From the sequence record MT446422.1: a DNA stretch of 64,000 nucleotides; one strand, given 5' to 3'. Below the pieces are notes generated by a model that saw only the letters and a program-made list of their open reading frames with translations, did not search any database and had not been told where the DNA came from. The stretch comes from Escherichia virus TH57. The position numbers were made by a program, and so were the translations under genes. Each line of letters starts with the position of its first letter. Positions within the stretch are counted from its first letter, which is position 1. This document shows, piece after piece, positions 1 through 64,000 of the stretch.

Positions 1-164
1 AAATTGAAGTTGGCCGCCACAAAGGTCGTTTAATTGAACATTCACTTTACGAATTGTCGGATTCTCGTAAGTTACCCGATGAAGAATCTGCTTTAATTTT
101 TGCCGCGGCGGATTATATCCATTGGCTTGAAGCACAACTTCGCTTTTCTGATGAGGTCTTTTAA
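1..164 (+). CDS. hypothetical protein, 3' end only (start lies upstream of window)
   Basis: Open frame from window edge to TAA 162-164; stop overlaps the next ATG (TAATG). Confidence 0.3.
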   Translation, partial: IEVGRHKGRLIEHSLYELSDSRKLPDEESALIFAAADYIHWLEAQLRFSDEVF

Positions 165-433
165 TGTTTTTAGAAATTGTTAATATTCATGCTGCTCAAT
201 CAGGTTTTATGAAAGAGCTTCAAGACGCAGGATTTAAAAATGGCGATGTTATCCAGGCGTTAAGACAACGTTTTGACCCTGATGTTGAATGTAATGTTTG
301 GGACGTTGTTGAAACAGATGAATACCTTTTTGATACCATAGAAATTGAAGGGTCATGGACTTGTATCACTGAGTATATGATAATTGATAATGGTAACGTT
401 GAATGCCATTATCCTTGTTTTAGGATTGTTTAA
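164..433 (+). CDS. hypothetical protein (89 aa)
   Basis: ORF on the early strand; start overlaps upstream stop. Confidence 0.4.
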   Translation: MFLEIVNIHAAQSGFMKELQDAGFKNGDVIQALRQRFDPDVECNVWDVVETDEYLFDTIEIEGSWTCITEYMIIDNGNVECHYPCFRIV

Positions 434-609
434 TGAAAACTAAATTAGTCTATACTGAAAAGTTAAATGGTGCCAAGGTCTGGAAACTTCTTATCAAAGG
501 AAGTCCTACTGACCAGTTTATGGCCACCTGTGTGGGATTGTATACTCGCCCTACCAAAAAGATGATTCGTCAATTTAAACGGTTGCATCGCTCGTTCTAT
601 AATATTTAA
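433..609 (+). CDS. small basic protein (58 aa), paralog of ORF 24041-24262
   Basis: ATG overlaps upstream stop; C-terminal motif RPTKKMIRQFKRLHRS resembles RPTKRQIRKLKKAHRQ in ORF 24041-24262; followed by hairpin and T-run. Confidence 0.4.
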   Translation: MKTKLVYTEKLNGAKVWKLLIKGSPTDQFMATCVGLYTRPTKKMIRQFKRLHRSFYNI

Positions 610-615
610 TAAATA

Positions 616-644
616 CCCTTATCTAATAATGGTAAGGGTTTATT
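616..644 (+). terminator. hairpin plus T-run upstream of gene 49
   Basis: CCCTTA..TAAGGG inverted repeat followed by TTTATT. Confidence 0.35.
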
Positions 645-1118
645 ATGTTGTTGACTGGCAAATTATACAAAGAAGAAAAACAAAAACTTTATGATGCACA
701 AGCTGGTAAGTGTCCAATTTGCCACCGTGATTTGGACTCTGATGTTCAGGCCAACCATCTTGACCATGACCACGAATTGAACGGGCCAAAAGCCGGTAAG
801 GTTCGCGGGTTACTATGCAATCTGTGCAATGGAACAGAAGGGCAAATGAAGCATAAGTTCAGCCGTTCGGGTCTGAAAGGTCGTGATGTTGACTACCTGG
901 AATGGTTGGAGAGTTTGCTTGTCTATCTGAAATCTGATTATACCGAAAACAATATTCACCCCAATTTTGTAACAGACAAAGCCAAAGAGTTTGGCCGCCT
1001 GGGGAAAGAAGAAATGATTCGGGAAATGCTTTTGAATGGTATGACTTATAATGAATCTGACACCAAAACACAATTAATGGCTTCATTTAAGAAGCAGCTT
1101 AGAAAGAGTTTAAAATGA
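645..1118 (+). CDS. 49: recombination endonuclease VII (Holliday junction resolvase)
   Basis: 157 aa; N-terminus MLLTGKLYKEEKQK and Cys/His zinc core (CPICHRDL...HDHELNG...CNLCN) as recalled for T4 gp49; canonical position upstream of nrdD. Confidence 0.9.
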   Translation: MLLTGKLYKEEKQKLYDAQAGKCPICHRDLDSDVQANHLDHDHELNGPKAGKVRGLLCNLCNGTEGQMKHKFSRSGLKGRDVDYLEWLESLLVYLKSDYTENNIHPNFVTDKAKEFGRLGKEEMIREMLLNGMTYNESDTKTQLMASFKKQLRKSLK

Positions 1119-2932
1119 CAATTGAAAACGAAATTGAAGGATTGATTCATAAAACTAATAAAGACCTTTTAAACGAGAATGCTAATAAAGATTCTCGTGT
1201 TTTTCCAACTCAACGTGACCTTATGGCTGGTATTGTATCTAAACACATTGCCAAAAATATGGTCGCGTCTTTTATTATGAAAGCACATGAAAGCGGAATT
1301 ATTCATTTCCATGATATTGATTATTCCCCTGCTCTTCCATTTACTAATTGCTGTTTAGTAGATTTAAAAGGAATGCTTGAGAACGGATTTAAGCTTGGTA
1401 ACGCACAGATTGAAACTCCTAAATCAATTGGTGTTGCTACTGCAATTATGGCACAAATTACTGCACAGGTTGCTTCTCACCAATATGGTGGAACGACTTT
1501 TGCTAATGTAGACAAAGTATTTTCTCCTTATGTTAAACGTACATACGCAAAACATATTGAAGACGCAGAAAAATGGCAAATCACTGATGCATTGAATTAT
1601 GCCCAATCTAAAACAGAAAAAGACGTATACGATGCATTCCAAGCTTATGAATACGAAGTAAATACTCTCTTTAGTTCAAACGGACAAACGCCTTTTGTAA
1701 CCATTACATTTGGTACGGGAACTGACTGGACTGAACGAATGATTCAGAAAGCAATTCTGAAAAATCGTATCAAAGGTCTTGGTCGCGATGGGATAACTCC
1801 TATTTTCCCTAAACTTGTTATGTTCGTTGAAGAAGGTGTTAATCTTTATAAAGACGACCCGAACTATGATATTAAGCAGCTTGCTCTAGAGTGTGCAAGC
1901 AAAAGAATGTATCCTGATATTATTTCAGTTAAGAATAATAAAGCTATCACCGGTTCATCTATTCCTGTTTCTCCAATGGGTTGCCGTAGTTTCTTGAGCG
2001 TATGGAAAGATTCGACTGGTAATGAAATTCTTGATGGACGTAATAATCTTGGCGTTGTAACACTGAATCTTCCTCGTATTGCATTAGATTCTTATATTGG
2101 AACACAGTTCAATGAACAGAAATTTATCGAATTGTTTAATGAGCGAATGGATTTATGTTTTGAAGCATTGATGTGCAGAATTAGTTCCTTAAAAGGAATT
2201 AAAGCGACTGTTGCTCCTATTCTTTACCAAGAAGGTGCGTTCGGGGTTCGTCTTAAACCTGATGATGATATAATTGAGTTATTTAAAAACGGTAGAAGTT
2301 CAGTGTCTTTGGGATACATTGGTATTCACGAATTGAATATTCTTGTCGGTCGTGATATTGGGCAGGAAATTTTAACTAAAATGAATGCTCGTCTTAAGCA
2401 GTGGACCGAAAGAACCGGTTTTGCTTTTAGCTTGTATTCTACTCCCGCTGAAAACCTTTGTTATCGATTCTGTAAACTTGATACTGAAAAATATGGAAGT
2501 GTAAAAGATGTTACCGATAAAGGATGGTACACTAACAGTTTCCATGTTTCAGTAGAAGAAAATATTACTCCGTTTGAAAAGATTTCTCGCGAAGCACCAT
2601 ATCATTTCATTGCGACAGGTGGTCACATTTCTTATGTTGAACTTCCTGATATGAAAAATAACTTAAAAGGTCTTGAGGCTGTATGGGATTATGCTGCACA
2701 ACATTTAGATTATTTTGGTGTTAATATGCCAGTAGATAAATGTTTTACGTGTGGAAGTACCCATGAGATGACTCCTACTGAAAACGGATTTGTTTGTTCT
2801 ATTTGTGGAGAAACTGACCCTAAAAAGATGAACACAATAAGAAGAACATGCGGCTATCTTGGAAACCCGAACGAACGCGGATTTAATCTCGGCAAAAATA
2901 AAGAAATCATGCATAGGGTTAAACACCAATGA
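1115..2932 (+). CDS. nrdD: anaerobic ribonucleoside-triphosphate reductase (class III)
   Basis: 605 aa; C-terminal glycyl-radical motif RRTCGYLG and CxxC zinc ribbon (CFTCGS...CSICGE); uninterrupted ORF. Confidence 0.95.
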   Translation: MTIENEIEGLIHKTNKDLLNENANKDSRVFPTQRDLMAGIVSKHIAKNMVASFIMKAHESGIIHFHDIDYSPALPFTNCCLVDLKGMLENGFKLGNAQIETPKSIGVATAIMAQITAQVASHQYGGTTFANVDKVFSPYVKRTYAKHIEDAEKWQITDALNYAQSKTEKDVYDAFQAYEYEVNTLFSSNGQTPFVTITFGTGTDWTERMIQKAILKNRIKGLGRDGITPIFPKLVMFVEEGVNLYKDDPNYDIKQLALECASKRMYPDIISVKNNKAITGSSIPVSPMGCRSFLSVWKDSTGNEILDGRNNLGVVTLNLPRIALDSYIGTQFNEQKFIELFNERMDLCFEALMCRISSLKGIKATVAPILYQEGAFGVRLKPDDDIIELFKNGRSSVSLGYIGIHELNILVGRDIGQEILTKMNARLKQWTERTGFAFSLYSTPAENLCYRFCKLDTEKYGSVKDVTDKGWYTNSFHVSVEENITPFEKISREAPYHFIATGGHISYVELPDMKNNLKGLEAVWDYAAQHLDYFGVNMPVDKCFTCGSTHEMTPTENGFVCSICGETDPKKMNTIRRTCGYLGNPNERGFNLGKNKEIMHRVKHQ

Positions 2933-3399
2933 ATTACGATAGAATATATCCTTGCGATTTTATTAATGGTCCTGGCTGCAGGGCCGTTCTTTTCGTTACA
3001 GGTTGTTTGCATAAATGCGAAGGGTGTTATAATAAATCAACATGGAATGCTAGAAATGGTGTTCCATTCACTGGTGAAACACTAGAACAATTAATTGAAT
3101 GTTTGAATAATGATTATATAGAAGGATTGACTATAACTGGAGGAGACCCTCTCTATCCCGATAACCGAGATGTTATTCACTCTGTGGTTCAAACTATTAA
3201 AAATCTTTATCCCAATAAAAGCATTTGGTTGTGGACCGGATATAAGTTTGAAGATATTAAACAACTAGAAATGCTTAAATATGTTGATGTTATTATTGAT
3301 GGGAAGTATGAGAAAAATCTTCCGACCAAAAAACTGTGGCGAGGGTCAGATAATCAGCGACTTTGGTCAAATACCGATGGGGTGTGGAAACATGATTAA
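2929..3399 (+). CDS. nrdG: anaerobic RNR activating protein (radical SAM)
   Basis: 156 aa; CxxxCxxC cluster motif (CLHKCEGC); start overlaps nrdD stop. Confidence 0.9.
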   Translation: MNYDRIYPCDFINGPGCRAVLFVTGCLHKCEGCYNKSTWNARNGVPFTGETLEQLIECLNNDYIEGLTITGGDPLYPDNRDVIHSVVQTIKNLYPNKSIWLWTGYKFEDIKQLEMLKYVDVIIDGKYEKNLPTKKLWRGSDNQRLWSNTDGVWKHD

Positions 3400-3513
3400 A
3401 TTTAATTATATTATGGACACTATAAATGATATGATTTTTCATTTTGGTCCAGAATTTTATTCGCAGTATAGTTTAGTGTTTATCAATGCTTGGTTAATCA
3501 ATTAAGGGTAAAT

Positions 3514-3729
3514 ATGAATAAATTTCGTAATGCTACAGCAGATATTCTGGCAAACATAACGCTTGTGTTGTTCATCGTTTGTCTGCTTATTCTGGCTATC
3601 CCGTTTGGTTTACTGTTTGTTATCATCGGTTGGTTAAGCACCAATCCTGGCCTAGAAAGCTCTGAATTCAACAAACGAATCCAGGCTATTCATAGTACCA
3701 TTGCAAAAATGATGAAGGTGAAAGAATGA
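3514..3729 (+). CDS. small membrane protein
   Basis: Hydrophobic core LVLFIVCLLILAIPFGLLFVIIGWL; start chosen at internal ATG 3514. Confidence 0.35.
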   Translation: MNKFRNATADILANITLVLFIVCLLILAIPFGLLFVIIGWLSTNPGLESSEFNKRIQAIHSTIAKMMKVKE

Positions 3730-4025
3730 AACGTTTTGAAGAATATGTAGCTACTAATTGGACCGCGTGGGACAAATTCGGTGATGAATGGTACTTCCAC
3801 GACTGTGACCTGGACCCGAAATTCTTTGCTGATAAAGAAGAAGACCTTAAAGATATCTATGCTCTATCTGAGATTCATGGAATCAAACCGACGGTTTATT
3901 TCTCTTTCAATGACACAGGTTTCCTTATTCAGGTTTATGTCCCGTATGCAACCGCCAGCGATGAAGAAGTTATTAAAACCTGGAACTACCAAGGAGTGAT
4001 TTCCTGTGGGCCAAAACTCGACTAA
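3726..4025 (+). CDS. hypothetical protein (99 aa)
   Basis: ORF with start overlapping upstream stop. Confidence 0.4.
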   Translation: MKRFEEYVATNWTAWDKFGDEWYFHDCDLDPKFFADKEEDLKDIYALSEIHGIKPTVYFSFNDTGFLIQVYVPYATASDEEVIKTWNYQGVISCGPKLD

Positions 4026-4323
4026 GATTGAAATTTATGGTATCCCCGAAGAAGTCGGTCGATGCCCTGGTTGTATGCACGTAAGGAGCCTTCTGGGCTC
4101 CTTAAACCTTCCTTATACATTCTATTCAGTCCTTAACAAACAAGGCTCTGAAATCGCTTATGACAGGCCTTTAATCATGTCTTTGGCTAAGCGTGCTGGA
4201 TATCCTACCCTTAACATTCGTTACCCAGTGATTTTTGTCAATGATGAAAAAATGACAAATATTCCTGCCTTTAAAACAAAACTGATATCCCTGGGGTACG
4301 ACCAGGACTTAATTGAAGATTAA
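4006..4323 (+). CDS. glutaredoxin/thioredoxin-like redox protein
   Basis: CPGC active-site-like motif after a beta-strand (IEIYGIPEEVGRCPGC); start codon uncertain (GTG at 4006). Confidence 0.45.
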   Translation: MGQNSTKIEIYGIPEEVGRCPGCMHVRSLLGSLNLPYTFYSVLNKQGSEIAYDRPLIMSLAKRAGYPTLNIRYPVIFVNDEKMTNIPAFKTKLISLGYDQDLIED

Positions 4324-4346
4324 AAAGGGGTGTACAAGCCCCTTTG
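4324..4346 (+). terminator. hairpin with T-run
   Basis: AAAGGGG tgtacaa GCCCCTTT. Confidence 0.4.
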
Positions 4347-4359
4347 AACGGTGTATCAT
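4330..4359 (+). promoter_or_regulatory. early-type promoter cassette (GTGTACA, 18 nt, TATCAT) plus conserved leader
   Basis: -35-like GTGTACA inside GGGG..CCCC hairpin; downstream leader CCATCAACTACTGATGAGGA then ATG 4391. Confidence 0.45.
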
Positions 4360-4390
4360 TATCCCATCAACTACTGATGAGGAAAACAAA

Positions 4391-4573
4391 ATGGTTATTG
4401 AAGATAAAGAAATTAAACTTGACCATTATTATTCTGTAAATGGTTATCCTATACAAGTAACCAAAGTGACTGACCAAGATGTATGGTATCGTCCTTTGAA
4501 ATGGCCAGACGCTCCGTTGATGGTGTGCGACCGTAGCTTGTTCAATACAGTTGCGAAAGGACCTAAATTATGA
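4391..4573 (+). CDS. hypothetical protein (60 aa)
   Basis: ATG 4391 directly after conserved leader ATCAACTACTGATGAGGA downstream of promoter cassette. Confidence 0.35.
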   Translation: MVIEDKEIKLDHYYSVNGYPIQVTKVTDQDVWYRPLKWPDAPLMVCDRSLFNTVAKGPKL

Positions 4574-4824
4574 GCCTGAAATTACACTCAATGAAAAATA
4601 TCATTACCCTTAATCTGGATGATGAGCGCCTGATTTTTCTCACCGTCACTGATAAGAATATTGAAATTGCAAATGGTCCTAAGACTTATTGTTGCCCAGT
4701 GAAGAATTGGAAACATGTAACCTTTTTGACCCTGGGTGAACGCCTGAAAGACCTTAAGTTGGATTTGGATGTCAAAGATATCCAGTACATTAAAAATCTT
4801 ATTGGATACAAACTGTTGAGGTAA
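4570..4824 (+). CDS. hypothetical protein (84 aa)
   Basis: ORF with stop/start overlap. Confidence 0.4.
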   Translation: MSLKLHSMKNIITLNLDDERLIFLTVTDKNIEIANGPKTYCCPVKNWKHVTFLTLGERLKDLKLDLDVKDIQYIKNLIGYKLLR

Positions 4825-4826
4825 CT

Positions 4827-5120
4827 ATGGGTAAAACTATCCGTCGTAAAGAATTGTCTGTAAAAGATTTTTATTATTCCGGACGTCGTAAAGCACCAGA
4901 CGGTGTAAGTCAGGAACAAGTTGAAGAAAATATTTTCCGTTCAGACAAATGGAAGCGTATGCGTGGCGTTGATTCAGAAGTCAAGAATGAAATGAATCGT
5001 CAACTGCGCAAAGAAGTTCGCCAGTTGAAAAAAGATGTATACGTTGAGGATGATTTTGATTATAATACTTCTCACCGTGTTGCAAAGCGTAAATCAAATG
5101 AATGTTATCGTTACAGTTGA
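4827..5120 (+). CDS. hypothetical basic protein (97 aa)
   Basis: ORF rich in Lys/Arg. Confidence 0.4.
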   Translation: MGKTIRRKELSVKDFYYSGRRKAPDGVSQEQVEENIFRSDKWKRMRGVDSEVKNEMNRQLRKEVRQLKKDVYVEDDFDYNTSHRVAKRKSNECYRYS

Positions 5121-5259
5121 GGAAAATATGAATATCAAACGTATGCTTTTTAAACAAGGGTTATACACTTTAAATTCTGCTCCAAAAGGCGATACAACCA
5201 AGTGGTCAGTAAATGACTGGATTGAATTTATTGATGAAAACGGTAACTGGAAAATTTAA

Positions 5260-5457
5260 ATGAACCCTGAATCTAAATTATCACAGCGAATTGCTGAAGC
5301 TCGTCGCCAGTTTTTTGAAAATATGATAGCTCAAGGTATCGATGACGAAGTTTTTCTAAACTGGTTTTGGAATCACAAGTATTCAAGTTGTTCAGGAGCG
5401 ATATTCATATCAGCCGCAATGATGTATGAAGGCTGGAAAGCGGCTAAAGCGCAATAA
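5260..5457 (+). CDS. hypothetical protein (65 aa)
   Basis: ORF on early strand. Confidence 0.35.
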   Translation: MNPESKLSQRIAEARRQFFENMIAQGIDDEVFLNWFWNHKYSSCSGAIFISAAMMYEGWKAAKAQ

Positions 5458-5463
5458 AAACCA

Positions 5464-5486
5464 ACGGGGTCATGGTATAATGACCC
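5464..5486 (+). promoter_or_regulatory. stem-loop with embedded TATAAT (-10) upstream of ORF 5530
   Basis: GGGTCAT..TATAAT..ATGACCC inverted repeat. Confidence 0.35.
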
Positions 5487-5529
5487 TAGGATAATAAAAT
5501 TTTAATTTAATGAGACTGAGGAATATATC

Positions 5530-5856
5530 ATGACTGCATCTATCACTAACATCATCGCTAATTTCGCATTTACTAAAGTTAACACTCTGATGAAATCTGG
5601 TTTTGTTACTCCTGAGATTCTGGACCAGTGGGAAGGCGATGTACAGAAACTGATTATTGCAGAAGGTCAGACAATGGGTAAAGCGCGTATTCGTGAAAGC
5701 CTTGTCCAGTATATCCTGAATGAATTTGATGTAGTAGCGTTTGGTTTACCGCTTCTGCGTGAAAACAAAGAAGTTTCTGATAAAGCTATCAAGCGTATGA
5801 AGTCCCAACGCAAGAAGGGGTTTGTTGACCTGAAAATTGTTAAGGGTGCAAAATGA
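5530..5856 (+). CDS. hypothetical protein (108 aa)
   Basis: ORF preceded by stem-loop promoter element and GAGGAA RBS. Confidence 0.45.
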   Translation: MTASITNIIANFAFTKVNTLMKSGFVTPEILDQWEGDVQKLIIAEGQTMGKARIRESLVQYILNEFDVVAFGLPLLRENKEVSDKAIKRMKSQRKKGFVDLKIVKGAK

Positions 5857-6116
5857 TGTGCCCTGCTATTGAATTACCTGAAGGTGTTGCGGTAATAGTA
5901 TCCTACAAACATACGTATGCTAATGGAATTCGCCGAGCTCATAAAATTAGTCACGGTTACTATTTACAAAGGACTTTAAATTATTTCATTTCAATGGGAT
6001 ATGAATTCAGAATCTATCCTATGTGTACTAAAACCAAGTACACTAAAATCGATGCTTGGGAAGCTTGGGCGGAAGGCATGACATTAGACGAATTCCTGGA
6101 CTACTTAAATGATTAA
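5853..6116 (+). CDS. hypothetical protein (87 aa)
   Basis: ORF with stop/start overlap. Confidence 0.4.
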   Translation: MMCPAIELPEGVAVIVSYKHTYANGIRRAHKISHGYYLQRTLNYFISMGYEFRIYPMCTKTKYTKIDAWEAWAEGMTLDEFLDYLND

Positions 6117-6375
6117 AATAAAACTCTCTAATTACGATAAAAACCTGGAAATGATTACTATGAAAGAAGAACTCCTGAATGATGTCCGCTTGACGGGTTA
6201 TGCAGTTCAATTTAATGATGTTGGTGTCCTCCAGATTGAAGGCGACCACTTTATTATTGAATATGAATTCCATCAGTATTGGTTGTATGCCAAAGATGAA
6301 GTAGGTGGGATTGATTATGTTGACCAGTTTGATAAGCTTGACGATGTTTTAGAAGCTGCCCAGATGGTTTACTGA
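6109..6375 (+). CDS. hypothetical protein (88 aa or shorter)
   Basis: ORF; true start may be a downstream ATG. Confidence 0.35.
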   Translation: MIKIKLSNYDKNLEMITMKEELLNDVRLTGYAVQFNDVGVLQIEGDHFIIEYEFHQYWLYAKDEVGGIDYVDQFDKLDDVLEAAQMVY

Positions 6376-6641
6376 TGCACATCAATCATACAATGATATC
6401 CGTCCAGGACCTGGGAACGTTTTGGGTGGATGAATTTATGAAAATAACATTCTTCCCGCATGCAGAAGGGTATGGCTCTTGGGAGTCTCATATCGGTATG
6501 CTGAATGAAGGACAATACCGCAACGAGCATGACCGTTTGATGGAATTCATTAGCGATGCCGAGGTTATTCCTTATATTGACATCCATGAATTTAAGGCAA
6601 TTATGGAGAAGGTCTTTCAGGCTTACTGTTTACTTCGCTAA
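6375..6641 (+). CDS. hypothetical protein (88 aa)
   Basis: ORF with stop/start overlap. Confidence 0.4.
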   Translation: MHINHTMISVQDLGTFWVDEFMKITFFPHAEGYGSWESHIGMLNEGQYRNEHDRLMEFISDAEVIPYIDIHEFKAIMEKVFQAYCLLR

Positions 6642-6666
6642 TGCTTTGTATTAAGGATGATATAAT
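6642..6666 (+). promoter_or_regulatory. candidate middle promoter (MotA box plus -10) for gene 55
   Basis: aaTGCTTTg then 12 nt then TATAAT. Confidence 0.4.
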
Positions 6667-6689
6667 ATTCATATACTAAGTGAGGCGAT

Positions 6690-7247
6690 ATGAACGAAAT
6701 TAAATTAACCAAGAATAACTATGTAAATAATAAAGAGCTTTTGAAAGCTATTTCGGAGTGGAAACAGAAGCTGAATGCGAACACCGACCCGAACAAAATT
6801 ATTCGCCAGAACGATGTTATTGGTCTGGCGATTATGCTTATAGCCGAAGGTCTTAGCAAACGTTTCAACTTCTCCGGATATACCCAATCCTGGAAGCAAG
6901 AAATGATAGCAGACGGAATTGAGGCCGCAATAAAAGGTCTTCATAACTTCGACGAAACAAAATACGATAATCCACATGCTTACATAACAATGGCTTGCTT
7001 CAATGCTTTCGTTCAGCGTATCAAAAAAGAACGTAAAGAAATGGCAAAGAAATATAGCTACTTCGTCCATAACGTATATGATTCACGTGACGACGATATG
7101 GTGGCTCTGGCTGATGAAACATTTATCCAGGACATCTACGACAAAATGACACAGTACGAATCCTCTTTAGTTAAAGCGCCAGGGTCTGATAAGAGCGCCA
7201 AAGATAAAGAAGGTGATTTGGATTTTTTATATGGAACATCAATTTGA
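6690..7247 (+). CDS. 55: late-transcription sigma factor gp55
   Basis: 185 aa, the T4 gp55 size; sequence matches recalled T4 gp55 along its length. Confidence 0.9.
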
Positions 7248-7464
7248 TATTACCGATTTTTTAGATAAAATCGAGGAAGACTTTACTGCGCTCCCATATT
7301 TCATTAAACTTTATCTGCGAGACATAAAAGGTCTTCCAATTGATATCGACCCTTTAAACGTCCGGAATCTGGAATTTACTTCACCGGATAATAACGTTGA
7401 TTACCGTTATCATGTGGATAATGCTAATCTATATTTTACAATTGAGTTAACTCCCAAGGATTAA
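7231..7464 (+). CDS. hypothetical protein (77 aa)
   Basis: ORF overlapping the end of gene 55. Confidence 0.35.
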
Positions 7465-7465
7465 T

Positions 7466-7777
7466 ATGCAAGCTCCAGATATTTCTCAACTGACCGATAA
7501 GCAGATTGAAGAAGCACAGGAACGTCTCGAAGAAGCGAACGCACTCGAAGCGCAGAGTCAAGCAGCAAAGATTCTGAAAAAGAATGCTCGTGAAATTGCA
7601 CGACTGAATAAGCATGCTCAAGGGGCAGTGCTGGAAAACAATTTTGAAGCATACAAATATGCTTTAGTTAAACTGCGTGGAATTTACCGCCAACCAGTTA
7701 CGGAAGACCTGATTAAGTTGATGTGGGAAACTACTCGCAAACAAATTTGGGAAATCGTAAATGGCATTAGTAAATAA
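7466..7777 (+). CDS. hypothetical protein (103 aa)
   Basis: ORF, helical/charged composition. Confidence 0.45.
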   Translation: MQAPDISQLTDKQIEEAQERLEEANALEAQSQAAKILKKNAREIARLNKHAQGAVLENNFEAYKYALVKLRGIYRQPVTEDLIKLMWETTRKQIWEIVNGISK

Positions 7778-7964
7778 ACCTTTTAAACGGCTTCTTGTTG
7801 GAGCCGCTTTCAGACTTCGCTCATACGGTAATATCTGTATCAAGCAGACCGAAACCGAATATAAAATGGTTGGTCAGTATTCTGATGGTATTTTTCAGAT
7901 TGAGCCTGTGGCCAAGGTTTGGGTGGATTCACACCAACTTAAGAAATGGTGGCAACGATGGTAG
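7761..7964 (+). CDS. hypothetical protein (67 aa)
   Basis: ORF only. Confidence 0.3.
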   Translation: MALVNKPFKRLLVGAAFRLRSYGNICIKQTETEYKMVGQYSDGIFQIEPVAKVWVDSHQLKKWWQRW

Positions 7965-8054
7965 GATTTTATGAAAGCGGATGTAACGAAGACGAACATC
8001 CGGATTTTTAAGCTTATGAACGACGAATAAGAAAAAGTTTAAGAGGTTTTATGA

Positions 8055-8228
8055 ATGACGAATTCGACGGATTTTGATAAGATTAAATCTGGCAAAAATG
8101 AGATGATACTTCAATTTGAAGCCGCTCGTATTAAAGCAGAAAATGAAGGCACTATTACCCATAAGAAAATCAAGTTCAAGTCTAATCGCGAACCTCTGTA
8201 TGGTGTATTAATTGGAAAGGAAGCCTAG
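8055..8228 (+). CDS. hypothetical protein (57 aa)
   Basis: ATG 8055 preceded by AAGAGG RBS; below the ORF-track size cut-off. Confidence 0.3.
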   Translation: MTNSTDFDKIKSGKNEMILQFEAARIKAENEGTITHKKIKFKSNREPLYGVLIGKEA

Positions 8229-8240
8229 TGCTTCCTTTTT
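8219..8240 (+). terminator. rho-independent terminator
   Basis: GGAAGC ctagt GCTTCC followed by TTTTT. Confidence 0.5.
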
Positions 8241-8262
8241 GCTTTATATTCGGGATGATAAA
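8240..8262 (+). promoter_or_regulatory. candidate middle promoter
   Basis: TGCTTTA then about 11 nt then GATAAA; weak -10. Confidence 0.3.
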
Positions 8263-8284
8263 ATGAACCAACTGAGGAGAACAT

Positions 8285-8428
8285 ATGGAATTATTTTTAG
8301 GATATGTTGTGTTATTCATGGCATTCTACACATTCACACGAGCTTGTTGGATAGGATTCTTTTCTACTCCTGACGGGTTCATTTCAATAATTTTATTTTG
8401 CACTGCGATAACGGCGCTTGGCTTATGA
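8285..8428 (+). CDS. small membrane protein (47 aa)
   Basis: GAGGAG RBS 6 nt upstream; hydrophobic; stop overlaps gene 47 start. Confidence 0.3.
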   Translation: MELFLGYVVLFMAFYTFTRACWIGFFSTPDGFISIILFCTAITALGL

Positions 8429-9444
8429 AAATTTTAAATTTAGGTGATTGGCACTTGGGTGTCAAAGCTGACGACCCATGGGCTCAAAACATTCAACGTG
8501 ATGGTATTTTACAGGCGATTGCATATTCCAAAGCGAATGGAATTAAAGTTTGGATTCAATATGGTGATATTTTTGACGTCCGTAAGGCCGTAACGCATAA
8601 GACAATGGAATTCAGCCGCGAGATTATGGAACTCCTTCGTGAAGCAGGAATTACTATGCACACGATAGTCGGGAACCATGACATGAATCTGAAGAATAAG
8701 ATTCATCCTAATGCTATCACCGAACTCCTGAATAAGTATGACCATGTTAAAATCTACGACAAGCCAACGACTGTTGATTTTGACGGTTGTCAGATTGATA
8801 TGATTCCATGGATGTGTGACGAGAACGCGACTGACATTCATCAACACATCAAAACTTCTGGTGCCGAATATTGCATCGGTCACTGGGAATTAACCGGGTT
8901 TTATTTCTATAAAGGATTGAAATCCCACGGGCTTGAGCCTGATTTCCTTAAGAAGTACAAGCAAGTTTGGTCTGGGCACTTCCATACCATTTCAGAAGCT
9001 GCGAACGTTAAGTACATAGGAACGCCATGGACATTAACAGCAGGTGATGAGAATGACCCGCGCGGATTCTGGGAATTTGATACAGAAACCGAAGAGATGA
9101 AATTTATTCCGAATGAAACCACCTGGCATCGGAAGATTTTTTATCCAAACGAAACTATTAACTACGACGACTTCAAAGACTTATCAGTCCGTGTTATTGT
9201 AGAAAAAGTCGATAAAGACCTGACCAAGTTCGAATCTGAATTAGAAAAGCGTGTACATGAATTGCGTGTTGTCAATAAGGTTGATAACAGTGTTGATACG
9301 ACTGACTCCGAAGAAGAGTTAGACATAAAACGCTTAACTGATATGATGGCAGAATATATTGATGCATTACCTGACACCAATGAGAAAGAATCAAAAGCTC
9401 TTAAAGCATTGGCCAACAAATTATATCTTGAGGTGCAACCGTGA
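8425..9444 (+). CDS. 47: recombination endonuclease subunit gp47 (Mre11-like)
   Basis: Phosphoesterase motifs GDWHLG and GNHD; N-terminus MKILNLGDWHLGVKADD as recalled for T4 gp47; start taken at ATG 8425. Confidence 0.9.
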   Translation: MKILNLGDWHLGVKADDPWAQNIQRDGILQAIAYSKANGIKVWIQYGDIFDVRKAVTHKTMEFSREIMELLREAGITMHTIVGNHDMNLKNKIHPNAITELLNKYDHVKIYDKPTTVDFDGCQIDMIPWMCDENATDIHQHIKTSGAEYCIGHWELTGFYFYKGLKSHGLEPDFLKKYKQVWSGHFHTISEAANVKYIGTPWTLTAGDENDPRGFWEFDTETEEMKFIPNETTWHRKIFYPNETINYDDFKDLSVRVIVEKVDKDLTKFESELEKRVHELRVVNKVDNSVDTTDSEEELDIKRLTDMMAEYIDALPDTNEKESKALKALANKLYLEVQP

Positions 9445-19009: not shown

Positions 19010-20188
19010 ATGTCTATTGCAGATTTGAAATCCCGTTTGATTAAAGCTTCTACATCCAAAATGACTGCGACTCTTACTAAGTCCAAGTTTTTTAATGATA
19101 AAGATGTAGTTCGTACAAAAATCCCGATGCTGAACATTGCAATCAGCGGTGCACTAGATGGTGGTATGCAGTCAGGTTTGACTATTTTTGCTGGTCCGTC
19201 AAAACACTTTAAATCCAATATGGGTTTAACGATGGTCTCTGCATATATGAACAAATACCCCGAAGCAATCTGTTTGTTCTATGATTCAGAATTTGGTATC
19301 ACAGAAGCCTATCTGCGTGCAATGAAAGTAGACCCGGAGCGTGTTATCCACACACCAATCCAGTCGGTTGAACAATTGAAAGTTGATATGGTTAACCAGC
19401 TTGAAGCAATTGAGCGTGGTGAAAAAGTCATTATCTTTATTGACTCAATCGGTAACATGGCGTCAAAAAAAGAAACAGAAGATGCGATGAACGAAAAAGT
19501 CGTTGGCGATATGACTCGTGCTAAATCCCTGAAATCTCTGTTCCGTATTGTTACCCCATATTTTAGTATCAAGGATATTCCTTGTGTCGCGGTTAACCAT
19601 ACAATCGAGACGATTGAGATGTATAGCAAAACCGTTATGACCGGTGGTACAGGTGTTATGTATTCTGCGGACACCGTATTCATTATCGGCAAACGCCAGA
19701 TTAAAGAAACTGGTAAAGAACTTGAAGGTTTCCAATTTGTTCTGAATGCCGAAAAATCTCGTATGGTCAAAGAGAAAAGTAAATTCTTCATTGATGTAAA
19801 ATTCGATGGTGGTATTGACCCGTATTCTGGCCTGCTTGATATGGCAATGGAAATCGGATTTGTAGTGAAACCGAAAGTTGGTTGGTATAACCGTGAATAT
19901 CTTGATGTTGAGACCGGTGAAATGGTCCGCGAAGAAAAATCATGGCGTGCAAAAGATACTAACTGTACTGAATTCTGGGGCCCGTTGTTTAAGCACGAAC
20001 CTTTCCGTGACGCAATCAAACGCCATTACCAACTGGGTGCAATCGATAGCAATGCTGTTGTTGATGCCGAAGTTGATGCGCTTATTGCCTCCAAGGTTGA
20101 AAAATACTCTGCCCCTGAAGGTAAGGCAAAACCATCTGCGGCAGATATCGAAAACGATTTAGATATGATGGAAGACCTTGATGAATGA
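19010..20188 (+). CDS. uvsX: RecA-like recombinase UvsX
   Basis: 392 aa; Walker A GPSKHFKS; matches recalled T4 UvsX. Confidence 0.95.
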   Translation: MSIADLKSRLIKASTSKMTATLTKSKFFNDKDVVRTKIPMLNIAISGALDGGMQSGLTIFAGPSKHFKSNMGLTMVSAYMNKYPEAICLFYDSEFGITEAYLRAMKVDPERVIHTPIQSVEQLKVDMVNQLEAIERGEKVIIFIDSIGNMASKKETEDAMNEKVVGDMTRAKSLKSLFRIVTPYFSIKDIPCVAVNHTIETIEMYSKTVMTGGTGVMYSADTVFIIGKRQIKETGKELEGFQFVLNAEKSRMVKEKSKFFIDVKFDGGIDPYSGLLDMAMEIGFVVKPKVGWYNREYLDVETGEMVREEKSWRAKDTNCTEFWGPLFKHEPFRDAIKRHYQLGAIDSNAVVDAEVDALIASKVEKYSAPEGKAKPSAADIENDLDMMEDLDE

Positions 20189-20522
20189 TATCGATTTATC
20201 TGATTTAGATAATTTCGAGAAAGATGCGGAGGGAGCTAAGGCTCCTTCTGTGCCTTACTACGAAAAAAGTTTGGAGATTATCCGGCAATCCATGGGAACC
20301 GTACGACAGGAAATTCTGTTATCACTCCCTGATGGGTCCAATCACATTGTGTACGTAACCGGAATTAAAATTGAACCATCTGGAAAAGTTTCCGTTGATT
20401 TCGGCACCCCTTCTGAAGACCGCAAAGCGGAGCTTGCAGTGCATGTAGAAAAGTGTGTTACAATGCAAATACAAGATGAAATTGATAAGATTAAAATGAA
20501 AAAGAGGTGGTGGAAGTGGTAG
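20178..20522 (+). CDS. 40: gp40-like protein (head vertex assembly chaperone position)
   Basis: 114 aa ORF between uvsX and 41; assignment by position and size. Confidence 0.45.
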   Translation: MMNDIDLSDLDNFEKDAEGAKAPSVPYYEKSLEIIRQSMGTVRQEILLSLPDGSNHIVYVTGIKIEPSGKVSVDFGTPSEDRKAELAVHVEKCVTMQIQDEIDKIKMKKRWWKW

Positions 20523-21946
20523 AAACTATTTTATCCCAGCTACTCTTTAACAAGGAATATTTTGTTAAAGTCTGGCCATATCTTAATAACACATATTTTG
20601 AAAAGGGTCCAGCAAAGACCCTTTTTAATACGATTAACGAACACGTAAAAGAATATCAAGCGGTACCAACTAAGACTGCACTTGATATCGCGCTCGACAG
20701 TTCTGACCTTTCTGAAGTCGAATATGAAGGCACAAAGAAACTCTTAGGAGTCCTGGCCGATACTCCAGAAGACCAGGAATGGTTGGTCAAAGAAACCGAG
20801 AAGTATGTACAGAAGTCTGCGATGTTCAATGCCACATCCAGGATTATCGAAATCCAGAGTAATGCCGAACTTCCAAAAGATAAACGTGATAAACGAATCC
20901 CAGATATTGGGGCTATCCCTGACATCATGCGCGATGCATTGTCCATCTGTTTTGACTCTGCTCTGGGGCATGACTGGTTAAACGATTACGAAGCTCGATT
21001 CCAGACTTATCTGAACAAATCGAAGAAGGTTCCGTTCCGTATTAACATCCTGAATAAAATCACGAAGGGTGGAGTTGAGTACGGCACAGAGAACGTTTTA
21101 CTGGCCGGGACAAACGTCGGCAAATCCCTTGGACTTTGTTCGTTAGCGGCTGACTATCTTCAGACTGGTCATAACGTGCTTTATATAAGCATGGAAATGG
21201 CTGAAGAAGTATGTGCCAAACGTATTGATGCCAACTTGTTGGATGTATCTCTGGATGATATTGATGAAGGTCATGTGTCATGGGCAGAATACAAAAGTAA
21301 GATGGAAAAATGGCGTGCTTCCGGGACTCTCGGGACTCTGAAGATAAAACAATATCCAACTGGGGGCGCGCATGCGGATACCTTCCGTGCATTACTGAAC
21401 GAGTACAAACTGAAGCAAGGATTTGTACCGGATGTGATTATTGTTGACTACCTGGCAATCTGCGCAAGCTCAAGACTGAAAACGTTTACCGAAAACAGTT
21501 ACGGCCTGATTAAGATGGTTGCAGAAGAACTTCGTGGTCTGGCGGTCGAGAAAAATGTGGTCCTGTGGACTGCAGCACAGACAACCAGGGGCGCAAACGT
21601 TGCAGCTGAGATTGACATGGCTGACATCGCAGAATCCTTTGGTATTGCTCACACGGCTGACTTTATGTTGGGTGTTGTTGAGACCGAAGAATTCGCTCAA
21701 ATGGGACTGCAGTTAATCAAACAGCTTAAGTCTCGTTATGGCGATAAGAACTACTATAATAAATTCAAGATGGGTGTTAAGAAAGGTAATCAACGCTGGT
21801 ATGAGGTTGATGATGATTCAGCTCCTAAACAAGGCCCTACGGTGAAAGAAGCCACTGGTGAGATGAATCGTCAGGCTGAAATGAATAGACAAACCAGGGT
21901 CAACAGGAGCGACCTGGATGACCTTGCCGCTCAAATGAAATTTTAA
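20507..21946 (+). CDS. 41: replicative DNA helicase gp41 (DnaB-like)
   Basis: 479 aa; Walker A GTNVGKS; hexameric-helicase motifs. Confidence 0.95.
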   Translation: MVEVVETILSQLLFNKEYFVKVWPYLNNTYFEKGPAKTLFNTINEHVKEYQAVPTKTALDIALDSSDLSEVEYEGTKKLLGVLADTPEDQEWLVKETEKYVQKSAMFNATSRIIEIQSNAELPKDKRDKRIPDIGAIPDIMRDALSICFDSALGHDWLNDYEARFQTYLNKSKKVPFRINILNKITKGGVEYGTENVLLAGTNVGKSLGLCSLAADYLQTGHNVLYISMEMAEEVCAKRIDANLLDVSLDDIDEGHVSWAEYKSKMEKWRASGTLGTLKIKQYPTGGAHADTFRALLNEYKLKQGFVPDVIIVDYLAICASSRLKTFTENSYGLIKMVAEELRGLAVEKNVVLWTAAQTTRGANVAAEIDMADIAESFGIAHTADFMLGVVETEEFAQMGLQLIKQLKSRYGDKNYYNKFKMGVKKGNQRWYEVDDDSAPKQGPTVKEATGEMNRQAEMNRQTRVNRSDLDDLAAQMKF

Positions 21947-21958
21947 AATATTTTAAAA

Positions 21959-21978
21959 GGGGCTTACAGCCCCTTTTT
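21959..21978 (+). terminator. rho-independent terminator after gene 41
   Basis: GGGGC ttaca GCCCC followed by TTTTT. Confidence 0.55.
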
Positions 21979-21980
21979 CT

Positions 21981-21991
21981 TATGTTATAAT
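21981..21991 (+). promoter_or_regulatory. -10 element (TATAAT) with conserved leader upstream of ORF 22018
   Basis: TTATAATGACCCTATCAACTACTGGAGAATAAAATG, same leader family as the other cassettes. Confidence 0.4.
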
Positions 21992-22017
21992 GACCCTATC
22001 AACTACTGGAGAATAAA

Positions 22018-22335
22018 ATGAAAACTATTGATTGCAAAGCGGAATACAAAGTTTATTATCATGGCTCAAGCTCTAATGCTGGAATCCAAAATATGCTTTG
22101 CCCTCCTGATGCAACTGGTGTTCTGTCAGAAGTTGGGCGCAAGAAAAATTTAGGGCGTGTGTTTTTTACTGAAGATATTGGTTTGGCCCGTATCTATGCA
22201 GGAAGAGCAGCTCGCTCGTATGGAGGAGAACCCCGTCTTTATCGTGTGATTGCACCTGTTGACGTGGTTTGTTTAAATGATACTAAAGGTGCTACAGTTT
22301 ATCACGCTGACTGGGCCTTCTGTGAGGAAATCTAA
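22018..22335 (+). CDS. hypothetical protein (105 aa) with possible ADP-ribosyltransferase-like signature
   Basis: YHGSSS ... GRVFFTEDIGLARIYA ... CEE pattern is reminiscent of H-Y-E type ART cores; speculative. Confidence 0.45.
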   Translation: MKTIDCKAEYKVYYHGSSSNAGIQNMLCPPDATGVLSEVGRKKNLGRVFFTEDIGLARIYAGRAARSYGGEPRLYRVIAPVDVVCLNDTKGATVYHADWAFCEEI

Positions 22336-22338
22336 ATG
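22323..22338 (+). repeat. 16-nt junction repeat TGAGGAAATCTAAATG (second copy at 22536-22551)
   Basis: Identical 16-mer forms C-terminus (..EEI), stop, RBS and start at two consecutive gene boundaries. Confidence 0.7.
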
Positions 22339-22548
22339 TATAAATTAGAGAACGTAGTGTTTATTGGTTGGTTTGAAAATGGTAATATGTTTACCAAAGA
22401 AACTGCACTAGATGTTAGCGACCAAAATATGATTGAATGGGTCACAGTGCAGTATGCAGAAGTGAATAATGCGCTGGTGAAAGCCTTTGTTAATGACAAT
22501 AAAGTTTTTGAATATGATTATCGTATCCACTTATCTGAGGAAATCTAA
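22336..22548 (+). CDS. hypothetical protein (70 aa), paralog of 22549-22890
   Basis: Shares NALVKAFVNDNK motif with neighbour (NALVEAFVDDK); identical TGAGGAAATCTAAATG junction at both starts. Confidence 0.4.
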   Translation: MYKLENVVFIGWFENGNMFTKETALDVSDQNMIEWVTVQYAEVNNALVKAFVNDNKVFEYDYRIHLSEEI

Positions 22549-22890
22549 ATGGCTTTTAATCCAGAAGACCGCGTAAAAGTAACAATCAAAGTGAGTGCTG
22601 TTGGTGTACCATCTTTTGAACGTTCTAGCATGTTCCACCCAGCAGGTATTCACTGGTATGTCCAGAAGACTGCTGATAACTATAATGCACTGGTTGAAGC
22701 TTTTGTTGATGACAAGCTAATTCATAAAGTAGACATGCGTAAGGGTACTGCATTGCGTAATCTGATTTTGACCGTTGAAGCTCAACTGGTAAATGAAGAA
22801 ATCTGCCTTACTGATATTGAAGCAGCTCTTCATATTGCGCGTGCTGAATATTACAACTTGACTGGTTTTTCAGTTGAAGGCGAAAAATAA
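22549..22890 (+). CDS. hypothetical protein (113 aa)
   Basis: ORF; paralogous segment to 22336-22548. Confidence 0.45.
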   Translation: MAFNPEDRVKVTIKVSAVGVPSFERSSMFHPAGIHWYVQKTADNYNALVEAFVDDKLIHKVDMRKGTALRNLILTVEAQLVNEEICLTDIEAALHIARAEYYNLTGFSVEGEK

Positions 22891-22920
22891 GTGTACAACA
22901 AAGGGATAATGCTGTATATT
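22891..22920 (+). promoter_or_regulatory. early-type promoter cassette (GTGTACA, 18 nt, TATATT) with stem-loop
   Basis: AGGGATA..TATCCCT inverted repeat brackets the -10; leader CTATCAACTACTGAGGAGA then ATG 22949. Confidence 0.5.
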
Positions 22921-22948
22921 ATCCCTATCAACTACTGAGGAGATTGAA

Positions 22949-23242
22949 ATGAAAAAGTTATTAATTGCAGCAATTCTTACCGTAGCATCATGTGGTACAG
23001 CTCCAGTTACTGCTGGGCTTGATAAAGACCTTTGTGAGTGGTCTATGACCGCTGACCAGACTGATGTTGAACATCAGATTTATGCTGATATCATGAACAT
23101 AACTAAACGTGACCGTCCTGATATGGTTAAAGAAGTGTCTGACCAACTGGCTTCTGGTGACGTTATGCAGTATAACTATGTTCTGTATTGCGATGCTTCA
23201 TTCGACAACAGCAAAATTGTTCAATGGGTTACAGGTGAATAA
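22949..23242 (+). CDS. secreted/periplasmic small protein (97 aa), spackle-like candidate
   Basis: Cleavable signal peptide (MKKLLIAAILTVASCG), two Cys; size and topology match my recollection of T4 Sp; tentative. Confidence 0.45.
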   Translation: MKKLLIAAILTVASCGTAPVTAGLDKDLCEWSMTADQTDVEHQIYADIMNITKRDRPDMVKEVSDQLASGDVMQYNYVLYCDASFDNSKIVQWVTGE

Positions 23243-23243
23243 A

Positions 23244-23681
23244 ATGATTAACAGAAATTTGGTTATCAAAAAACTTCGCTGTAAAAATCCAAATGCGCAA
23301 GCATACAGAGTGTTTTGGAGCGACGAGATTCAATATCTGGGTTATTTTCTTGTTGACAGTGATAATAGAATTACGTTTGCTCATAAGCTTCTTAACAAAG
23401 AATTAAACCATTGGCAAGAACTTATTGCAGTCAAGTCTAAATTATTTTCATGCAATGCAATGCACCAATTGGTTTATTTTTTCGCTGATGGTATTCCTGA
23501 CAAGGTTGAGTTTGAAGGGTTTGAATTTAAAGACATCAATCCAGACAATGAATTGAATAATGATGTTGTTAATATGGGTATCCCTGGTAAGTACATCAAA
23601 AACAGTCTTTTGAAAATTCTGGAAAATCCTGTTTATTCAGTTGACGACCAAATTTTTAATGCCTTTATGAAGCGAGATTAA
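23244..23681 (+). CDS. hypothetical protein (145 aa)
   Basis: Start at ATG 23244 just after upstream stop; C-terminus DDQIFNAFMKRD shared with next ORF. Confidence 0.45.
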   Translation: MINRNLVIKKLRCKNPNAQAYRVFWSDEIQYLGYFLVDSDNRITFAHKLLNKELNHWQELIAVKSKLFSCNAMHQLVYFFADGIPDKVEFEGFEFKDINPDNELNNDVVNMGIPGKYIKNSLLKILENPVYSVDDQIFNAFMKRD

Positions 23682-23685
23682 TATG
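23643..23685 (+). repeat. 43-nt gene-end/gene-start junction repeat (second copy at 24001-24043)
   Basis: 39 of 43 nt identical; both encode DDQIFNAFMKR(D/G), stop, TAATATG start. Confidence 0.7.
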
Positions 23686-24039
23686 AGTTATTATAATTTT
23701 CTGAATTTTGAACTGGCCAGCAATAATGATGGTAATGCTCGTTATGAATTTCGTGAGCCTCGGTTTAATCAGGCGATTGGTTATATTATCGTTAAAGATG
23801 ATGTTATCATAAAGGCTCGCTCATTTATGGTAATGGATGGACCTTATGAAGATACTCGTGGATACCCATTTGATAAAAAGAATGTGCGCGATTGCGCAAT
23901 CTGGATAACTGGGAACCCTGAAATTGGGGTCATGATATCTACTGAAGCGAATGACATTCTGGAAGGGGTAGCCAAAGCTCAAGAACCGCCTACTGATATT
24001 GATGACCAGATTTTTAATGCCTTCATGAAGCGAGGTTAA
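23683..24039 (+). CDS. hypothetical protein (118 aa)
   Basis: C-terminus DDQIFNAFMKRG; 3' 43 nt nearly identical to the end of the preceding gene. Confidence 0.45.
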   Translation: MSYYNFLNFELASNNDGNARYEFREPRFNQAIGYIIVKDDVIIKARSFMVMDGPYEDTRGYPFDKKNVRDCAIWITGNPEIGVMISTEANDILEGVAKAQEPPTDIDDQIFNAFMKRG

Positions 24040-24040
24040 T

Positions 24041-24262
24041 ATGTTTGTTTTGACCCAATTCTCTAAAGCAATATATAGTTACTCTTGCCAGTGGGAAGTC
24101 TTTATTGATACTCCTTCGCCTAAGTATGGTGTTTTTGGACGAGTAACTACTCAAGCTTATGTTGCACGACCGACTAAACGTCAGATTCGTAAACTTAAAA
24201 AGGCACATCGTCAATTGATTAAAAGAAGGGAACAATATGAGTGCAATGTGTACGGGCTCTAA
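24041..24262 (+). CDS. small basic protein (73 aa), paralog of ORF 433-609
   Basis: Motif ARPTKRQIRKLKKAHRQ shared with ORF 433-609. Confidence 0.4.
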   Translation: MFVLTQFSKAIYSYSCQWEVFIDTPSPKYGVFGRVTTQAYVARPTKRQIRKLKKAHRQLIKRREQYECNVYGL

Positions 24263-24428
24263 GATTTCGGTCTTCCAGATTTTTGAAGAATATGAAATCG
24301 TGTCGCAAGACCAAGAAGCAATCCATGTTATCGCTGATGATGGTGTTACCTGGATTATTCCGTTGTATCATGAAGACACTTATGAAGTGACTGATGCAAA
24401 TGGTGATAAAGCTATCTTCGTTGTATAA
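24237..24428 (+). CDS. hypothetical protein (63 aa)
   Basis: ORF overlapping the preceding gene by 26 nt. Confidence 0.3.
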   Translation: MSAMCTGSKISVFQIFEEYEIVSQDQEAIHVIADDGVTWIIPLYHEDTYEVTDANGDKAIFVV

Positions 24429-24431
24429 ATA
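24424..24431 (+). promoter_or_regulatory. late promoter TATAAATA
   Basis: Exact TATAAATA 17 nt upstream of ATG 24448. Confidence 0.55.
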
Positions 24432-24447
24432 GCGGAAAGGGGGTGTT

Positions 24448-24615
24448 ATGAAAACATTCAAAGATTTTATAAACGAAGATATGGTTGCCGGTGATGCAGG
24501 TGGAAACCCAACTAATATCGCAACAGGTACCACTTCCGGGGCAGTTGTCAATAAAGGCCCTGAACAAATCCCATCAAAAAAGCGTAAGAACAAAGACGAT
24601 AAACCTACAGTATAA
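24448..24615 (+). CDS. candidate capsid-targeted internal protein (55 aa precursor)
   Basis: N-terminus MKTFKDFINE resembles the recalled T4 internal-protein capsid targeting sequence MKTYQEFIAE, with an I-x-E cleavage context; TATAAATA 17 nt upstream; AAAGGGGG RBS. Confidence 0.5.
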   Translation: MKTFKDFINEDMVAGDAGGNPTNIATGTTSGAVVNKGPEQIPSKKRKNKDDKPTV

Positions 24616-24632
24616 TGGTCCCCCGGGACCAT
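24615..24632 (+). promoter_or_regulatory. palindromic hairpin upstream of gene 61 RBS
   Basis: ATGGTCCC cc GGGACCAT perfect palindrome. Confidence 0.35.
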
Positions 24633-24647
24633 TGAAATGAGGAAACT

Positions 24648-25676
24648 ATGTCATATATTGATAAAGAATTTGCGGTCAGAGCTTTATCGTATCAACCACG
24701 TTATAGAGAAGTCACCGGGAGCACATTTAAAGCAAACTGTCGTTGTAAGGTTTGCGGGGACTCCCAGAAAGATTCACATAAGGCTCGATTCTGGGCGTAT
24801 ACCAATCCGTCTGATGGTGCGGTTTACGTGAAATGTTTTAACTGTGACTACTCCACGCATATAAGCAAATACATAAAAGAGTTTGAGCCGGATTTGCACC
24901 GGGAATATATGGTTGAGAAGTACAAGGAAAATGCCTTCGGTCGACAACGTAATGAAGTTGCAGAAACTCCGAAAGAACCAGAAAAAACTCCGGTTATTGA
25001 AGAGCTTGCTTTTTGCGAAAGAATCGATACTTTACCAGAAGCACATCCGATAGTTAAGTATGTGAAAAGTCGGTGTATTCCGAGCAATGTTTGGAACCGG
25101 TTATGGTTTACAAACAAATGGCCTGCATTAGTTAACTCCGTTAATCCTGGGACGTATAAGAATGAAACGAATGAACCACGCTTGGTTATTCCTATCTTCA
25201 ACGGCAAAAAAGAAATCGAATCTTTCCAAGGACGAGCTCTTCGCAAAGATGCACCACAAAAATATATCACAATCAAAGCTCACCCAGAAGCTTCCAAAGT
25301 CTATGGCGTAGACAAGATTGATGAGCGCAAGCGCGTGTGGGTAATGGAAGGTCCGATTGATAGTTTGTTTATCCCTAACAGCATTGCGATAACCGGTGGA
25401 ACATTAGCATTGGAAGCCGTTCCTTATGCTGAAACCCGAGTATGGGTAATGGACAACGAGCCAAGACATCCGGATACGATTAAACGTATGAAGAAACTCG
25501 TTGAAGCTGGCGAAGCTGTTATGTTCTGGGACAATGCACCATGGCATACGAAAGACATAAATGAGATGGTTAAATCGGAGGGTGCAACCCCTGAACAAAT
25601 CGAATCATATATGGCCGATAACGTTGCTCAAGGGCTGATGGCGAGAATGCGACTTTCGAAGTACGCAAAAGTTTAG
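24648..25676 (+). CDS. 61: DNA primase gp61
   Basis: 342 aa; N-terminal zinc ribbon (CRCKVCGDS ... CFNC); canonical position after 41. Confidence 0.92.
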   Translation: MSYIDKEFAVRALSYQPRYREVTGSTFKANCRCKVCGDSQKDSHKARFWAYTNPSDGAVYVKCFNCDYSTHISKYIKEFEPDLHREYMVEKYKENAFGRQRNEVAETPKEPEKTPVIEELAFCERIDTLPEAHPIVKYVKSRCIPSNVWNRLWFTNKWPALVNSVNPGTYKNETNEPRLVIPIFNGKKEIESFQGRALRKDAPQKYITIKAHPEASKVYGVDKIDERKRVWVMEGPIDSLFIPNSIAITGGTLALEAVPYAETRVWVMDNEPRHPDTIKRMKKLVEAGEAVMFWDNAPWHTKDINEMVKSEGATPEQIESYMADNVAQGLMARMRLSKYAKV

Positions 25677-25784
25677 GAAGGGATTCCGGTAAAGTAACCG
25701 ATGATGGAATGGATATGTTCCATTGTGACCTGAGGTAAGTGTACCCCTTGTGATGCAGCGATAGGCATAACCAGTAAGTTCTAC

Positions 25785-25982
25785 CTATATAAGGCCGATT
25801 AATGCCAGTGAAACATCTACAACTGATTCGAGTGCGATGACTGGCAATATAACGCCATGTGCCAATGCAACAGGGGCAACAATGAAATTCCAGAGTAGAA
25901 CTAAACAGAGTATCGAAAGGACTAGAATCGTTCGCTTACGACTGCCTTTGATGGCTTGAATTAGACTAGATAGTTTTAGCAT
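25785..25982 (-). CDS. small membrane protein (65 aa) on the late strand
   Basis: Only minus-strand ORF inside the early block; AAGGAGGA RBS upstream of ATG 25982 (alternative TTG start at 26012); two hydrophobic helices. Confidence 0.4.
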   Translation of the reverse strand: MLKLSSLIQAIKGSRKRTILVLSILCLVLLWNFIVAPVALAHGVILPVIALESVVDVSLALIGLI

Positions 25983-26066
25983 ATATCCTCCTTTCTTGTA
26001 TTTATGCTTCAAACCAATATGATATAATTAACATACAAACAACATGAATTGATAAGGAAAAATATA

Positions 26067-26585
26067 ATGGCTCATTTTAATGAATGTTCACAACTGATTG
26101 CTGGTGTTGACAAAGCTGAAGAAGCTTATGACAATGCAATTATCGAAGGCACTGACCCGCTGCAGATTATGCTTGATATGCAGAAATCATTGCAGGTCCG
26201 TTTGGCTACTGAAAAACCAGAATACAACTCACATCCAGACGAATTGGCTACCGCCGGCGATGTTGTTGCATGGCTTCGTAACCAGAAAGATTATGTTGAT
26301 GATGAATTCCGTGAACTTCTAACTTCTCTCGGTGGTATGTCTAATGGCGAGAAAGCTGCATCTAGTGTATGGAAGCCTTGGAAAGCCCAACATGCTGAAT
26401 TCCGTAATCGTCGTATTGATGAGTTGTCTCCTGAAGACCAGCTCGAAATTAAATTTGAGATGATTGACATCCTGCACTTTGTTCTGAACATGTTCCATGG
26501 TCTTGGCCTGTCGGCAGAAGAAATCTTTAAATTGTATTACCTGAAAAATGCTGAAAACTTTGCTCGTCAAGACCGAGGTTATTAA
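26067..26585 (+). CDS. 56: gp56-like dCTP/dUTP pyrophosphatase (MazG-like all-alpha NTP pyrophosphatase)
   Basis: 172 aa from ATG 26067; acidic metal-binding helices (DDEFRELL, EIKFEMIDILHF); position between 61 and soc as in T4. Confidence 0.6.
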   Translation: MAHFNECSQLIAGVDKAEEAYDNAIIEGTDPLQIMLDMQKSLQVRLATEKPEYNSHPDELATAGDVVAWLRNQKDYVDDEFRELLTSLGGMSNGEKAASSVWKPWKAQHAEFRNRRIDELSPEDQLEIKFEMIDILHFVLNMFHGLGLSAEEIFKLYYLKNAENFARQDRGY

Positions 26586-26866
26586 TGGCTCGTTTAAATA
26601 AACGACAGCTTAAGAAAGCTCGTAAGAAGCATATTAATGATATAATTGAAAACGCTAATGTTGAAATCTTTGTAGAACTTTTAGCCAATCAACTAAAAAA
26701 TTTATCTAAACAAGAAATTGCTATGAATACTGAAAATGCTAAAAATGTAATCGAAACTCATAATGTTTTTGCCCAAGCTACTGCTGAATACATTGCTAAT
26801 CCTACTGCTGAAAATCTAGCTAAAATGACCGAAGCCAATAAAGCAGTCCAAGCCGCCAAATTGTAA
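26585..26866 (+). CDS. hypothetical protein (93 aa)
   Basis: ORF; basic N-terminus, helical. Confidence 0.45.
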   Translation: MARLNKRQLKKARKKHINDIIENANVEIFVELLANQLKNLSKQEIAMNTENAKNVIETHNVFAQATAEYIANPTAENLAKMTEANKAVQAAKL

Positions 26867-26868
26867 GT

Positions 26869-26876
26869 TATAAATA
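26869..26876 (+). promoter_or_regulatory. late promoter TATAAATA for soc
   Basis: Exact TATAAATA about 32 nt upstream of soc ATG. Confidence 0.6.
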
Positions 26877-26907
26877 CACCTGTAATTAAACATCAAAGGA
26901 GTTTATT

Positions 26908-27141
26908 ATGGGTGGTTTCGTTAATATCAAAACCTTCACGCATGCAGCTGGTGAAGGTAAAGAAGTTAAAGGTACTGAGGTTTCAGTTCCATTTGAAATC
27001 TATTCTGATGCGCATCGTATTGCTAATGCTCATTATCAGACTTTCCCTTCGGCCGTTGCAGCCTATTCTACCGTAGTGACTGATGCTGCTGACTGGAAGA
27101 CCAAGAACGAGGCAATGTTTACGCCGACCGATATTGTTTAA
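26908..27141 (+). CDS. soc: small outer capsid protein Soc
   Basis: 77 aa; motifs FVNIKTF and AHYQTFPS..AAYSTV as recalled for T4 Soc; late promoter TATAAATA upstream. Confidence 0.8.
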   Translation: MGGFVNIKTFTHAAGEGKEVKGTEVSVPFEIYSDAHRIANAHYQTFPSAVAAYSTVVTDAADWKTKNEAMFTPTDIV

Positions 27142-27147
27142 TTATAG

Positions 27148-27170
27148 GGAACCTTCGGGTTCCCTTTTTG
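27148..27170 (+). terminator. rho-independent terminator after soc
   Basis: GGGAACC ttcg GGTTCCC followed by TTTTT. Confidence 0.6.
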
Positions 27171-27192
27171 CTTTTAATAGAAGCGGTATAAT
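27169..27192 (+). promoter_or_regulatory. candidate middle promoter (MotA box plus -10)
   Basis: tTGCTTTt then 11 nt then TATAAT, directly after soc terminator. Confidence 0.4.
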
Positions 27193-27217
27193 TATTTCAA
27201 TTACAGAGGAGAATACT

Positions 27218-27415
27218 ATGTTAAACCGTTGGATTAAACCAAATAAAGCTTTAGATGAAATTATTGCTCATGATGTCCATTTTAAGTACGGATTGGGTGT
27301 GTTTGATGAGGTTATCGTACATTCATTCATGATGCATGACGATGACTCTTTAGAATTCAATATTGAAATCCGTTATGATGATGGTCAAGTTGAATTTAAA
27401 CGAGGTTTCCTATGA
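27218..27415 (+). CDS. hypothetical protein (65 aa)
   Basis: ATG with AGAGGAGAA RBS downstream of a MotA-box-type promoter. Confidence 0.35.
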   Translation: MLNRWIKPNKALDEIIAHDVHFKYGLGVFDEVIVHSFMMHDDDSLEFNIEIRYDDGQVEFKRGFL

Positions 27416-27771
27416 TTAGTTGGCTCAAGAATTTGTTCAAGACCAAACCAAACGAGGGTGTGGTTCCGGTTAGCCTGCCGGATGTTAAGCTAAGAGAATA
27501 TGTTTACATGGGTGACGGCATGATGGAAGAAGTTCGTCGACGTCCAGAAAAAGCCGGTAATGTCGGGCCAGGTGCATTACCATTGAATTCGAAAAAGTTA
27601 AAAGAGCATCTGGATTCAAGACGTCCTGCAAACCATATTAATACCACTCCAGTTATCGATACTACTTCGATTGTGGTTACGGCCGCTGCAGTCAGTTCCT
27701 GGACCGGTGATTCGTCTTATTCCTCCTATGATTCGGGAAGCTGTGATTCGTCTTCCAGCTCGTGTGATTAA
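27412..27771 (+). CDS. hypothetical protein (119 aa) with Ser/Cys-rich C-terminal tail
   Basis: C-terminus SSWTGDSSYSSYDSGSCDSSSSSCD. Confidence 0.45.
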   Translation: MISWLKNLFKTKPNEGVVPVSLPDVKLREYVYMGDGMMEEVRRRPEKAGNVGPGALPLNSKKLKEHLDSRRPANHINTTPVIDTTSIVVTAAAVSSWTGDSSYSSYDSGSCDSSSSSCD

Positions 27772-27966
27772 ATGAGAATTACAAGTTGGCTTAAAGATTG
27801 GTTGGTTACTCCAGGGATTGATGATTCCTGGGTGGCCAGAGCCGAGGAAGAAATGCAACGCGAAGCCGAAGAATGGGCTGTTAACGGGCTTAAAGCCATG
27901 CAGGAAAAGAAGACTGAACGAGCAGCGCTTAAACTGATGCGTGATATCTACGGAGATAAATCATGA
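27772..27966 (+). CDS. hypothetical protein (64 aa)
   Basis: ORF only. Confidence 0.35.
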
Positions 27967-28112
27967 CACAAGAAGATGCTGAACGCCGAGCAAAAGAAGC
28001 ACTGGATTTGCTTTTGAAAATTGGCAGTAAAATGATGGAAGAAAACGAAAAGTACATCAAGGAAAATAAAGTTCCTGATGGTCCATTAGTCGGTAAGAGG
28101 AAAACATTATGA
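27963..28112 (+). CDS. hypothetical protein (49 aa)
   Basis: ATG overlaps upstream stop (ATGA); stop overlaps next start. Confidence 0.3.
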
Positions 28113-28597
28113 AAGTATATGAATTAGAATTCTATGTCCGTGATTCGGCAGGTCAAACACGACCTTACGATGCTACCGCATGCCTTATCATGGTTTACAA
28201 TGGCATGGATTCGGTTACTGAGTTAGAAACAAAATTAATGAACCTGACGATGCCAGAAAATGTCATGATGAAGGTATTTCATAACAAAAACGTTAATGTG
28301 GCTGAAGGGTGTCCGTTTACTGTTTCTGAAGCTCTGCACATCAAAGGCTATCGTCACCCGGACCCTTATGCAGAAGGTACTGCGGATATTTTCTATAAAG
28401 ATACCGATAGAATTTCAGAAGAACGCCTTAAAGGTCGCACATATCTGATTTCCACTACCGACGACCTTGCTGAAGTTGAACGTCAGATTTGGAAGCACTT
28501 TGATATTGGCTTACGCTTTACTTTAACAGAAGAAGCTATTCAAGATACTAAAATGCGTGCTCATATGTATGGTTACGGTCCGATTGGTGGTTACTAA
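28109..28597 (+). CDS. hypothetical protein (162 aa), Mrh-position
   Basis: ORF between soc and the Mod ADP-ribosyltransferases; size matches T4 mrh; by position only. Confidence 0.4.
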
Positions 28598-28776
28598 TGG
28601 ATTTATTTGAACTTTTTGAAGAGCCTAAAGCTCATACGGAAGCCCGTGTGGACCTAGTTGACGAACTTGATGCGATTATACAGAAGCACGGTTTTAGTCT
28701 CCCAATGGAAGTTCTACGCGACCTGGCCTCATATTACGACGACCCACCTCCATGGGCACCATGGGTGAAACAATGA
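28597..28776 (+). CDS. hypothetical protein (59 aa)
   Basis: ATG overlaps upstream stop (TAATG). Confidence 0.3.
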   Translation: MDLFELFEEPKAHTEARVDLVDELDAIIQKHGFSLPMEVLRDLASYYDDPPPWAPWVKQ

Positions 28777-29006
28777 ACTGGTTAACAAATATCCCCACAT
28801 CGGCACTGGATATCGACCGTAAACATGCTCATAAGGAAATTGAGCAACAAAAAATTAATCGTTTACAAAGGCTTAAGACTGAATCCGAGACAATTAAAGT
28901 CAAACGCCCGACAGAATCGAAAAGTTCTTACTCATCATATCAATCTCCGATTGGCATGGCCGTAGACATTGCAGTCTTTGGCACCCCACTTGGAGTATTT
29001 AAGTAG
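28773..29006 (+). CDS. hypothetical protein (77 aa)
   Basis: ATG overlaps upstream stop (ATGA). Confidence 0.35.
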   Translation: MNWLTNIPTSALDIDRKHAHKEIEQQKINRLQRLKTESETIKVKRPTESKSSYSSYQSPIGMAVDIAVFGTPLGVFK

Positions 29007-29062
29007 TTTACTTACTCCCCTCCTAATGACATAATGGTCTTTCTTACAACAGAGAGGCCATT

Positions 29063-29623
29063 ATGAACATCATCAAATCTGATACCGAACCCAACCAGTT
29101 AAAATTTAGTGAAATGGAGATAGCTTCATTATTTGAGTGCCGTACAGCAAAGGTTGATAAGACCTTGCATTCAAATGTCAACTCAATCATCAAGTCAAGG
29201 TTATCTATACCCGATACAGTCTTGTATCGTGGGGTAACCCAGCAAGAGATTGATTTATTAGATGAAGCAAAAGAATCAATGCAACCTTTTGAATTTGGAA
29301 GGATAACCTCCTTTACAGAAGACTATGGTATTGCCAGGGATTTTGCTGCAATGGAATATGTATCAAGGACTATCATCAGATTGAATCATACAAAAGCTTT
29401 TTGTTACCATGATGCGATGCGCAAAATTGCGCTTGATGTTCCACTGGAATTCTTCAATACTGCTTCTGGTTCCGAACAGGCGGCAACGTTAAGACGTGAA
29501 GAATATATGGACATGATTGATTCTGAGCTTGAATGGTTTGTTCCAGCTGACCAGAAATTCGTGATAGTTGATGCTGGATTTGTTGGTGATTATTATGTTC
29601 TTGACTGTGTACAAGAGCAATAA
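29063..29623 (+). CDS. ADP-ribosyltransferase, ModA/ModB family
   Basis: R-S-E type ART signature (LYRGV, ITSFTED, SELEWF); canonical position between soc and dda. Confidence 0.55.
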   Translation: MNIIKSDTEPNQLKFSEMEIASLFECRTAKVDKTLHSNVNSIIKSRLSIPDTVLYRGVTQQEIDLLDEAKESMQPFEFGRITSFTEDYGIARDFAAMEYVSRTIIRLNHTKAFCYHDAMRKIALDVPLEFFNTASGSEQAATLRREEYMDMIDSELEWFVPADQKFVIVDAGFVGDYYVLDCVQEQ

Positions 29624-29636
29624 GACACGTTAATAT
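29607..29636 (+). promoter_or_regulatory. early-type promoter cassette (GTGTACA, 18 nt, TAATAT)
   Basis: -35-like element lies in the 3' end of the upstream ART gene; leader CCTATCAACTACTGATGAGGA then ATG 29668. Confidence 0.45.
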
Positions 29637-29667
29637 GTTCCTATCAACTACTGATGAGGATAATAAA

Positions 29668-30282
29668 ATGCTGTACACTGATGATGTTTTGAATGGAATT
29701 ATTGACACTGCTGCTTCTAGTGAGTCTTTTCGTGACCAATGTCAAGCGGAGATTGATGCTCTTTATACAGATGAAGAGCAATCGGTACTCTGGCAGTGTA
29801 TGGAAAATAAACCCGACTTGATTCAAGAAGACTTAACCAGGATTATCCGCAACAATCTGAATACTGCACCGCCTGCGGCATTGTTCCGTGGTATATCAAA
29901 GAAAACTATGGAATACCTGGAAGATTTAAGATATGTTGGTGCGACAATTGAGTTCAACCGTGTAATGAGTTTTTCCAGGGACTGGCAGGTTGCAAGAAAT
30001 TTTGCATCATACAGTTTCTATGGCACAAGGAACATTTTCTGTATAAACAATGCACCATATGCGTATAACTATCAGGAAGCAATCTTCAAAATGATTTGCG
30101 GTGCTCCTCCTGAAGAGTTCAATGGTGCATATCCAGAAGCAACCAGGAAGTCAAACTTGCACCTGGTTAATGATGAAGATGAGTTTATGTTTCCCGCTGG
30201 GACTACGCTCCGCGTAGACTTGATTGAAACACACCCATTGAATAACCTGTATACTGTTTGGCATTTAACTGTTTTGAACTAA
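29668..30282 (+). CDS. ADP-ribosyltransferase, ModA/ModB family (second paralog)
   Basis: ART signature (LFRGI, MSFSRD, DEDEFMF); start at ATG 29668 after the conserved leader. Confidence 0.55.
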   Translation: MLYTDDVLNGIIDTAASSESFRDQCQAEIDALYTDEEQSVLWQCMENKPDLIQEDLTRIIRNNLNTAPPAALFRGISKKTMEYLEDLRYVGATIEFNRVMSFSRDWQVARNFASYSFYGTRNIFCINNAPYAYNYQEAIFKMICGAPPEEFNGAYPEATRKSNLHLVNDEDEFMFPAGTTLRVDLIETHPLNNLYTVWHLTVLN

Positions 30283-30341
30283 CCAAAGACCTTAGAACCA
30301 TTATACACAGTAAAAATAAAAGCGTTAAAGGTGAAAAAGTA

Positions 30342-30370
30342 GTGTACATAAAAGATGAATAGTATATAAT
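30342..30370 (+). promoter_or_regulatory. early-type promoter cassette (GTGTACA, 17 nt, TATAAT)
   Basis: Followed by GATTCCGTACTGAGTTA leader variant; upstream of ORF 30416. Confidence 0.5.
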
Positions 30371-30415
30371 GATTCCGTACTGAGTTATTCACGTCCGTAA
30401 GATGAGAAAAATATC

Positions 30416-31162
30416 ATGACTTTATCAAAAACCAAAACACTGAAAGTTAAACGTCGTCTGGAACACACTCAAGCTTCTGCTAAACGTCGTGGTAAGGACT
30501 TTAACCTGGATTTCAATTACCTGGTTAACATTCTTGACCAAAAAGTTTGTGCTTATTCTGGTGAAGCATTTAATAACTCTGTTGAAGACGAGAAGTTATC
30601 ATTAGAACGTTTTAACAATGATATTGGTTATATCAAGGGTAATGTTATTCCTGTTAAAAAGAAATACAACACCATGCGTTCTGATTGGTCCCTGGATGAG
30701 CTTAAACAACGTCGTGATGATGTTGCTGTAAAAATTGCTCGCCCGTCCGCCAAGAAGATTGAAAAGTTAAATCTGACTTCAGAGAAATGGGAACAGATTA
30801 AAAAGGCATATAACCATATAAAGAACATTCAGCACAAACGTGAGAATCGCGTTAAGCATTATGCTCAAATGAGTAAATCAGAACAGTCCAAAGAAAACCA
30901 ATTAAAAATGGTTGCTTTGAAGGCTCGCATTGATGGTTCCCGTGTTGCGGAAGGTCATGAGCTTACTAAATTGAATGTTTTGCTCAAAGGCAATGACTGG
31001 AAAGTTACCAAGAAATTAACTGATGCTGAAACGCTTTTTGATTGCTATGATAAAATCATTCAAGGTCTTGAGCGTTTTGAGAAGATTGGTTTTATTGGTA
31101 AATTAAAACTGAAACGTGGTTTGCCTTTGAACGCGTCAATTTTTAAACTGATTAGAGGTTAA
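30416..31162 (+). CDS. hypothetical protein (248 aa), Srd-position
   Basis: ORF preceded by early promoter cassette; position and size as T4 srd; not verified. Confidence 0.4.
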   Translation: MTLSKTKTLKVKRRLEHTQASAKRRGKDFNLDFNYLVNILDQKVCAYSGEAFNNSVEDEKLSLERFNNDIGYIKGNVIPVKKKYNTMRSDWSLDELKQRRDDVAVKIARPSAKKIEKLNLTSEKWEQIKKAYNHIKNIQHKRENRVKHYAQMSKSEQSKENQLKMVALKARIDGSRVAEGHELTKLNVLLKGNDWKVTKKLTDAETLFDCYDKIIQGLERFEKIGFIGKLKLKRGLPLNASIFKLIRG

Positions 31163-31163
31163 T

Positions 31164-31463
31164 GTGATGTACTACGCATATGTGCTGGTCCACAAAGATA
31201 AAGATGGTTTTGAACACCCATTGGAGTATGATGGAAAGGTGACCTTATACACCACAAAAGCTGGCGCAGATTATGAACTTGCCAACTATTCATATACTAC
31301 AAACCGCTATTTACGCATGGGACGTATTGAAACACGGTATATTCCCAGGAAGTGGTGGTTTGATAAGCGTGAAACAAAAACTGTTTTTCCTACTGAAGAA
31401 CGCGCACGAGAATTGAAATTAGTTTTAGATACTTTATATGTTAAGCGAGTAAAATTGGCATGA
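31164..31463 (+). CDS. hypothetical protein (99 aa)
   Basis: ORF immediately upstream of dda. Confidence 0.4.
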   Translation: MMYYAYVLVHKDKDGFEHPLEYDGKVTLYTTKAGADYELANYSYTTNRYLRMGRIETRYIPRKWWFDKRETKTVFPTEERARELKLVLDTLYVKRVKLA

Positions 31464-32788
31464 TTAAATTTGAAGACTTGAACACAGGACAAAAAGAAGC
31501 TTTTGATTATATCACTGAAGCTATTCAGCGACGTTCAGGGGAATGTATCACTCTGAATGGCCCAGCTGGCACAGGTAAGACCACTCTGACAAAATTTGTC
31601 ATTGACCACTTAGTGCGTAATGGAGTTATGGGAATTGTGCTCGCTGCACCAACTCACCAGGCGAAAAAAGTTTTATCTAAATTGTCTGGTCAAACAGCGA
31701 ATACAATCCATAGTATCCTGAAGATTAACCCGACCACATATGAAGACCAAAACGTTTTTGAACAGCGCGAAATGCCTGACATGTCAAAATGTAATGTTCT
31801 GGTTTGTGATGAAGCAAGTATGTATGACGGGTCTCTGTTTAAGATTATTCTTAACTCTGTTCCCGAATGGTGTACTATTCTTGGGATTGGTGATATGCAC
31901 CAGCTGCAGCCAGTTGACCCAGGAAGCACACAACAAAAGATAAGCCCATTCTTTACGCATCCTAAGTTCAAACAGATTCATCTGACTGAGGTCATGCGAA
32001 GTAATGCTCCTATCATTGAAGTGGCGACAGAAATTCGCAATGGTGGTTGGTTCCGTGACTGCATGTATGAAGGCCATGGCGTGCAAGGTTTCACCTCACA
32101 AACCGCTTTAAAGGATTTCATGATAAACTATTTCAGTATTGTAAAAGATGCTGATATGTTGATGGAAAACAGGATGTATGCATACACGAATAAATCAGTT
32201 GAAAAACTGAACAATATTATTCGTCGCAAGCTATATGAAACGGACAAAGCATTTTTACCGTATGAAGTCCTGGTTATGCAAGAGCCACACATGAAAGAGC
32301 TGGAATTTGAAGGTAAGAAATTCAGCGAAATTATTTTTAACAATGGTCAGTTAGTTCGCATCAAGGATTGCAAATACACTTCCACCATTCTCCGCTGTAA
32401 AGGCGAATCGCACCAGTTAGTGATTAATTACTGGGACCTGGAAGTTGAGTCAATTGATGAAGATGAAGAATATCAGGTTGACCGCATTAAAGTTTTACCA
32501 GAAGACCAGCAACCAAAATTCCAGGCATATCTGGCGAAAGTTGCTGACACATACAAACAGATGAAAGCCGCTGGTAAACGTCCAGAGTGGAAAGACTTCT
32601 GGAAAGCGCGCAGGACCTTCTTGAAAGTTCGTGCTCTTCCGGTCAGTACAATCCATAAGGCACAGGGCGTTTCAGTGGACAAAGCATTCATCTATACTCC
32701 ATGCATCCATATGGCCGAAGCTTCATTAGCGAGCCAGTTGGCTTATGTAGGAATCACACGAGCGAGGTACGACGCATATTATGTATAA
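31460..32788 (+). CDS. dda: DNA helicase Dda (SF1B)
   Basis: 442 aa; Walker A GPAGTGKTT; matches recalled T4 Dda. Confidence 0.92.
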   Translation: MIKFEDLNTGQKEAFDYITEAIQRRSGECITLNGPAGTGKTTLTKFVIDHLVRNGVMGIVLAAPTHQAKKVLSKLSGQTANTIHSILKINPTTYEDQNVFEQREMPDMSKCNVLVCDEASMYDGSLFKIILNSVPEWCTILGIGDMHQLQPVDPGSTQQKISPFFTHPKFKQIHLTEVMRSNAPIIEVATEIRNGGWFRDCMYEGHGVQGFTSQTALKDFMINYFSIVKDADMLMENRMYAYTNKSVEKLNNIIRRKLYETDKAFLPYEVLVMQEPHMKELEFEGKKFSEIIFNNGQLVRIKDCKYTSTILRCKGESHQLVINYWDLEVESIDEDEEYQVDRIKVLPEDQQPKFQAYLAKVADTYKQMKAAGKRPEWKDFWKARRTFLKVRALPVSTIHKAQGVSVDKAFIYTPCIHMAEASLASQLAYVGITRARYDAYYV

Positions 32789-33026
32789 GGTACATAAAGA
32801 AGATTTAGATAATCTTATCTATGGTATTCAGGACGCGGTTGAATTTTTCGAAGATAATCCAACTATCGTCGTGCAGGGTAATTACGTTTTGCTGGAACTG
32901 AATCTTATTCGGAAACGTATGGCCGCGATTGAATATTTTAACAATGAAGAGCCAGGGATTTTTATCTCCGACTATGTTGCTGGTGAAATTCAGAAATTAA
33001 AAGAGATGTGCGATGGTTGCTGGTGA
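32781..33026 (+). CDS. hypothetical protein (81 aa); C-terminus altered by the 40-bp tandem duplication
   Basis: Ends ...KLKEMCDGCW inside copy 2 of the duplication; copy 2 alone would encode ...KLKEMCDD overlapping the dexA start. Confidence 0.45.
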   Translation: MYKVHKEDLDNLIYGIQDAVEFFEDNPTIVVQGNYVLLELNLIRKRMAAIEYFNNEEPGIFISDYVAGEIQKLKEMCDGCW

Positions 33027-33055
33027 AATTCAAAAATTAAAAGAGATGTGCGATG
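32976..33055 (+). repeat. tandem direct duplication, 2 x 40 bp, at the dexA start
   Basis: GTTGCTGGTGAAATTCA(G/A)AAATTAAAAGAGATGTGCGATG repeated head to tail with one mismatch; copy 2 contains the dexA ATG. Confidence 0.8.
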
Positions 33056-33736
33056 ATTGATGCTATTATTGACTTTGAAACTCTAGGAAACGGCTCGAAG
33101 GGAGCCGTTATTGACCTGGCTCTGATTACATTCGAATCTGACCCTGCTATTGTGGAATCATTCGAAACTCTGGTTAATCGCGGCAAACGTATTAAGTTCA
33201 GCCTCGAATACCAAAAAGGTAAGCGGTTGTTCGACACAACAACCATGGGTTGGTGGAAAAAACAATCACCAGAAGCTCGTGTTAACCTGACTCCTTCTGC
33301 GCATGATGTTGATACTCTGACCGGTATCCAACAGGCGATTGACTATCTGAATGGCAATGGAATTAACAAATACGAAAGCCTTATGTGGTGCCGTGGAATG
33401 TCTTTTGACTTCCCGTTGTTTGTCGACCTTATCCGCGACCTACAGCGCAATGAGGGGATTCCTGAGCGTGAATTGAATACCTACGGTCTGGAGCCGGTTG
33501 TATTCTGGAATCAGCGAGATATCAGGACAGCCATCGAAGCCTTATCACTCGTCCGTAAGATGTGTGAAACCCCATTACCGAAAGGGACTTTAGATGGATT
33601 TGTGGCGCACGATTCGGTACATGACTGCGCGAAAGATATTTTGATGTTGAAGTACGCCCAACGCTATGCTCTTGGTTTGGATGAAGTTCCTTCCGAAGAA
33701 GATGCAGACCCGTTATCTTTACCGAAAAAACGATAA
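33053..33736 (+). CDS. dexA: exonuclease A DexA (DnaQ-like)
   Basis: 227 aa; exonuclease motif IDFETLG near N-terminus. Confidence 0.85.
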   Translation: MIDAIIDFETLGNGSKGAVIDLALITFESDPAIVESFETLVNRGKRIKFSLEYQKGKRLFDTTTMGWWKKQSPEARVNLTPSAHDVDTLTGIQQAIDYLNGNGINKYESLMWCRGMSFDFPLFVDLIRDLQRNEGIPERELNTYGLEPVVFWNQRDIRTAIEALSLVRKMCETPLPKGTLDGFVAHDSVHDCAKDILMLKYAQRYALGLDEVPSEEDADPLSLPKKR

Positions 33737-33743
33737 AAAGTAG

Positions 33744-33772
33744 TGTACAAGGCCAATAGAAAGAGACATAAT
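33744..33772 (+). promoter_or_regulatory. early-type promoter cassette (GTGTACA, 17 nt, CATAAT)
   Basis: Leader CATCAACTACTGATGAGGA then ATG 33804. Confidence 0.5.
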
Positions 33773-33803
33773 CATCTCATCAACTACTGATGAGGATAAC
33801 AAA

Positions 33804-34061
33804 ATGATTACTTCTTTTGAAATTGGCCAACAATATGAAATGTCTGCTCTTCAAGCTGCTGAAGCAGGTCTGACTAAAGCGTTTGAATGTGCATTTGCAA
33901 ATATTCGTGGTAAAATCTTTACTGTCAATAAAATTGCGGTATATGATAAAGAAACAGACATGAACAAAGGCATCTACCTGAACGTGTCAAATGCAAAAGG
34001 CCGTCGTGAAATTATGGTTGTACAACCTAATCAACTGGCGATGTTCAATAAGGTTGCATAA
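33804..34061 (+). CDS. hypothetical protein (85 aa)
   Basis: ORF after early promoter cassette. Confidence 0.45.
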   Translation: MITSFEIGQQYEMSALQAAEAGLTKAFECAFANIRGKIFTVNKIAVYDKETDMNKGIYLNVSNAKGRREIMVVQPNQLAMFNKVA

Positions 34062-34816
34062 TGAAACCAGAATTTATTGACTTTGATGTTGTAAGCACTT
34101 ATGTGTGTCCAATTAAACCATTAAAACTTGAGAAACAAAATATGACTATTGAAATTAACAAAACTTATCAACTGATTGAACCTATTATTCAAAACGCAGC
34201 TATGATTTCTGGGTATAATACTTTGACTGATGCTTTAGGTGAAGGTGAATTTGTTGTTGAAACTTTTGTAAAAAGTAACTGGTTTGATAAAGCATATATT
34301 TTGCATGCCCGTCGTCTGGATACTAATGAAGTGGAAAAAATTATGGTTTATGAAGCTGAGATTGAACTTTTCAAAGAAGTTGAAGAAACTCCTATCAAAG
34401 TTGGTAAAACATATCAGCTTATTGAAGATGGTAGTCAGTTTGATAATGCTATCGCACTGCATGCAGGCTGGCGTGTGCTGAAAGGTATTTTTGGCTTTGC
34501 TCCATTTACCGTTGAAACAGTTAAGTACCACAATCACTTAAATATCTTTGAATTTACTGCAATTAATGAATCAGGTGACAATCTTGAAGCTATCCTTTAT
34601 CCGCGTGAATCTGTACTGTTGGAAGAAGTTAACGAACTGGGTGACCCTATTGACTTGTTATGTAAACCAGTTCAAATCAAACGCCCATTTAACAGTTCCA
34701 TTTGTGGTTGGGTAACAGACCAGTGGATTGAAGATGGGGTTGAACTCCTGAACGTCGTCCATGCTGGTGAATTTACTGTTGTCCCACGTTCCATGGTTGT
34801 TCAAATTTTTAATTAA
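34061..34816 (+). CDS. hypothetical protein (251 aa) with internally repeated domain
   Basis: Two copies of a KTYQLIE.. domain; C-terminal segment WVTDQWIEDGVELLNVVHAGEFTVVPRS shared with ORF 34894. Confidence 0.5.
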   Translation: MKPEFIDFDVVSTYVCPIKPLKLEKQNMTIEINKTYQLIEPIIQNAAMISGYNTLTDALGEGEFVVETFVKSNWFDKAYILHARRLDTNEVEKIMVYEAEIELFKEVEETPIKVGKTYQLIEDGSQFDNAIALHAGWRVLKGIFGFAPFTVETVKYHNHLNIFEFTAINESGDNLEAILYPRESVLLEEVNELGDPIDLLCKPVQIKRPFNSSICGWVTDQWIEDGVELLNVVHAGEFTVVPRSMVVQIFN

Positions 34817-34821
34817 GTTTA

Positions 34822-34851
34822 GTGTACAAACTCTTGGGGTCGGAGTATAAT
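34822..34851 (+). promoter_or_regulatory. early-type promoter cassette (GTGTACA, 18 nt, TATAAT) with stem-loop
   Basis: TGGGGTC..TATAAT..GACCCCA stem-loop; upstream of ORF 34894. Confidence 0.5.
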
Positions 34852-34893
34852 GACCCCACTGGAGAATAAACTTATTAACCAAGAGAGAAAATT

Positions 34894-35385
34894 ATGAAAG
34901 TTGAAGCTGGTGATATTGTACGTGTTTCTAAAGAATCTCGTTCCAAAGCTGCTGGTCGTTTTGTTGAGGTTGTGGGTCTTCGCACTAATTTAGCAGGTGG
35001 AATTAAAGAAGTTAAAGTGCGCATCATTCCTAAAAATGGTCAGACTGAAACTCAATTGGCTTATGTGCATCCTAAATTCCTGGAATCAACCGAATTTACT
35101 GGGTACATCGCTCCTGTGGCCGAAGAAGTTGAAACTATTGACCAGTCTCATGTTGGGGTTGATTTTAAATGGAAATTGGGCAAAGGTGTCTTTTTTGTTT
35201 CACCTAAACCGTTTGAATATAATTGTCAGTATGGTCCGACTTATGAAACCACTAGCATGTCTGGTTATATCACAGACCAATGGGTTGAAGAAGGTGTCAA
35301 ACTGTATAATATCGTGTTCCTTGGAACCTTTAAGGTTGTTCCTGAGAGCTTTATTGTCGAGTATGCTGATATTCATTTTGCCTAA
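34894..35385 (+). CDS. hypothetical protein (163 aa), possible MotB-like
   Basis: N-terminal KOW/Tudor-like segment (GDIVRVSKESRSKAAGRFVEVVG); C-terminal domain paralogous to ORF 34061; MotB assignment by size, position and recalled domain organisation only. Confidence 0.45.
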   Translation: MKVEAGDIVRVSKESRSKAAGRFVEVVGLRTNLAGGIKEVKVRIIPKNGQTETQLAYVHPKFLESTEFTGYIAPVAEEVETIDQSHVGVDFKWKLGKGVFFVSPKPFEYNCQYGPTYETTSMSGYITDQWVEEGVKLYNIVFLGTFKVVPESFIVEYADIHFA

Positions 35386-35432
35386 ATTATAAAAATGATA
35401 GGGTAATTTGCCCTATCAATGAGGAGAATATT

Positions 35433-35657
35433 ATGTTTAATGAAGATTGTGTGACCACTTCCCTGACTGCTGAAGAGTTTTGGGATACTGCTGAAAGTGA
35501 TAAAGTGATTGTGAAGAAAAACATCAATGAATTTCTTTGCACCACTGATATCATTTATGTGTATGCAGACAAAGACGCAGAACTACCTAGCTATGCGTTG
35601 TTCCGTGAAGAATCAGAAGATGGTACAGATTTTTGGAAGGAGATTTATAATGTCTAA
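35433..35657 (+). CDS. hypothetical protein (74 aa)
   Basis: ATG with GAGGAGAA RBS after hairpin. Confidence 0.4.
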   Translation: MFNEDCVTTSLTAEEFWDTAESDKVIVKKNINEFLCTTDIIYVYADKDAELPSYALFREESEDGTDFWKEIYNV

Positions 35658-36009
35658 ATTTGAAACTGATAAGTGGTATTATTTTAAAGATAATGTTGCT
35701 GAAAGCAGATTCCGTTTGTTATGCACAGATAATGATAATATAGCCAATGCTATAATCAATGGCGAGGGATTTAGACCAGTCAGAATTGAAGATGGTGATG
35801 TGTGTAAAATGGAATTATCAACTGGTGAATTTGTGAGCCTATTCATAAAGGAAGATGAATTCCGTTTCTTTGAAGAAGAAAAAGATGACGGCGATGAAGA
35901 AACTGAAGCTCCAGAAATCACTGCATTCCCATTGACTAAAATCACCATTAGTAATAATGAAGAAGCCTGGTCAGTTTTCCAGATGTTGAAAGCACACTTT
36001 AAGGAATAA
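35650..36009 (+). CDS. hypothetical acidic protein (119 aa)
   Basis: ATG 35650 overlapping upstream stop; acidic C-terminal stretch. Confidence 0.4.
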   Translation: MSKFETDKWYYFKDNVAESRFRLLCTDNDNIANAIINGEGFRPVRIEDGDVCKMELSTGEFVSLFIKEDEFRFFEEEKDDGDEETEAPEITAFPLTKITISNNEEAWSVFQMLKAHFKE

Positions 36010-36016
36010 TTTAGAG

Positions 36017-36190
36017 ATGCCACTTTATGATTACAAATGCCAATCTGAAGACTGCGCAAAAGAATACGAAAAAATCAAGAAAATCTCTGAAAGAGATAAT
36101 GATGTTTGTCCTGATTGTCATCGGCTGGCTGTTCGGCTAGTCTCGGCCCCCAAACATGTTAATGGTGGGGTTTACGACCTGCTTAAATGA
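36017..36190 (+). CDS. small zinc-ribbon protein (57 aa)
   Basis: CxxC...CPxC arrangement (YDYKCQSEDC ... CPDCHR); below ORF-track size cut-off. Confidence 0.45.
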   Translation: MPLYDYKCQSEDCAKEYEKIKKISERDNDVCPDCHRLAVRLVSAPKHVNGGVYDLLK

Positions 36191-36196
36191 GGAAAT

Positions 36197-36457
36197 ATGA
36201 AATATATTAATCGTTCTATTGCCGCGCTGGTTTTGGCAGTTTCATTGACTGGTTGTACTGATGCAGATAATGCTGTTCGCGTATTAGATGCAAACGGCTA
36301 TGAGCAAATCCAAATCACCGGATATAACTGGTTTGGATGCTCTAAAGATGATTTCCAGCATACTGGTTTTACAGCAGTGGGTTCAACTGGTAAGAAAGTT
36401 GAAGGAACTGTTTGTTCTGGATTGTTGTTCAAGAATTCAACCATCCGATTTGAATAA
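36197..36457 (+). CDS. putative lipoprotein (86 aa)
   Basis: Signal peptide with lipobox LTGC; followed by hairpin terminator. Confidence 0.5.
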   Translation: MKYINRSIAALVLAVSLTGCTDADNAVRVLDANGYEQIQITGYNWFGCSKDDFQHTGFTAVGSTGKKVEGTVCSGLLFKNSTIRFE

Positions 36458-36474
36458 GGCCTTCGGGCCTTTTT
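36457..36474 (+). terminator. rho-independent terminator before gene 39
   Basis: AGGCC ttcg GGCCT followed by TTTTT. Confidence 0.55.
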
Positions 36475-36498
36475 GCTTTAAAATATGTGACTTATAAT
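36474..36498 (+). promoter_or_regulatory. candidate middle promoter (MotA box plus -10) for gene 39
   Basis: TGCTTTA then 12 nt then TATAAT directly after terminator. Confidence 0.45.
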
Positions 36499-36520
36499 AC
36501 CTCCATACACAAGAGGAAAG

Positions 36521-38353
36521 ATGATGATTAATAATGAAATTAAAGTACTCTCGGACGTCGAGCATATCAAAAAACGTTCCGGGATGTATATTGGTTCCAG
36601 TTCAAATGAAGCGCATGAGCGATTCTTGTTTGGTGAATATAAGTCCGTAAGCTATGTTCCTGGTATTGTAAAACTGATTGATGAAATTATTGATAACTCT
36701 GTTGATGAAGCAATTCGCACCAGTTTTAAATTTGCCAATAAAATTGATGTCCAAATTAAAGATAATCAGATTTCGGTTTCTGATAATGGCCGTGGTATTC
36801 CACAGGCAATGGTTACAGACCAAAACGGTGAACAAATCCCTGGCCCTGTTGCAGCATGGACTATTCCAAAAGCAGGTGGCAACTTCGGCGATGATGCTGA
36901 ACGTAAAACTGGCGGGATGAATGGCGTCGGGTCTTCTCTGACCAATATTTTCTCCGTATTGTTCACCGGGATTACCGCTGATGGGGCGAACGAAATTACT
37001 GTTAACTGCTCCAACGGTATGGAAAACAAATGTTGGTCGACTAAGAAATCAAAGGGTAAAGGTACGACTGTTATATTTATTCCAGATTTTAGTCACTTTG
37101 AAGAAAATAGTCTGTCCCAGATTTATCTGGATATTACATTGGACCGTCTGCAGACTCTTGCTGTTGTTTATCCGGATATTCAGTTCACCTTTAATGGTAA
37201 AAAGGTTGATGGCAACTTCAAGAAGTTCTCCAAGCAATTCGGAACCGAAGTTGTTATTCAGGAAACTGATACAGTATCGATGGCCTTTACGACCAGCCCA
37301 GACGGTTTCCGTCAGTTGACTTATGTCAACAACATTCATACAAAGAATGGCGGACACCACGTTGAATGTGTTATGGATGATATCTGTGAACACCTTCAGC
37401 CGGCGATTAAGCGCAAATATAAAGGCATTGAGGTGACCAAGGCACGAGTTAAAGAATGTCTCACCATGCTTATGTTCATCCGCGATATGAGCAACATGCG
37501 ATTTGATTCCCAAACCAAGGAGCGATTGACTTCTCCGGCTGGTGAAATCCGAAATCACATTAAGATTGATGCTAAGAAAATCGCGCAAGCTATTCTGAAA
37601 AATGAACCGCTGATTATGCCGATTGTTGAAGCTGCATTAGCCCGTAAATTGGCTGCAGAGAAAGCAGCAGAGACTAAGGCAAATAAGAAAGCTTCAAAGG
37701 CCAAGGTACAAAAGCATATCAAGGCCAACGAATGGGGCAATGATAAGTTGGAAACGACTCTATTCCTGACCGAAGGGGATTCTGCAACTGGCCCATTTAT
37801 CAAGGTTCGCGACCGTGAATTGCAGGGTGCTTATCCATTACGGGGCAAGTTTAAAAACACATGGGGCCTGAAAGCTATTGACGTTATGAAGAACGCTGAA
37901 GCCTTTGATGTGTGTGCAATTACTGGATTAACGATTGGACAACCGGCCGAGAATATGAATTACCGAAACATTGCTATCATGACAGATGCGGATGTGGATG
38001 GTGTCGGTAGTATCTATCCATCGTTATTGGCGTTTTTCAGTAACTGGCCAGAGCTGTTCCATGAAGGACGAATTCGCTTTGTGAAAACTCCTGTTATTAT
38101 TGCGCAGCTCAAAGATAAACAAGAATGGTTCTATTCTCTTCCTGACTATGAAGAAGCTAAGGATAAACTTCCGAAGCACACCATCCGATACATCAAGGGA
38201 CTTGGTTCTCTGGAAGATGCCGAGTACAAACGCGTATTGCTCGAACCGGTATTCGAAGTTGTTCAATTGCCTGACAACTGGAAAGAACTGTTTGAAATGT
38301 TATTCGGTAAAGATTCCCAGCAGCGCAAAGATTGGATGAATGCGACGCTATAA
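36521..38353 (+). CDS. 39: DNA topoisomerase II large subunit (GyrB-like ATPase; genes 39 and 60 as one ORF)
   Basis: 610 aa continuous ORF; GHKL ATPase N-terminus and TOPRIM region; no internal stop or bypass. Confidence 0.9.
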   Translation: MMINNEIKVLSDVEHIKKRSGMYIGSSSNEAHERFLFGEYKSVSYVPGIVKLIDEIIDNSVDEAIRTSFKFANKIDVQIKDNQISVSDNGRGIPQAMVTDQNGEQIPGPVAAWTIPKAGGNFGDDAERKTGGMNGVGSSLTNIFSVLFTGITADGANEITVNCSNGMENKCWSTKKSKGKGTTVIFIPDFSHFEENSLSQIYLDITLDRLQTLAVVYPDIQFTFNGKKVDGNFKKFSKQFGTEVVIQETDTVSMAFTTSPDGFRQLTYVNNIHTKNGGHHVECVMDDICEHLQPAIKRKYKGIEVTKARVKECLTMLMFIRDMSNMRFDSQTKERLTSPAGEIRNHIKIDAKKIAQAILKNEPLIMPIVEAALARKLAAEKAAETKANKKASKAKVQKHIKANEWGNDKLETTLFLTEGDSATGPFIKVRDRELQGAYPLRGKFKNTWGLKAIDVMKNAEAFDVCAITGLTIGQPAENMNYRNIAIMTDADVDGVGSIYPSLLAFFSNWPELFHEGRIRFVKTPVIIAQLKDKQEWFYSLPDYEEAKDKLPKHTIRYIKGLGSLEDAEYKRVLLEPVFEVVQLPDNWKELFEMLFGKDSQQRKDWMNATL

Positions 38354-38356
38354 ATA
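38349..38356 (+). promoter_or_regulatory. late-promoter-like TATAAATA overlapping gene 39 stop
   Basis: Exact TATAAATA; 38 nt upstream of ORF 38394. Confidence 0.35.
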
Positions 38357-38393
38357 GATGTGGGAGAATATTCTCCCGCTACTAGGAGACAAT

Positions 38394-38546
38394 ATGACTA
38401 AATACTGGATTACACTCGCTACCGGTGAATATGGTTTTCTCTGGGCAGAGAAAAAGCCTTTGTTTGCAGAATTTGTAACAATCACGTGCGAAACCTGGGA
38501 AGGTGAAACTTTCATGGCGTATGGTCAAGTCTATAAAGTAGAATAA
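38394..38546 (+). CDS. hypothetical protein (50 aa)
   Basis: ATG with AGGAGA RBS; TATAAATA overlaps gene 39 stop 38 nt upstream. Confidence 0.35.
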   Translation: MTKYWITLATGEYGFLWAEKKPLFAEFVTITCETWEGETFMAYGQVYKVE

Positions 38547-38551
38547 AATTT

Positions 38552-38575
38552 GGTCTCCTTCGGGAGACCTTTTTA
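38552..38575 (+). terminator. rho-independent terminator
   Basis: GGTCTCC ttcg GGAGACC followed by TTTTT. Confidence 0.6.
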
Positions 38576-38578
38576 TTA

Positions 38579-38607
38579 TGTACAAGCCACAAAAATTGTG
38601 TTAAGAT
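38579..38607 (+). promoter_or_regulatory. early-type promoter (TGTACA, 17 nt, TAAGAT)
   Basis: Immediately after terminator hairpin; upstream of ORF 38625. Confidence 0.35.
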
Positions 38608-38624
38608 GTCTTTGAGGTGAAAAT

Positions 38625-38909
38625 ATGATTATGTCTGACGGAAGTTTAGTTAATCTGCAAAATGTTGCACGGTGTATTATGGAAGCAGGTCTAAGGAAGG
38701 TGCAGGGGCTCCCAGATAACGACAGGAAGCGAAGTTACTTGTTAGCTGTAAGAACAACAGCCATGAGCATTAAGGCTGGCCAGAAGGTCCCTGAGGAGCG
38801 AATTGAAGCACTCCTTGCATTGATATACCATGACCAAGAACATAAAGCTACCATGCGTAGTATGAGAAAAATATTACAGGAGATTGGAAATGACGAACTT
38901 CAAAGTTAA
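38625..38909 (+). CDS. hypothetical protein (94 aa)
   Basis: ORF after terminator and early-type promoter. Confidence 0.45.
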   Translation: MIMSDGSLVNLQNVARCIMEAGLRKVQGLPDNDRKRSYLLAVRTTAMSIKAGQKVPEERIEALLALIYHDQEHKATMRSMRKILQEIGNDELQS

Positions 38910-39093
38910 TATGGAACTGTTTGATAAGGCTATCCATAAAGAGTACCGTGTTATCCAACGATTTTTTGATATAAGAGAAGCTGAAGAGTTTAAAGAACGC
39001 TTCAAAGAAATCCGTATTAAAATAGCTTCTGACGCCGCAACAAAGGATGAACTTCTTGAAGTTGCAGAATTAATCAAACGTAACATAAAGTGA
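38884..39093 (+). CDS. hypothetical protein (69 aa)
   Basis: ORF immediately upstream of rIIA. Confidence 0.4.
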   Translation: MEMTNFKVNMELFDKAIHKEYRVIQRFFDIREAEEFKERFKEIRIKIASDAATKDELLEVAELIKRNIK

Positions 39094-39100
39094 GAAAAAC

Positions 39101-41335
39101 ATGATTTTAGAAACTGAAAAGGAAACAATCCTTGGTAATGGTGCCAAGGCATCAGCATTCACAATCCAGGCATCTCCAAAGGTGTTTAAGATTCTGACCA
39201 GCGACCTTTATACAAACAAGGTGCGCGCGGTTGTTCGTGAGCTGATTACCAATATGATTGATGCTCATATGCTCAATGGTTGTCAGGATAAATTCATTGT
39301 GCAAGCTCCTGGTGAACTGGACCCACGTTTTGTATGTCGTGACTTTGGTCCGGGTATGAGTGATTTCCAGATTCGTGGTGATGAAAATACTCCAGGTCTG
39401 TATAACAGTTTCTTTGCATCATCCAAGGCTGAATCCAACGATTTTATTGGTGGCTTTGGCCTGGGTTCTAAATCTCCGTTCAGTTATACCGAGACGTTTA
39501 GCCTGATTTCATATCATGATGGTCAAGTTAACGGTTATGTCGCTTATATGGATGGCGATGGCCCACAGATTAAGCCAACCTTTAGCGAACCAATGAAACC
39601 TGGTGACCGCACAGGGATTGAAGTTGTTGTCCCGGTTGATAGTAATGATTTTGGTAAGTTCCGCTACGAGATTGCGTATATCATGCGTCCATTTGCTGGA
39701 CTGGCTGAAGTGCAAGGCGTAGGCGAAATTAATTACTTCCCAGAATTTGATGATTATTATGCTCCAGCGCGTATTGATTATAGCAGCCCAGAACGTTATG
39801 GACTTTATGCAATTTACGGCGGTATTGTTTATCCGATTGGTGACGGTTATACAAAGAAAACCTGGATGACTGCCAAAAATGATGTTGTCTTTATTAAGTT
39901 CCCGATGGGTTCGTTGGATATTGCACCTTCTCGCGAAGCATTATCACTGGACAAACGTACGGTCGCAAATATCGTTGAACGTATTGAATCGCTTGATAAG
40001 AAGGTCATGGAAGATGATTGTAAGAAATGGCAGGAATCAGAATGTATCCGCCATACGTATCGCGAATTGCAGAGTCTGAGTTATGAAGCTCGTAATTTTC
40101 TGAAAGCTCGTAATGCTGAAACGAAATTTACAAAATCACAATTGACTTTTAACCAGATGTACGAAATGTTCGAGCTGGACAAAGACCTTATTAATGCCGG
40201 GGTTGTCTATGATATCTATAGCACCACCCGTCTGAAACGTCTGCGTAACTCAAGCTCGAACACGAATACTGCAAGCCTGACAAGCATGTTTGGTATTCAT
40301 AATGATACCTTGAATATTGTTATTGACGATGCTAAAGGGCGAATTGCGATGATTCGTGGTATCAGTTCAATGCTGTATGACACCAGCGCGAAAGCCAAAA
40401 AGCTCAAAGCATCTGGTAAAGTTCCGACTGTGCAGGGTAGTAGTCTATTGTTCGTTGACCCAACCAGCGAAATTCAAACACGTCTGATGGTTCAACTTCA
40501 AGAACGATTTAAAGGCGATACAGTTAATATCTATCGTACGTCTGAACTGACCGCCCTTGTAAAAGACTGGATTCCGGTTGCGGACCCGAAAGAGCGTGTT
40601 AAGTCAAAGACTCCATCGGTGATTCGTTGGACTAAAACCAATGGTCGATGGCAGGCTGTTGAAGAATTTACATGCGCTGCTGATGCAGAGGAAATCGATG
40701 GTTATGCTGTATTCATTAACCGTAGCAACATTTCCCCGTTGAATCAGGATTATGGCGTCACGAACTTCGGGACCCAGACATTGTGCAAACTGGCAAACCT
40801 GTTGGAAATCAATGAATTCTGTGTTATTCGTCCACAGCTTCAGAAAAAGGTTACCAAGCTGGCGCAGTGTGATTGTCTGATTGAAGCTGCAGTCAATCGT
40901 TATGTGGAATTGATTGATTCAGTTGATGCGGACCAGTACATTGCCGCTTCAAGCCGTTCGCGTTATTATATTCCTATCCTGTCTGAATATGCAGAACTGA
41001 ATTTTATGTTCAAGTATTTTTATGCAAAAGATGTTCAGAAAGATGTGAACACTGACTATGCCGAACTAATGCAGTTCAATAAGTTCTTTGCTTATAACGC
41101 ATATAACAGTGGAACAGTTGATAAGACCATGCAGGAAACTCTGGTCCTTTGTAATAAGATTTATGACGACCTGACCAAAAACGCTTCGGTAACAAGCGAT
41201 AAAATGGTTTTTGAATTTGAAAAGAATCACCCGATTGTTTCACACTTTTTATATAACCGTAACGCCATGTCAACTGAACAAGTACAGAACGTTGCTCAAA
41301 TCATGAAGGCCGTGGAAGCGGCCAATAAGGAATAA
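39101..41335 (+). CDS. rIIA: rIIA protein
   Basis: 744 aa; N-terminal region matches recalled T4 rIIA (KETILGNG..KVFKILTSDLYTNK..RELITNMIDAH). Confidence 0.92.
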   Translation: MILETEKETILGNGAKASAFTIQASPKVFKILTSDLYTNKVRAVVRELITNMIDAHMLNGCQDKFIVQAPGELDPRFVCRDFGPGMSDFQIRGDENTPGLYNSFFASSKAESNDFIGGFGLGSKSPFSYTETFSLISYHDGQVNGYVAYMDGDGPQIKPTFSEPMKPGDRTGIEVVVPVDSNDFGKFRYEIAYIMRPFAGLAEVQGVGEINYFPEFDDYYAPARIDYSSPERYGLYAIYGGIVYPIGDGYTKKTWMTAKNDVVFIKFPMGSLDIAPSREALSLDKRTVANIVERIESLDKKVMEDDCKKWQESECIRHTYRELQSLSYEARNFLKARNAETKFTKSQLTFNQMYEMFELDKDLINAGVVYDIYSTTRLKRLRNSSSNTNTASLTSMFGIHNDTLNIVIDDAKGRIAMIRGISSMLYDTSAKAKKLKASGKVPTVQGSSLLFVDPTSEIQTRLMVQLQERFKGDTVNIYRTSELTALVKDWIPVADPKERVKSKTPSVIRWTKTNGRWQAVEEFTCAADAEEIDGYAVFINRSNISPLNQDYGVTNFGTQTLCKLANLLEINEFCVIRPQLQKKVTKLAQCDCLIEAAVNRYVELIDSVDADQYIAASSRSRYYIPILSEYAELNFMFKYFYAKDVQKDVNTDYAELMQFNKFFAYNAYNSGTVDKTMQETLVLCNKIYDDLTKNASVTSDKMVFEFEKNHPIVSHFLYNRNAMSTEQVQNVAQIMKAVEAANKE

Positions 41336-41336
41336 T

Positions 41337-42311
41337 ATGTTTAATATTAAAGCTTTATCCAAATTTGACCAAAACCAGGTAGTTTCTCTTTATAAAACTG
41401 GTAATTATACCCAACAGGAACTAGCAGATAATTTCGGTGTATCGGTTGACACCATTCGCCGTGTTTTGAAAAATGATAAAGAATCAAAATTATCTAAAAC
41501 CATTTCTGCATCACTGAAAGCAGCTGTTGGTGTGGCGATTAATGCTCCGGTGACAGTAACGGTTGAAGTCCCGGTTGTTGAAGATACAATCGGCGGGAGC
41601 CGCCCGGAAATCGTATGGAATGCATCAAGCAAATTCGTTTCCATCACCGAAGGTCGTACGGTCTGGAACGCAACAAAAGACCATAAACACTTTAATGATA
41701 TTATTCAGGCATTGATTGAATCTCGTTTTGATGATGCTATCGAGTTTATCTCAATCAAAGCTGCAGTACAAAAATATGTGAAAGGCGATGTGCGTATTGA
41801 AGGTGGTAGTTTGTTCTATCAGGGAATTGAACTGCGCTCTGGCCTGGTTACTCGTATCATTGATTCAATGCAAAATGGCGAAGACTTTGAATTCTATCTG
41901 CCGTTCCTTGAGAATCTCCTTGAGAACCCGAGTGAGAAAGCTGTACAGCGTTTGTTTGACTTCCTGGTTGCAAACGATATCGAAATCACCGAAGATGGCC
42001 ATTTCATCGCCTGGAAAATGGTTCGTTCAACCTACAAAGATTGCCACTCAAACACATTCGACAACAGCCCTGGCCAATATGTTAAAATGCCGCGCTCTCG
42101 TGTGAATGACAATGACGAACAGACCTGTTCAACTGGGCTGCACGTTTGTTCTAAAGGTTATATCGGAAGTGGCTTTGGTCATGGTGATGGGCGCATCGTA
42201 TCCTGTAAAGTTCACCCGCGCGATGTTGTAAGCATCCCGGTGGATTATAATGATTCCAAAATGAGGGTATGTGGTTATCTGGTCCTTGATGATGTAACTG
42301 AACAATTCTAA
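41337..42311 (+). CDS. rIIB: rIIB protein
   Basis: 324 aa; motifs NYTQQELAD..GVSVDTIRRVLKN and C-terminal LHVCSK..HPRDVVSIP as recalled for T4 rIIB. Confidence 0.92.
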   Translation: MFNIKALSKFDQNQVVSLYKTGNYTQQELADNFGVSVDTIRRVLKNDKESKLSKTISASLKAAVGVAINAPVTVTVEVPVVEDTIGGSRPEIVWNASSKFVSITEGRTVWNATKDHKHFNDIIQALIESRFDDAIEFISIKAAVQKYVKGDVRIEGGSLFYQGIELRSGLVTRIIDSMQNGEDFEFYLPFLENLLENPSEKAVQRLFDFLVANDIEITEDGHFIAWKMVRSTYKDCHSNTFDNSPGQYVKMPRSRVNDNDEQTCSTGLHVCSKGYIGSGFGHGDGRIVSCKVHPRDVVSIPVDYNDSKMRVCGYLVLDDVTEQF

Positions 42312-42318
42312 ATGAATC

Positions 42319-42332
42319 GGGGCTTCGGCCCC
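42319..42332 (+). promoter_or_regulatory. RNA hairpin GGGGCUUCGGCCCC after rIIB
   Basis: Identical 14-mer to that at 12972; 8 nt after rIIB stop, before the next RBS. Confidence 0.4.
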
Positions 42333-42344
42333 TAATGAGGCTTT

Positions 42345-42542
42345 ATGTTAGGTTTCCAAGCACGTGTAGTTGAAGAATATGACCAGCTGGTTTTGAAAAT
42401 CAATGCTCTTGAAGAATTTATTAAGGGCGGTGTTTTTGAAACTCTCGATGCTCGTCAACAAGGTCTTTTGATTGCCCAGTTAGATGCAATGGGTGCTTAT
42501 GCTCATGTACTGGCAATTCGTATCTCTTATTTTGGTGAATAA
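42345..42542 (+). CDS. hypothetical protein (65 aa)
   Basis: ORF preceded by GGGGCTTCGGCCCC hairpin and GAGG RBS. Confidence 0.4.
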   Translation: MLGFQARVVEEYDQLVLKINALEEFIKGGVFETLDARQQGLLIAQLDAMGAYAHVLAIRISYFGE

Positions 42543-42545
42543 ATT

Positions 42546-42815
42546 ATGATTAAGCATTTCAATGTGTCAGACCGTGACATCAAAGTTTCAAATCTCCGGG
42601 GTCACCATTACGCAGGAATAGTTTACTGTGGCAAGCTCATCAAGCATGAAGGTGATGTTCACTATGGCTGGTTGGAATGTGATGAAGTAGTTGTTGGGGA
42701 ATTCCCTGACCCGGATTCTGATACATTTGATGCTAATGACCGTTTGTATTATGGCGAGCTTCATATCCGGGGAATCGTCGGTATCGATGAGGTAAAAGAT
42801 GATTCAGAAGAGTAA
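42546..42815 (+). CDS. hypothetical protein (89 aa)
   Basis: ORF only. Confidence 0.4.
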   Translation: MIKHFNVSDRDIKVSNLRGHHYAGIVYCGKLIKHEGDVHYGWLECDEVVVGEFPDPDSDTFDANDRLYYGELHIRGIVGIDEVKDDSEE

Positions 42816-43392
42816 AACATGGGAGCATCTGAAAAAGATGCCCTCCTTTCTTTATACAAAGGAAGACTTAACACCTGAATCCCTACAAAAGATTGTAGAC
42901 ACGGCCAGGTATTCATTGCGTAAAGACCCAGGTCAAGACCGTGAGCAAGTCATGCAAAGATGTATGGTGGCTACAATGGCAGAACAAGCTATTGCTAAAT
43001 GGACCTCCGGCTTTTTATGCGGCGGTGATGAAGATTACGATAATCCTTATTCCTTTGCATTTGATGTAGTTTCGAAGGAAGGGGTAAGAATCGAAGTCAA
43101 GACCCACCAGTCTGGTTCCAAATGGATATCCGTGCATACTGGTAGTCAGGGCGATTATCCACATGGTTACGGGATTAATCTTGGTCCTTTTATGCAACAC
43201 AAGCTTGCTGACCTTATGATTATGTTTAATGTAAAAGAGACTATCAAAGGTTATAGATTTAAACCAAAATTCCTTGCTGGGCCTGGGGCTTTTGTTCCTG
43301 AGTCCGGTCTTGTGCAGAAGTCACAAGGGGATGGCTGGTACCTCCGTTCTTGTTCAGAAGAAAAATTCCCCTATCACCGGTTTACAAGCTGA
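42799..43392 (+). CDS. hypothetical protein (197 aa), possible PD-(D/E)xK nuclease at the denB position
   Basis: FDVV...RIEVKT resembles a D...ExK nuclease motif; occupies the post-rIIB slot where T4 has denB; speculative. Confidence 0.4.
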   Translation: MIQKSKTWEHLKKMPSFLYTKEDLTPESLQKIVDTARYSLRKDPGQDREQVMQRCMVATMAEQAIAKWTSGFLCGGDEDYDNPYSFAFDVVSKEGVRIEVKTHQSGSKWISVHTGSQGDYPHGYGINLGPFMQHKLADLMIMFNVKETIKGYRFKPKFLAGPGAFVPESGLVQKSQGDGWYLRSCSEEKFPYHRFTS

Positions 43393-43439
43393 ACCAACCA
43401 TGTAATAATGTCCTCACACCAACAAATGAGGACATTATC

Positions 43440-43715
43440 ATGGACCACGTTACTACTCACAACATTAAACAAATTCTTATTCAAGCACTCAAAAACAACA
43501 ACATCAATTTTCCAACCCATGAAATTTTTGATGTGGTATTCAACGAAGTCCAGGGTCAAGTTGCATATTATGACGTTATCGTTTATCTTTCAGAATTTGA
43601 AGTCTACCACCTGACTGAAATCGCTTTCTATCTCTATCGTGGAACAGCAGATTTTACTGGTGTCGTGAATGCAGTTGGCGCATATAAAGAAGTTAAAGAA
43701 CAAATGCACAATTAA
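43440..43715 (+). CDS. hypothetical protein (91 aa)
   Basis: ATG 43440 with GAGGA RBS. Confidence 0.4.
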   Translation: MDHVTTHNIKQILIQALKNNNINFPTHEIFDVVFNEVQGQVAYYDVIVYLSEFEVYHLTEIAFYLYRGTADFTGVVNAVGAYKEVKEQMHN

Positions 43716-43725
43716 TTAAAAAGTA

Positions 43726-43755
43726 GTGTACATCAGTATGGAGTCTATGTATAAT
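43726..43755 (+). promoter_or_regulatory. early-type promoter cassette (GTGTAC, 18 nt, TATAAT) with stem-loop
   Basis: ATGGAGTC..GATTCCAT imperfect inverted repeat around -10; leader CATACTGAGTTA. Confidence 0.5.
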
Positions 43756-43789
43756 GATTCCATACTGAGTTACCAAACTGGAGAATAAA

Positions 43790-43945
43790 ATGAAACCTGC
43801 TCAATATGCAATGACTTTATACCTTGAAGTTAATGGCGATATTACTGAATTTTTTAAATTAATGCAACAGCGTGGAAAAAGTTTTGCAGTTACTGAGCGT
43901 CAATTTTACGCTTGCCGTAAAAATACATACAATCGTTATGCATGA
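43790..43945 (+). CDS. hypothetical protein (51 aa)
   Basis: ATG directly after promoter cassette leader CTGGAGAATAAA. Confidence 0.3.
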   Translation: MKPAQYAMTLYLEVNGDITEFFKLMQQRGKSFAVTERQFYACRKNTYNRYA

Positions 43946-43955
43946 GGAAAATAAA

Positions 43956-44222
43956 ATGGATATTAAATTATACTACGCCAAACACAAAGTTACAGGTATG
44001 GTTGTTGCCGCTATGTATGATGCGTCAGGTGATGGTGATGATGTTACCACAGAATTGTCTCTTTCTGATTGTAAATTTCTTCGTCCATTGATTGCATCAA
44101 AGGAAGATTTGGAAAAGCTTATTGATGGAAAACTGGATAATGTTGATGGCATAGATATTCTTTATGACCTTCGCACCGCATTGCACAGGGGTCTGATTGA
44201 AATAAAAGAGGTGATATTTTGA
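43956..44222 (+). CDS. hypothetical protein (88 aa)
   Basis: ATG with GAGGAAAA RBS. Confidence 0.4.
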   Translation: MDIKLYYAKHKVTGMVVAAMYDASGDGDDVTTELSLSDCKFLRPLIASKEDLEKLIDGKLDNVDGIDILYDLRTALHRGLIEIKEVIF

Positions 44223-44312
44223 GCAGCAAAACCTGGTGTCTTATCTGGATGCTGTGTATCCCAGTAATTTGCGTTTGTTTTAGTTTATTATTAATGAAAC
44301 TTGCATAAAAGA

Positions 44313-44341
44313 GTGTACATCTCCGGTGGTTGTAGTATAAT
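44313..44341 (+). promoter_or_regulatory. early-type promoter cassette (GTGTAC, 17 nt, TATAAT)
   Basis: Leader GAACCTATCAACTACTGGAGA then ATG. Confidence 0.5.
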
Positions 44342-44367
44342 GAACCTATCAACTACTGGAGATGATT

Positions 44368-44484
44368 ATGAAAAAGTTACTTAAAGCCATTTGGAACATG
44401 TTTGTATTGTTTGTTGTCCTGAGCATTTTCCCAATTGTTTTTATGATTGACCATGTGCGCGTTTACTTTAACTATTTCTTTTGA
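44368..44484 (+). CDS. small membrane peptide (38 aa)
   Basis: ATG after promoter cassette leader; hydrophobic. Confidence 0.3.
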   Translation: MKKLLKAIWNMFVLFVVLSIFPIVFMIDHVRVYFNYFF

Positions 44485-44494
44485 GGATAATATT

Positions 44495-44701
44495 ATGAAT
44501 TACAATTCACAATTTCAGAAATCCAATCGTCGCTTTGACTTTATGTTCAAGTTTATTGTGGCGATGATTATCCTGATTTTCATTGGTGCCATTGCAATGA
44601 TTAGTTTCCAGCTCTGGATTGCTGCTGAAGTGTTCACACAAATCCAGGATAATGGTTTGAAGTCTGTTGTTGATGTAATTTGGAATGGAGCTAAGCAATG
44701 A
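44495..44701 (+). CDS. small membrane protein (68 aa)
   Basis: ATG with GAGGA RBS; hydrophobic helix IVAMIILIFIGAIAMISF. Confidence 0.4.
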   Translation: MNYNSQFQKSNRRFDFMFKFIVAMIILIFIGAIAMISFQLWIAAEVFTQIQDNGLKSVVDVIWNGAKQ

Positions 44702-44943
44702 AACTTTTTAAAGACATTGCAGTTGGTGAAAAATTTGTCCTGGGTAATGGTCAACAACTGATTCGCATTTCGCCTTTAATGGATAACAGCGAGCGCCCCG
44801 TGCGCACTGAAAACTGTTTGGATTATCCTTTTTATCAGAAGCGTTTTGCAATTGAAAATAATACTGAGTGCTTCACAGTTGATGAACTGATGGAATCATC
44901 AGAAGAAGTTGACTTGTGGGATGGCGCAGTAGACCCTGAATAA
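44698..44943 (+). CDS. hypothetical protein (81 aa)
   Basis: ORF with stop/start overlap. Confidence 0.4.
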   Translation: MKLFKDIAVGEKFVLGNGQQLIRISPLMDNSERPVRTENCLDYPFYQKRFAIENNTECFTVDELMESSEEVDLWDGAVDPE

Positions 44944-44958
44944 ATTGAGGAAATCATT

Positions 44959-45300
44959 ATGTCTAAATTATTTTTTGGTAATGCCAATGTTATGTTCTTT
45001 AAGAACCTTAGTCTCCAAGATGCAGCTTTATGTAATCAAGGGCAGATTCCAGGGTTACATTTAAAAACTGTAATGAGCACAGATTTTGTTTTTGTTCAAG
45101 ACCCTGATACAGGTTTTTACAGATTTATTAAATTCCGTATGTGCATGGACCCCGACTATCGCAATGCTTACTATGTAAGTTATGAAAATGTTATTAAAGA
45201 ATTACGTAATACCTATGGATATGCTTTGATAAACCTGAATAAGGTGTATAACGCTACTTGTTACACCCCCGAATTTATTTTAGAACAACTTCAAAAATAG
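44959..45300 (+). CDS. hypothetical protein (113 aa)
   Basis: ORF with GAGGAAA RBS. Confidence 0.45.
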   Translation: MSKLFFGNANVMFFKNLSLQDAALCNQGQIPGLHLKTVMSTDFVFVQDPDTGFYRFIKFRMCMDPDYRNAYYVSYENVIKELRNTYGYALINLNKVYNATCYTPEFILEQLQK

Positions 45301-45329
45301 TGTACAAACTCATGGGGTCAGAGTATAAT
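45300..45329 (+). promoter_or_regulatory. early-type promoter cassette (GTGTACA, 18 nt, TATAAT) with stem-loop, upstream of ndd
   Basis: TGGGGTC..TATAAT..GACCCCA; nearly identical to cassette at 34822. Confidence 0.5.
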
Positions 45330-45373
45330 GACCCCACTGGAGCACAAAACTTTAACTTACTGAGGAAATTAAT

Positions 45374-45823
45374 ATGACTACTTACATGACCCGTCGTGAC
45401 GTACTGAATGCTGGCGCTACCACTGTTGCTCACATCCATAATGGCAATTATGTTGTAGGGCGTCCAACTAAAGAAGCTATCACCCAACCAGGTTTTTATT
45501 TCGTGGTTAAAGGTGAAGGCGAATCACGTATTGTTGCTGCACGTTTTTACGTTGGTAACCAACGTTCACAACAAGGGTTTGACACTGTATTAAGTCACAT
45601 CCGCAAACAGCGTTCACAACTGTCGCGCACAATGGCGAACAATGGTGTTATCTATGAAGTCCTGTTTGTTCCAGTTTCTAAAATGAAACCTTTGACAACT
45701 GGTTATGGTAAAGGTCAAATTGCGATGGCGTTCACACGCTCACATAGTTCTGATTGTCAGACCCTTTCAGAAATGAATCGCATGCTTGCTGATAACTTTA
45801 AATTCATTTTGCAGAGCTATTAA
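45374..45823 (+). CDS. ndd: nucleoid disruption protein Ndd
   Basis: 149 aa; matches recalled T4 Ndd ([30 protein letters not shown]); canonical position upstream of stp/ac/52. Confidence 0.8.
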
Positions 45824-45824
45824 T

Positions 45825-45905
45825 ATGAGTAATTTCCATAATGAACATGTGATGCAATGGCATCGTCATAATCTGAAATTAACCGGCGTCTTTGGGCGCC
45901 CTTGA
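45825..45905 (+). CDS. stp: Stp peptide (26 aa; activator of host PrrC anticodon nuclease in T4)
   Basis: Peptide [26 protein letters not shown] closely matches recalled T4 Stp; immediately after ndd. Confidence 0.75.
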
Positions 45906-45912
45906 GGAAAAT

Positions 45913-46068
45913 ATGAATAAATTTGTTTATAGTGTAGCTTTTTTCTGTTGGTCATTTGTATTTGTTGGAACATTATTAACTGGAGAAACTTCAGTATTTT
46001 CACAGGCGATTGCTCAAGGTACCGTAGCGGTTTTATCACTATTTAAATTATTGGATAAAAATGATTAA
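45913..46068 (+). CDS. ac: small membrane protein (51 aa), ac position
   Basis: ATG with GAGGAAAA RBS; hydrophobic; between stp and 52 as T4 ac; by position and size. Confidence 0.45.
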   Translation: MNKFVYSVAFFCWSFVFVGTLLTGETSVFSQAIAQGTVAVLSLFKLLDKND

Positions 46069-46201
46069 GAAAATCTTGGGCTACTCATTAGCCCTTGCTA
46101 CCTTATTGGTGGCGCTGTATTATGGAGTTGTATTTGCATTAGTGCAGGTTGTGCTTTTTATTTCTGATGCTATAATGGCAGTACATTCGTTAATCTGGTA
46201 A
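46061..46201 (+). CDS. small membrane protein (46 aa)
   Basis: ATG overlapping upstream gene end; hydrophobic. Confidence 0.3.
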   Translation: MIKKILGYSLALATLLVALYYGVVFALVQVVLFISDAIMAVHSLIW

Positions 46202-46209
46202 GGTGATAT

Positions 46210-47589
46210 ATGTCTGACGTTTTAAGTATGATGTCCAAACAGTTCAGTGATTCCATGGGGTCCCTTAACCCACGCAGTCTAAAAGACATTATTGATGTGG
46301 AAGCATTGTCATATGCTATCTACACTGTGGAAGGTCGTGCCATCCCAAACATGATTGATGGTTTTAAACCAGTTCACAGATTTGTTATGGCGAGAGCATT
46401 AGACCTGGCTCGTGGCGATAAGAATAAATTCCATAAGGTTGCCTCCATTGCAGGTGGCGTAGCTGATTATGGTTATCACCATGGCGAAGCATCAGCGGAA
46501 GAAGCAACTTCTGGTCTGGTCGCAACATATAAAAATGAATACCCCATGTTTGATGGGCAAGGCAACTTTGGTTCCAGAATGGTGCCAGAAGCATCATCAG
46601 CTCGTTATGTATTCGCAAGGGTTTCAAAGAACTTTTATAACTTGTTTAAGGATACAGAATATGCTCCGGTCCATCCTGATGAAGAACATAAGCCTCCTGC
46701 TTTTTATCTTCCTGTTATTCCTACTGTATTACTTAACGCCACTTCTGGGATTGCTGTTGGCTTCGCTACTGATATTCTTCCTCATTCGTTCCAGGACGTC
46801 AAGGAAGCTGTTAAAGCTATCGTGGAAGGTCGTGAGCCGGTTGCTCCGAAAGTAAAATATCCAGAATTCCGTGGTGAAGTTGTTGAGCTGGAAGAGCCTG
46901 GTAAGTATGAGCTTCATGGCACGTACAAAATGACTTCCAGGACTCAAATGGAAATTACTGAAATCCCGGTCCAATGGAACCTGGAAAAGTATACAAGTAA
47001 AATCCTGGACCCACTGGAAGAGAAAGGTTTTATCACCTGGAAAGATAACTGTGGCGAGCATGGTTTTGGGTTTAAGATTAAATTCCGTAAGGAATACAAG
47101 CTGGATGGCACTGAAGAAGAAAATCATGAGAAAATCATGAAAGACTTTGGTCTGATTGAGAAGCTCTCCCAGAACTTAACTGTACTTAATCACAAAGGCA
47201 AATTGGCTGAATACACCAACACGCTTGACCTGATTCGCGATTTCGTTGATGTCCGTAAGACTTATGTCCAAGTGCGAATTGACAGTAAGATTAAAGAAAC
47301 TGAAGCCGCGTTTAAACTGGCCCGAGCAAAAGTCTTCTTTATTAAAGAAGTGATTGATGGTAAGGTTGTTATCCAGGGGAAACCTCGTAAGAAGTTGATT
47401 GAGGAGCTCCAGGCGAGTGAAATATATGGCGATTATGCAGAGAAGTTAGTGGCGATGAACATCTACCATATGACCTCTGATGAAGCCAAGAAGCTTGCAG
47501 ACGAAGCAAAGGCTAAGAAAGCCGAGCATGAGTACTGGAAGACAACTGATGTTAAAACTGAATACCTTAATGATTTGGAGGCTCTATGA
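46210..47589 (+). CDS. 52: DNA topoisomerase II medium subunit gp52 (GyrA-like)
   Basis: 459 aa; GyrA-type breakage-reunion N-terminal region. Confidence 0.92.
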   Translation: MSDVLSMMSKQFSDSMGSLNPRSLKDIIDVEALSYAIYTVEGRAIPNMIDGFKPVHRFVMARALDLARGDKNKFHKVASIAGGVADYGYHHGEASAEEATSGLVATYKNEYPMFDGQGNFGSRMVPEASSARYVFARVSKNFYNLFKDTEYAPVHPDEEHKPPAFYLPVIPTVLLNATSGIAVGFATDILPHSFQDVKEAVKAIVEGREPVAPKVKYPEFRGEVVELEEPGKYELHGTYKMTSRTQMEITEIPVQWNLEKYTSKILDPLEEKGFITWKDNCGEHGFGFKIKFRKEYKLDGTEEENHEKIMKDFGLIEKLSQNLTVLNHKGKLAEYTNTLDLIRDFVDVRKTYVQVRIDSKIKETEAAFKLARAKVFFIKEVIDGKVVIQGKPRKKLIEELQASEIYGDYAEKLVAMNIYHMTSDEAKKLADEAKAKKAEHEYWKTTDVKTEYLNDLEAL

Positions 47590-47684
47590 GTTTTGGAGTT
47601 GAGTTTGCATTGCTTTGTATTTTCGCGGCAATCGCGGGTGTGATTGTTGGTATGTTTATTGGTAATAAGATAGATAAAGACTAG
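47586..47684 (+). CDS. small membrane peptide (32 aa)
   Basis: ATG overlaps gp52 stop (ATGA); followed by terminator. Confidence 0.3.
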   Translation: MSFGVEFALLCIFAAIAGVIVGMFIGNKIDKD

Positions 47685-47706
47685 GGCCCTTCGGGGTCCT
47701 TTTTTA
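47684..47706 (+). terminator. rho-independent terminator after gene 52 region
   Basis: GGGCCC ttcg GGGTCC (imperfect) followed by TTTTTT. Confidence 0.5.
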
Positions 47707-47718
47707 TTTTAAAAAGTA

Positions 47719-47748
47719 GTGTACAAGTCCCTTGACCCGATGCATAAT
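47719..47748 (+). promoter_or_regulatory. early-type promoter cassette (GTGTACA, 18 nt, CATAAT)
   Basis: Follows terminator; leader GATTCCATACTGAGTTA; upstream of ORF 47798 and motA. Confidence 0.5.
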
Positions 47749-47797
47749 GATTCCATACTGAGTTACACACTGAATCATAAAAATTTTGGAGAATAAA

Positions 47798-48013
47798 ATG
47801 TTTACTGCACAACAGAATGAAGGTCAAGAATACATCAACGCCAAATTCAAATCTAACAAAGAAGCTTGTTATTACTACTTTGACATGTTCAAACTGGCAA
47901 ACTCTAAAGAAGAACGTAAACAAGCGATTGATGTTATTGTTTCTACTTCCCATATGAAACGTACTGTGGTACAATCATATGCATCAAATTATATGAAATC
48001 TATTAAGGGATAA
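47798..48013 (+). CDS. hypothetical protein (71 aa)
   Basis: ATG directly after promoter cassette leader TGGAGAATAAA. Confidence 0.4.
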   Translation: MFTAQQNEGQEYINAKFKSNKEACYYYFDMFKLANSKEERKQAIDVIVSTSHMKRTVVQSYASNYMKSIKG

Positions 48014-48015
48014 TT

Positions 48016-48624
48016 GTGAACAAGTTAAATTATATCGTTAAATGCTCCCAGAACGCCTTACATGAGACTGATGTCAATGCCCTGGTGTTTGTATACAAAA
48101 ACAACTTTGTGCGTCCAGAGGTTGTTTTAAACCAGCAGAACACATCAATTGATAGTGTGCAGACATTGTTGAATAACAACTATGTTGAAGCTTCTGGTGA
48201 TGGTTTGATGGTTACAGAAAAAGGTGTTGACCTTATTCTGGATGCAGCTGAACTTTGGGCAAATGAAAATAATCCTGACCTTCTGGAAGTGAAGAAGACA
48301 AGAACAAAACGCGGTGTGACTGATGAAATGGAAGCGACTGCAGAATATATCAAAGAGCAATTGTTGTCTATTGGTATTGACTTTAAGAGCATTTCAGAAG
48401 ACCGCAGCAATCTGATTGTGAAGTTCAAGCGTGTCAAGACATTAAAACAGATTGATGTACGTCGTGATGGTCAGATTCGCGTGCATGCGTATAATACTGA
48501 ACAAAAGATAGTAAAACAGTTTACAGACGTGGGATTTAGCGTTAAAGTGGGTGGATTAAATACCTACATTGACAACGTTATGTCAACTGAAAACATTCAA
48601 CATGTTATTAACATCTTAAAGTGA
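48016..48624 (+). CDS. motA: middle transcription activator MotA
   Basis: 202 aa; N-terminal and central motifs (YI.K.S...L.E, EKSGDGL, NPDLLEVKK) match recalled T4 MotA; T4 position. Confidence 0.8.
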   Translation: MNKLNYIVKCSQNALHETDVNALVFVYKNNFVRPEVVLNQQNTSIDSVQTLLNNNYVEASGDGLMVTEKGVDLILDAAELWANENNPDLLEVKKTRTKRGVTDEMEATAEYIKEQLLSIGIDFKSISEDRSNLIVKFKRVKTLKQIDVRRDGQIRVHAYNTEQKIVKQFTDVGFSVKVGGLNTYIDNVMSTENIQHVINILK

Positions 48625-48634
48625 GGAAATTGTT

Positions 48635-48811
48635 ATGAACATCTATCTGATTAAGTACCTAAAAGATGGTAAAGAACGTGATTACCAAATCCCCGCAAAA
48701 AATGAATATGATGCGTGTGTTCGCCTTGGTCAGATTCATGGTGATGACCGTGAATATCGCAATGATGTTGAAATTGAAATCCAATCTGTAACTTTGAAAG
48801 TGAGAGGCTAA
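48635..48811 (+). CDS. hypothetical protein (58 aa)
   Basis: ATG with GAGGAAA RBS; below ORF-track size cut-off. Confidence 0.35.
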   Translation: MNIYLIKYLKDGKERDYQIPAKNEYDACVRLGQIHGDDREYRNDVEIEIQSVTLKVRG

Positions 48812-48813
48812 TC

Positions 48814-49146
48814 ATGAATAAGCTGAATATTGTTAATGAATTGCGTGCTTGCGTAGAACCTACTCAAGAGGGTTGGGATGTTTGGTATCATGGCGCTTAC
48901 CTTGGGACTATTGTCAAGGTCAAAGCTGGTCAGTATCTTATTCACCGCCAGGATGATGCAACAGCACCGTTTGGCGTCCGCAAGAACTTCATGGCAGCGA
49001 TTGGCGCCTTTGTTCCAGCAGCATATGAAGTCTATAAAGCTGACTATAAGGAATACCAGGAATCACAACCAGTTATTCGCTCAATTGGTGTCAATAAAGC
49101 TCAACAGAAAAGTCTGTGGCAACGTGTTAAAGGTTGGTTCAAATGA
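48814..49146 (+). CDS. hypothetical protein (110 aa)
   Basis: ORF only. Confidence 0.4.
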   Translation: MNKLNIVNELRACVEPTQEGWDVWYHGAYLGTIVKVKAGQYLIHRQDDATAPFGVRKNFMAAIGAFVPAAYEVYKADYKEYQESQPVIRSIGVNKAQQKSLWQRVKGWFK

Positions 49147-49481
49147 TTCCTATGGAGCTAAATTGGGATGGCGAAGGTCATTCCCTTAAATTGATTGAAG
49201 AGCAACGTAACGCTTGGGATGAGCGTTGTGCCCTGGTGAATGGTATTAAGGTAATTTATAACCTTCATCTCCAAATTGATAATATTCCTCTTGAGTTTGG
49301 TATGCAGTTATCACGTTTTCTTGAGATTATTACTATAGAAAAAGTATCCATAACTTCATTTGGTGTATGTCAAACAGTTGATATCAAATTGGCTTCTTCT
49401 GATAAAGGCGAGTTGATTGGTATTGGTGATAAAATTCATGAATTCGTGAAATATAATGGTTATAAGGTGATTATCAAATGA
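49143..49481 (+). CDS. hypothetical protein (112 aa)
   Basis: ATG overlapping upstream stop (ATGA). Confidence 0.4.
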
Positions 49482-49966
49482 ATCCATTAAAAGGTAAAGA
49501 ATTATCTTTTAAAGACCGTATGGCTTTATTGGATAAAGCTCTTTCTCGTGAGACACCTGAAAGTCTAGCGGCTAAATTACAGGCATCCGGTGACTATACA
49601 GAATATACAGAAGAAGATGTTTTAGAAGAAGTCCCAGAAATCTGTTGGCAGATTGCTCATTGGAACAACAATGAAAAATATCAGCGACGAATTGTATGCG
49701 CTGCCAACCGCTTTAGATTAAAAGATGGCGGGACTTTGGTTATTCCTGGCGCCAGACATTATTCAAAAGATATGGCAGAAGTGCTTGACCAGGTAAGTGA
49801 TAAACTTGTATCAGACCATGTTTGTGGTGATAATCAAGGATTCATTGACCAATACAGCAATTACTGGACCCGTGAAGAAGCAATGATTATTGCGACTTAT
49901 GCAAATCAAGTGCGTATTGAACGTGGTGGTAGTGAAAAAGAACTTTACTCTGAGGACCTTTACTAA
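49478..49966 (+). CDS. hypothetical protein (162 aa)
   Basis: ORF with stop/start overlap. Confidence 0.45.
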
Positions 49967-50247
49967 TGAATCTTAAACAACTCCAGATTGATGCAATCGA
50001 AGCCCATATTAACCATATTAAACGTCTGAATGTTATGCTGGAAGACAACTGGGGAACTTATGTCAACCAACCGGCCTGGGATGCATTAGACCATGAATAT
50101 ATAAAGAATATTAGTTCCAAGACAATTCATGGAAATATGGAAGGCCTAAAGCCATTCTTGCGTGATATGTATATTGCTACTAATAAAGAAATTATTGGCT
50201 CTTTGGAATATCAATTAAGGAAATTGCATGAACAATCTGGTAGCTAA
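49966..50247 (+). CDS. hypothetical protein (93 aa)
   Basis: ORF with stop/start overlap. Confidence 0.4.
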   Translation: MNLKQLQIDAIEAHINHIKRLNVMLEDNWGTYVNQPAWDALDHEYIKNISSKTIHGNMEGLKPFLRDMYIATNKEIIGSLEYQLRKLHEQSGS

Positions 50248-50336
50248 ACACGATTTCAATAAGGCATCTGTCCATAAGGACAAGAAGAAAAATTTTAAAG
50301 AGTCCAATCGCAAACAGAAACATAAGGGTAAAGGCT

Positions 50337-50627
50337 ATGATTACTAAACTCCATACATATCAAGCAACTGAATTGGTTATTCTTATTGATGAGCTTTTTA
50401 AAATCCATGCTTCAGTTCCAGCCGAAATCTATGCAGAAATTCTTTGTGATTTGGATAGCAGCTTTGGCTATATTCAACCGGAATATACAATTAGATTCTC
50501 TAGTGAACGACCTGGCTACGCTAAAGTGGTTTTTGGTCCTGGATTAGATGAAGAACAAGTATTAAGAGAAATTCAAGAAGAAATTGATGATTTTGGTTTA
50601 GAAGATTACATCGAGGAATCACTATGA
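50337..50627 (+). CDS. acidic protein (96 aa), Arn-like candidate
   Basis: Strongly acidic C-terminus (EEQVLREIQEEIDDFGLEDYIEESL); near asiA where T4 has arn; speculative. Confidence 0.35.
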   Translation: MITKLHTYQATELVILIDELFKIHASVPAEIYAEILCDLDSSFGYIQPEYTIRFSSERPGYAKVVFGPGLDEEQVLREIQEEIDDFGLEDYIEESL

Positions 50628-50788
50628 GTCATAACTTAGAGAACACCATCACTGGCCAACGTACACACGAATCGACTTGCTTTGATGAATTCCTGGGAGC
50701 CGATTTTAAGTTCCAGGAACCAGTTGAACAGATGTATCAGGAATATGTTGTACAGATGGAAAATCATGTGTACAACCCAGAGGAATAA
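50624..50788 (+). CDS. hypothetical protein (54 aa)
   Basis: ATG overlapping upstream stop. Confidence 0.3.
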   Translation: MSHNLENTITGQRTHESTCFDEFLGADFKFQEPVEQMYQEYVVQMENHVYNPEE

Positions 50789-50846
50789 TAGTACAATATC
50801 CTTACTGAATAATTGAATGTCTTATTGAATACTTGAGTAAATTAAA

Positions 50847-51122
50847 ATGACTAAATTTGAAATTGTTTCTGAAATTGTTACTATAACTTCAATTTTGATT
50901 AAAACCGACCGGGAAGATATTACGATGAAGCGTGATGTGTTTATCGCGTTTTTGAATGAGTTGGGATTAAGGAATGAGAATGGTAATGAGTTAAACAATG
51001 TATCGTTTAACAAGTTGTTTAAAAGTTTATCTGAAGATGAAATTGAACAAATCATTGAACAATTTAACGAAGGATTCGAAGATATACACCGATATCTGAT
51101 GATGTATACCTCCGGATTCTAA
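50847..51122 (+). CDS. asiA: anti-sigma-70 factor AsiA
   Basis: 91 aa; matches recalled T4 AsiA (ILIK..REDI, FIAFLNE, EQFNEGFE..YRYLMMYT). Confidence 0.85.
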   Translation: MTKFEIVSEIVTITSILIKTDREDITMKRDVFIAFLNELGLRNENGNELNNVSFNKLFKSLSEDEIEQIIEQFNEGFEDIHRYLMMYTSGF

Positions 51123-51772
51123 CGTGTACGCCCGAGCGTACGACCTGCTTGCCCACACATAGCAGAAAGCCTATCAAAACTAAGGTCGGGTTTTTGCTTA
51201 TACCAGTACAGCGAGACTGTACCTGCATAAACGTTTTCCAAATTAAAGAATGGGCAGCTGAACATATATTCGAAGCTGCTTTTTTTCTTTGTTGGTAAGA
51301 ATACAGATTCCGTGCCGGATTCAAAATAATTACCATTAACCCCCGCCAAATATTCCGCTGAAGTTTTATCTATTGGAAACCCACCCAAGTTTTTTTCGTC
51401 GACTGTATCAGGTAATATCCCCTCATAACCCACCATATCCACGAAGTAGTTAAGGTTAGTTGGTCTAAAAGAATATATTGCTGTAAAGTCTGCCCCACTT
51501 GATGAGTGAACTATCTGGATTTGCTCGATAGCTGCAATTTTAAATCTGTTATCCTGGTCTTGCCTTATCATTTCTGTGTACGAGGCATATGAAGCATCCC
51601 TATACGCATCTAAAATTGCATCACCTTTATACCAGATTACCGCCATTAAAAATAATAGAACAATAACTAGTACCCGGGAAAAAACAACTTTCCCGGTTGC
51701 ATTATCTTTAAAAATTCTATCAAGAAGTCCAAAAAGTAGGTCGGGTATTGAGATTCCTACTTTTGGTTCCAT
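51119..51772 (-). CDS. t: holin T
   Basis: 217 aa; matches recalled T4 holin (DLLFGLLDRIFKDNATGKV, N-terminal TM segment, C-terminal SAMCGQAGRTLGR); late promoter upstream. Confidence 0.9.
   Translation of the reverse strand: MEPKVGISIPDLLFGLLDRIFKDNATGKVVFSRVLVIVLLFLMAVIWYKGDAILDAYRDASYASYTEMIRQDQDNRFKIAAIEQIQIVHSSSGADFTAIYSFRPTNLNYFVDMVGYEGILPDTVDEKNLGGFPIDKTSAEYLAGVNGNYFESGTESVFLPTKKKSSFEYMFSCPFFNLENVYAGTVSLYWYKQKPDLSFDRLSAMCGQAGRTLGRTR
51126..51141. promoter_or_regulatory. palindromic hairpin at the convergent asiA/t junction
   Basis: GTACGC ccga GCGTAC just past the overlapping stop codons of asiA and t. Confidence 0.35.
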
Positions 51773-51790
51773 ACTTTTCTCCTTTAAAGA

Positions 51791-51798
51791 TATTTATA
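51791..51798 (-). promoter_or_regulatory. late promoter TATAAATA for holin gene t
   Basis: TATTTATA on plus strand (TATAAATA on minus) 19 nt upstream of t start; AAAGGAG RBS. Confidence 0.55.
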
Positions 51799-51812
51799 AT
51801 GCTTTTGCGTTA

Positions 51813-52358
51813 TTATTTTTTAAACAATCCTTTGAAGAATGATTTTTTCTCTTTCTCTGGCCAAGCCGGGAATTCACCACCAAGGTGTTCGTGTTTTTCT
51901 AAAAGAGCAAAGAAACGTTTAAGATTCTGGTGATAGAATTTTTCTTTCTTATCGGCGACTGAGGCTTCAACCATATTACTTAATACCTGGAATTCTTTAT
52001 ACAAATCGTCAATTTTTCGATTACGAATTAAAACGCGTTTATAGGTTTCGTCTTCTTTCCAGCCATCGTCGGTCCACACATCAAATTCACCAGGCTCGTC
52101 AAAAGATATACCGACTGGGCTTCCTATGTCATTTATTAAGATTTCTTCTTTATTAAAAGTCCATGCACGTTTGCCTCGATGGTCTTCTTCATAAATCCAA
52201 TCTTGAACGCGTTCATCAAATACAACGGCGAAACCTTCTTTAGGTTCCAATGGTTCCTTTGTGGTTGAGTGAGCCGGGAGACCAAGACCTTTAATGGGTT
52301 TATAATTTTCTTCTTTGTAAAATTCTTTTGTGTCAAAATAAAAATGATAAATTTTCAT
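51813..52358 (-). CDS. 38: gp38, T4-type tail fibre assembly protein
   Basis: Matches recalled T4 gp38 from MKIYH..YFDTKEFYKEENYKP; start taken at ATG 52358. Confidence 0.85.
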   Translation of the reverse strand: MKIYHFYFDTKEFYKEENYKPIKGLGLPAHSTTKEPLEPKEGFAVVFDERVQDWIYEEDHRGKRAWTFNKEEILINDIGSPVGISFDEPGEFDVWTDDGWKEDETYKRVLIRNRKIDDLYKEFQVLSNMVEASVADKKEKFYHQNLKRFFALLEKHEHLGGEFPAWPEKEKKSFFKGLFKK

Positions 52359-52389
52359 ATTCAAAAGGGGCCGAAGCCCCCTCTCCTTA
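52358..52389 (-). promoter_or_regulatory. gene 38 translation initiation region with SD and AUG separated by a hairpin
   Basis: Minus strand reads TAAGGAGAG, GGGGCTTCGGCCCC hairpin, UUUUGAAU, AUG; SD-to-AUG spacing about 22 nt. Confidence 0.55.
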
Positions 52390-55300
52390 TGCTAAACGAA
52401 CGATATAGTTAAAAGCAATGTTTTTAACCGTGTTTTCTGTATTACCTGTACTATTTACAGTGATAGTATGACCGTGCGAACCAATTGCTACCGAGTGGGT
52501 ATGAGCACCAATACCTACAGTATGTGTATGGGCACCAATACCTACAGTATGCGCGTGGTTACCTGTGGTACTTGTGGTTCCTGACCAAGAGTGGGTATGA
52601 GCACCATCATTTGATGTTTTACCAATAGAGCTACTAATACCGATAACACTGGTTGAATTAAATCCAGTCATACCAGACGAGGCAGATACTGAATTAACAC
52701 CGTCTGGAAATAACCCGTTTGGATTATTTCCACTCGAATATCTAGGACCTGAACGAGCGTGCTGGTGAGCACCGGCTGAACTGGTAGTACCACTTACTGT
52801 ATGGTTATGGTTGCCAGTAGTATTACTGGTTTTAGTACCATAGTCAAAACTTGAAGAGGTCTTAGTGCCATAATCAAAGCTTGATGTAGTTTTAGTACCT
52901 AAATCAGTATTAGATGCTGAAGCACTATGGTTATGAGCCTTAACACCATCAGCTTCGGCACTCAACACCGCACGTCCACTTGGTTTACCTTTAATAGTCT
53001 GCCCGCGCATATCCGGAATAGTACCTGTAGGATATGCAACAGCAAGCTTAGGATAAGCACCTGTATCAAAGGTCTGACCTTCCATCAAAGCAAATCCAGC
53101 AGGAACTGAATCACTTGGCCACGGAATCGGAGCGCCAACAGGATAAGGTATCTGAGCATCGGAGTACATCATATACACTTGTCCACGCAGATGACCGGTA
53201 GGTAATTCTGTCACAGGTGTTTGATATCCACCATTAAGTCCAATTACCGAAATATAACGGGTATTTTCCGTGGCGTCATATTCAACTATAAGTTTGTCTG
53301 CATAAGTCCCGGCATACAGATAAACATCATAATCATCACCGGAGGTATTAATTGTTGCTATATTAGTAAATCCATTACCCGTGCGCCCCCATAAGGTAGC
53401 GTTAATACCTTTAGGATTGTCATTACTGGTACGAAGAACTACTTCAGTAATTGTAGCCTGTTCCGGTGAATTTACATTGTATCCATTACCACCTATAATC
53501 TTAAATTGAGCAGTTGATACCGACTGTGGCATAGTTACAGTAGCAAATTTATACCAACCTGCAGTTGAACTACCAGACCAAGTGCCAACATTAACTTTAC
53601 GGTCTAAAGTAGTGTTCAGGTTTTTAAAGTTTTCTAATGCAGTGCTGCCTGTAATATTACCGTCAGGACCAATACGAACATCGGAACCAATTTTAAGTGC
53701 CTTGGTTATATCAACAGTATCAGAGTTTAATGCAATACCATGGGAGTAGGTATAGTTATGTAAACGAACAACGTTGCCGCCGTCGCCGATACCGAGATAC
53801 CATTTTGTAACATCTGCTTTACGACCCTGGATAAAGTTGGATGACGCCTGAGAAGAAGCATTTACCACAATGGCGTCGGAATCCATATTAACACGCAATC
53901 TACAGTCGGTCTGAACAAATTTACTTACGTTGTCTACTGTAAAAAGTGGACCGCCTGTAGAAGTTTTATTACCCATTATAACCGTGCCATTAGCCAAATT
54001 AATGGAAAGCGGGCGAAGGTCGCTTATTCCACCGTTTTCACCGGCATTCTGAAGAGTAGGAATAAGATGGAATGAAGCAGAAGAACCTGTTTCTGAACGA
54101 CGGAAAATCATACCATATTCAGCGTTCCAAATTCTTAATGCATCTGCGGTACCGCCCATTTTAACTTGGCCGTTAATTGAGGCCCCACCTTGGACAAACA
54201 AACCGTTAGACATAGTAACATTGCCACCAAAAGAACCCTTACCTGAAGCGGTAATATCACCAAGACCAACGATATGACCTGTTTCAACAGTTCCATTAAA
54301 CTTAAAGTTGACAGGGCCAACACCATCTGCAACGGCAGGGTTTGTACGTTGGGCATAAAAATAATAACCTTGTGAATCTGAAACTTCCCATACTGTTTCA
54401 CGATTACCTTTTTCGGCGTTAAATGAGTTACCCCATGCCTTAATTGTAACTGTATTTTTGTTCTGGCCATTTCGGGTACCAGCGTCCCAGTTAATTGTTT
54501 TAGTACCATCTACACCGGAAGGAGCTTTAAATGATAATGCATTGGTATTGTCATCACCGTTTAAAAATAAACCAGTACGCATAGAAATGCGATTGGTAGA
54601 GTCAAATGTACCATCTGCTCTAATAGCAACTCTATTGGACCCGGTTTTAACATCTAAAATACCTGGCTCAACAAGAAGCCCGTCGCCCATACTAACAGAC
54701 ATACGACCTTGGCCACGGAAATAGTGATACATCTTTGCATTGCTGCTATAACCGATATGAGTCTGACCATCACCATTATTATTACCGTCGACATCAGTGC
54801 GCGCGGTAAACATTGCCTGATTGCTATTAGGGAAATCCCATGTAGTACCAGAATCACGGCTATAACCAACCATCAATTTCTTAGTGCTGTTAATACCGTT
54901 GTTCAAAACGGTAGCAGATGAAATACCGTTGGCCATCAGGTCATAAACGCCATCACGAACCCATTTAATACCGGTGTCATTATCACCAATTGCAATACCG
55001 ATAGAAATGGCAGAATCTAAAGGATAGCGTCCATTTGTACCATTATCCGGAAGACCTACAGAAATTGATTTACCCGCAGTAATACGTCCGGAGTTATCAA
55101 ACGCCCATTGGAAAGATGAAGGACCCACACCAGTCCACCAAGAAATTTCTTGTGGTTTACCTTTGCGACAATCAGCAATTTCATGGAAAATACTTGATGC
55201 ACTTGATGCACGCAATTTACGCAAATAGTTTAAACCATTAGTAGTATCATCAGAACCATCGGCAGGCGGGTTATAAACCCAAGTAGGTAAAGAAACCCAG

Positions 55301-55947
55301 TCGTATCCTATATTTGCATTAGCTACAAATGATTTTGTACTGAAATTAATATTTTTGGTAACAATTTCAGGACCGGTGATAATACCATTAGCCGAATTTA
55401 TGTTGCCTGATGCAGAAATATTACCTGCTGATACCATTAAACTACCGGTATCAACTTGAAAATTACCATTACGATTAAAGGTCCAATATTTTGAATCACC
55501 AGCTTCATTAATATAGTGGAATTTAAAACTACCTTCCGAAACTAATGTGCCTGCTGAAAATGTTCCATCTTTAAAGCGTTGTTTAATCAGTGGGTTGTAT
55601 TCTGAAGTAGATGCAGCCGCACTTAAATCAGCAAAAATAGGAGCTTTGGCACTGTGCTGGCCTGCCCAAGAGCCACTACCTGTCGTACGATAGTTAAATT
55701 CTATATAACCACCAGAGGCAACAATTTCAGGACCGTTTAAATTCAGGGTCCCGTTAATAGTTACATTTCCATCAACCTGTCCACCCTTTGCAAAGCCTAA
55801 ATCAATAATCTGTCCTTGGTCTGACTTAGTAAAAATGGTACGGTCACGCAAGTTAATAGCCAGTTCACCTTCATCTAACTGGGCTGCAGTAGGCTTGGCT
55901 CCTGCTATTTTACTTCTTTTAAATTGTATCGATTTTAAAGTAGCCAT
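52387..55947 (-). CDS. 37: long tail fibre distal subunit gp37
   Basis: 1186 aa; C-terminal HxH repeats (GNHNH, GAHQH, GAHTH x3, GSHGH) and terminal NYIVRLA as recalled for T4 gp37. Confidence 0.9.
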
Positions 55948-55955
55948 AATGCCTC

Positions 55956-56615
55956 TTAATAATATCCAAAATCTTCAGATGTGCCTCTAAGAACAACCTG
56001 GTCGATACGAGGAACGTGTTCGTTCAATGTACCTGGGTTCCTAGATATGAAATTCGGGGCTGAAAGAACGCCAGCCATAGATTGTATGCTACTATTATTT
56101 ATTTGGACCTGTTTTGCGTTATCCACATCACTTAATCCAACTTGTGCTTTTGACGGAGTATTCCCTGGAGAAAACACTCGACCTGATTCGTCTTTAATTT
56201 GACGACCAAGGATATCACCCATTACAGTAAGACGGTTTGCACCTACAACAGTAGTCGGGTCGAAAATTACAAACGGTGTTCCATCCGATGTCTCAAGACC
56301 CAGACCTTTGCTCATTCTAAATGAGAAAGAATATGTAGCAGACATTGGGGATGTATTGGTTTTTCTACCCAATTTAACCCAATACCCATCGGAATCTTTA
56401 AATTGTAAGTCTTTATCAAAGTTTACTGTACTTAAATAATTCCCACCATTAGCTTTAGAAACAAAGTCGTTATCTGCTGCTTGCGGTTTATTGAATTCTG
56501 TATATACTTTATATGTTTTGTAAAATAAATCATTGCTTACTGGCGTCAACGGAAAGTTGCCCTGGTGCCAGATAACTGAGCCCCCAGTCGTTGAGCCTAC
56601 TCTTAAATCGGCCAT
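55956..56615 (-). CDS. 36: long tail fibre distal connector gp36
   Basis: 219 aa; position between 35 and 37; late promoter and RBS upstream. Confidence 0.8.
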
Positions 56616-56640
56616 AATATTCCCCTTTATTAGATAAGAG

Positions 56641-56648
56641 TATTTATA
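56641..56648 (-). promoter_or_regulatory. late promoter TATAAATA for gene 36
   Basis: TATAAATA on minus strand between terminator hairpin and gene 36 RBS. Confidence 0.55.
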
Positions 56649-56657
56649 ATGAAAAAA

Positions 56658-56671
56658 GGACCCGAAGGTCC
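56658..56671 (-). terminator. hairpin terminator between genes 35 and 36
   Basis: GGACC cgaa GGTCC with T-runs on both strands. Confidence 0.5.
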
Positions 56672-57808
56672 TTATTCTTTTTCACGGAATTCTGCAGCAA
56701 ATACAAATCCAGATTGACTGGACCTTGTTGCATTTTTATCATTCAATTGTGCAATGACATTACCAAGATTTCCCGGTTCTCCAGCTACAACCATTCTTAT
56801 GCCGTTGACACCGATTTCTGCAGATTTAGCTTGTGTTTCTTGTCGAGCGATTTCTGTAAAGAAAATATTCCTTACTCCACCTTGCCCTGCAGCAGCGGTC
56901 TTCCTTGCGTACAGTGTAAATCCATCGGCATTCGGTGGAACAACTACATAACGTTCAAACGTCATCCATGCACCAGCCGGTGGGCTTGCTTGACCCGTAG
57001 CAGGAATATCATAATCGTTTGACTGAATCATAGTCTGTCCATTAAAGAATCGAACAGACATCTGAGTTGTTCCAAGGTCTTTAAGTGCCTGGTCATATGT
57101 CAGTTGAAACTTCAGGTAAAAAGTATCACCCGGAGCCATATTATAATCGGCCGCAGGAGTGATGGGAGAGTCTGTGGGGAAACGTTTTATTTCTTGTGTA
57201 CTATTACTGTAATATGTGTTTTCGTCTTCCACGACGCGCAGAGGGAATCCTGTGCCGCCCACATCAGCAAAGTCGTCATACACCATTTCCAATGGAGTCA
57301 ATACATCCTCAACAGTTACCCCGTCATTATACAACACATGCTCTTTAACGATTGCATTTCGACCAGTTATATAAAAAGCCGAATACGAAGTATCAACTTG
57401 GTCAATCAACCACTTATCCGGAAATGCAGTCGAGCCGTGTGTTCTGAACCAATCAATTAAAGTTTGAGAAGCATTCAATTTCCCCTGTGATATCAAACAA
57501 ACAATCCTACCCGCTGGAATGGAATTAATATAAGTCACAAATGCCTGTGAAATGACATCATAGTCTTTTGTGAAGCCATAGTTTTTAGTTGCAGTGATTG
57601 TATTTGTTACTGGGTCAATCTCAATAAGGTTTAATCCATTTTGGAAGTTCTGAGGCCCGAAGGCCTCATCTTGAAACTTAACGTAGGGATAGTTTGGCGA
57701 TTTGGTACAAGTCCCTGCAATCGACAATTTATATCTTACTGCGTTATTTTCAGAAAGCACGGGAACTTGGACATATCCCTGTCCAAATTCTGCCATCAAT
57801 CTTTCCAT
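56672..57808 (-). CDS. 35: long tail fibre hinge protein gp35
   Basis: 378 aa; position between 34 and 36. Confidence 0.8.
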   Translation of the reverse strand: MERLMAEFGQGYVQVPVLSENNAVRYKLSIAGTCTKSPNYPYVKFQDEAFGPQNFQNGLNLIEIDPVTNTITATKNYGFTKDYDVISQAFVTYINSIPAGRIVCLISQGKLNASQTLIDWFRTHGSTAFPDKWLIDQVDTSYSAFYITGRNAIVKEHVLYNDGVTVEDVLTPLEMVYDDFADVGGTGFPLRVVEDENTYYSNSTQEIKRFPTDSPITPAADYNMAPGDTFYLKFQLTYDQALKDLGTTQMSVRFFNGQTMIQSNDYDIPATGQASPPAGAWMTFERYVVVPPNADGFTLYARKTAAAGQGGVRNIFFTEIARQETQAKSAEIGVNGIRMVVAGEPGNLGNVIAQLNDKNATRSSQSGFVFAAEFREKE

Positions 57809-57816
57809 AATACCTC

Positions 57817-60800
57817 TTATGGTGTATCAATCCATTCGAATTTAACGGATTTGGTTACTGGGTCCGGAACAATACGTACATTACCGATTCTTAACCAATC
57901 TCTGATAGTCAGGTTACTCATCGATGCATTATCAGAAGGCAATGCACCGATATCCGAAGGCTGAGGAGGGTTACCACCATCAAATACCTGAACAAAACCT
58001 GACCATGCGTTTTTGTTCTGCTGCCATGTACGAGTCCAGCGAGTAGTGCTTCCATCTGCTGTGTTTGGATAGGTAATCCAATCCTGGTAAAGTGAATTCA
58101 GCGTGTTACCAAACTGGGTCAAAGTACCCGGAGACTTAACTTCTTCACCACGAACCAGATAAGGCAGACCAGTTACTTCGTTGGTCTTTTCAACCATTTT
58201 GAAATAACCTGGGAACTGATTATATGTGGCTGAATCGTTAATGTCGATAGACCAAAAACCTGCATTATCCATTGTAGGTTTTCTGCTATAGATGTCAGAA
58301 GTCTTATCTCCTGTAACCCTTGCATATTTCTGAACAGCTAAGCCGTTGTTAAGTGTAGCTTTGTTGCTTACCGTAAGGAAGTTGTTAATAGTAACAGCGC
58401 CTTCGAATCTAGATTCACTATTAGCAACTAGCCCTGTGGTTGTGATACCAGAAGCTTTAGTAACACTAAGACCGCCGTTAATTATAGCAGACCCATTACC
58501 AAGAACAAAATTACCTGCAGTTATTTCTAAATCACCATTCCGTCTAAAGGTCCATTTGCGCTGGGGTTTTACCGAATCTATATAATGAAGAATAAAAGCA
58601 CCTTCATCATTTGAGGTGGGTTCATTTATCAATGTGCCAAAGGTAAATGTCCCATCTTTATAACGTTGCTTAATTAAAGGAACGTATCTAGATGAGCCAG
58701 ACGGAGTAGTTATATTTAAAAATACAGGAGCTTTAACATTACTATCGTGTTGAGAGTTCCAAGTACCCGAGCCTTGAGATTCTGAAGTGAACTCAATGTA
58801 ATTCAGAGCACCTACTGTAGAATTGCTATTGATTGTAGTAGCACCAGTTAATGTGGTATTATTTGAAGTAACAGAACCACTCAAATTAACTACGCCAGTA
58901 ACTGTCAAAGTACTTTCAATTCTTACAGGCTGTTTAAATGTCATAGTAGCGTTAATATCCTGGGCTACATCACGACGAATAAACTGGGTTGAATCCAGGT
59001 TGTCCAATTTATCAGAGTCTACCGCTTTAGCCAAACGCGGCAGGAAGTTACCAAGGGTTTTGTTTAACTCATACGGAGAGATAGCATAGCTATTTTTCTC
59101 GTACAGGTCAAGAGCCTGAGTAGAACCTGCAGTTGCATTACCGACAAAAGTAATTGCGCCTTCAGACATCTTAGCAAAGCCGCGGGTCGTCGTGGTTGCT
59201 GCCCATGTTGGTTCGGACTGCGCAATCCATTTCAGACTAACAGGAGAAACAGCCAGAACAGAACTTGTTCCTGCGATAGTTTCTGCACGAGTAGCGATGC
59301 GAACAATACCTTCGGTGTCTTCTGTAGCTTTTTTCGACATCAACTTAAGCGGAGTAACGATAGTTTTATCATCAGTACCCGTGTTTACTTCCAACTGAGT
59401 AGCCAGTCTTGCGGTGCCACGTTGAGTCTCATTTGCTTCAAGAATATTCAGCGTATAATGGTCCCAGAGCGTCCCTGTTTCTACTAAACCACTTGCTGCA
59501 ATAACAGAAGTACGAGCAGTATTATTAAATCTAGTTTTAATTTTTAATGGCGTTGCAATACGAGTATCATCTGTACCAGTATCAAATTCTGATTGCGTAG
59601 CAATCTCGGCTATGCCGGATAATGATTCTGTTGCTTTACGGTCATTCAACGTTTTAGGAGTTACAGCTCTGGTATAATCAGTACCGGCATTAGTTTCAAC
59701 CTGAGTTGCAATCTCGATTAAACCGTGGTTTGAATCTGTTGCTCTGCGGGCACCTAATGTTTCAGGAGTCACGACCGAGTTACTGAATCCTATATTTGTT
59801 GCACCAGCGTTAACTTCTGACTGAGTTGCTAGATATACAGCACCTTGGTTATTCTGGTCAGCTTTATATTGGTCTAAAGCTTTAGGAGAAATAACTAAAT
59901 TAGTTGTATTTTTGTTATAAACGTTGGTACCAACAGTTATACGGCTTGCCGCTGGAGTAGTCCCGGTAGTAGGAACATACTTAACGATACCAGATAGGCT
60001 TTCTGAGCCCTGACGAGCTTGTAGCTTACGCGGAGTGATGATGGTAGTATCATCAGTGCCTGCATCAGTTTCTTGTTGTGTGGCGATTTCTGCAAGCCCA
60101 CGTCTTGTTTCTGTGGCTGTACGTTCGTTTAACTTTTTCGGAGAGACGATGATGTCGTCCTGGAAAGCAAAAGTCGTATCCTGATTCACCTGGGCAGTGT
60201 TAGCAATTCGCGCAATACCACGACGTGATTCAGTGGCCACACGGTTAGCTAAAGTCTGCGGGGTAATCGCTAATTCTTTTTCAGGGTTATTTTCATGGTC
60301 AACGTTAGCCTGAGCCTGGTTGGCCAGTGCAATAACACCCAAACGAGCACGAGTCAAATCATCTTTCGAGTCAACACGTTCAACAGTCGGAACGTTCTGA
60401 GCAACAACCCAGTAGTTAATGTTATTATCTGTATCTTCAAGATAACTTAATTCGATAACCGGAGTATAGCTTATATTGCCATTGAAAGTCAGAGAGTCAA
60501 CCAGTACCCATTCAGTATCAGGTGGATATTCCGAACGTTTCGGGAACTGAAGCAGTTGAACAGAAGACGCGATTTTATCAGTAGCCGAAGCTTTAATATT
60601 AACAGTCTGTGCCTTGCGAAGATAGTTCAGAGCAATCTTAACTACGTCCCCAGAACGAACCCCCGTCGGAAGGTCGATGTTAATTGTCTGTGAAGTGTTG
60701 TTATCATTACCAAACACGATGATACTTTCATTTGGCAGCAATTTCACACTGTCACGAATTACGCGCAAGCGAGTTTTATTATCACCGTCCCAGGGTACCC

Positions 60801-61692
60801 ACAGTTTTTCAGTGGCATTATAAACGAAGAAACCATCACCAGTAGTACGGAATTCCATACTGTGCTGGCCCTGTTTACCCAGAGAGCTTGACTCGTCAAA
60901 CGTTTCAACATCCAGGTGGTATAATGGCCCTAATCCATCTATATCTACTGATTTGACAATATCGCCTTGGTTAGCATACTTAGGAAGAATAAATGTAATT
61001 TTTTCTGCAGTCGTATAATGACGCATAATAAAATCTGATGCTTGAGTTCGATATTTACCAGAGCTTGGTTCAATTCTTATTCCGCGTTCTTCGTTACCTG
61101 CTTCCCAGAACTGCCATAAACGGTTAGAGAAAATAAGCATATTATAAGAGAACGGCTTACTGATTAATACTTCAGTAAATTGGTTACCGAAACGGACAAT
61201 CTTTTGGTTACCTTGACCAGGCACATTGCTCGATTGAACTTTGATTTCATTATAACCGGTATTACCGCCGATATCTTTAATAACGATGGTATCACCATCA
61301 GTCGGGTTCGGAGGCAATGTAAATGTGGTAAAGCTTGCAGCTGAGTCGACTGCGATAAATTCCCCGGAGCGAAGCTGACGAGTTGGTGATGCAACAGTTT
61401 CCCATTTCGGGTCAGTACGGGTTGCGGTCCAATATTGCTGAACAAACGGGCCAGCTGGTTCTGCGATTTCACGTTGGGAAACCCAAATACGGTTATCATA
61501 GATAACTGCAAAATCTTTCTTATATCCGCGTGTTGCATCATATTGTTGAATTGTGTTTTCTTCTATAAAGAAGTCTACGTTTACGCCGTCTGACAAAACT
61601 GAGAAATCAGCTTTCGCGACATTAATGACTTTCTCACCAGCAGCATCGAGACCGGATGTTGCTCTGAATGCTGGTTTTAAAATATCGGCCAT
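57817..61692 (-). CDS. 34: long tail fibre proximal subunit gp34
   Basis: 1291 aa; internal ...ATQxExxxGTDDT..xTP.KL repeat series; late promoter upstream. Confidence 0.9.
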   Translation of the reverse strand: MADILKPAFRATSGLDAAGEKVINVAKADFSVLSDGVNVDFFIEENTIQQYDATRGYKKDFAVIYDNRIWVSQREIAEPAGPFVQQYWTATRTDPKWETVASPTRQLRSGEFIAVDSAASFTTFTLPPNPTDGDTIVIKDIGGNTGYNEIKVQSSNVPGQGNQKIVRFGNQFTEVLISKPFSYNMLIFSNRLWQFWEAGNEERGIRIEPSSGKYRTQASDFIMRHYTTAEKITFILPKYANQGDIVKSVDIDGLGPLYHLDVETFDESSSLGKQGQHSMEFRTTGDGFFVYNATEKLWVPWDGDNKTRLRVIRDSVKLLPNESIIVFGNDNNTSQTINIDLPTGVRSGDVVKIALNYLRKAQTVNIKASATDKIASSVQLLQFPKRSEYPPDTEWVLVDSLTFNGNISYTPVIELSYLEDTDNNINYWVVAQNVPTVERVDSKDDLTRARLGVIALANQAQANVDHENNPEKELAITPQTLANRVATESRRGIARIANTAQVNQDTTFAFQDDIIVSPKKLNERTATETRRGLAEIATQQETDAGTDDTTIITPRKLQARQGSESLSGIVKYVPTTGTTPAASRITVGTNVYNKNTTNLVISPKALDQYKADQNNQGAVYLATQSEVNAGATNIGFSNSVVTPETLGARRATDSNHGLIEIATQVETNAGTDYTRAVTPKTLNDRKATESLSGIAEIATQSEFDTGTDDTRIATPLKIKTRFNNTARTSVIAASGLVETGTLWDHYTLNILEANETQRGTARLATQLEVNTGTDDKTIVTPLKLMSKKATEDTEGIVRIATRAETIAGTSSVLAVSPVSLKWIAQSEPTWAATTTTRGFAKMSEGAITFVGNATAGSTQALDLYEKNSYAISPYELNKTLGNFLPRLAKAVDSDKLDNLDSTQFIRRDVAQDINATMTFKQPVRIESTLTVTGVVNLSGSVTSNNTTLTGATTINSNSTVGALNYIEFTSESQGSGTWNSQHDSNVKAPVFLNITTPSGSSRYVPLIKQRYKDGTFTFGTLINEPTSNDEGAFILHYIDSVKPQRKWTFRRNGDLEITAGNFVLGNGSAIINGGLSVTKASGITTTGLVANSESRFEGAVTINNFLTVSNKATLNNGLAVQKYARVTGDKTSDIYSRKPTMDNAGFWSIDINDSATYNQFPGYFKMVEKTNEVTGLPYLVRGEEVKSPGTLTQFGNTLNSLYQDWITYPNTADGSTTRWTRTWQQNKNAWSGFVQVFDGGNPPQPSDIGALPSDNASMSNLTIRDWLRIGNVRIVPDPVTKSVKFEWIDTP

Positions 61693-61722
61693 GTGCTTTA
61701 TCCTTATTGATTGGTATACGTG

Positions 61723-61730
61723 TATTTATA
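61723..61730 (-). promoter_or_regulatory. late promoter TATAAATA for gene 34
   Basis: TATAAATA on minus strand about 30 nt upstream of gene 34 ATG. Confidence 0.55.
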
Positions 61731-61731
61731 T

Positions 61732-61759
61732 TGCTTTAAAAATTTTATGCTAATATAAT
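61732..61759 (+). promoter_or_regulatory. candidate middle promoter (MotA box plus -10) for rnh
   Basis: TGCTTTA then about 15 nt then TATAAT; divergent from gene 34 late promoter. Confidence 0.35.
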
Positions 61760-61787
61760 CGAGTCAACTAATTGAACAGAGGTTCAT

Positions 61788-62732
61788 ATGAATTTAGATT
61801 TTTTACTCCCTGAAGAAGACCGTCAAAAAGATGGTTTTCTGTTACTCGATTTTAGCCAGCTTATCATGGCAGCAGCCTTCCAGGAATTCGGTAAAGACGC
61901 AGGCTTCCCTAAGGTGACAACCGCAATGACCAGACATCTGGTTCTGAACTCTATCAGAAAAAACATTGTACAGTTTAAAAAGCTCGGTTATACAATCCCA
62001 ATTATTTGTGTTGATAATTCAAAGAATGGTTATTGGCGCCGCACGAAATCTTATTATTATAAGAAAAACCGTGCAAAAGCCCGTGAAGAGTCACAATTTG
62101 ATTGGGAAGGCCTACATGCTGCCATGCACATCATCATTGATGAAATGGAAAAACACATGCCTTACATCGTGATGAATATGGATAAAATTGAGGCTGATGA
62201 CCATATTGCGGTATTAACGAAGTTGCTCACCGGTCTCGGGCATCCGGTTATGATTGTTTCTTCGGATGGTGACTTTACCCAGCTGCATAAATTCCCTGGG
62301 GTAAAACAATGGTCTCCGATGCAGAAAAAATATGTCAAAACCAAATCAGGCGATGCCCTTATGGATTGCGTGACCAAGGTTGTTAAAGGTGACAAAAAAG
62401 ATAACGTGTCGAGCATCAAAGTTCGTGGTGATTTTTATTACACTCATGAAGAAGGTGAACGTACTCCACCGACCCGCGCAGCTGAACTTGAACAAATTGC
62501 ACTCAACTATTACGACCATGACGTTTTGAAAACGCTTTTAACAGAAGAGCAATATAATAGATTCTGTGAAAACCAATTGTTGATTGATATGGACTTTATT
62601 CCAACGGAAATATCCGCTTCAATCTTAGAACGATATAATAACTACACTATCCCAGCCAAAAGTAAAGTTTATCCTTACTTTGTTAAGTCTGGTCTGTCTA
62701 AACTAACTGCAAATATTGCTGAATTTTATTAA
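61788..62732 (+). CDS. rnh: RNase H (FEN-1 family 5'-3' exonuclease)
   Basis: 314 aa; motifs GYWRR..YYKKNR.KAREES.WDWEG and SSDGDFTQLHK as recalled for T4 RNase H. Confidence 0.9.
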   Translation: MNLDFLLPEEDRQKDGFLLLDFSQLIMAAAFQEFGKDAGFPKVTTAMTRHLVLNSIRKNIVQFKKLGYTIPIICVDNSKNGYWRRTKSYYYKKNRAKAREESQFDWEGLHAAMHIIIDEMEKHMPYIVMNMDKIEADDHIAVLTKLLTGLGHPVMIVSSDGDFTQLHKFPGVKQWSPMQKKYVKTKSGDALMDCVTKVVKGDKKDNVSSIKVRGDFYYTHEEGERTPPTRAAELEQIALNYYDHDVLKTLLTEEQYNRFCENQLLIDMDFIPTEISASILERYNNYTIPAKSKVYPYFVKSGLSKLTANIAEFY

Positions 62733-62740
62733 GGTATATT

Positions 62741-63010
62741 ATGAAAGAGAAAAAAGTGAAAGTTGAATTTTGTCCTGATACTCATGGCGCTGAACTGGCC
62801 AAGCTGATTAAAGCTGCTTCCGATACCAAATTAAAAATGGAAGCATATGCAGACGAAATTAAAGACCTTAAAGATAAGGCAAAAACTGAATTAGGCGTTG
62901 ACGGTAAGATGTTCAATACACAGCTCGGCCTGTATCATAAAGGCACTCGTGAACGTTTTGAAGATGAAAAAACCGAAGCTGTGGAGCTCTATGATGTCCT
63001 CTTTAGTTAA
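62741..63010 (+). CDS. dsbA: dsDNA-binding protein DsbA
   Basis: 89 aa; KVEFCPDTHG N-terminus; position between rnh and 33. Confidence 0.75.
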   Translation: MKEKKVKVEFCPDTHGAELAKLIKAASDTKLKMEAYADEIKDLKDKAKTELGVDGKMFNTQLGLYHKGTRERFEDEKTEAVELYDVLFS

Positions 63011-63284
63011 TTTCGATACACAGAAAACTGAATCGCCTTCCGGGGCGATTAGTAAGCAGCAAAACGGGCTTGATATTGAAGCCATGGTTGAGTCAACTGA
63101 AATGTCTTATCTGGAAGCTGCGACTGCCTGGTTGGAAGAACGTGGAATTCCTGAAGGTAATTTTGCGCGATACATTCCTGCGGGAATCATTGATAAGATT
63201 ATGAACGAAGCCTATGATGATAACCTGCTTCGTCCGAGTATGTCTCGTACACAGAAAACTAATACGCTGGACTTTTTGTTATGA
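62991..63284 (+). CDS. 33: late transcription co-activator gp33
   Basis: C-terminus LLRPS..R..KTNTLDFLL and MSYLEA motif as recalled for T4 gp33; start at ATG 62991 (GGAG RBS) overlapping dsbA end. Confidence 0.8.
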   Translation: MMSSLVNFDTQKTESPSGAISKQQNGLDIEAMVESTEMSYLEAATAWLEERGIPEGNFARYIPAGIIDKIMNEAYDDNLLRPSMSRTQKTNTLDFLL

Positions 63285-63948
63285 TTACGATTCGCATGCC
63301 TCCAAATAACAACCGATACATAAATGGTAAATCAGTATATCAACTGTACTTATCCATCAAACAGCATTTTTCGGGTCGTTATGATATTATCAAATATAAC
63401 TGGACCATGCGAATCTCCGATAGTGCTTATCAAAAACGTCGTGATAAGTATTTTTTCGAAAAGCTTAGTGATAAGTACACTCTCAAAGAATTAACGTTAA
63501 TATTCATGTCAAACCTGGTCGCGAACCAGGATGCATGGATAGGCGATATAAGTGATGCCGATGCTCTGATATTTTATAGGGAATACATCGGCAGACTTAA
63601 AAGAATTAGACAAGTATACGAAGATGATATAAAGAATATCTATTACTTCAGTAAGAAAGTCGAAGTCAAATCGCTTCAAGAGATTTTCGAGATAATACTA
63701 AAGTGAATACAAGTTATATTTTCAAACTTCTCCAATCGAATGTTATCTCATTTGAAACGTTTTGTTTGCTTGATTCATTTTTAGATATTATAAATAAACA
63801 TGATGAACAGACTAACGACTTGGTTTGGGAAAAGTATTCAACCAAACTAAATGCCTATAAGAAAATCTTAAATATCGATTCTCTTGAAGCTCGTAAATTG
63901 TTCATCGAGACCGTTAAAAACTGTCAAATAACGCTTCAAGCACTTTGA
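63281..63948 (+). CDS. 59: helicase loader gp59, interrupted by an apparent frameshift (ORFs 63281-63706 and 63703-63948)
   Basis: N-terminal part (GKSVYQLYL..KQH..G.YD.IKYNW) and C-terminal part (SYIFKLLQSN.ISFETF) lie in different frames; restoring one A near 63692-63695 gives EINTKVNTSYIF, matching recalled T4 EYNPKVQSSYIF. Confidence 0.75.
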
Positions 63949-64000
63949 AGTATAATTAATACGTAATCAAAACAACTGCTAAAAATCAAATAATCTAAGG

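Follow-up and report, generated by a model that had tools for sequence, protein, structure and literature searches.

A denB orthologue kept without gene 42 in a Gaprivervirus, and 5-methylcytosine as a candidate means of self-protection

The denB locus of Escherichia virus TH57

We analysed a 64,000-nucleotide stretch of Escherichia virus TH57 (record MT446422.1; hereafter the window), a phage of the genus Gaprivervirus (VR7/SP18 group). Comparison of T4 and JS98 neighbour genes with the window by tblastn placed a 197-aa ORF downstream of rIIB and denB.1 and upstream of ndd, ac and gene 52, in a segment with the following features.

41337-42311, plus strand: rIIB, the upstream synteny anchor (homology)
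42345-42542, plus strand: denB.1 homologue of the crAss001_48 family (Pfam), 52% to T4 DenB.1 and 92% to JS98 DenB.1
42546-42815, plus strand: 89-aa ORF between denB.1 and denB, DUF7418 / PHROG 2237, homologue of JS98 orf264 (homology)
42789-42792, plus strand: GAGG ribosome-binding site (Shine-Dalgarno), 6 nt 5′ of the denB ATG (read from the sequence)
42799-43392, plus strand: denB orthologue (endonuclease IV), 197 aa, ATG start (sequence, homology and synteny)
43440-43715, plus strand: 91-aa ORF directly 3′ of denB, PHROG 17571 (homology)
45374-45823, plus strand: ndd (nucleoid disruption protein), of the host-DNA shut-off set, 61% to T4 Ndd

The complete order is rIIB, denB.1, the DUF7418 ORF, denB, ndd.6/.4/.2a/.1, ndd, stp, ac, 52.1 and gene 52, the last beginning at 46210. 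A preliminary description, made from the sequence alone, had reported a 197-aa protein after rIIB, in the slot that denB occupies in T4. The ORF exists as described, with its ATG start, and the gene order does match that of T4, whereas "after rIIB" does not hold if read as immediately after, because two small ORFs lie between, as they do in JS98. The start of denB overlaps the end of the ORF at 42546-42815 by 17 nt, which suggests that translation of the two may be coupled. On its other side lies the 91-aa ORF, for which neither the T4-like phage HP3 nor JS98 has a homologue; no other Gaprivervirus-specific gene adjoins denB. A strong hairpin encloses the start codon of this ORF.

The product of the ORF is 47% identical to T4 DenB over 178 aa (BLASTP, E 4e-59), the alignment that the preliminary description had proposed as a check, and it matches PHROG 1360, "DenB-like DNA endonuclease IV", over residues 1-196 (E 2.4e-80); its tentative reading as a DenB-type enzyme is thereby borne out. 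The Pfam family PF26887 is the precomputed assignment on all DenB homologues, and the orthologues in VR7, VR20, SP18 and others carry a denB annotation. The D...E-V-K pattern noticed earlier is genuine and no chance match: 21 homologues, T4 DenB included, with identity down to 40%, all share E62, D89, E99-V100-K101, T102, H103 and S175, and D89, E99-V100-K101 and the helix residue E62 are unchanged across 21-26 sequences of the family. E62, D89, E99 and K101 form the putative PD-(D/E)XK active site. An AlphaFold model of the protein (pLDDT 90) resembles PD-(D/E)XK restriction nucleases and has their alpha/beta core fold, in keeping with the nuclease family suggested at the outset, and we regard the product as a predicted small, single-domain PD-(D/E)XK nuclease. 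A DenB profile search of PDB sequences returned nothing meaningful, no solved relative being detectable by sequence. When the product was set beside the N-terminal domain of NhoI / Eco15I and beside R.SwaI, identities were 9-15% and TM-scores 0.3-0.45; DenB differs from restriction endonucleases in being monomer-sized, in acting on single-stranded DNA and in needing unmodified cytosine, which is the opposite polarity.

The likeness to T4 DenB extends over the full length (197 aa here, 185 aa in T4) and includes the slot after rIIB/denB.1, the D...EVK motif, the equivalent of Ser176 and an aromatic residue beside the catalytic Asp. In T4, DenB toxicity is abolished by mutation of Trp88 or Ser176 (PMC2175332). 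S175 aligns with T4 Ser176 and F88 with T4 Trp88; position 88, which adjoins the invariant D89, is aromatic in all homologues, and the change from Trp to Phe would be a conservative one. Here the protein runs about 14 residues past the T4 end (L...FTS), and it is encoded by a genome without gene 42 and without the glycosyltransferase sought with a beta-gt query. T4 DenB cleaves single-stranded DNA 5′ of dC but leaves glucosyl-hmC DNA uncut (PMC1635256); by homology, the TH57-type enzyme is predicted to have the same activity and we infer the same specificity for dC. DenB itself is ordinary and already annotated, and the interest lies in the system that surrounds it.

Missing hydroxymethylcytosine genes and the retained anti-cytosine set

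Two further parts of the window bear on cytosine metabolism.

17959-19009, plus strand: interval between the DNA polymerase gene and uvsX, the slot of gene 42 and beta-gt in T4 (tblastn)
26049-26585, plus strand: gene 56 dCTPase/dUTPase homologue, 69% to T4 gp56 and 86% to JS98 gp56 (alignment from 26067)

The apparent absence of hmC synthesis genes, already remarked in the preliminary description, was upheld both in the window and in TH54, a relative with a complete genome and 97.8% identity to the window. Queries with T4 gp42, T4 beta-glucosyltransferase and the JS98/RB69-type ThyA-like gene gave no tblastn match in the window and none at E<=1 in TH54. The gene 43-uvsX slot is only 1 kb long and contains only imm (18028-18270), an ORF like JS98 orf44 (18306-18407) and a 176-aa ORF like JS98 orf43 (18394-18924). 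In JS98/RB69, the same slot carries a ThyA-like 5-hydroxy-dCMP synthase and arabinosylation genes. The sister genus Dhakavirus shares the flanking genes (43, imm, orf44, orf43 ... uvsX), but its arabinosyl-5-hydroxycytosine pathway, as in RB69, consists of a ThyA-like 5hodCMP synthase with D169N, a kinase, an isomerase and arabinosyltransferases, a cluster that is missing here as a whole: JS98 orf38-orf42 (about 4.2 kb) have no match in the window or in TH54 and are cleanly missing from the slot. The 176-aa ORF was considered as a replacement for gene 42 and rejected, because this JS98 orf43 homologue (52%, PHROG 1754, no Pfam match) is present in phages with the ThyA-like gene too.

The T4 system that excludes cytosine DNA has otherwise been kept. 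The window encodes gp56, DenB and Ndd, and TH54 carries denA (71%), alc (56%), cd (86.5% identical), td, frd and a gp1 homologue (46-47% identical); the difference from T4 is the absence of gp42 and of the glucosyltransferase, for which gp42 and beta-gt were the tblastn queries. Genes for a putative dCTPase (gp56, in the window), a putative dNMP kinase (gp1, in TH54) and a protein of the dCMP-deaminase family (cd, in TH54) are all present. Since gp56 depletes dCTP, its retention implies that the phage DNA excludes ordinary dC.

The preliminary description had argued that a DenB-type enzyme would sit paradoxically beside the loss of gene 42 and would require another mechanism of self-protection. 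The coexistence is real, DenB being confirmed and gene 42 not found in the window or in TH54, and it does call for protection of another kind. The paradox had already been stated for Gaprivervirus and left open by Nikulin & Zimin in 2021 (PMC8056088) and again in a 2025 Viruses paper (PMC12115623). For T4 to survive with cytosine in its genome, denB must be inactivated (PMC2175332). The DNA of VR7, however, was reported in 2018 to contain modified, unglycosylated cytosines (PMC6326788 Suppl. Fig. S4); the restriction data told it apart from that of a hydroxymethylated T4 mutant and named the base only as "modified cytosines" (PMC6326788). Given these modified cytosines, the phage does not pair a cytosine-DNA genome with an active DenB, and self-protection is very probably still by base modification.

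Asp177 in the sole thymidylate synthase homologue

The sole thymidylate synthase homologue of Gaprivervirus, td, lies about 4 kb past the end of the window. At position 177 (positions 143, 169 and 177 follow E. coli ThyA numbering, 177 being residue 187 of Td) its product has Asp and not Asn in TH54, in VR7 and in all four Gaprivervirus protein clusters. The Td of TH54, VR7 and clusters P0026-P0029 reads ...LPPCH...QRSVDVFLGLPFDIGSY and keeps Leu143, Cys146, His147 and Asp169; since td is outside the window, Asp177 in TH57 itself is taken from these relatives, which are 86-98% identical. Among the 120 closest Td homologues, 114 have Asn177, and the other six comprise the four Gaprivervirus clusters, a T4-like metagenomic contig, likewise with Asp, and one that could not be scored. 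In this enzyme family N177D makes dCMP the substrate, hydrophobic residues at 143 lead to a methyl product and D169N leads to a 5-hydroxy product (PMC13326640, PMC8670742), and both natural Asp177 homologues and the ThyA of Xp12 made 5-methyl-dC in vivo with T4 gp1 (bioRxiv 10.1101/2024.12.05.627091). The combination of Asp177, Leu143 and Asp169 is thus a dCMP methylase signature in the Gaprivervirus Td, which is not predicted to be a 5-hydroxylase because it keeps Asp169.

The distribution of Asp177 among other phages is consistent with this reading, although the correlation comes from few lineages, namely Gaprivervirus, one metagenomic relative and the Acinetobacter phages 133 and ZZ1. Both of the latter have Asp177 in Td and are DenB+/Alc+/gp56+ and without gene 42 (PMC8056088; genome annotations), the absence of gene 42 being taken from the literature. 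The Td of DLP3, Lazarus, JS98 and T4, all of which have a separate ThyA-like paralogue, has Asn177, and so does that of RB49, which is without gene 42, denB and alc. Because Asp177 follows the DenB-bearing lineages that lack gene 42 and Asn is found in the other phages compared, the self-protection is probably 5-methylcytosine. The idea of accelerated Td evolution was dropped, the identity between TH54 and JS98 Td (68.5%) being near the genome median of 72%. Td has thus diverged no more than usual, and apart from the active-site changes nothing in it points independently to neofunctionalisation. DenB and gp1 fall in the lower quartile of conservation, an observation that is only suggestive.

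Our preferred explanation, which we hold to be probable, is that DenB is functional and that the phage cytosines are replaced by a DenB-resistant 5-substituted cytosine, most likely 5-methylcytosine made by the Asp177 Td. DenB would cut single-stranded DNA 5′ of unmodified deoxycytidine, as the T4 enzyme does, and together with the gp56 dCTPase, DenA, Alc and Ndd would eliminate or silence the cytosine-containing DNA of host, plasmids and competitors. The gene-42-type ThyA paralogue is gone from Gaprivervirus, and so too, in all likelihood, is every gene for glycosylation; the cytosines would be replaced by another 5-substituted cytosine that DenB leaves uncut. With Asp in place of Asn177 and with Leu143 and Asp169 kept, Td would convert dCMP into 5-methyl-dCMP, which may then be phosphorylated to 5-methyl-dCTP by the gp1 kinase and host NDP kinase while gp56 removes dCTP. 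Because the only thymidylate synthase would be a dCMP methylase, dTMP must come from another source, and we assume that dTMP/dTTP would arise through deamination of the 5-methyl-dC nucleotide (cd) and/or through host ThyA. Xp12 follows the same logic, deaminating the 5-methyl-dC nucleotide to obtain its thymidine nucleotides, and a second thymidylate synthase is dispensable in 5mC phages (bioRxiv 10.1101/2024.12.05.627091). We infer both the identity of the modification as 5-methylcytosine and its ability to block DenB cleavage; in the literature we found no report on whether a 5-methyl group blocks DenB, Alc or DenA.

Xp12 is the closest precedent. Like it, Gaprivervirus has a single ThyA homologue with Asp177 and a hydrophobic residue at 143 (read in the relatives of TH57), together with a gene of the dCMP-deaminase family, a dCTPase and a dNMP kinase, a set tied by the literature to full 5mC substitution. 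Xp12, however, is an unrelated siphovirus without DenB or Alc, and while its genome contains 5mC, that of Gaprivervirus is predicted to do so. The putative methylase here would moreover be a converted T4 td orthologue, 64-70% identical to genuine T4-like thymidylate synthases, and not a separate paralogue. In a broader form of the proposal, several T4-like lineages (Gaprivervirus, its metagenomic relative and phages 133 and ZZ1) would have dropped the gene-42-type enzyme and turned their sole Td into a dCMP methylase through the change from Asn177 to Asp, their genomes being fully 5mC and DenB, Alc and DenA discriminating between C and 5mC; we consider the chances of this wider claim to be evenly balanced.

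The Asp177 lead turns a published open question on Gaprivervirus into a testable one. If the reading is right, these phages would be the first members of the Straboviridae with 5mC genomes and would represent a second, independently evolved route to such genomes, within the best-studied phage family, with one switch in specificity having given an essential metabolic enzyme a new role. DenB would then be an example of a nuclease that naturally senses one methyl group on single-stranded DNA, and nucleases of its family, predicted to be blocked by 5-methylation, could serve as a reagent for cleaving single-stranded DNA at unmethylated C alone. It would also offer guidance for phage therapy, for which Gaprivervirus phages are candidates, since low transduction would be expected, and it would bear on sensitivity to McrBC/McrA-type and BREX defences as well as on how the phages behave in bisulfite, nanopore and restriction analyses. 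The ORF at 50337-50627 was considered as a divergent Arn (McrBC inhibitor) and rejected, as its similarity to T4 Arn is limited to 36 C-terminal residues and is too weak.

Alternative readings and the upkeep of denB

We think it unlikely that the cytosines are modified by an unrecognised enzyme, whether a conserved T4-like ORF, a small protein specific to the lineage or an activity of the host, with Td merely relaxed or bifunctional. This would agree with the published view of an unknown protein and an unknown base (PMC8056088, PMC12115623), with restriction data from 2018 that do not identify the base, and with the many ORFs that have no assigned function. When the homologues of HP3 were subtracted from the TH54 ORFs of at least 70 aa, 53 were left, and subtraction of the homologues of the compared JS98 regions (1-75 kb and 121-170.5 kb, which flank the structural block at 75-121 kb) reduced these to 25 lineage-specific ORFs. 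However, all 25 encode at most 248 aa and there was no enzyme-family match among those scanned. Two larger candidates, both from a cluster at 120-125 kb of TH54, were rejected because they also occur in phages with a gene-42-type enzyme: one, of 319 aa, belongs to DUF7275/DUF7277, and the other, of 229 aa, belongs to PHROG 1843 and shows an HxD...H-like pattern. The 229-aa protein is unspecific, being present in 471 phage records, among them those of Dhakavirus and further genera with a gene-42-type enzyme. An unrecognised enzyme would also leave unexplained the correlation of Asp177 across independent DenB+ lineages without gene 42.

It is more doubtful still that the phage DNA contains ordinary cytosine when DenB acts and is spared through changed specificity, timing, localisation or an inhibitor, for example the 91-aa ORF at 43440-43715. 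DenB is among the more diverged of the conserved proteins (its identity to T4-like DenB is 47%, where the genome median is 62%), and the ORF directly 3′ of it, with its start codon in a hairpin, is found only in Gaprivervirus; yet VR7 DNA is experimentally modified at cytosines (PMC6326788), the retention of the gp56 dCTPase and Alc is sensible only if the phage DNA is without ordinary C, the DenB residues tied in T4 to dC-tract recognition and toxicity are conserved, and T4 itself tolerates a C-genome only with denB inactivated (PMC2175332).

That denB is a decaying or non-functional relic of the lost hmC/5hoC pathway is scarcely credible: it does sit among small accessory genes with fast turnover, but none of the 34 Gaprivervirus records (95-100% identity) has a broken frame, its motif residues are all invariant, it is preceded by a good ribosome-binding site, and within this genus without gene 42 its dN/dS is 0.047-0.074 at dS 0.34-0.37, a selection test that effectively refutes decay. 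With dN/dS at 0.05-0.07, denB is in use and under purifying selection. Promoter-like sites around the gene were no commoner than in shuffled sequence, and six terminator-like sites were found there where 1.1 were expected.

DenB and its locus

The ORF at 42799-43392 on the plus strand was found as the preliminary description had given it. It encodes 197 aa from an ATG that follows a GAGG ribosome-binding site at a distance of 6 nt, and its start shares 17 nt with the end of the preceding ORF. The window comes from a T4-like myovirus. It shows 97.8% identity to Escherichia virus TH54 (MT446420.1, a complete-genome relative) across 20 kb and 92-95% to further phages of its genus, Gaprivervirus (the VR7/VR20/VR25/VR26/SP18 group). 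The genes around the ORF follow the order seen in T4 and in JS98 (Dhakavirus, the sister genus), which agrees with the placement in the T4 denB slot, though two ORFs separate rIIB and denB:

39101-41335, rIIA
41337-42311, rIIB
42345-42542, denB.1 homologue
42546-42815, DUF7418/JS98-orf264-like ORF
42799-43392, plus strand, DenB ORF
between the DenB ORF and ndd, homologues of ndd.6, ndd.4, ndd.2a and ndd.1
45374-45823, ndd
between ndd and gene 52, stp, ac and 52.1
46210-47589, gene 52

The ORF is almost certainly an orthologue of T4 endonuclease IV (DenB) with a nuclease fold. It matches PHROG 1360 ('DenB-like DNA endonuclease IV') over its full length (E 2.4e-80), and alignment to T4 DenB by BLASTP gave 47% identity (E 4e-59). 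Homologues occur in 1,090 phage records, the 34 closest (95-100% identity) being Gaprivervirus or Gaprivervirus-like and, where annotated, named denB or endonuclease IV; the gene is an ordinary one, annotated before. The family is small and phage-restricted: the DenB profile retrieved only 40 proteins at E<=1e-3 from 1.84 billion cluster representatives, nearly all of them about 200 aa long with a single matched stretch.

Residues E62, D89, R97, E99, V100, K101, T102, H103 and S175 are invariant in 21 members, T4 included, down to 40% identity, so the D...E-V-K pattern that had first suggested a nuclease is the conserved core of the DenB family and no coincidence. In the alignment T4 Ser176 corresponds to S175 and T4 Trp88 to F88, the neighbour of D89; at these two T4 DenB positions mutations abolish toxicity (Hirano et al., PMC2175332). 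W88R killed the activity, and with S176N the polarised cleavage of dC tracts was lost (PMC2175332). No DenB relative with a solved structure was detectable by sequence. An AlphaFold2 model (26 homologues; mean pLDDT 89.8, pTM 0.87) places E62 in a long helix (48-68), D89 just ahead of a short strand and E99-V-K101 on a strand (97-103), which in the model is the canonical PD-(D/E)XK arrangement. Foldseek put NhoI and Eco15I at the top (E 1.8e-4 to 1e-3, probability 0.99), with low TM-scores of 0.3-0.45; ThaI, BcnI, PvuII, HincII, MspI, SfiI, NaeI and the influenza PA endonuclease were also named in the fold comparison. The support for the modelled nuclease fold is thus of moderate significance, and the refuting outcome named at the outset, absence of a nuclease fold, did not arise.

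Between rIIB and denB.1, which lie 33 nt apart, a GGGGCTTCGGCCCC hairpin closes on a UUCG tetraloop (42319-42332). The scan returned it on the minus strand only; since both strands read alike here, plus-strand mRNA would fold too, and the hairpin may be an mRNA-stability or processing element. TH54 carries two insertions absent from the window, one at TH54 57549-58052 (window 42311-42345), where a 163-aa ORF, by its sequence possibly a homing endonuclease, lies between rIIB and denB.1, and one at TH54 78379-79019 (window 21879-21983), where about 640 bp, including a 125-aa ORF, follow gene 41; these differences are a mobile-element polymorphism adjoining the denB locus. Directly 3' of the denB stop is a strong RNA hairpin (43398-43442; arms 43407-43416 and 43427-43436, extended by CCAUG/CAUGG; -21 kcal/mol, z = -5.2 against shuffles) whose lower stem base-pairs the start codon (AUG, 43440-43442) of the following gene, which encodes 91 aa and occurs only in Gaprivervirus; the arrangement is much like the T4-style translational masking of start codons.

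Cytosine exclusion in the absence of gene 42

Neither gp42, the T4 dCMP hydroxymethylase of hmC synthesis, nor T4 beta-glucosyltransferase had a tblastn match in the window, and gp42 matched nothing at E<=1 in the complete TH54 genome, which bears out the reported absence of hmC synthesis genes. T4 gp56 (dCTPase/dUTPase) matches window 26067-26582 at 69% identity (tblastn). The canonical gene-42 slot (polymerase-uvsX, 17959-19009) is only 1 kb long and is filled by imm and two ORFs resembling those of JS98:

15244-17958, DNA polymerase
18028-18270, imm
polymerase-uvsX slot, JS98-orf44-like ORF, 36 aa
polymerase-uvsX slot, JS98-orf43-like ORF, 176 aa
19010-20188, uvsX

The JS98 interval additionally holds orf38-orf42, an arabinosyltransferase, an RB69-gp48-like ThyA homologue that makes 5-hydroxy-dCMP, a kinase, an isomerase and a 557-aa protein (PMC13326640). 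None of the five matched anything in the window or the complete TH54 genome; compared with JS98, about 4.2 kb has been cleanly lost between uvsX and the orf43-like ORF, with the imm, orf44 and orf43 flanks kept. TH54 has gp56, DenB, DenA (71% identity), Alc (56%), Ndd (61%), cd (86.5%), Td (67%) and Frd (65%). Since gene 42 is absent and the exclusion genes are present, the paradox first raised, a DenB that by homology should cut cytosine-DNA kept after the loss of gene 42, is real at the genome level. The system it belongs to is a version of T4 cytosine exclusion without its defining synthase. A partial second Alc N-terminus (residues 3-35, 61% identity) was seen at TH54 25881-25979, just upstream of the full alc (25238-25735).

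The paradox has been published but not solved. Gaprivervirus has DenA, DenB, Alc and dCTPase but no known base-synthesis enzyme, for which 'an unknown protein' was suggested, and Acinetobacter phages ZZ1 and 133 are in an equal situation (Nikulin & Zimin 2021, PMC8056088). When VR7 DNA was cut with modification-sensitive enzymes, with or without T4 beta-glucosyltransferase (Gordeeva et al. 2018, PMC6326788), T4 and VR5 proved glycosylated, a T4 mutant hydroxymethylated, and VR7 unglycosylated with 'modified cytosines' (PMC6326788). Self-protection by another mechanism, which the preliminary description had called for, thus has experimental support in the form of base modification, and we consider it probable that the phage protects itself by modifying cytosine; the earlier observation is confirmed and its interpretation supported. 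To judge from titles and abstracts, the searched papers that mention Gaprivervirus apparently do not treat DNA modification beyond the works cited here.

Aspartate at position 177 of Td

The sole remaining ThyA homologue is Td (TH54 31522-32382, minus strand), encoded about 4 kb past the window end (TH54 36141), with the active-site segment YQRSVDVFLGLPFDIGSY. Gaprivervirus Td (GLPFDIGSY) has Asp at the site of E. coli Asn177, the pyrimidine-specificity Asn of every thymidylate synthase, plus A179G and A182G; JS98 and T4 read GLPFNIASY. Leu143, Cys146, His147, Arg166 and Asp169 are kept. Among the 120 closest homologues from a collection of 5.8 billion proteins, 114 have Asn177 and one is unscorable, Asp177 being confined to four Gaprivervirus clusters (86-98% identity; SP18, vB_YenM_P8) and one metagenomic T4-like contig (L021, Td P0104), which has frd-td synteny and many other Gaprivervirus-specific substitutions in common (about 14 at otherwise invariant positions). 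VR7, the phage with the experimental modification evidence, also has Asp177 (NC_014792, 142489-143349). A check at the TH54/JS98 level found Td not unusually diverged, so no accelerated evolution is claimed.

With N177D the enzyme takes dCMP in place of dUMP and its product becomes 5-methyl-dCMP (Liu & Santi 1992; Hardy & Nalivaika 1992; Graves et al. 1992, summarised by PMC8670742). A methyl product accompanies a hydrophobic residue at position 143, and a hydroxymethyl product Asp/Glu there, while D169N marks 5-hydroxy-dCMP synthases (PMC13326640). By these rules Asp177, Leu143 and Asp169 make Gaprivervirus Td a predicted dCMP methylase. Five of seven natural Asp177 homologues, and Xp12 ThyA, yielded 5-methyl-dC in E. 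coli co-expressing T4 gp1, and in phages with 5mC genomes the dTTP comes from deamination of 5-methyl-dC nucleotides (bioRxiv 10.1101/2024.12.05.627091), so that a second thymidylate synthase is unneeded.

If Asp177 Td is what allows DenB to be kept without gene 42, other phages of this kind should carry it too. Phage 133, in which denB adjoins rIIB and ndd, alc and gene 56 are annotated, has GKPFDIASY, and ZZ1 has GMPFDIASY (gene-42 status of both as given by PMC8056088); Acinetobacter phages DLP3 and Lazarus, with a separate 5-hydroxy-dCMP synthase, have PFNIASY. RB49, whose DNA is ordinary and which lacks gene 42 as well as denB and alc (gene content from PMC12115623), reads GLPFNVASY. In this small sample Asp177 tracks the lack of a gp42-type paralogue with DenB and Alc kept, not gene-42 loss alone.

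Proposed pathway and alternatives

We lean towards 5mC, made by Td, as the protective base. gp56 would break dCTP and dCDP down to dCMP, which Td would methylate with methylene-tetrahydrofolate, the cofactor being recycled by Frd; gp1 and host NDP kinase would yield 5-methyl-dCTP, and the phage polymerase 5mC DNA, with thymidine nucleotides presumably coming from cd and/or host ThyA. Cytosine-containing DNA would then be the sole target of DenA, DenB, Alc and Ndd. By homology to T4 DenB, which cleaves 5' of dC in single-stranded DNA, preferring TCA and C1-C6 tracts (PMC1635256, PMC2175332), the enzyme would cut single-stranded regions likewise, blocking the replication of cytosine-DNA and supplying the phage with nucleotides; the methyl group, we infer, blocks it. 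Asp177 Td is a specific, cheaply testable answer to a published puzzle, and this explanation was not found in the searched literature.

That a different, unrecognised enzyme makes the modified base seems unlikely. Subtracting from the complete TH54 those ORFs (at least 70 aa) present in the T4-like phage HP3 and in JS98 (1-75 kb and 121-170.5 kb) left 25 lineage-specific ORFs, all of at most 248 aa, and no enzyme-family match among those scanned; larger proteins of unknown function encoded around TH54 120-125 kb are present as well in phages with a gene-42-type enzyme. There is thus no obvious new modifying enzyme. Ordinary cytosine in the phage DNA, with DenB restrained or re-specified, for instance by the 91-aa ORF just downstream, is more doubtful still, as the VR7 restriction data and the kept gp56 and Alc contradict it. 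That denB is a relic is scarcely credible given its dN/dS of 0.047-0.074 (dS 0.34-0.37, dN 0.017-0.025, window against VR7 or TH40); since all these phages are without gene 42, DenB has been under strong purifying selection ever since that loss.

Returning to 5mC made by Td, gp1 (46.5%) and DenB (47.2%) fall in the lower conservation quartile against the T4-like genome (median 61.6%), with gp56, cd and DenA at 74-87%; as a soft observation this fits the proposed pathway, where both must handle the modified nucleotide or base.

A 118-aa ORF at 23683-24039 (PHROG 4122) has no JS98 homologue, an apparently weak one-sequence HP3 tblastn match, and a faint, below-threshold match (E 3e-4) to the final 15 residues of Pfam AdfA (anti-DarT factor A). 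In the arn slot (arn.3/asiA), a 96-aa ORF (50337-50627) without a Pfam match resembles T4 Arn, an McrBC inhibitor, only over 36 C-terminal residues (36% identity, pairwise E 2e-6); such an inhibitor would suit a phage with unglycosylated 5-substituted cytosines.

Follow-up and report, generated by a model that had tools for sequence, protein, structure and literature searches.

A Stp-family peptide with a variant central segment in a Gaprivervirus coliphage and its probable T4-like role against type IC restriction

Bacteriophage T4 encodes Stp, a peptide that is both necessary and sufficient for activating a latent anticodon nuclease and that relieves restriction by the type IC enzymes EcoprrI and EcoR124I but not by type IA enzymes (PMC3014915). 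Its target is the EcoprrI Hsd complex rather than free PrrC, and the relief extends to restriction by EcoprrI and EcoR124I but not to modification (PMC3014915, PMC1484252, PMC12707154). Once activated, PrrC cleaves tRNA-Lys 5′ of the wobble base, and the damage is repaired by Pnk and RNA ligase 1 (PMC3014915, PMC1484252). According to a review from 2025, the way in which Stp inhibits the enzyme is not known (PMC12707154). The N-terminal 18 residues of T4 Stp are critical, with loss-of-function suppressors clustering at residues 4–14, and they are almost absolutely conserved among eight T4 relatives; loss of the eight C-terminal codons lowers activity only moderately (PMC3014915). Outside the T-even phages, the literature notes Stp-like peptides in TLS and Stevie only, which are T1-like phages that also carry a polynucleotide kinase (PMC4319613). 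A preliminary description of the locus studied here had stated that Stp inhibits EcoprrI and thereby frees the PrrC tRNA-Lys nuclease, and in this it agrees with the published work (PMC3014915, PMC1484252).

We analyzed a 64-kb stretch of the Escherichia virus TH57 genome (MT446422.1), hereafter the window. Sequence and translation place an open reading frame on the plus strand at 45825–45905 (ATG 45825–45827, 26 codons, TGA 45903–45905), encoding a 26-aa peptide with the N-terminus MSNFHNEH. When aligned with T4 Stp (NP_049878.1; read from NC_000866), 20 of the 26 residues are identical and the differences are F12W, Y13H, N15H, T19L, K20T, and Q26P. The peptide matches PF08133, the “Anticodon nuclease activator family,” at 55.3 bits (cut-off 25; E = 4.4e-15) over residues 1–25 of the 26-position profile, and PHROG 6763, “activator of host PrrC lysyl-tRNA endonuclease,” with E = 2e-19; NCBIfam was without any model for it. 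A tblastn search of the window with T4 Stp hit a single place (E = 7.6e-11, 80% identity over 25 residues), and no second stp copy was found within the window. These scores are far beyond chance. Its 26 aa and its start just ahead of S-N-F-H-N-E-H are also as expected for the family (about 25–35 aa, starting at this motif or shortly before it). Every sequence criterion that could be applied places the peptide in the Stp family. The preliminary description had claimed a 26-aa Stp ortholog and proposed alignment with T4 Stp as a check; that alignment, PF08133, and PHROG 6763 all bear the claim out.

The surroundings are also those of T4, with the gene order ndd-stp-ac-52.1-52 on one strand. The ndd gene (nucleoid disruption protein) lies at 45374..45823 (PF06591, E = 3.7e-69; 61% identity to T4 Ndd) and ac (acridine resistance; a small membrane protein of 51 aa) at 45913..46068 (41% identity to T4 Ac, E = 1.3e-7; PHROG 2501, E = 2.2e-21), so the earlier placement of the peptide between these two genes was correct. 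They are followed by 52.1, encoding a 46-aa predicted membrane protein, at 46061..46201 (85% identity to T4 gp52.1; PF24129, E = 2.9e-20), and by gene 52 (topoisomerase II medium subunit) at 46210..47589 (70% identity to T4 gp52 over 441 aa), the last large gene in the co-oriented block. Because the TAA stop of ndd (45821–45823) is separated from the stp ATG by only one base, translational coupling of ndd and stp is likely. A weak Shine-Dalgarno-like AGAG at 45813..45816 (+), 8 nt 5′ of the ATG and within the end of ndd, may act in ribosome binding for stp, and the GAGGA ribosome-binding site of ac (45904–45908, +) overlaps the stp stop codon. A program-made list of open reading frames ran the stp frame back to a TTG at 45786; because the part 5′ of the ATG lies inside the end of ndd and its in-frame sequence is not conserved among other phages, we take the ATG as the start.

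Just 5′ of ndd, a consensus scan identified a promoter-like TGTACA-17-TATAAT at 45301..45329 (+; 10 of 12 positions matching), which is a candidate early promoter for ndd-stp-ac-52.1-52, and after gene 52 and a 32-aa ORF the same kind of scan identified a terminator-like GC-rich hairpin with a T run at 47683..47700 (+), a candidate end of the transcription unit. Promoter-like sequences consisting of TGTACA followed 16–17 nt on by TATAAT or CATAAT were seen ahead of gene blocks at 44314–44341, 45301–45329, and 47720–47748 (all +), all of them consensus matches only and in a number not above shuffle expectation. Neither tRNA genes nor Rfam families were found anywhere in the window, so no reading of the locus as an RNA element arises.

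The closest record to the window is Escherichia virus TH54, which a 24-kb piece of the window matches at 97.3% identity across 96% of the piece; other top matches are 94–95% identical. The TH54 and VR25 records are classified as Gaprivervirus, and close matches at the stp region include VR7, VR20, VR26, and SP18. Judging by these matches, the window phage is a Gaprivervirus, a T4-like coliphage. The identical peptide is present in 39 phage-collection records, including TH54, VR7, VR20, VR25, VR26, SP18, and the Dhakaviruses JS98 and IME281, and in RefSeq it is named “activator of host PrrC lysyl-tRNA endonuclease” in VR25 (YP_009210023.1) and JS98 (NC_010105). The gene, the family, and the exact allele are thus already public under the same functional name, and nothing here is new in kind. 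Many GenBank genomes with the identical 81-nt ORF have no feature there or only the neighboring ndd, an omission that is usual for genes of such small size.

The ac slot is a swapped cassette (45917–46060 in the window versus 2593–2747 in the VR25 locus), with VR7, VR20, and VR25 sharing an unrelated 55-aa membrane ORF; between the window and this VR-type slot, nucleotide similarity ends just past the stp stop and returns at the start of 52.1. JS98 and IME281 carry, ∼220 nt downstream of their QWHRH stp and behind a 52.1 fragment to which it is fused, a second stp remnant of T4 type (3944–3810 on the minus strand of the JS98 locus piece; 6461–6532 in that of IME281) that is not preceded by any in-frame ATG, GTG, or TTG. 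This remnant looks like a recombination scar of allele or cassette exchange.

We compared six copies encoding the identical peptide (VR25, three further Gaprivervirus loci, and the Dhakaviruses JS98 and IME281) with the window and found 3–6 synonymous codon differences and no non-synonymous ones. Because relatives differ in this manner with no amino acid change, the peptide is under purifying selection. The copy in Raoultella phage RP180, a Kagunavirus and an unrelated siphovirus, has 24 of 25 shared residues as in T4, with several codons synonymously different. These comparisons bear directly on whether the ORF is real, since an ORF this short, left unannotated in many GenBank records and preceded by only a weak Shine-Dalgarno-like sequence, might be a chance or untranslated ORF or a decaying relic. 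However, the E-values range from 1e-11 to 1e-19, the start and stop positions are conserved, the ORF closely abuts ndd as in T4, and a genuine relic looks different, the second JS98 copy having lost its start. We rejected both a chance ORF and a decaying relic on the PF08133 score, the synonymous-only differences, and the contrast with the JS98 relic, and regard the probability of either as negligible.

The central segment of the peptide reads QWHRH whereas that of T4 Stp reads QFYRN (F12W, Y13H, and N15H), and the preliminary description was right that the two differ. It had added that the segment may alter specificity. Because F12W, Y13H, and N15H all fall within the critical N-terminal 18 residues, this was a reasonable question, and of residues 4–14, 9 of 11 are as in T4, with F12W and Y13H falling inside the interval. 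Penner et al. are said to have listed inactivating Stp substitutions in a mutational study of 1995. We gathered natural variants by tblastn on the phage collection and by a degenerate DNA pattern on IMG/VR, and aligned 12 distinct Stp-like peptides from Tequatrovirus, Dhakavirus, Gaprivervirus, Kagunavirus, three Drexlerviridae genera, Skatevirus, and an unclassified Salmonella siphovirus, all 12 of which match PF08133. Residues H5, N6, H8, M10, and K18 are invariant in this alignment and S2, N3, E7, and Q11 nearly so, and the window peptide has them all; variation is found at positions 12 (F/W), 13 (Y/H/W), 14 (R/S/W), and 15 (N/H/R/Q). W12, H13, and H15 each occur in other family members: “QWHR” is found in Skatevirus INT55, “RWHW” in Webervirus, and “RH” at positions 14–15 in Henuseptimavirus N5822 and Veterinaerplatzvirus. 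QWHRH is a common natural allele assembled from residue states common in the family. The simplest reading is that it is functionally equivalent to QFYRN of T4, which we consider most likely. A helical-wheel argument, in which positions 12, 15, and 19 would lie on the F4/H8 side if the peptide were helical, was dropped because the invariant residues are spread around the whole wheel.

The same substitutions could instead mean that W12, H13, and H15 (and L19 and T20) retune a true Stp, either toward inhibiting another subset of type I enzymes or, with anti-restriction preserved, toward weaker (or stronger) triggering of PrrC than by T4 Stp. Besides the location of the changes in the functionally critical N-terminal 18 residues, this would fit the circulation of QFYRN and QWHRH in related genera, with Dhakavirus having either (QL01 and IME341 versus JS98 and IME281), and the T4-type remnant beside the QWHRH copy in JS98 and IME281, which is the pattern expected from allele replacement. 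Gaprivervirus phages are also without the T4 hydroxymethylcytosine pathway genes, so their exposure to restriction may differ. However, the substitutions are conservative (aromatic to aromatic or His) and sit at family-variable positions while the invariant residues are retained, and activation of ACNase depends for the most part on the same residues as inhibition of EcoprrI (PMC3014915), which makes the two activities hard to separate. We consider such a shift in specificity unlikely, and it is doubtful to the same degree that QWHRH differs functionally from QFYRN in any way, potency included, a difference that would be of moderate interest if true. An extended form, in which QWHRH would be a second Stp specificity class kept beside QFYRN by an arms race between phages and type IC/PrrC systems, with recombination of the ndd-stp-ac-52.1 cassette swapping the forms, strikes us as equally improbable. 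Were it true, Stp in Gaprivervirus, which is without the hydroxymethylcytosine and glucosylation genes, might be a front-line anti-restriction factor and not a relic.

Stp-family peptides are present in many siphoviruses, including Kagunavirus, several Drexlerviridae genera, and Skatevirus, and tblastn with Stp matched 171 Klebsiella-phage and 133 Salmonella-phage records. Numbered within their own locus pieces, the siphovirus genes lie at 2001–2078 in RP180, 2001–2096 in N5822, 1974–2081 in PhiKpNIH-10, 2501–2581 in KFSST1, 2483–2575 in T145P1, and 301–384 in INT55 and seszw. The siphovirus forms (Henuseptimavirus N5822, Webervirus PhiKpNIH-10, Veterinaerplatzvirus T145P1, Kagunavirus RP180, and the Skatevirus phages INT55 and seszw) have the core S-N-x-H-N-E-H-[VI]-M-[QR]-[FW]-[YHW] in common with the window peptide but differ from it in their divergent C-terminal halves, in N-terminal extensions in some cases, and in a context without ndd or ac. 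A polynucleotide kinase is encoded ∼500 bp downstream of the stp-like gene in N5822, and a Lar-like restriction-alleviation gene lies near that of KFSST1. PHROG 28068 (“unknown function”), to which residues 2–18 of the window peptide match, probably represents the Stp family as it occurs in siphoviruses.

This distribution bears on whether the Gaprivervirus peptide has some other host or phage target, its similarity to Stp reflecting shared ancestry only. The mechanism of T4 Stp is without structural definition (PMC12707154), and the DNA of T4-like virions is usually modified, so that a benefit from inhibiting type I enzymes is not obvious (PMC3014915). However, the same core is strongly conserved in Straboviridae, Drexlerviridae, Kagunavirus, and Skatevirus, which points to a single conserved target. 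Stp is also present in siphoviruses whose DNA is unmodified or no more than methylated, sometimes beside a pnk or Lar-like gene, and this fits an anti-restriction role. We thus regard a different target as very unlikely.

The window contains nothing homologous to T4 gene 42 (dCMP hydroxymethylase), beta-gt, alpha-gt, or Dam, yet it retains the gp56 dCTPase (26067–26582) and denB (42823–43344); the slots lacking the T4 modification genes are 18268–19015 (imm-uvsX) and 7233–8424 (gene 55-gene 47). VR25 has alc and denA, and its 1–75 kb, 105–145 kb, and 148–171 kb stretches contained no gene 42. The lack of hydroxymethylation genes in Gaprivervirus has been flagged already, with the suggestion of a non-canonical base of unsolved kind (PMC8056088, PMC12115623). 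If the virion DNA is without glucosyl-hydroxymethylation, type I restriction may, speculatively, matter more to this phage than to T4. An ORF in the T4 b-gt/42 slot (18394–18924, +; 176 aa) was considered as the missing base-modification enzyme but is not an obvious one, as it has a lipoprotein-type signal (…AVMLLSGC…) and no Pfam match, matches PHROG 1754 (unknown function), and looks like a lipoprotein instead. Elsewhere in the window, the adjacent ORFs 22345–22524 and 22591–22740 (+) show 57% and 34% identity, respectively, to T4 Dmd, which counters the toxins RnlA and LsoA as their antitoxin; tandem dmd paralogues at 22345–22740 are thereby suggested.

From the presence of Stp, the preliminary description had reasoned that the phage probably encodes tRNA repair elsewhere, and had proposed a search for pseT and rnlA. 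Within the 64-kb window, tblastn with T4 PseT, RnlA, and RnlB returned chance-level matches only. Judged by synteny, the window begins at about nrdD/gene 49 and extends via rIIA/rIIB to the tail-fiber genes, far from the pseT-rnlA region, so the absence of these genes from it is expected. Both genes are present in the closest relatives with an identical Stp: VR25 encodes pseT, rnlA, and rnlB, and TH54 encodes a full-length PseT that is 78% identical to that of T4 and an RnlA that is 51% identical to that of T4 and 92% identical to that of VR25. RnlA is at least 91% identical to the VR25 protein in all close relatives listed. The prediction thus holds for the lineage, but the “therefore” that derived it from Stp is weak: PseT-like genes occur in about 2,260 phage records and RnlA-like genes in about 1,820, well beyond the carriers of Stp, so Stp is not what predicts them.

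The other prediction made from the peptide was an interplay with a host Prr-type anticodon nuclease, which is conditional on a prr-positive host. We back-translated a published PrrC peptide, KYGDSNKSFSY (PMC1950546), and scanned it against one genome per species. In an Enterobacter locus the genes stand in the canonical order hsdM-hsdS-prrC-hsdR (prrC 3265–4455 and hsdR 4421–7567 in locus piece L076), and the 396-aa PrrC encoded there matches the PADLOC PrrC model with E = 1.8e-147. Of 5,426 complete E. coli genomes searched with this Enterobacter prrC as the query, only 6 (∼0.1%) had a full-length prrC, four times on the chromosome and twice on a plasmid (93 kb and 116 kb), and each copy adjoins an hsdR. 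When the search was made more sensitive, 14 further genomes came up, in which a diverged relative matches about half of the query and bears no annotation other than AAA ATPase. The prr-linked kind of hsdR, which was taken as type IC from the locus organization described in the literature, was found in 305 E. coli genomes (∼5.6% of complete genomes), 284 of them at ≥80% coverage. The PrrC sensor is thus outnumbered about fifty to one by potential targets of anti-restriction. Because prrC is found in so few genomes, the Prr part of the prediction seldom applies, and the 6 genomes with prrC as against 305 with the prr-linked hsdR suggest that relief of type IC restriction, rather than interplay with Prr, is the likelier everyday role of the peptide.

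Taken together, we think it quite probable that this is the stp gene of a Gaprivervirus, encoding a T4-like anti-restriction peptide and PrrC trigger in which QWHRH is most likely equivalent to the T4 segment. From its homology to T4 Stp, the 26-residue peptide would be made early and would bind host type IC restriction-modification complexes of the EcoprrI and EcoR124I kind, blocking DNA cleavage. In the rare hosts that have PrrC docked on a complex of this kind, such binding would also unmask PrrC, which would then cut tRNA-Lys, and PseT (polynucleotide kinase/phosphatase) and RnlA (RNA ligase 1), presumably encoded elsewhere in the genome, would repair it. The sequences themselves establish the identity of the peptide, its place in the family, the conserved gene order, the purifying selection, and the occurrence of the repair genes in the closest relatives; binding to the Hsd complex, inhibition of restriction, and activation of PrrC are here carried over from the work on T4 Stp. 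Little is at stake, as the gene is a known one, and the practical value is modest: it lies in the unannotated 81-nt ORFs and in the QWHRH allele, a natural variant useful for mapping the contacts of Stp with type IC enzymes. For reasoning about host range in phage therapy, the relevant host factor would be type IC restriction (hsdR in ∼5.6% of genomes versus prrC in ∼0.1%).

Among known systems, T4 Stp has the same length of 26 aa and the same slot between ndd and ac, and residues 1–11, R14, N16–K18, and G21–R25 are identical; the two loci differ in that T4 ndd and stp share one base whereas the stp ATG of the window lies one base past the ndd stop. VR25 and JS98 are closer still, with an identical peptide, the same neighbors on the ndd side, and codon differences that are synonymous only, but VR25 has its unrelated 55-aa membrane ORF in the slot where the window has a T4-type Ac. 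A further parallel is with T7 Ocr and PARIS, and with anti-restriction proteins and Ronin, in which sensing of a phage restriction inhibitor sets a toxic effector free (PMC12409349; bioRxiv 2023.04.06.535777). The proteins and sensors of PARIS and Ronin are unrelated to those of Stp, and the resemblance is thus one of functional analogy and not of homology.

Follow-up and report, generated by a model that had tools for sequence, protein, structure and literature searches.

A probable split ribosome-binding site bridged by a C(UUCG)G hairpin upstream of tail fibre assembly gene 38 in a Gaprivervirus, orthologous to the gene 38 initiation region of phage T4

The window analyzed here, i.e., the entire 64,000-nucleotide stretch of Escherichia virus TH57 DNA (MT446422.1), represents a VR7/P896-like Gaprivervirus (93-94% identity over the tail-fibre region) with the gene order 34-35-36-37-38-t-asiA, as in VR7 and T4. 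The products of genes 37 and 38 are the distal subunit of the long tail fibre and a T4-type tail fibre assembly chaperone, respectively (Table 1). The gp38 protein is 93% identical to its counterpart from VR25 and 87% identical to T4 gp38; a tblastn search started with this protein also reaches lambda Tfa (28%). The aligned flanks, this level of identity to T4 gp38 and the gene order 36-37-38-t, which is the same in T4 and VR7, identify the gene 37-38 junction of the window as the ortholog of the T4 junction. Pfam yields no family for gp38 or gp36, and an Rfam search at the gathering threshold detects zero families in the whole 64-kb window.

On the minus strand, the junction reads ...GTT CGT TTA GCA TAA GGAGAG GGGGCTTCGGCCCC TTTTGAAT ATG AAA ATT.... 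The putative Shine-Dalgarno sequence (SD), UAAGGAG, overlaps the gene 37 stop codon and is complementary to the 3' end of 16S rRNA over 7 nt, with a computed duplex energy of -9.0 kcal/mol. The SD is separated from the AUG by 22 nt if GGAGAG is taken as its 3' boundary and by 24 nt if the core GGAG is; in either case, it lies farther upstream than the limit of about 15 nt beyond which an SD is considered too distant. No alternative SD is present within the normal range of 5-13 nt before the gene 38 AUG, which is occupied by the spacer UUUUGAAU. Between the SD and this spacer lies the 14-nt sequence GGGGCUUCGGCCCC, in which a UUCG loop is closed by a C-G pair on a Watson-Crick stem, so that it qualifies as a C(UUCG)G tetraloop hairpin. 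The first-pass annotation, which was made from the sequence of the window, had placed GGAGAG, a 14-nt UUCG hairpin, 8 nt and the AUG in this order after the gp37 stop, with an SD-AUG spacing of about 22 nt and a gene 38 start at ATG 52358. Every coordinate in this description proved exact, and the spacing agrees when measured from the end of GGAGAG. The start codon is confirmed for annotation as well, given that the annotated relatives share it. The alternative start chosen by the open reading frame tool, an in-frame TTG at 52364, is not conserved and was rejected because T4 has CTA, and TuIb and VR7 have CTG, at the corresponding position, and because the ATG is the annotated start in all annotated relatives.

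Table 1. Features of the gene 37-38 junction, late-promoter-like motifs and strong UUCG hairpins in the window
Feature	Position	Strand	Basis or remark
Gene 37, long tail fibre distal subunit, 1186 aa	52387..55947	-	ORF; Pfam Collar and gp37_trimer; matches VR7/P896 gp37
Gene 37 stop TAA	52389-52387	-	Sequence
SD UAAGGAG, overlapping the gene 37 stop codon	52383..52389	-	7 bp to the 16S 3' end
GGAGAG	52386-52381	-	Sequence
Core hairpin GGGGC-UUCG-GCCCC, 14 nt, 5 G-C pairs, C(UUCG)G tetraloop	52367..52380	-	
U/A-rich 8-nt spacer between hairpin and AUG	52359..52366	-	Without SD-like sequence
Gene 38 start ATG	52356..52358	-	Same start annotated in T4, TuIb, VR7 and P896
Gene 38, T4-type tail fibre assembly chaperone, 181 aa	51813..52358	-	ORF from ATG
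Predicted extended stem, AGAG (52384-52381) with UUUU (52366-52363)	52363..52384	-	Minimum free energy (MFE) fold; A-U and G-U pairs
CAUA (last gp37 codon GCA and UA of the stop), predicted partner of UAUG	52388..52391	-	MFE fold
Late-promoter-like TATAAATA upstream of gene 36	56641..56648	-	Motif scan
Late-promoter-like TATAAATA in the gene 38 3' end, just upstream of holin gene t	51791..51798	-	Motif scan
Late-promoter-like TATAAATA	61730-61723	-	Motif scan
Holin gene t	51772..51119	-	Pfam PF11031
Other strong C(UUCG)G hairpins	12970-12987, 15162-15181, 27146-27165, 36456-36471, 38552-38569, 42319-42332, 47683-47700	+	
Other strong C(UUCG)G hairpins	57668-57651, 56673-56656	-	

A motif scan of the minus strand detects no TATAAATA between 56641 and 52390, so that gene 38 has no late promoter motif of its own and would be read from the 36-37-38 message. 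The start of this late transcript is likely the motif located upstream of gene 36. In the same region (56673-56641, minus strand), the hairpin AAGGACCTTCGGGTCCTT comes after the gene 35 stop and precedes TTTTCAT and TATAAATA, with gene 36 starting about 25 nt downstream, so that a terminator-like hairpin compactly adjoins a late-promoter motif.

Folding of the segment 52395-52350 (46 nt, minus strand) with RNAfold, the check proposed in the first-pass annotation, predicts a stable structure with an energy of -17.6 kcal/mol (z = -3.25; 1 of 200 shuffled sequences folds as well). The core hairpin with its five G-C pairs and UUCG loop accounts for -10.6 kcal/mol when computed alone, and the four weak AGAG/UUUU pairs that extend the stem bring the predicted total to -14.9 kcal/mol. 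Beyond a 3x3 internal loop, CAUA forms an outer helix of 4 bp with UAUG (52359-52356), i.e., the base preceding the AUG and the AUG itself; this helix contributes the remaining -2.7 kcal/mol and is predicted to mask the start codon. Accordingly, the structure that had been described as a 14-nt hairpin is recovered in the MFE fold, but its extent was underestimated, the weak stem extension and the AUG-pairing helix being part of the same fold. In the fold ensemble, the probability that the AUG is unpaired is 0.08 for the window and 0.05-0.18 for other T4-type junctions. Because both the AGAG portion of the SD and the AUG are paired in the predicted fold, the model implies that the resting initiation site is partly closed in free mRNA.

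The computed energies favor an initiation route in which the core hairpin is retained. Opening of the SD and AUG region with the hairpin kept is estimated to cost 5.1 kcal/mol, less than the 9.0 kcal/mol supplied by the SD:anti-SD duplex, compared to 17.6 kcal/mol for melting the entire structure. These values suggest that the 30S subunit opens the weak outer pairs rather than the CUUCGG hairpin, so that the hairpin would remain folded between the SD and the P site. In the predicted fold, a stable local hairpin is contained entirely between the SD and the AUG, and the residual SD-AUG spacing is a functional 5-8 nt, depending on the number of weak pairs that are counted.

These features, combined with the orthologous relationship to the T4 gene 38 initiation region, make it probable that the junction is a split ribosome-binding site that is bridged by the hairpin. 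Under this scenario, genes 36, 37 and 38 would be read from a single late transcript on which the only sequence complementary to the 3' end of 16S rRNA is UAAGGAG, with GGAG ending 24 nt upstream of the AUG. The C(UUCG)G hairpin would be too stable to be melted by 30S binding and would be kept folded, with 14-18 nt looped out, which would bring the AUG within the residual distance given above. The weak AGAG/UUUU and CAUA/UAUG pairs would partly close the site in free mRNA, would be cheap to open and would be opened by ribosomes completing gene 37. Because the outer helix includes the last codon and the stop of gene 37, each ribosome that finishes gene 37 should open it. Both the persistence of the hairpin on the ribosome and the dependence of gene 38 translation on the hairpin are suggested by the published work on T4 and by the energetics.

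An MFE fold that hides half of the SD as well as the AUG, taken alone, appears inhibitory and argues against bridging. It could indicate instead that most translation of gene 38 is due to ribosomes coming directly from termination at the gene 37 UAA, with the structure serving to exclude free 30S subunits and so to limit gp38 and couple it to gp37 rather than to enhance initiation. The MFE folds of the window, T4, TuIb and the Mosigvirus-type junction all pair the AUG with the final codon and stop of gene 37, with the low accessibility indicated above (0.05-0.18); the SD overlaps the gene 37 stop codon; and gene 38 is always located downstream of a translated gene 37, with no late-promoter motif directly before it. 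The T4-type gp38, moreover, is a chaperone that is required in lower amounts than gp37, which is compatible with such coupling. Nevertheless, the helix on which the exclusion of free ribosomes would depend consists of 4 bp worth only -2.7 kcal/mol, shows no covariation, and has two of its four pairs broken in LF82-41. Furthermore, the T4 structure is considered to be enhancing, not inhibitory (PMC3014915). Re-initiation as the main route to gp38 is therefore rather unlikely; coupling to gene 37 does not conflict with bridging, however, and may simply be superimposed on it.

Comparison with related phages shows that the architecture of the putative split site is conserved. Searches for relatives of gp38 yield few environmental loci (3 in IMG/VR scans and 4 in metagenome contigs), and the junctions were therefore gathered one by one from GenBank phage records. 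A 101-nt sequence spanning the junction is matched by 199 phage records at 80-99% identity, none of them identical, with the best match (99%) in DCP80. The T4-type comparison included 21 junctions that represent 10 distinct sequences besides that of the window. All these junctions consist of TAAGGAG, the hairpin, a U/A-rich spacer of 8-10 nt and ATG. The TAAGGAG sequence is invariant in all 11 distinct junctions, the window included, and in none of these 11 is there a purine-rich SD in the 8-10 nt before the AUG, the spacers of the relatives being UUCUGAAU, UUCUAAAU, UUUUUAUAAU or UUUAUAAUA. The stem is GGGGC/GCCCC in most of the junctions, GGGC/GCCC in T4, GGGAC/GUCCC in the Mosigvirus-type junctions and GGGCC/GGCCC in LF82-41, and the loop is UUCG, occasionally UUCU or UUAG. 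Among the 10 distinct junctions, 97.5% of the pair cells in the alignment hold standard pairs, compared to 42-63% when the 3' partners are slid, and one stem pair covaries as G-C, A-U or C-G, with zero mismatches. Thus, the alignment points to maintenance of the stem by compensatory change among the relatives; the covariation is real, and its extent is modest, being confined to one pair. The CAUA/UAUG pairing is kept in 9 of the 10 distinct junctions, and the exception is LF82-41. The linear GGAG-AUG spacing varies between 22 and 26 nt, partly because the length of the hairpin changes (12 nt in T4 and 14 nt in others); under the convention of the T4 literature, in which the stem is taken to reach the final G of GGAG, a manual count gives a residual spacing of 5 nt for both T4 and the window, and of 7 nt for the Mosigvirus-type junctions and LF82-41.

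In place of the GGAGAGGGGC or GGAGAAGGGAC of the 21 related junctions, the window contains GGAGAGGGGGC, i.e., there is an extra G at 52381 (minus strand), the fifth in the G-run 52381-52377; this 5' G-run is one G longer than that of any of the 199 matching records. This one-base homopolymer difference, which may be real or may be a sequencing error, adds a G-U pair and 1 nt of spacing.

Upstream of the junction, the last ~45 nt of gene 37 (GTTAAAAACRTTGCTTTTAACTATATCGTTCGTTTAGCATAA, 52430-52387, minus strand) are nearly identical across clades in which gp38 is only 63% identical. Such conservation at the nucleotide level suggests either a recombination joint or constraint beyond coding. To the extent that it reflects recent recombination rather than selection, it weakens the case for bridging as a selected feature.

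The hairpin is not limited to phages that encode a T4-type gp38. A GC hairpin follows the gene 37 stop in phages with the T2-type gp38, namely, T6, RB18, teqsoen, pSs-1, RB69, QL01, Pet-CM3-4 and Roth80. In these annotated gene 37-38 junctions, the hairpin is located 1-6 nt past the gene 37 stop, as in the window, and is often identical in sequence. Unlike the T4-type junctions, however, those of the T2 type have the SD (GGAG, GGAGG, AAGGA or GAGGA) on the 3' side of the hairpin and at a distance of 5-8 nt from the AUG, which leaves the site unsplit. The T2-type gp38 is an adhesin that is unrelated to the T4-type chaperone gp38. The same organization is found in Citrobacter phage Moon (33% identity between its gp38 and that of the window): the hairpin is present, and the SD is located downstream of it, at normal spacing. 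Farther afield, JSE (Krischvirus, EU863408, locus 82-135) possesses a hairpin with reversed arms, GCCCC-UUAAAU-GGGGC, followed by a U-run and then GAGGA; it lies 18 nt past the stop of an upstream ORF whose only annotation is "hypothetical". No hairpin was found in RB49, a relative of JSE that lacks gene 38.

In Salmonella phage Lv5cm (MZ150757), the hairpin between genes 37 and 38 is fused to a second, incomplete copy of the gene 38 5' end (ATCTATCATTATTATTTTGACACAAAAGAATTTTACAAAGAAGAAAATTA; locus 97-200), and the junction lacks the upstream GGAG; either recombination at the hairpin has left a scar, or the sequence is an assembly artefact.

The gene 38 hairpin also has multiple counterparts elsewhere in the window. 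The window contains 29 stems of 4 bp or more that are closed on a TTCG loop, against an expectation of 10.5 +/- 3.2, an enrichment that speaks against chance as the source of the gene 38 hairpin, and the exact 14-mer GGGGCTTCGGCCCC is found three times (at 12972, 42319 and 52380, the latter on the minus strand). About 10 of the hairpins are strong C(UUCG)G structures, and 9 of these 10 are located within 7 nt of the stop codon of the upstream ORF; among the nine other than the gene 38 hairpin (Table 1), eight show this proximity and five are followed by a T-run, as in terminators. The gene 38 hairpin is the only one of the ten that is inserted between an SD and its AUG. The other nine either precede the SD of the next gene, or are followed by U-runs, or lie within a longer ORF. 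At 12970-13030 (plus strand), the hairpin ATGGGGCTTCGGCCCCAT is followed by GGAG, and a 338-aa ORF is open from an ATG formed by the 3' arm of the hairpin; this ORF contains two more in-frame ATGs, the last one with a canonical GAGGA SD, and its true start is ambiguous.

In another reading, the hairpin after gene 37 would reduce read-through into genes 38 and t by acting as a weak intrinsic terminator or attenuator. Such a role might seem compatible with the sequence that follows the GC hairpin, UUUUGAAU in the window (5 U in 8) and UUUUUAUAAU in the Mosigvirus-type junctions, and with the presence of a late-promoter motif of its own upstream of holin gene t (51798-51791). Yet a terminator scan of the window does not flag the gene 38 hairpin; its stem of 5 G-C pairs is the shortest among the hairpins of the window, those resembling terminators having 6-8 pairs; the T4 stem is followed by UUCUAAAU; and in RB69, T6, Moon and other phages with orthologous hairpins, just 1-3 U precede the SD. 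In addition, strong termination would abolish the essential function of gene 38, because this gene lacks its own promoter motif. Termination is an unlikely role for the hairpin, and weak attenuation after gene 37 as its explanation is very improbable.

A different possibility is that the hairpin is only a general intercistronic element, e.g., a barrier to 3'-exonucleases or RNase E or an insulator of the adjacent initiation region, like other CUUCGG hairpins located after stop codons in T4-like phages, and that gene 38 is initiated via its A/U-rich leader and S1, with no need for the upstream SD. The location of 9 of the 10 strong UUCG hairpins close to an upstream stop codon is consistent with a general function of this kind, as are the presence of the hairpin together with a downstream SD in the eight T2-type phages and Moon, the JSE hairpin, and Lv5cm, where the hairpin occurs without any upstream GGAG. 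Indeed, the same hairpin is retained in RB69, T6, Moon and other phages with a downstream SD, which counts against bridging to the extent that conservation of the hairpin alone cannot be taken as proof of it. What speaks for the bridged site is the invariance of TAAGGAG combined with the lack of an alternative SD in all T4-type junctions, and the published interpretation of the T4 site, which is bridging (PMC3014915). Thus, a hairpin with no part in gene 38 initiation is distinctly unlikely; a general role leaves room for bridging and is more likely to account for the original presence of the hairpin.

Because the hairpin is found also in the phages with the T2-type gp38 and in Moon, it appears, from the comparison of the junctions, to be a general element that follows gene 37, with the SD on its 5' side only in the T4-type chaperone cassette. 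Bridging would then be an accommodation of this cassette to a pre-existing hairpin. There is, in our estimate, an even chance that the hairpin is an old post-gene-37 element of the Straboviridae with a function of its own and that the split site arose secondarily, with the SD coming to lie 5' of the hairpin as a lambda Tfa-like chaperone gene replaced, or alternated with, the adhesin-type gene 38, so that it also throttles gp38 and couples it to gp37. If so, the original function of the hairpin could be, for example, protection of the gene 37 mRNA, insulation of the next start, or marking of a boundary for the exchange of gene 38 cassettes. The series of junctions amounts to a natural experiment, with the SD before or after the same hairpin, stems of 4 or 5 G-C pairs and spacings of 22-26 nt. 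Although it raises no new question, it can be used for testing how the ribosome makes room for a folded hairpin located between the SD and the P site.

The closest known system is T4 gene 38 itself. According to Uzan and Miller (2010; PMC3014915), who cite Nivinskas et al. (1999), T4 genes 38 and 25 have a suboptimal SD-AUG spacing that is made functional by intervening RNA structure, the spacing for gene 38 being reduced from 22 nt to 5 nt; mutations that destabilize such structure are reported to lower initiation. The T4 precedent that the first-pass annotation had invoked, a hairpin that brings a distant SD to the AUG of gene 38, is therefore real, and the conservation claimed there is borne out by the orthology of the junction and by the retention of the stem in every T4-type junction examined. 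The observation is correct, and the arrangement is one already known from T4, seen here in an ortholog, so that the T4 gene 38 arrangement extends to a Gaprivervirus.

The window and T4 share the same genes and position, TAAGGAG overlapping the stop of gene 37, the CUUCGG hairpin, a spacer of 8 nt rich in U/A, ATG AAA AT as the beginning of gene 38, and a residual spacing of 5 nt after the extended stem. They differ in the length of the stem, with 5 G-C pairs and a 14-nt hairpin in the window versus 4 pairs and 12 nt in T4, in the linear GGAG-AUG spacing (24 nt versus 22 nt), and in the pair at the SD end of the stem, which is G-U in the window and G-C in T4 (TTCT to TTTT). Description of the longer stem as a compensated base-pair insertion relative to T4 is only half right. 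The common type of stem combines 4 G with 4 C, compared to 4 G with 3 C in T4 and 5 G with 4 C in the window; the surplus G, one each in T4 and the window, pairs with U.

With respect to structure, the gene 38 hairpin resembles the C(UUCG)G hairpins of T4 mRNAs in its C-G-closed UUCG loop, short GC stem and intercistronic location; the UUCG tetraloop was first discovered in T4 mRNA (PMC4371310). T4 gene 25 follows the same principle, with a hairpin between the SD and the AUG that shortens the spacing from 27 to 11 nt and is kept in close T-even phages but absent in distant ones (PMC3014915). It is, however, a different gene with an unrelated sequence and is absent from the window.

Follow-up and report, generated by a model that had tools for sequence, protein, structure and literature searches.

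A single missing base divides helicase-loader gene 59 between two frames in the sequence of a Gaprivervirus-type T4-like phage, most likely for technical reasons

In phage T4, mutants of gene 59 show some of the strongest DNA-arrest phenotypes described, and gp59 is regarded as essential (review PMC3016281). The same review records that gp41 is loaded slowly without gp59 and that early DNA synthesis persists, that dda 59 double mutants fare worse, and that the DNA arrest is suppressed when UvsW is lost (PMC3016281). A second body of work concerns the tetramer A_AAG, at which frameshifting in E. coli reaches 5.6% when a strong pseudoknot is present (PMC4066793).

The locus described here lies at the end of a 64,000-nucleotide stretch of DNA (the window) from a Gaprivervirus-type T4-like phage. 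Its gene 59 is an ordinary, highly conserved gene for the loader of the gp41 replicative helicase, in its known place. The locus shares with T4 the two-domain Pfam architecture of gp59, the gene order rnh-dsbA-33-59 and the ATGA overlap between genes 33 and 59. It differs from T4 in encoding the 222-codon form with a QITLQAL tail, where T4 gp59 has 217 residues, in lacking segG after gene 59, and in having gene 59 in two frames. The Gaprivervirus genes for gp59 in vB_YenM_P8, TH40, TH54, EAWsc9, VR20, VR25, VR26 and SP18 all keep the T that is missing here and all form a single ORF (654 nt in SP18, where segG comes next, and 669 nt in the other relatives), whereas that of the window is split. 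The features of the region are as follows.

57817-61692, minus strand: gene 34, placed as in the T4 gene order
61788-62732: rnh, in the order of T4, within the last 2.2 kb of the window
62741-63010: dsbA, in T4 gene order, within the last 2.2 kb of the window
62991-63284, plus strand: gene 33, late-transcription co-activator (Pfam Trans_coact, E = 3.8e-26)
63281-63706, plus strand: 5' part of gene 59, with an ATG start, 141 codons and a TGA stop at 63704-63706
63703-63948, plus strand: 3' part of gene 59, 81 codons corresponding to native codons 142-222, in the -1 frame

Gene 33 occupies the position of the annotated gp33 CDS in relatives, and its stop overlaps the start of gene 59 (63281) in the sequence ATGA. 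As recorded, gene 59 then runs in two frames and not as one continuous ORF. The ORF at 63281-63706 consists of native codons 1-137 followed by the out-of-frame residues I-I-L-K and TGA; residues 1-137 of EAWsc9 gp59 align to 63281-63691 at 99.3% identity (tblastn). The earliest possible start of the 3' ORF is the GTG at 63703, and the two ORFs overlap by 4 nt, GTGA. HMM comparison with Pfam divides the protein in the same way: the full T4_Gp59_N profile (PF08993, 1-93/93) is found in 63281-63706 with E = 6e-49, positions 1-24 of T4_Gp59_C (PF08994) follow in that same ORF at 21.7 bits, which alone is below the cut-off, and positions 33-108/109 of T4_Gp59_C lie in the second ORF with E = 6.9e-29. 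The break therefore falls inside the C-terminal domain, between profile positions 24 and 33 of 109, so that most of this domain is absent from the 141-aa product. An earlier note on this DNA had described a clear homolog of gp59 that a single-base frameshift divides, with the junction at 63703-63706 and the parts being ORFs of 141 and 81 codons in different frames. Both ORFs are indeed present, the second at -1 relative to the first, with the Pfam N- and C-terminal domains divided between them and the alignment one base short; the two-frame observation is real and far beyond chance. The window ends 52 nt past gene 59, and in relatives gene 32 begins ~60 nt past gene 59.

The lesion itself could be placed exactly.

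between 63691 and 63692, plus strand: missing T, the window being exactly one base short in alignment with four relatives

Indel scans against TH54 and against EAWsc9 each find the window one nucleotide short after 63691: relatives have GAG TAT AAT ACT AAA GTG/GTA AAC here, against GAG-ATA ATA CTA AAG TGA in the window. The Tyr138 codon begins with the lost T, the context of which, GAG[T]ATA, is no homopolymer. The remedy offered in the earlier note, an A added to a run near 63692-63695, has to be replaced: the bases there are ATAA, with no A run, relatives have T after 63691, and repair with T gives EYNTKV rather than the proposed peptide EINTKV. With the T restored, the gene encodes a 222-residue protein (...EIFEYNTKVNTSYIF; T4 counterpart EIFEYNPKVQSSYIF) that aligns to T4 gp59 (PDB 1C1K) over residues 1-216 with E = 3.1e-107. 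Compared with gp59 of P8, TH40, TH54 and EAWsc9, the sole difference of the repaired protein is K110R, an AAA to AGA change at 63609 in codon 110. Among the relatives examined this substitution is common only to vB_EcoM_VR20, whose gene 59 is intact despite it, and a search of metagenome contigs for the K110R codon returned no match.

How widespread the deletion is was assessed at the DNA and at the protein level. Positions 63250-64000 (751 nt) show 96-98.5% DNA identity to 33 phage records, including TH40, vB_YenM_P8, TH44, P896, VR20, VR25, VR26 and SP18, none of which is identical; the best match in the collections searched reaches 98.5% in the gene 59 region and 97.6% over the first 25 kb. 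When an 81-nt probe across the site was used, every one of the 28 matched phage records spanned 82 nt, that is, kept the base, and gene 59 of annotated relatives is a single 669-nt CDS. An exact pattern search of viral, metagenome and genome contig collections found no deleted version, with the intact pattern, as a positive control, being found in VR20, VR25 and VR26, and an exact-product look-up found neither of the two gene 59 ORF products on record. Judged by these comparisons, the two-frame arrangement is private to the window sequence, which excludes an evolved, conserved recoding signal.

The DNA downstream of the lesion bears on its age. Over the 81 codons 3' of the deletion, the protein is 100% identical to those of P8, TH40, TH54 and EAWsc9, the four nearest of six relatives compared, and the 2-4 nucleotide differences that separate the window from these four are all synonymous. 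The open downstream frame with only synonymous differences indicates that this frame was under purifying selection until essentially the present, so that the lesion must be an artefact or have arisen very recently. A decaying pseudogene was rejected, as the 81 downstream codons are open and encode the same amino acids as in the four nearest relatives.

For the quality of the rest of the assembly, the whole window was aligned with TH54 and EAWsc9, and all indels of a length not divisible by three were listed. Five of these are isolated, after 8240, 34821, 43774, 52376 and 63691, and the remaining non-triplet indels cluster in divergent tail-fibre and small-ORF regions. According to the EAWsc9 annotation and ORF maps, those after 8240, 34821, 43774 and 52376 are all intergenic. 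At the protein level, the window gave a single HSP with at least 90% coverage for 107 of 113 syntenic EAWsc9 CDS, five had diverged or were missing (gp37, gp38 and small ORFs), and gene 59 was the only one of the 113 split between frames. Neither the indel scans nor the protein-level check found further frameshifts in coding DNA of the window. The absence of any other split gene, together with the absence at the site of a homopolymer, the context in which indel errors of sequencing platforms tend to cluster, weakens a sequencing error as the explanation without removing it. Separately, three of the four intergenic 1-nt differences fall in short homopolymer runs (T5/T6, A3/A2, C5/C4). A placement of the indel after 52376 inside an ORF was considered and rejected; it sits in the gp37-gp38 intergenic hairpin, within GGGGGCTTCGGCCCC, which is followed by TTTT.

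The same alignments showed the distal tail-fibre module (51813-55947) to be divergent. Its gp37 (52387-55947, 1186 aa) is ~33% identical to EAWsc9 gp37, and the EAWsc9 gp38-like CDS has no match in the window; a gp37 similar to that of the window (1206 aa) is present in TH54, along with the same downstream ORF of 183 aa. Such tail-fibre divergence looks like host-range module exchange.

We rate it at somewhat better than an even chance that the deletion is not a property of a viable phage, arising instead as a base-calling or assembly error or as a minority variant in the consensus. The phage would then make a normal 222-residue gp59 (...EIFEYNTKVNTSYIF...), and the missing T would be a mistake in base calling or assembly, or would stem from a minority variant that entered the consensus. 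That the cause is most likely technical rather than biological is what we infer, whereas the identity of the gene, the missing base, its uniqueness and the preserved frame are direct observations. The lesion is unique to the window record and the surrounding codons look fully functional, both of which favour an error; the site offers no error-prone context and the assembly contains no other frameshifted gene, both of which count against one. An artefact nevertheless ranks first because a null allele is unlikely, on prior grounds, to make up most of a propagated lysate, gp59 being essential in T4. The locus shows a known kind of defect and gives no sign of a new system or mechanism.

The strongest rival, which we consider possible though clearly less probable, is that a real and very recent one-base deletion was present in the sequenced stock, making gene 59 null or strongly hypomorphic. 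Such an allele might be tolerated through redundancy, with slow self-loading of gp41 and the Dda helicase as proposed sources, or through a suppressor, for example in uvsW (dar); uvsW is located outside the window. The otherwise unframeshifted assembly and the lack of a homopolymer at the site are what a genuine mutation would look like, and dda is intact (31460-32788, 442 aa). Work on T4 gives this rival further room, since gp41 loads without gp59 in vitro, gene 59 mutants keep early DNA synthesis and inactivation of UvsW suppresses the DNA arrest, but the same review terms gp59 essential (PMC3016281). The lesion is moreover found in no relative, and the downstream frame is without decay, so the mutation could be at most a few passages old.

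A further elaboration, which we regard as improbable, holds that a real deletion is partly rescued in translation at a site just downstream of it.

63700-63706, plus strand: A_AAG tetramer followed by the 0-frame stop TGA, with the GTG/TGA overlap GTGA

If the deletion is real, no other stretch is a plausible candidate for -1 slippage or reinitiation of an incidental kind. Here the 0 frame ends CTA AAG TGA and the -1 frame continues GTG AAT ACA. Along one route, itself a doubtful one, tRNA-Lys on AAG (63701-63703), with UGA in the A site, would slip by -1 onto AAA and translation would continue at GUG; the hypothetical product of this unlikely event would be a full-length 222-aa gp59 with YNT replaced by IIL at residues 138-140 (junction peptide EIFEIILKVNTSYIFK), equal in length to the wild type. 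Along the other, for which we would give similarly little credence, termination at UGA and reinitiation at the overlapping GUG would yield two fragments that might associate; no good Shine-Dalgarno sequence precedes the GTG, however, where there is only GAG 11 nt upstream, and the split falls inside the C-terminal domain.

In favour of slippage, no tetramer shifts more readily in E. coli than A_AAG (PMC4066793), and a newly created A_AAG reportedly compensated a nearby -1 mutation, a 'savior indel plus low-level frameshifting' being a known situation (PMC5009743). The A_AAG-rescued leaky -1 mutants of that work (Atkins et al. 2016, PMC5009743) likewise have a -1 lesion a few codons upstream of an A_AAG in the mutant frame; the window differs from them in that its tetramer is also adjacent to a stop and lacks a stimulatory element, and in that its deletion may not be real. 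Tetramers without a stimulator barely exceed background, however, at 0.147% versus 0.112% (PMC4066793), and any fold downstream of this one is weak and misplaced. The best fold of 63704-63790 has a minimum free energy of -13.9 kcal/mol (z = -2.15) and forms a long-range stem from the stop codon with large loops, not a compact hairpin 5-9 nt downstream; no convincing frameshift stimulator downstream of A_AAG was found in it. Reading of the sequence upstream of the site found no GGAGG-like (Shine-Dalgarno-like) element. Because no relative has the arrangement, it would be accidental and not selected, and any rescue is probably incidental and well below 1-2%.

That gene 59 is expressed through transcriptional slippage or an evolved, programmed -1 ribosomal frameshift has a negligible chance of being right and is effectively refuted: two overlapping frames with an A_AAG tetramer suggest it, and against it the two-frame arrangement occurs in 0 of 28 matched records, gp59 is in one frame in every relative and annotated there as a single ORF, and the site is without a heptamer, a slippage run or a convincing structure. 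The overlap contains no X_XXY_YYZ heptamer, the only tetramers being T_TTC (63685-63688) and A_AAG (63700-63703), and the A and T runs at the site, none longer than TTTT, are too short for transcriptional slippage. The earlier note had offered a sequencing error, a true mutation and an expression-level frameshift as its three options; that set was well chosen, except that the last, in its evolved form, is excluded by relatives that have one 222-codon ORF.

The missing base also falls within a promoter-like motif. The MotA box, wwwTGCTTtA, precedes a good -10 element, TAtaaT, by 12 +/- 1 bp (PMC2988021). We searched with the strict pattern GCTTYA-N(11-13)-TATAAT, which combines the MotA-box core with a perfect -10, taking the expectation from shuffles, and obtained 6 matches in the window, all on the plus strand, against 0.09 expected, a ~60-fold enrichment. 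The gene 59 region contains one intact match and one remnant.

63673-63696, plus strand: GCTTCA-N12-GATAAT, motif remnant; relatives have GCTTCA-N13-TATAAT
63933-63956, plus strand: GCTTCA-N12-TATAAT, intact, at the end of gene 59 and upstream of gene 32

In relatives, the site corresponding to 63673-63696 reads aatCGCTTCA-N13-TATAAT, the TATAAT of which begins with the missing T. The strict pattern matches P8 at one additional place, GCTTCAAGAGATTTTCGAGTATAAT, and in relative L001 (724-748) it matches the counterpart of window 63673-63696. From its sequence, the site in relatives is likely an internal MotA-dependent middle promoter within gene 59, directed toward gene 32. In T4 the site, at codons 130-139, has a 14-nt spacer and is absent from the published list of T4 middle promoters. 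A sigma-70 -35/-10 scan, which does not cover MotA-type promoters, gave no hit at this site, whether in the window or in a relative. The motif favours neither error nor mutation.

Several further observations concern these motifs. The six strict matches, at 11584, 26006, 36475, 59435, 62616 and 63933 (all +), are candidate middle promoters; that at 59435 is antisense inside gene 34, where T4 has P34i, and that at 62616 lies before dsbA, where T4 has PdsbA. An identification of the internal motif with T4 PsegG was rejected, since PsegG (start site 148678) maps to codons ~160-172. At 63765-63791, in gene 59 codons ~162-171, the window carries TTTGCTTGA-N12-TATTAT, a counterpart of T4 PsegG (TGCTTGA-N12-TATAAT), though the window phage is without segG. 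The remaining 63949-64000 of the window contain no homing endonuclease gene after gene 59. Such a gene follows gene 59 in SP18, vB_EcoM_RZ, DK-13, UPEC07 and T4 (segG), as well as in VR7 (annotated 32.1); in SP18 (L012, 1082-1720) it overlaps the end of gene 59, the product of which has 217 and not 222 residues.

For annotation, two hypothetical proteins would be the wrong description; gene 59 is better labelled here as frameshifted, probably through error, or as disrupted. Should the deletion be real, the probable internal middle promoter would lose strength as well; its transcripts would begin close to 63703 and extend into gene 32. It would take a long shot for all of this to come together, namely a viable phage that has the real deletion, expresses an essential replication gene through 'shifty stop' slippage or GTGA reinitiation and also has a weakened MotA-type promoter. 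A real deletion would be of modest interest for the T4 replication and recoding fields and, if it proved real in a stock that forms plaques, would give a minor example from nature of a phage that lives with damage to a gene considered essential in T4, or makes up for it in translation.
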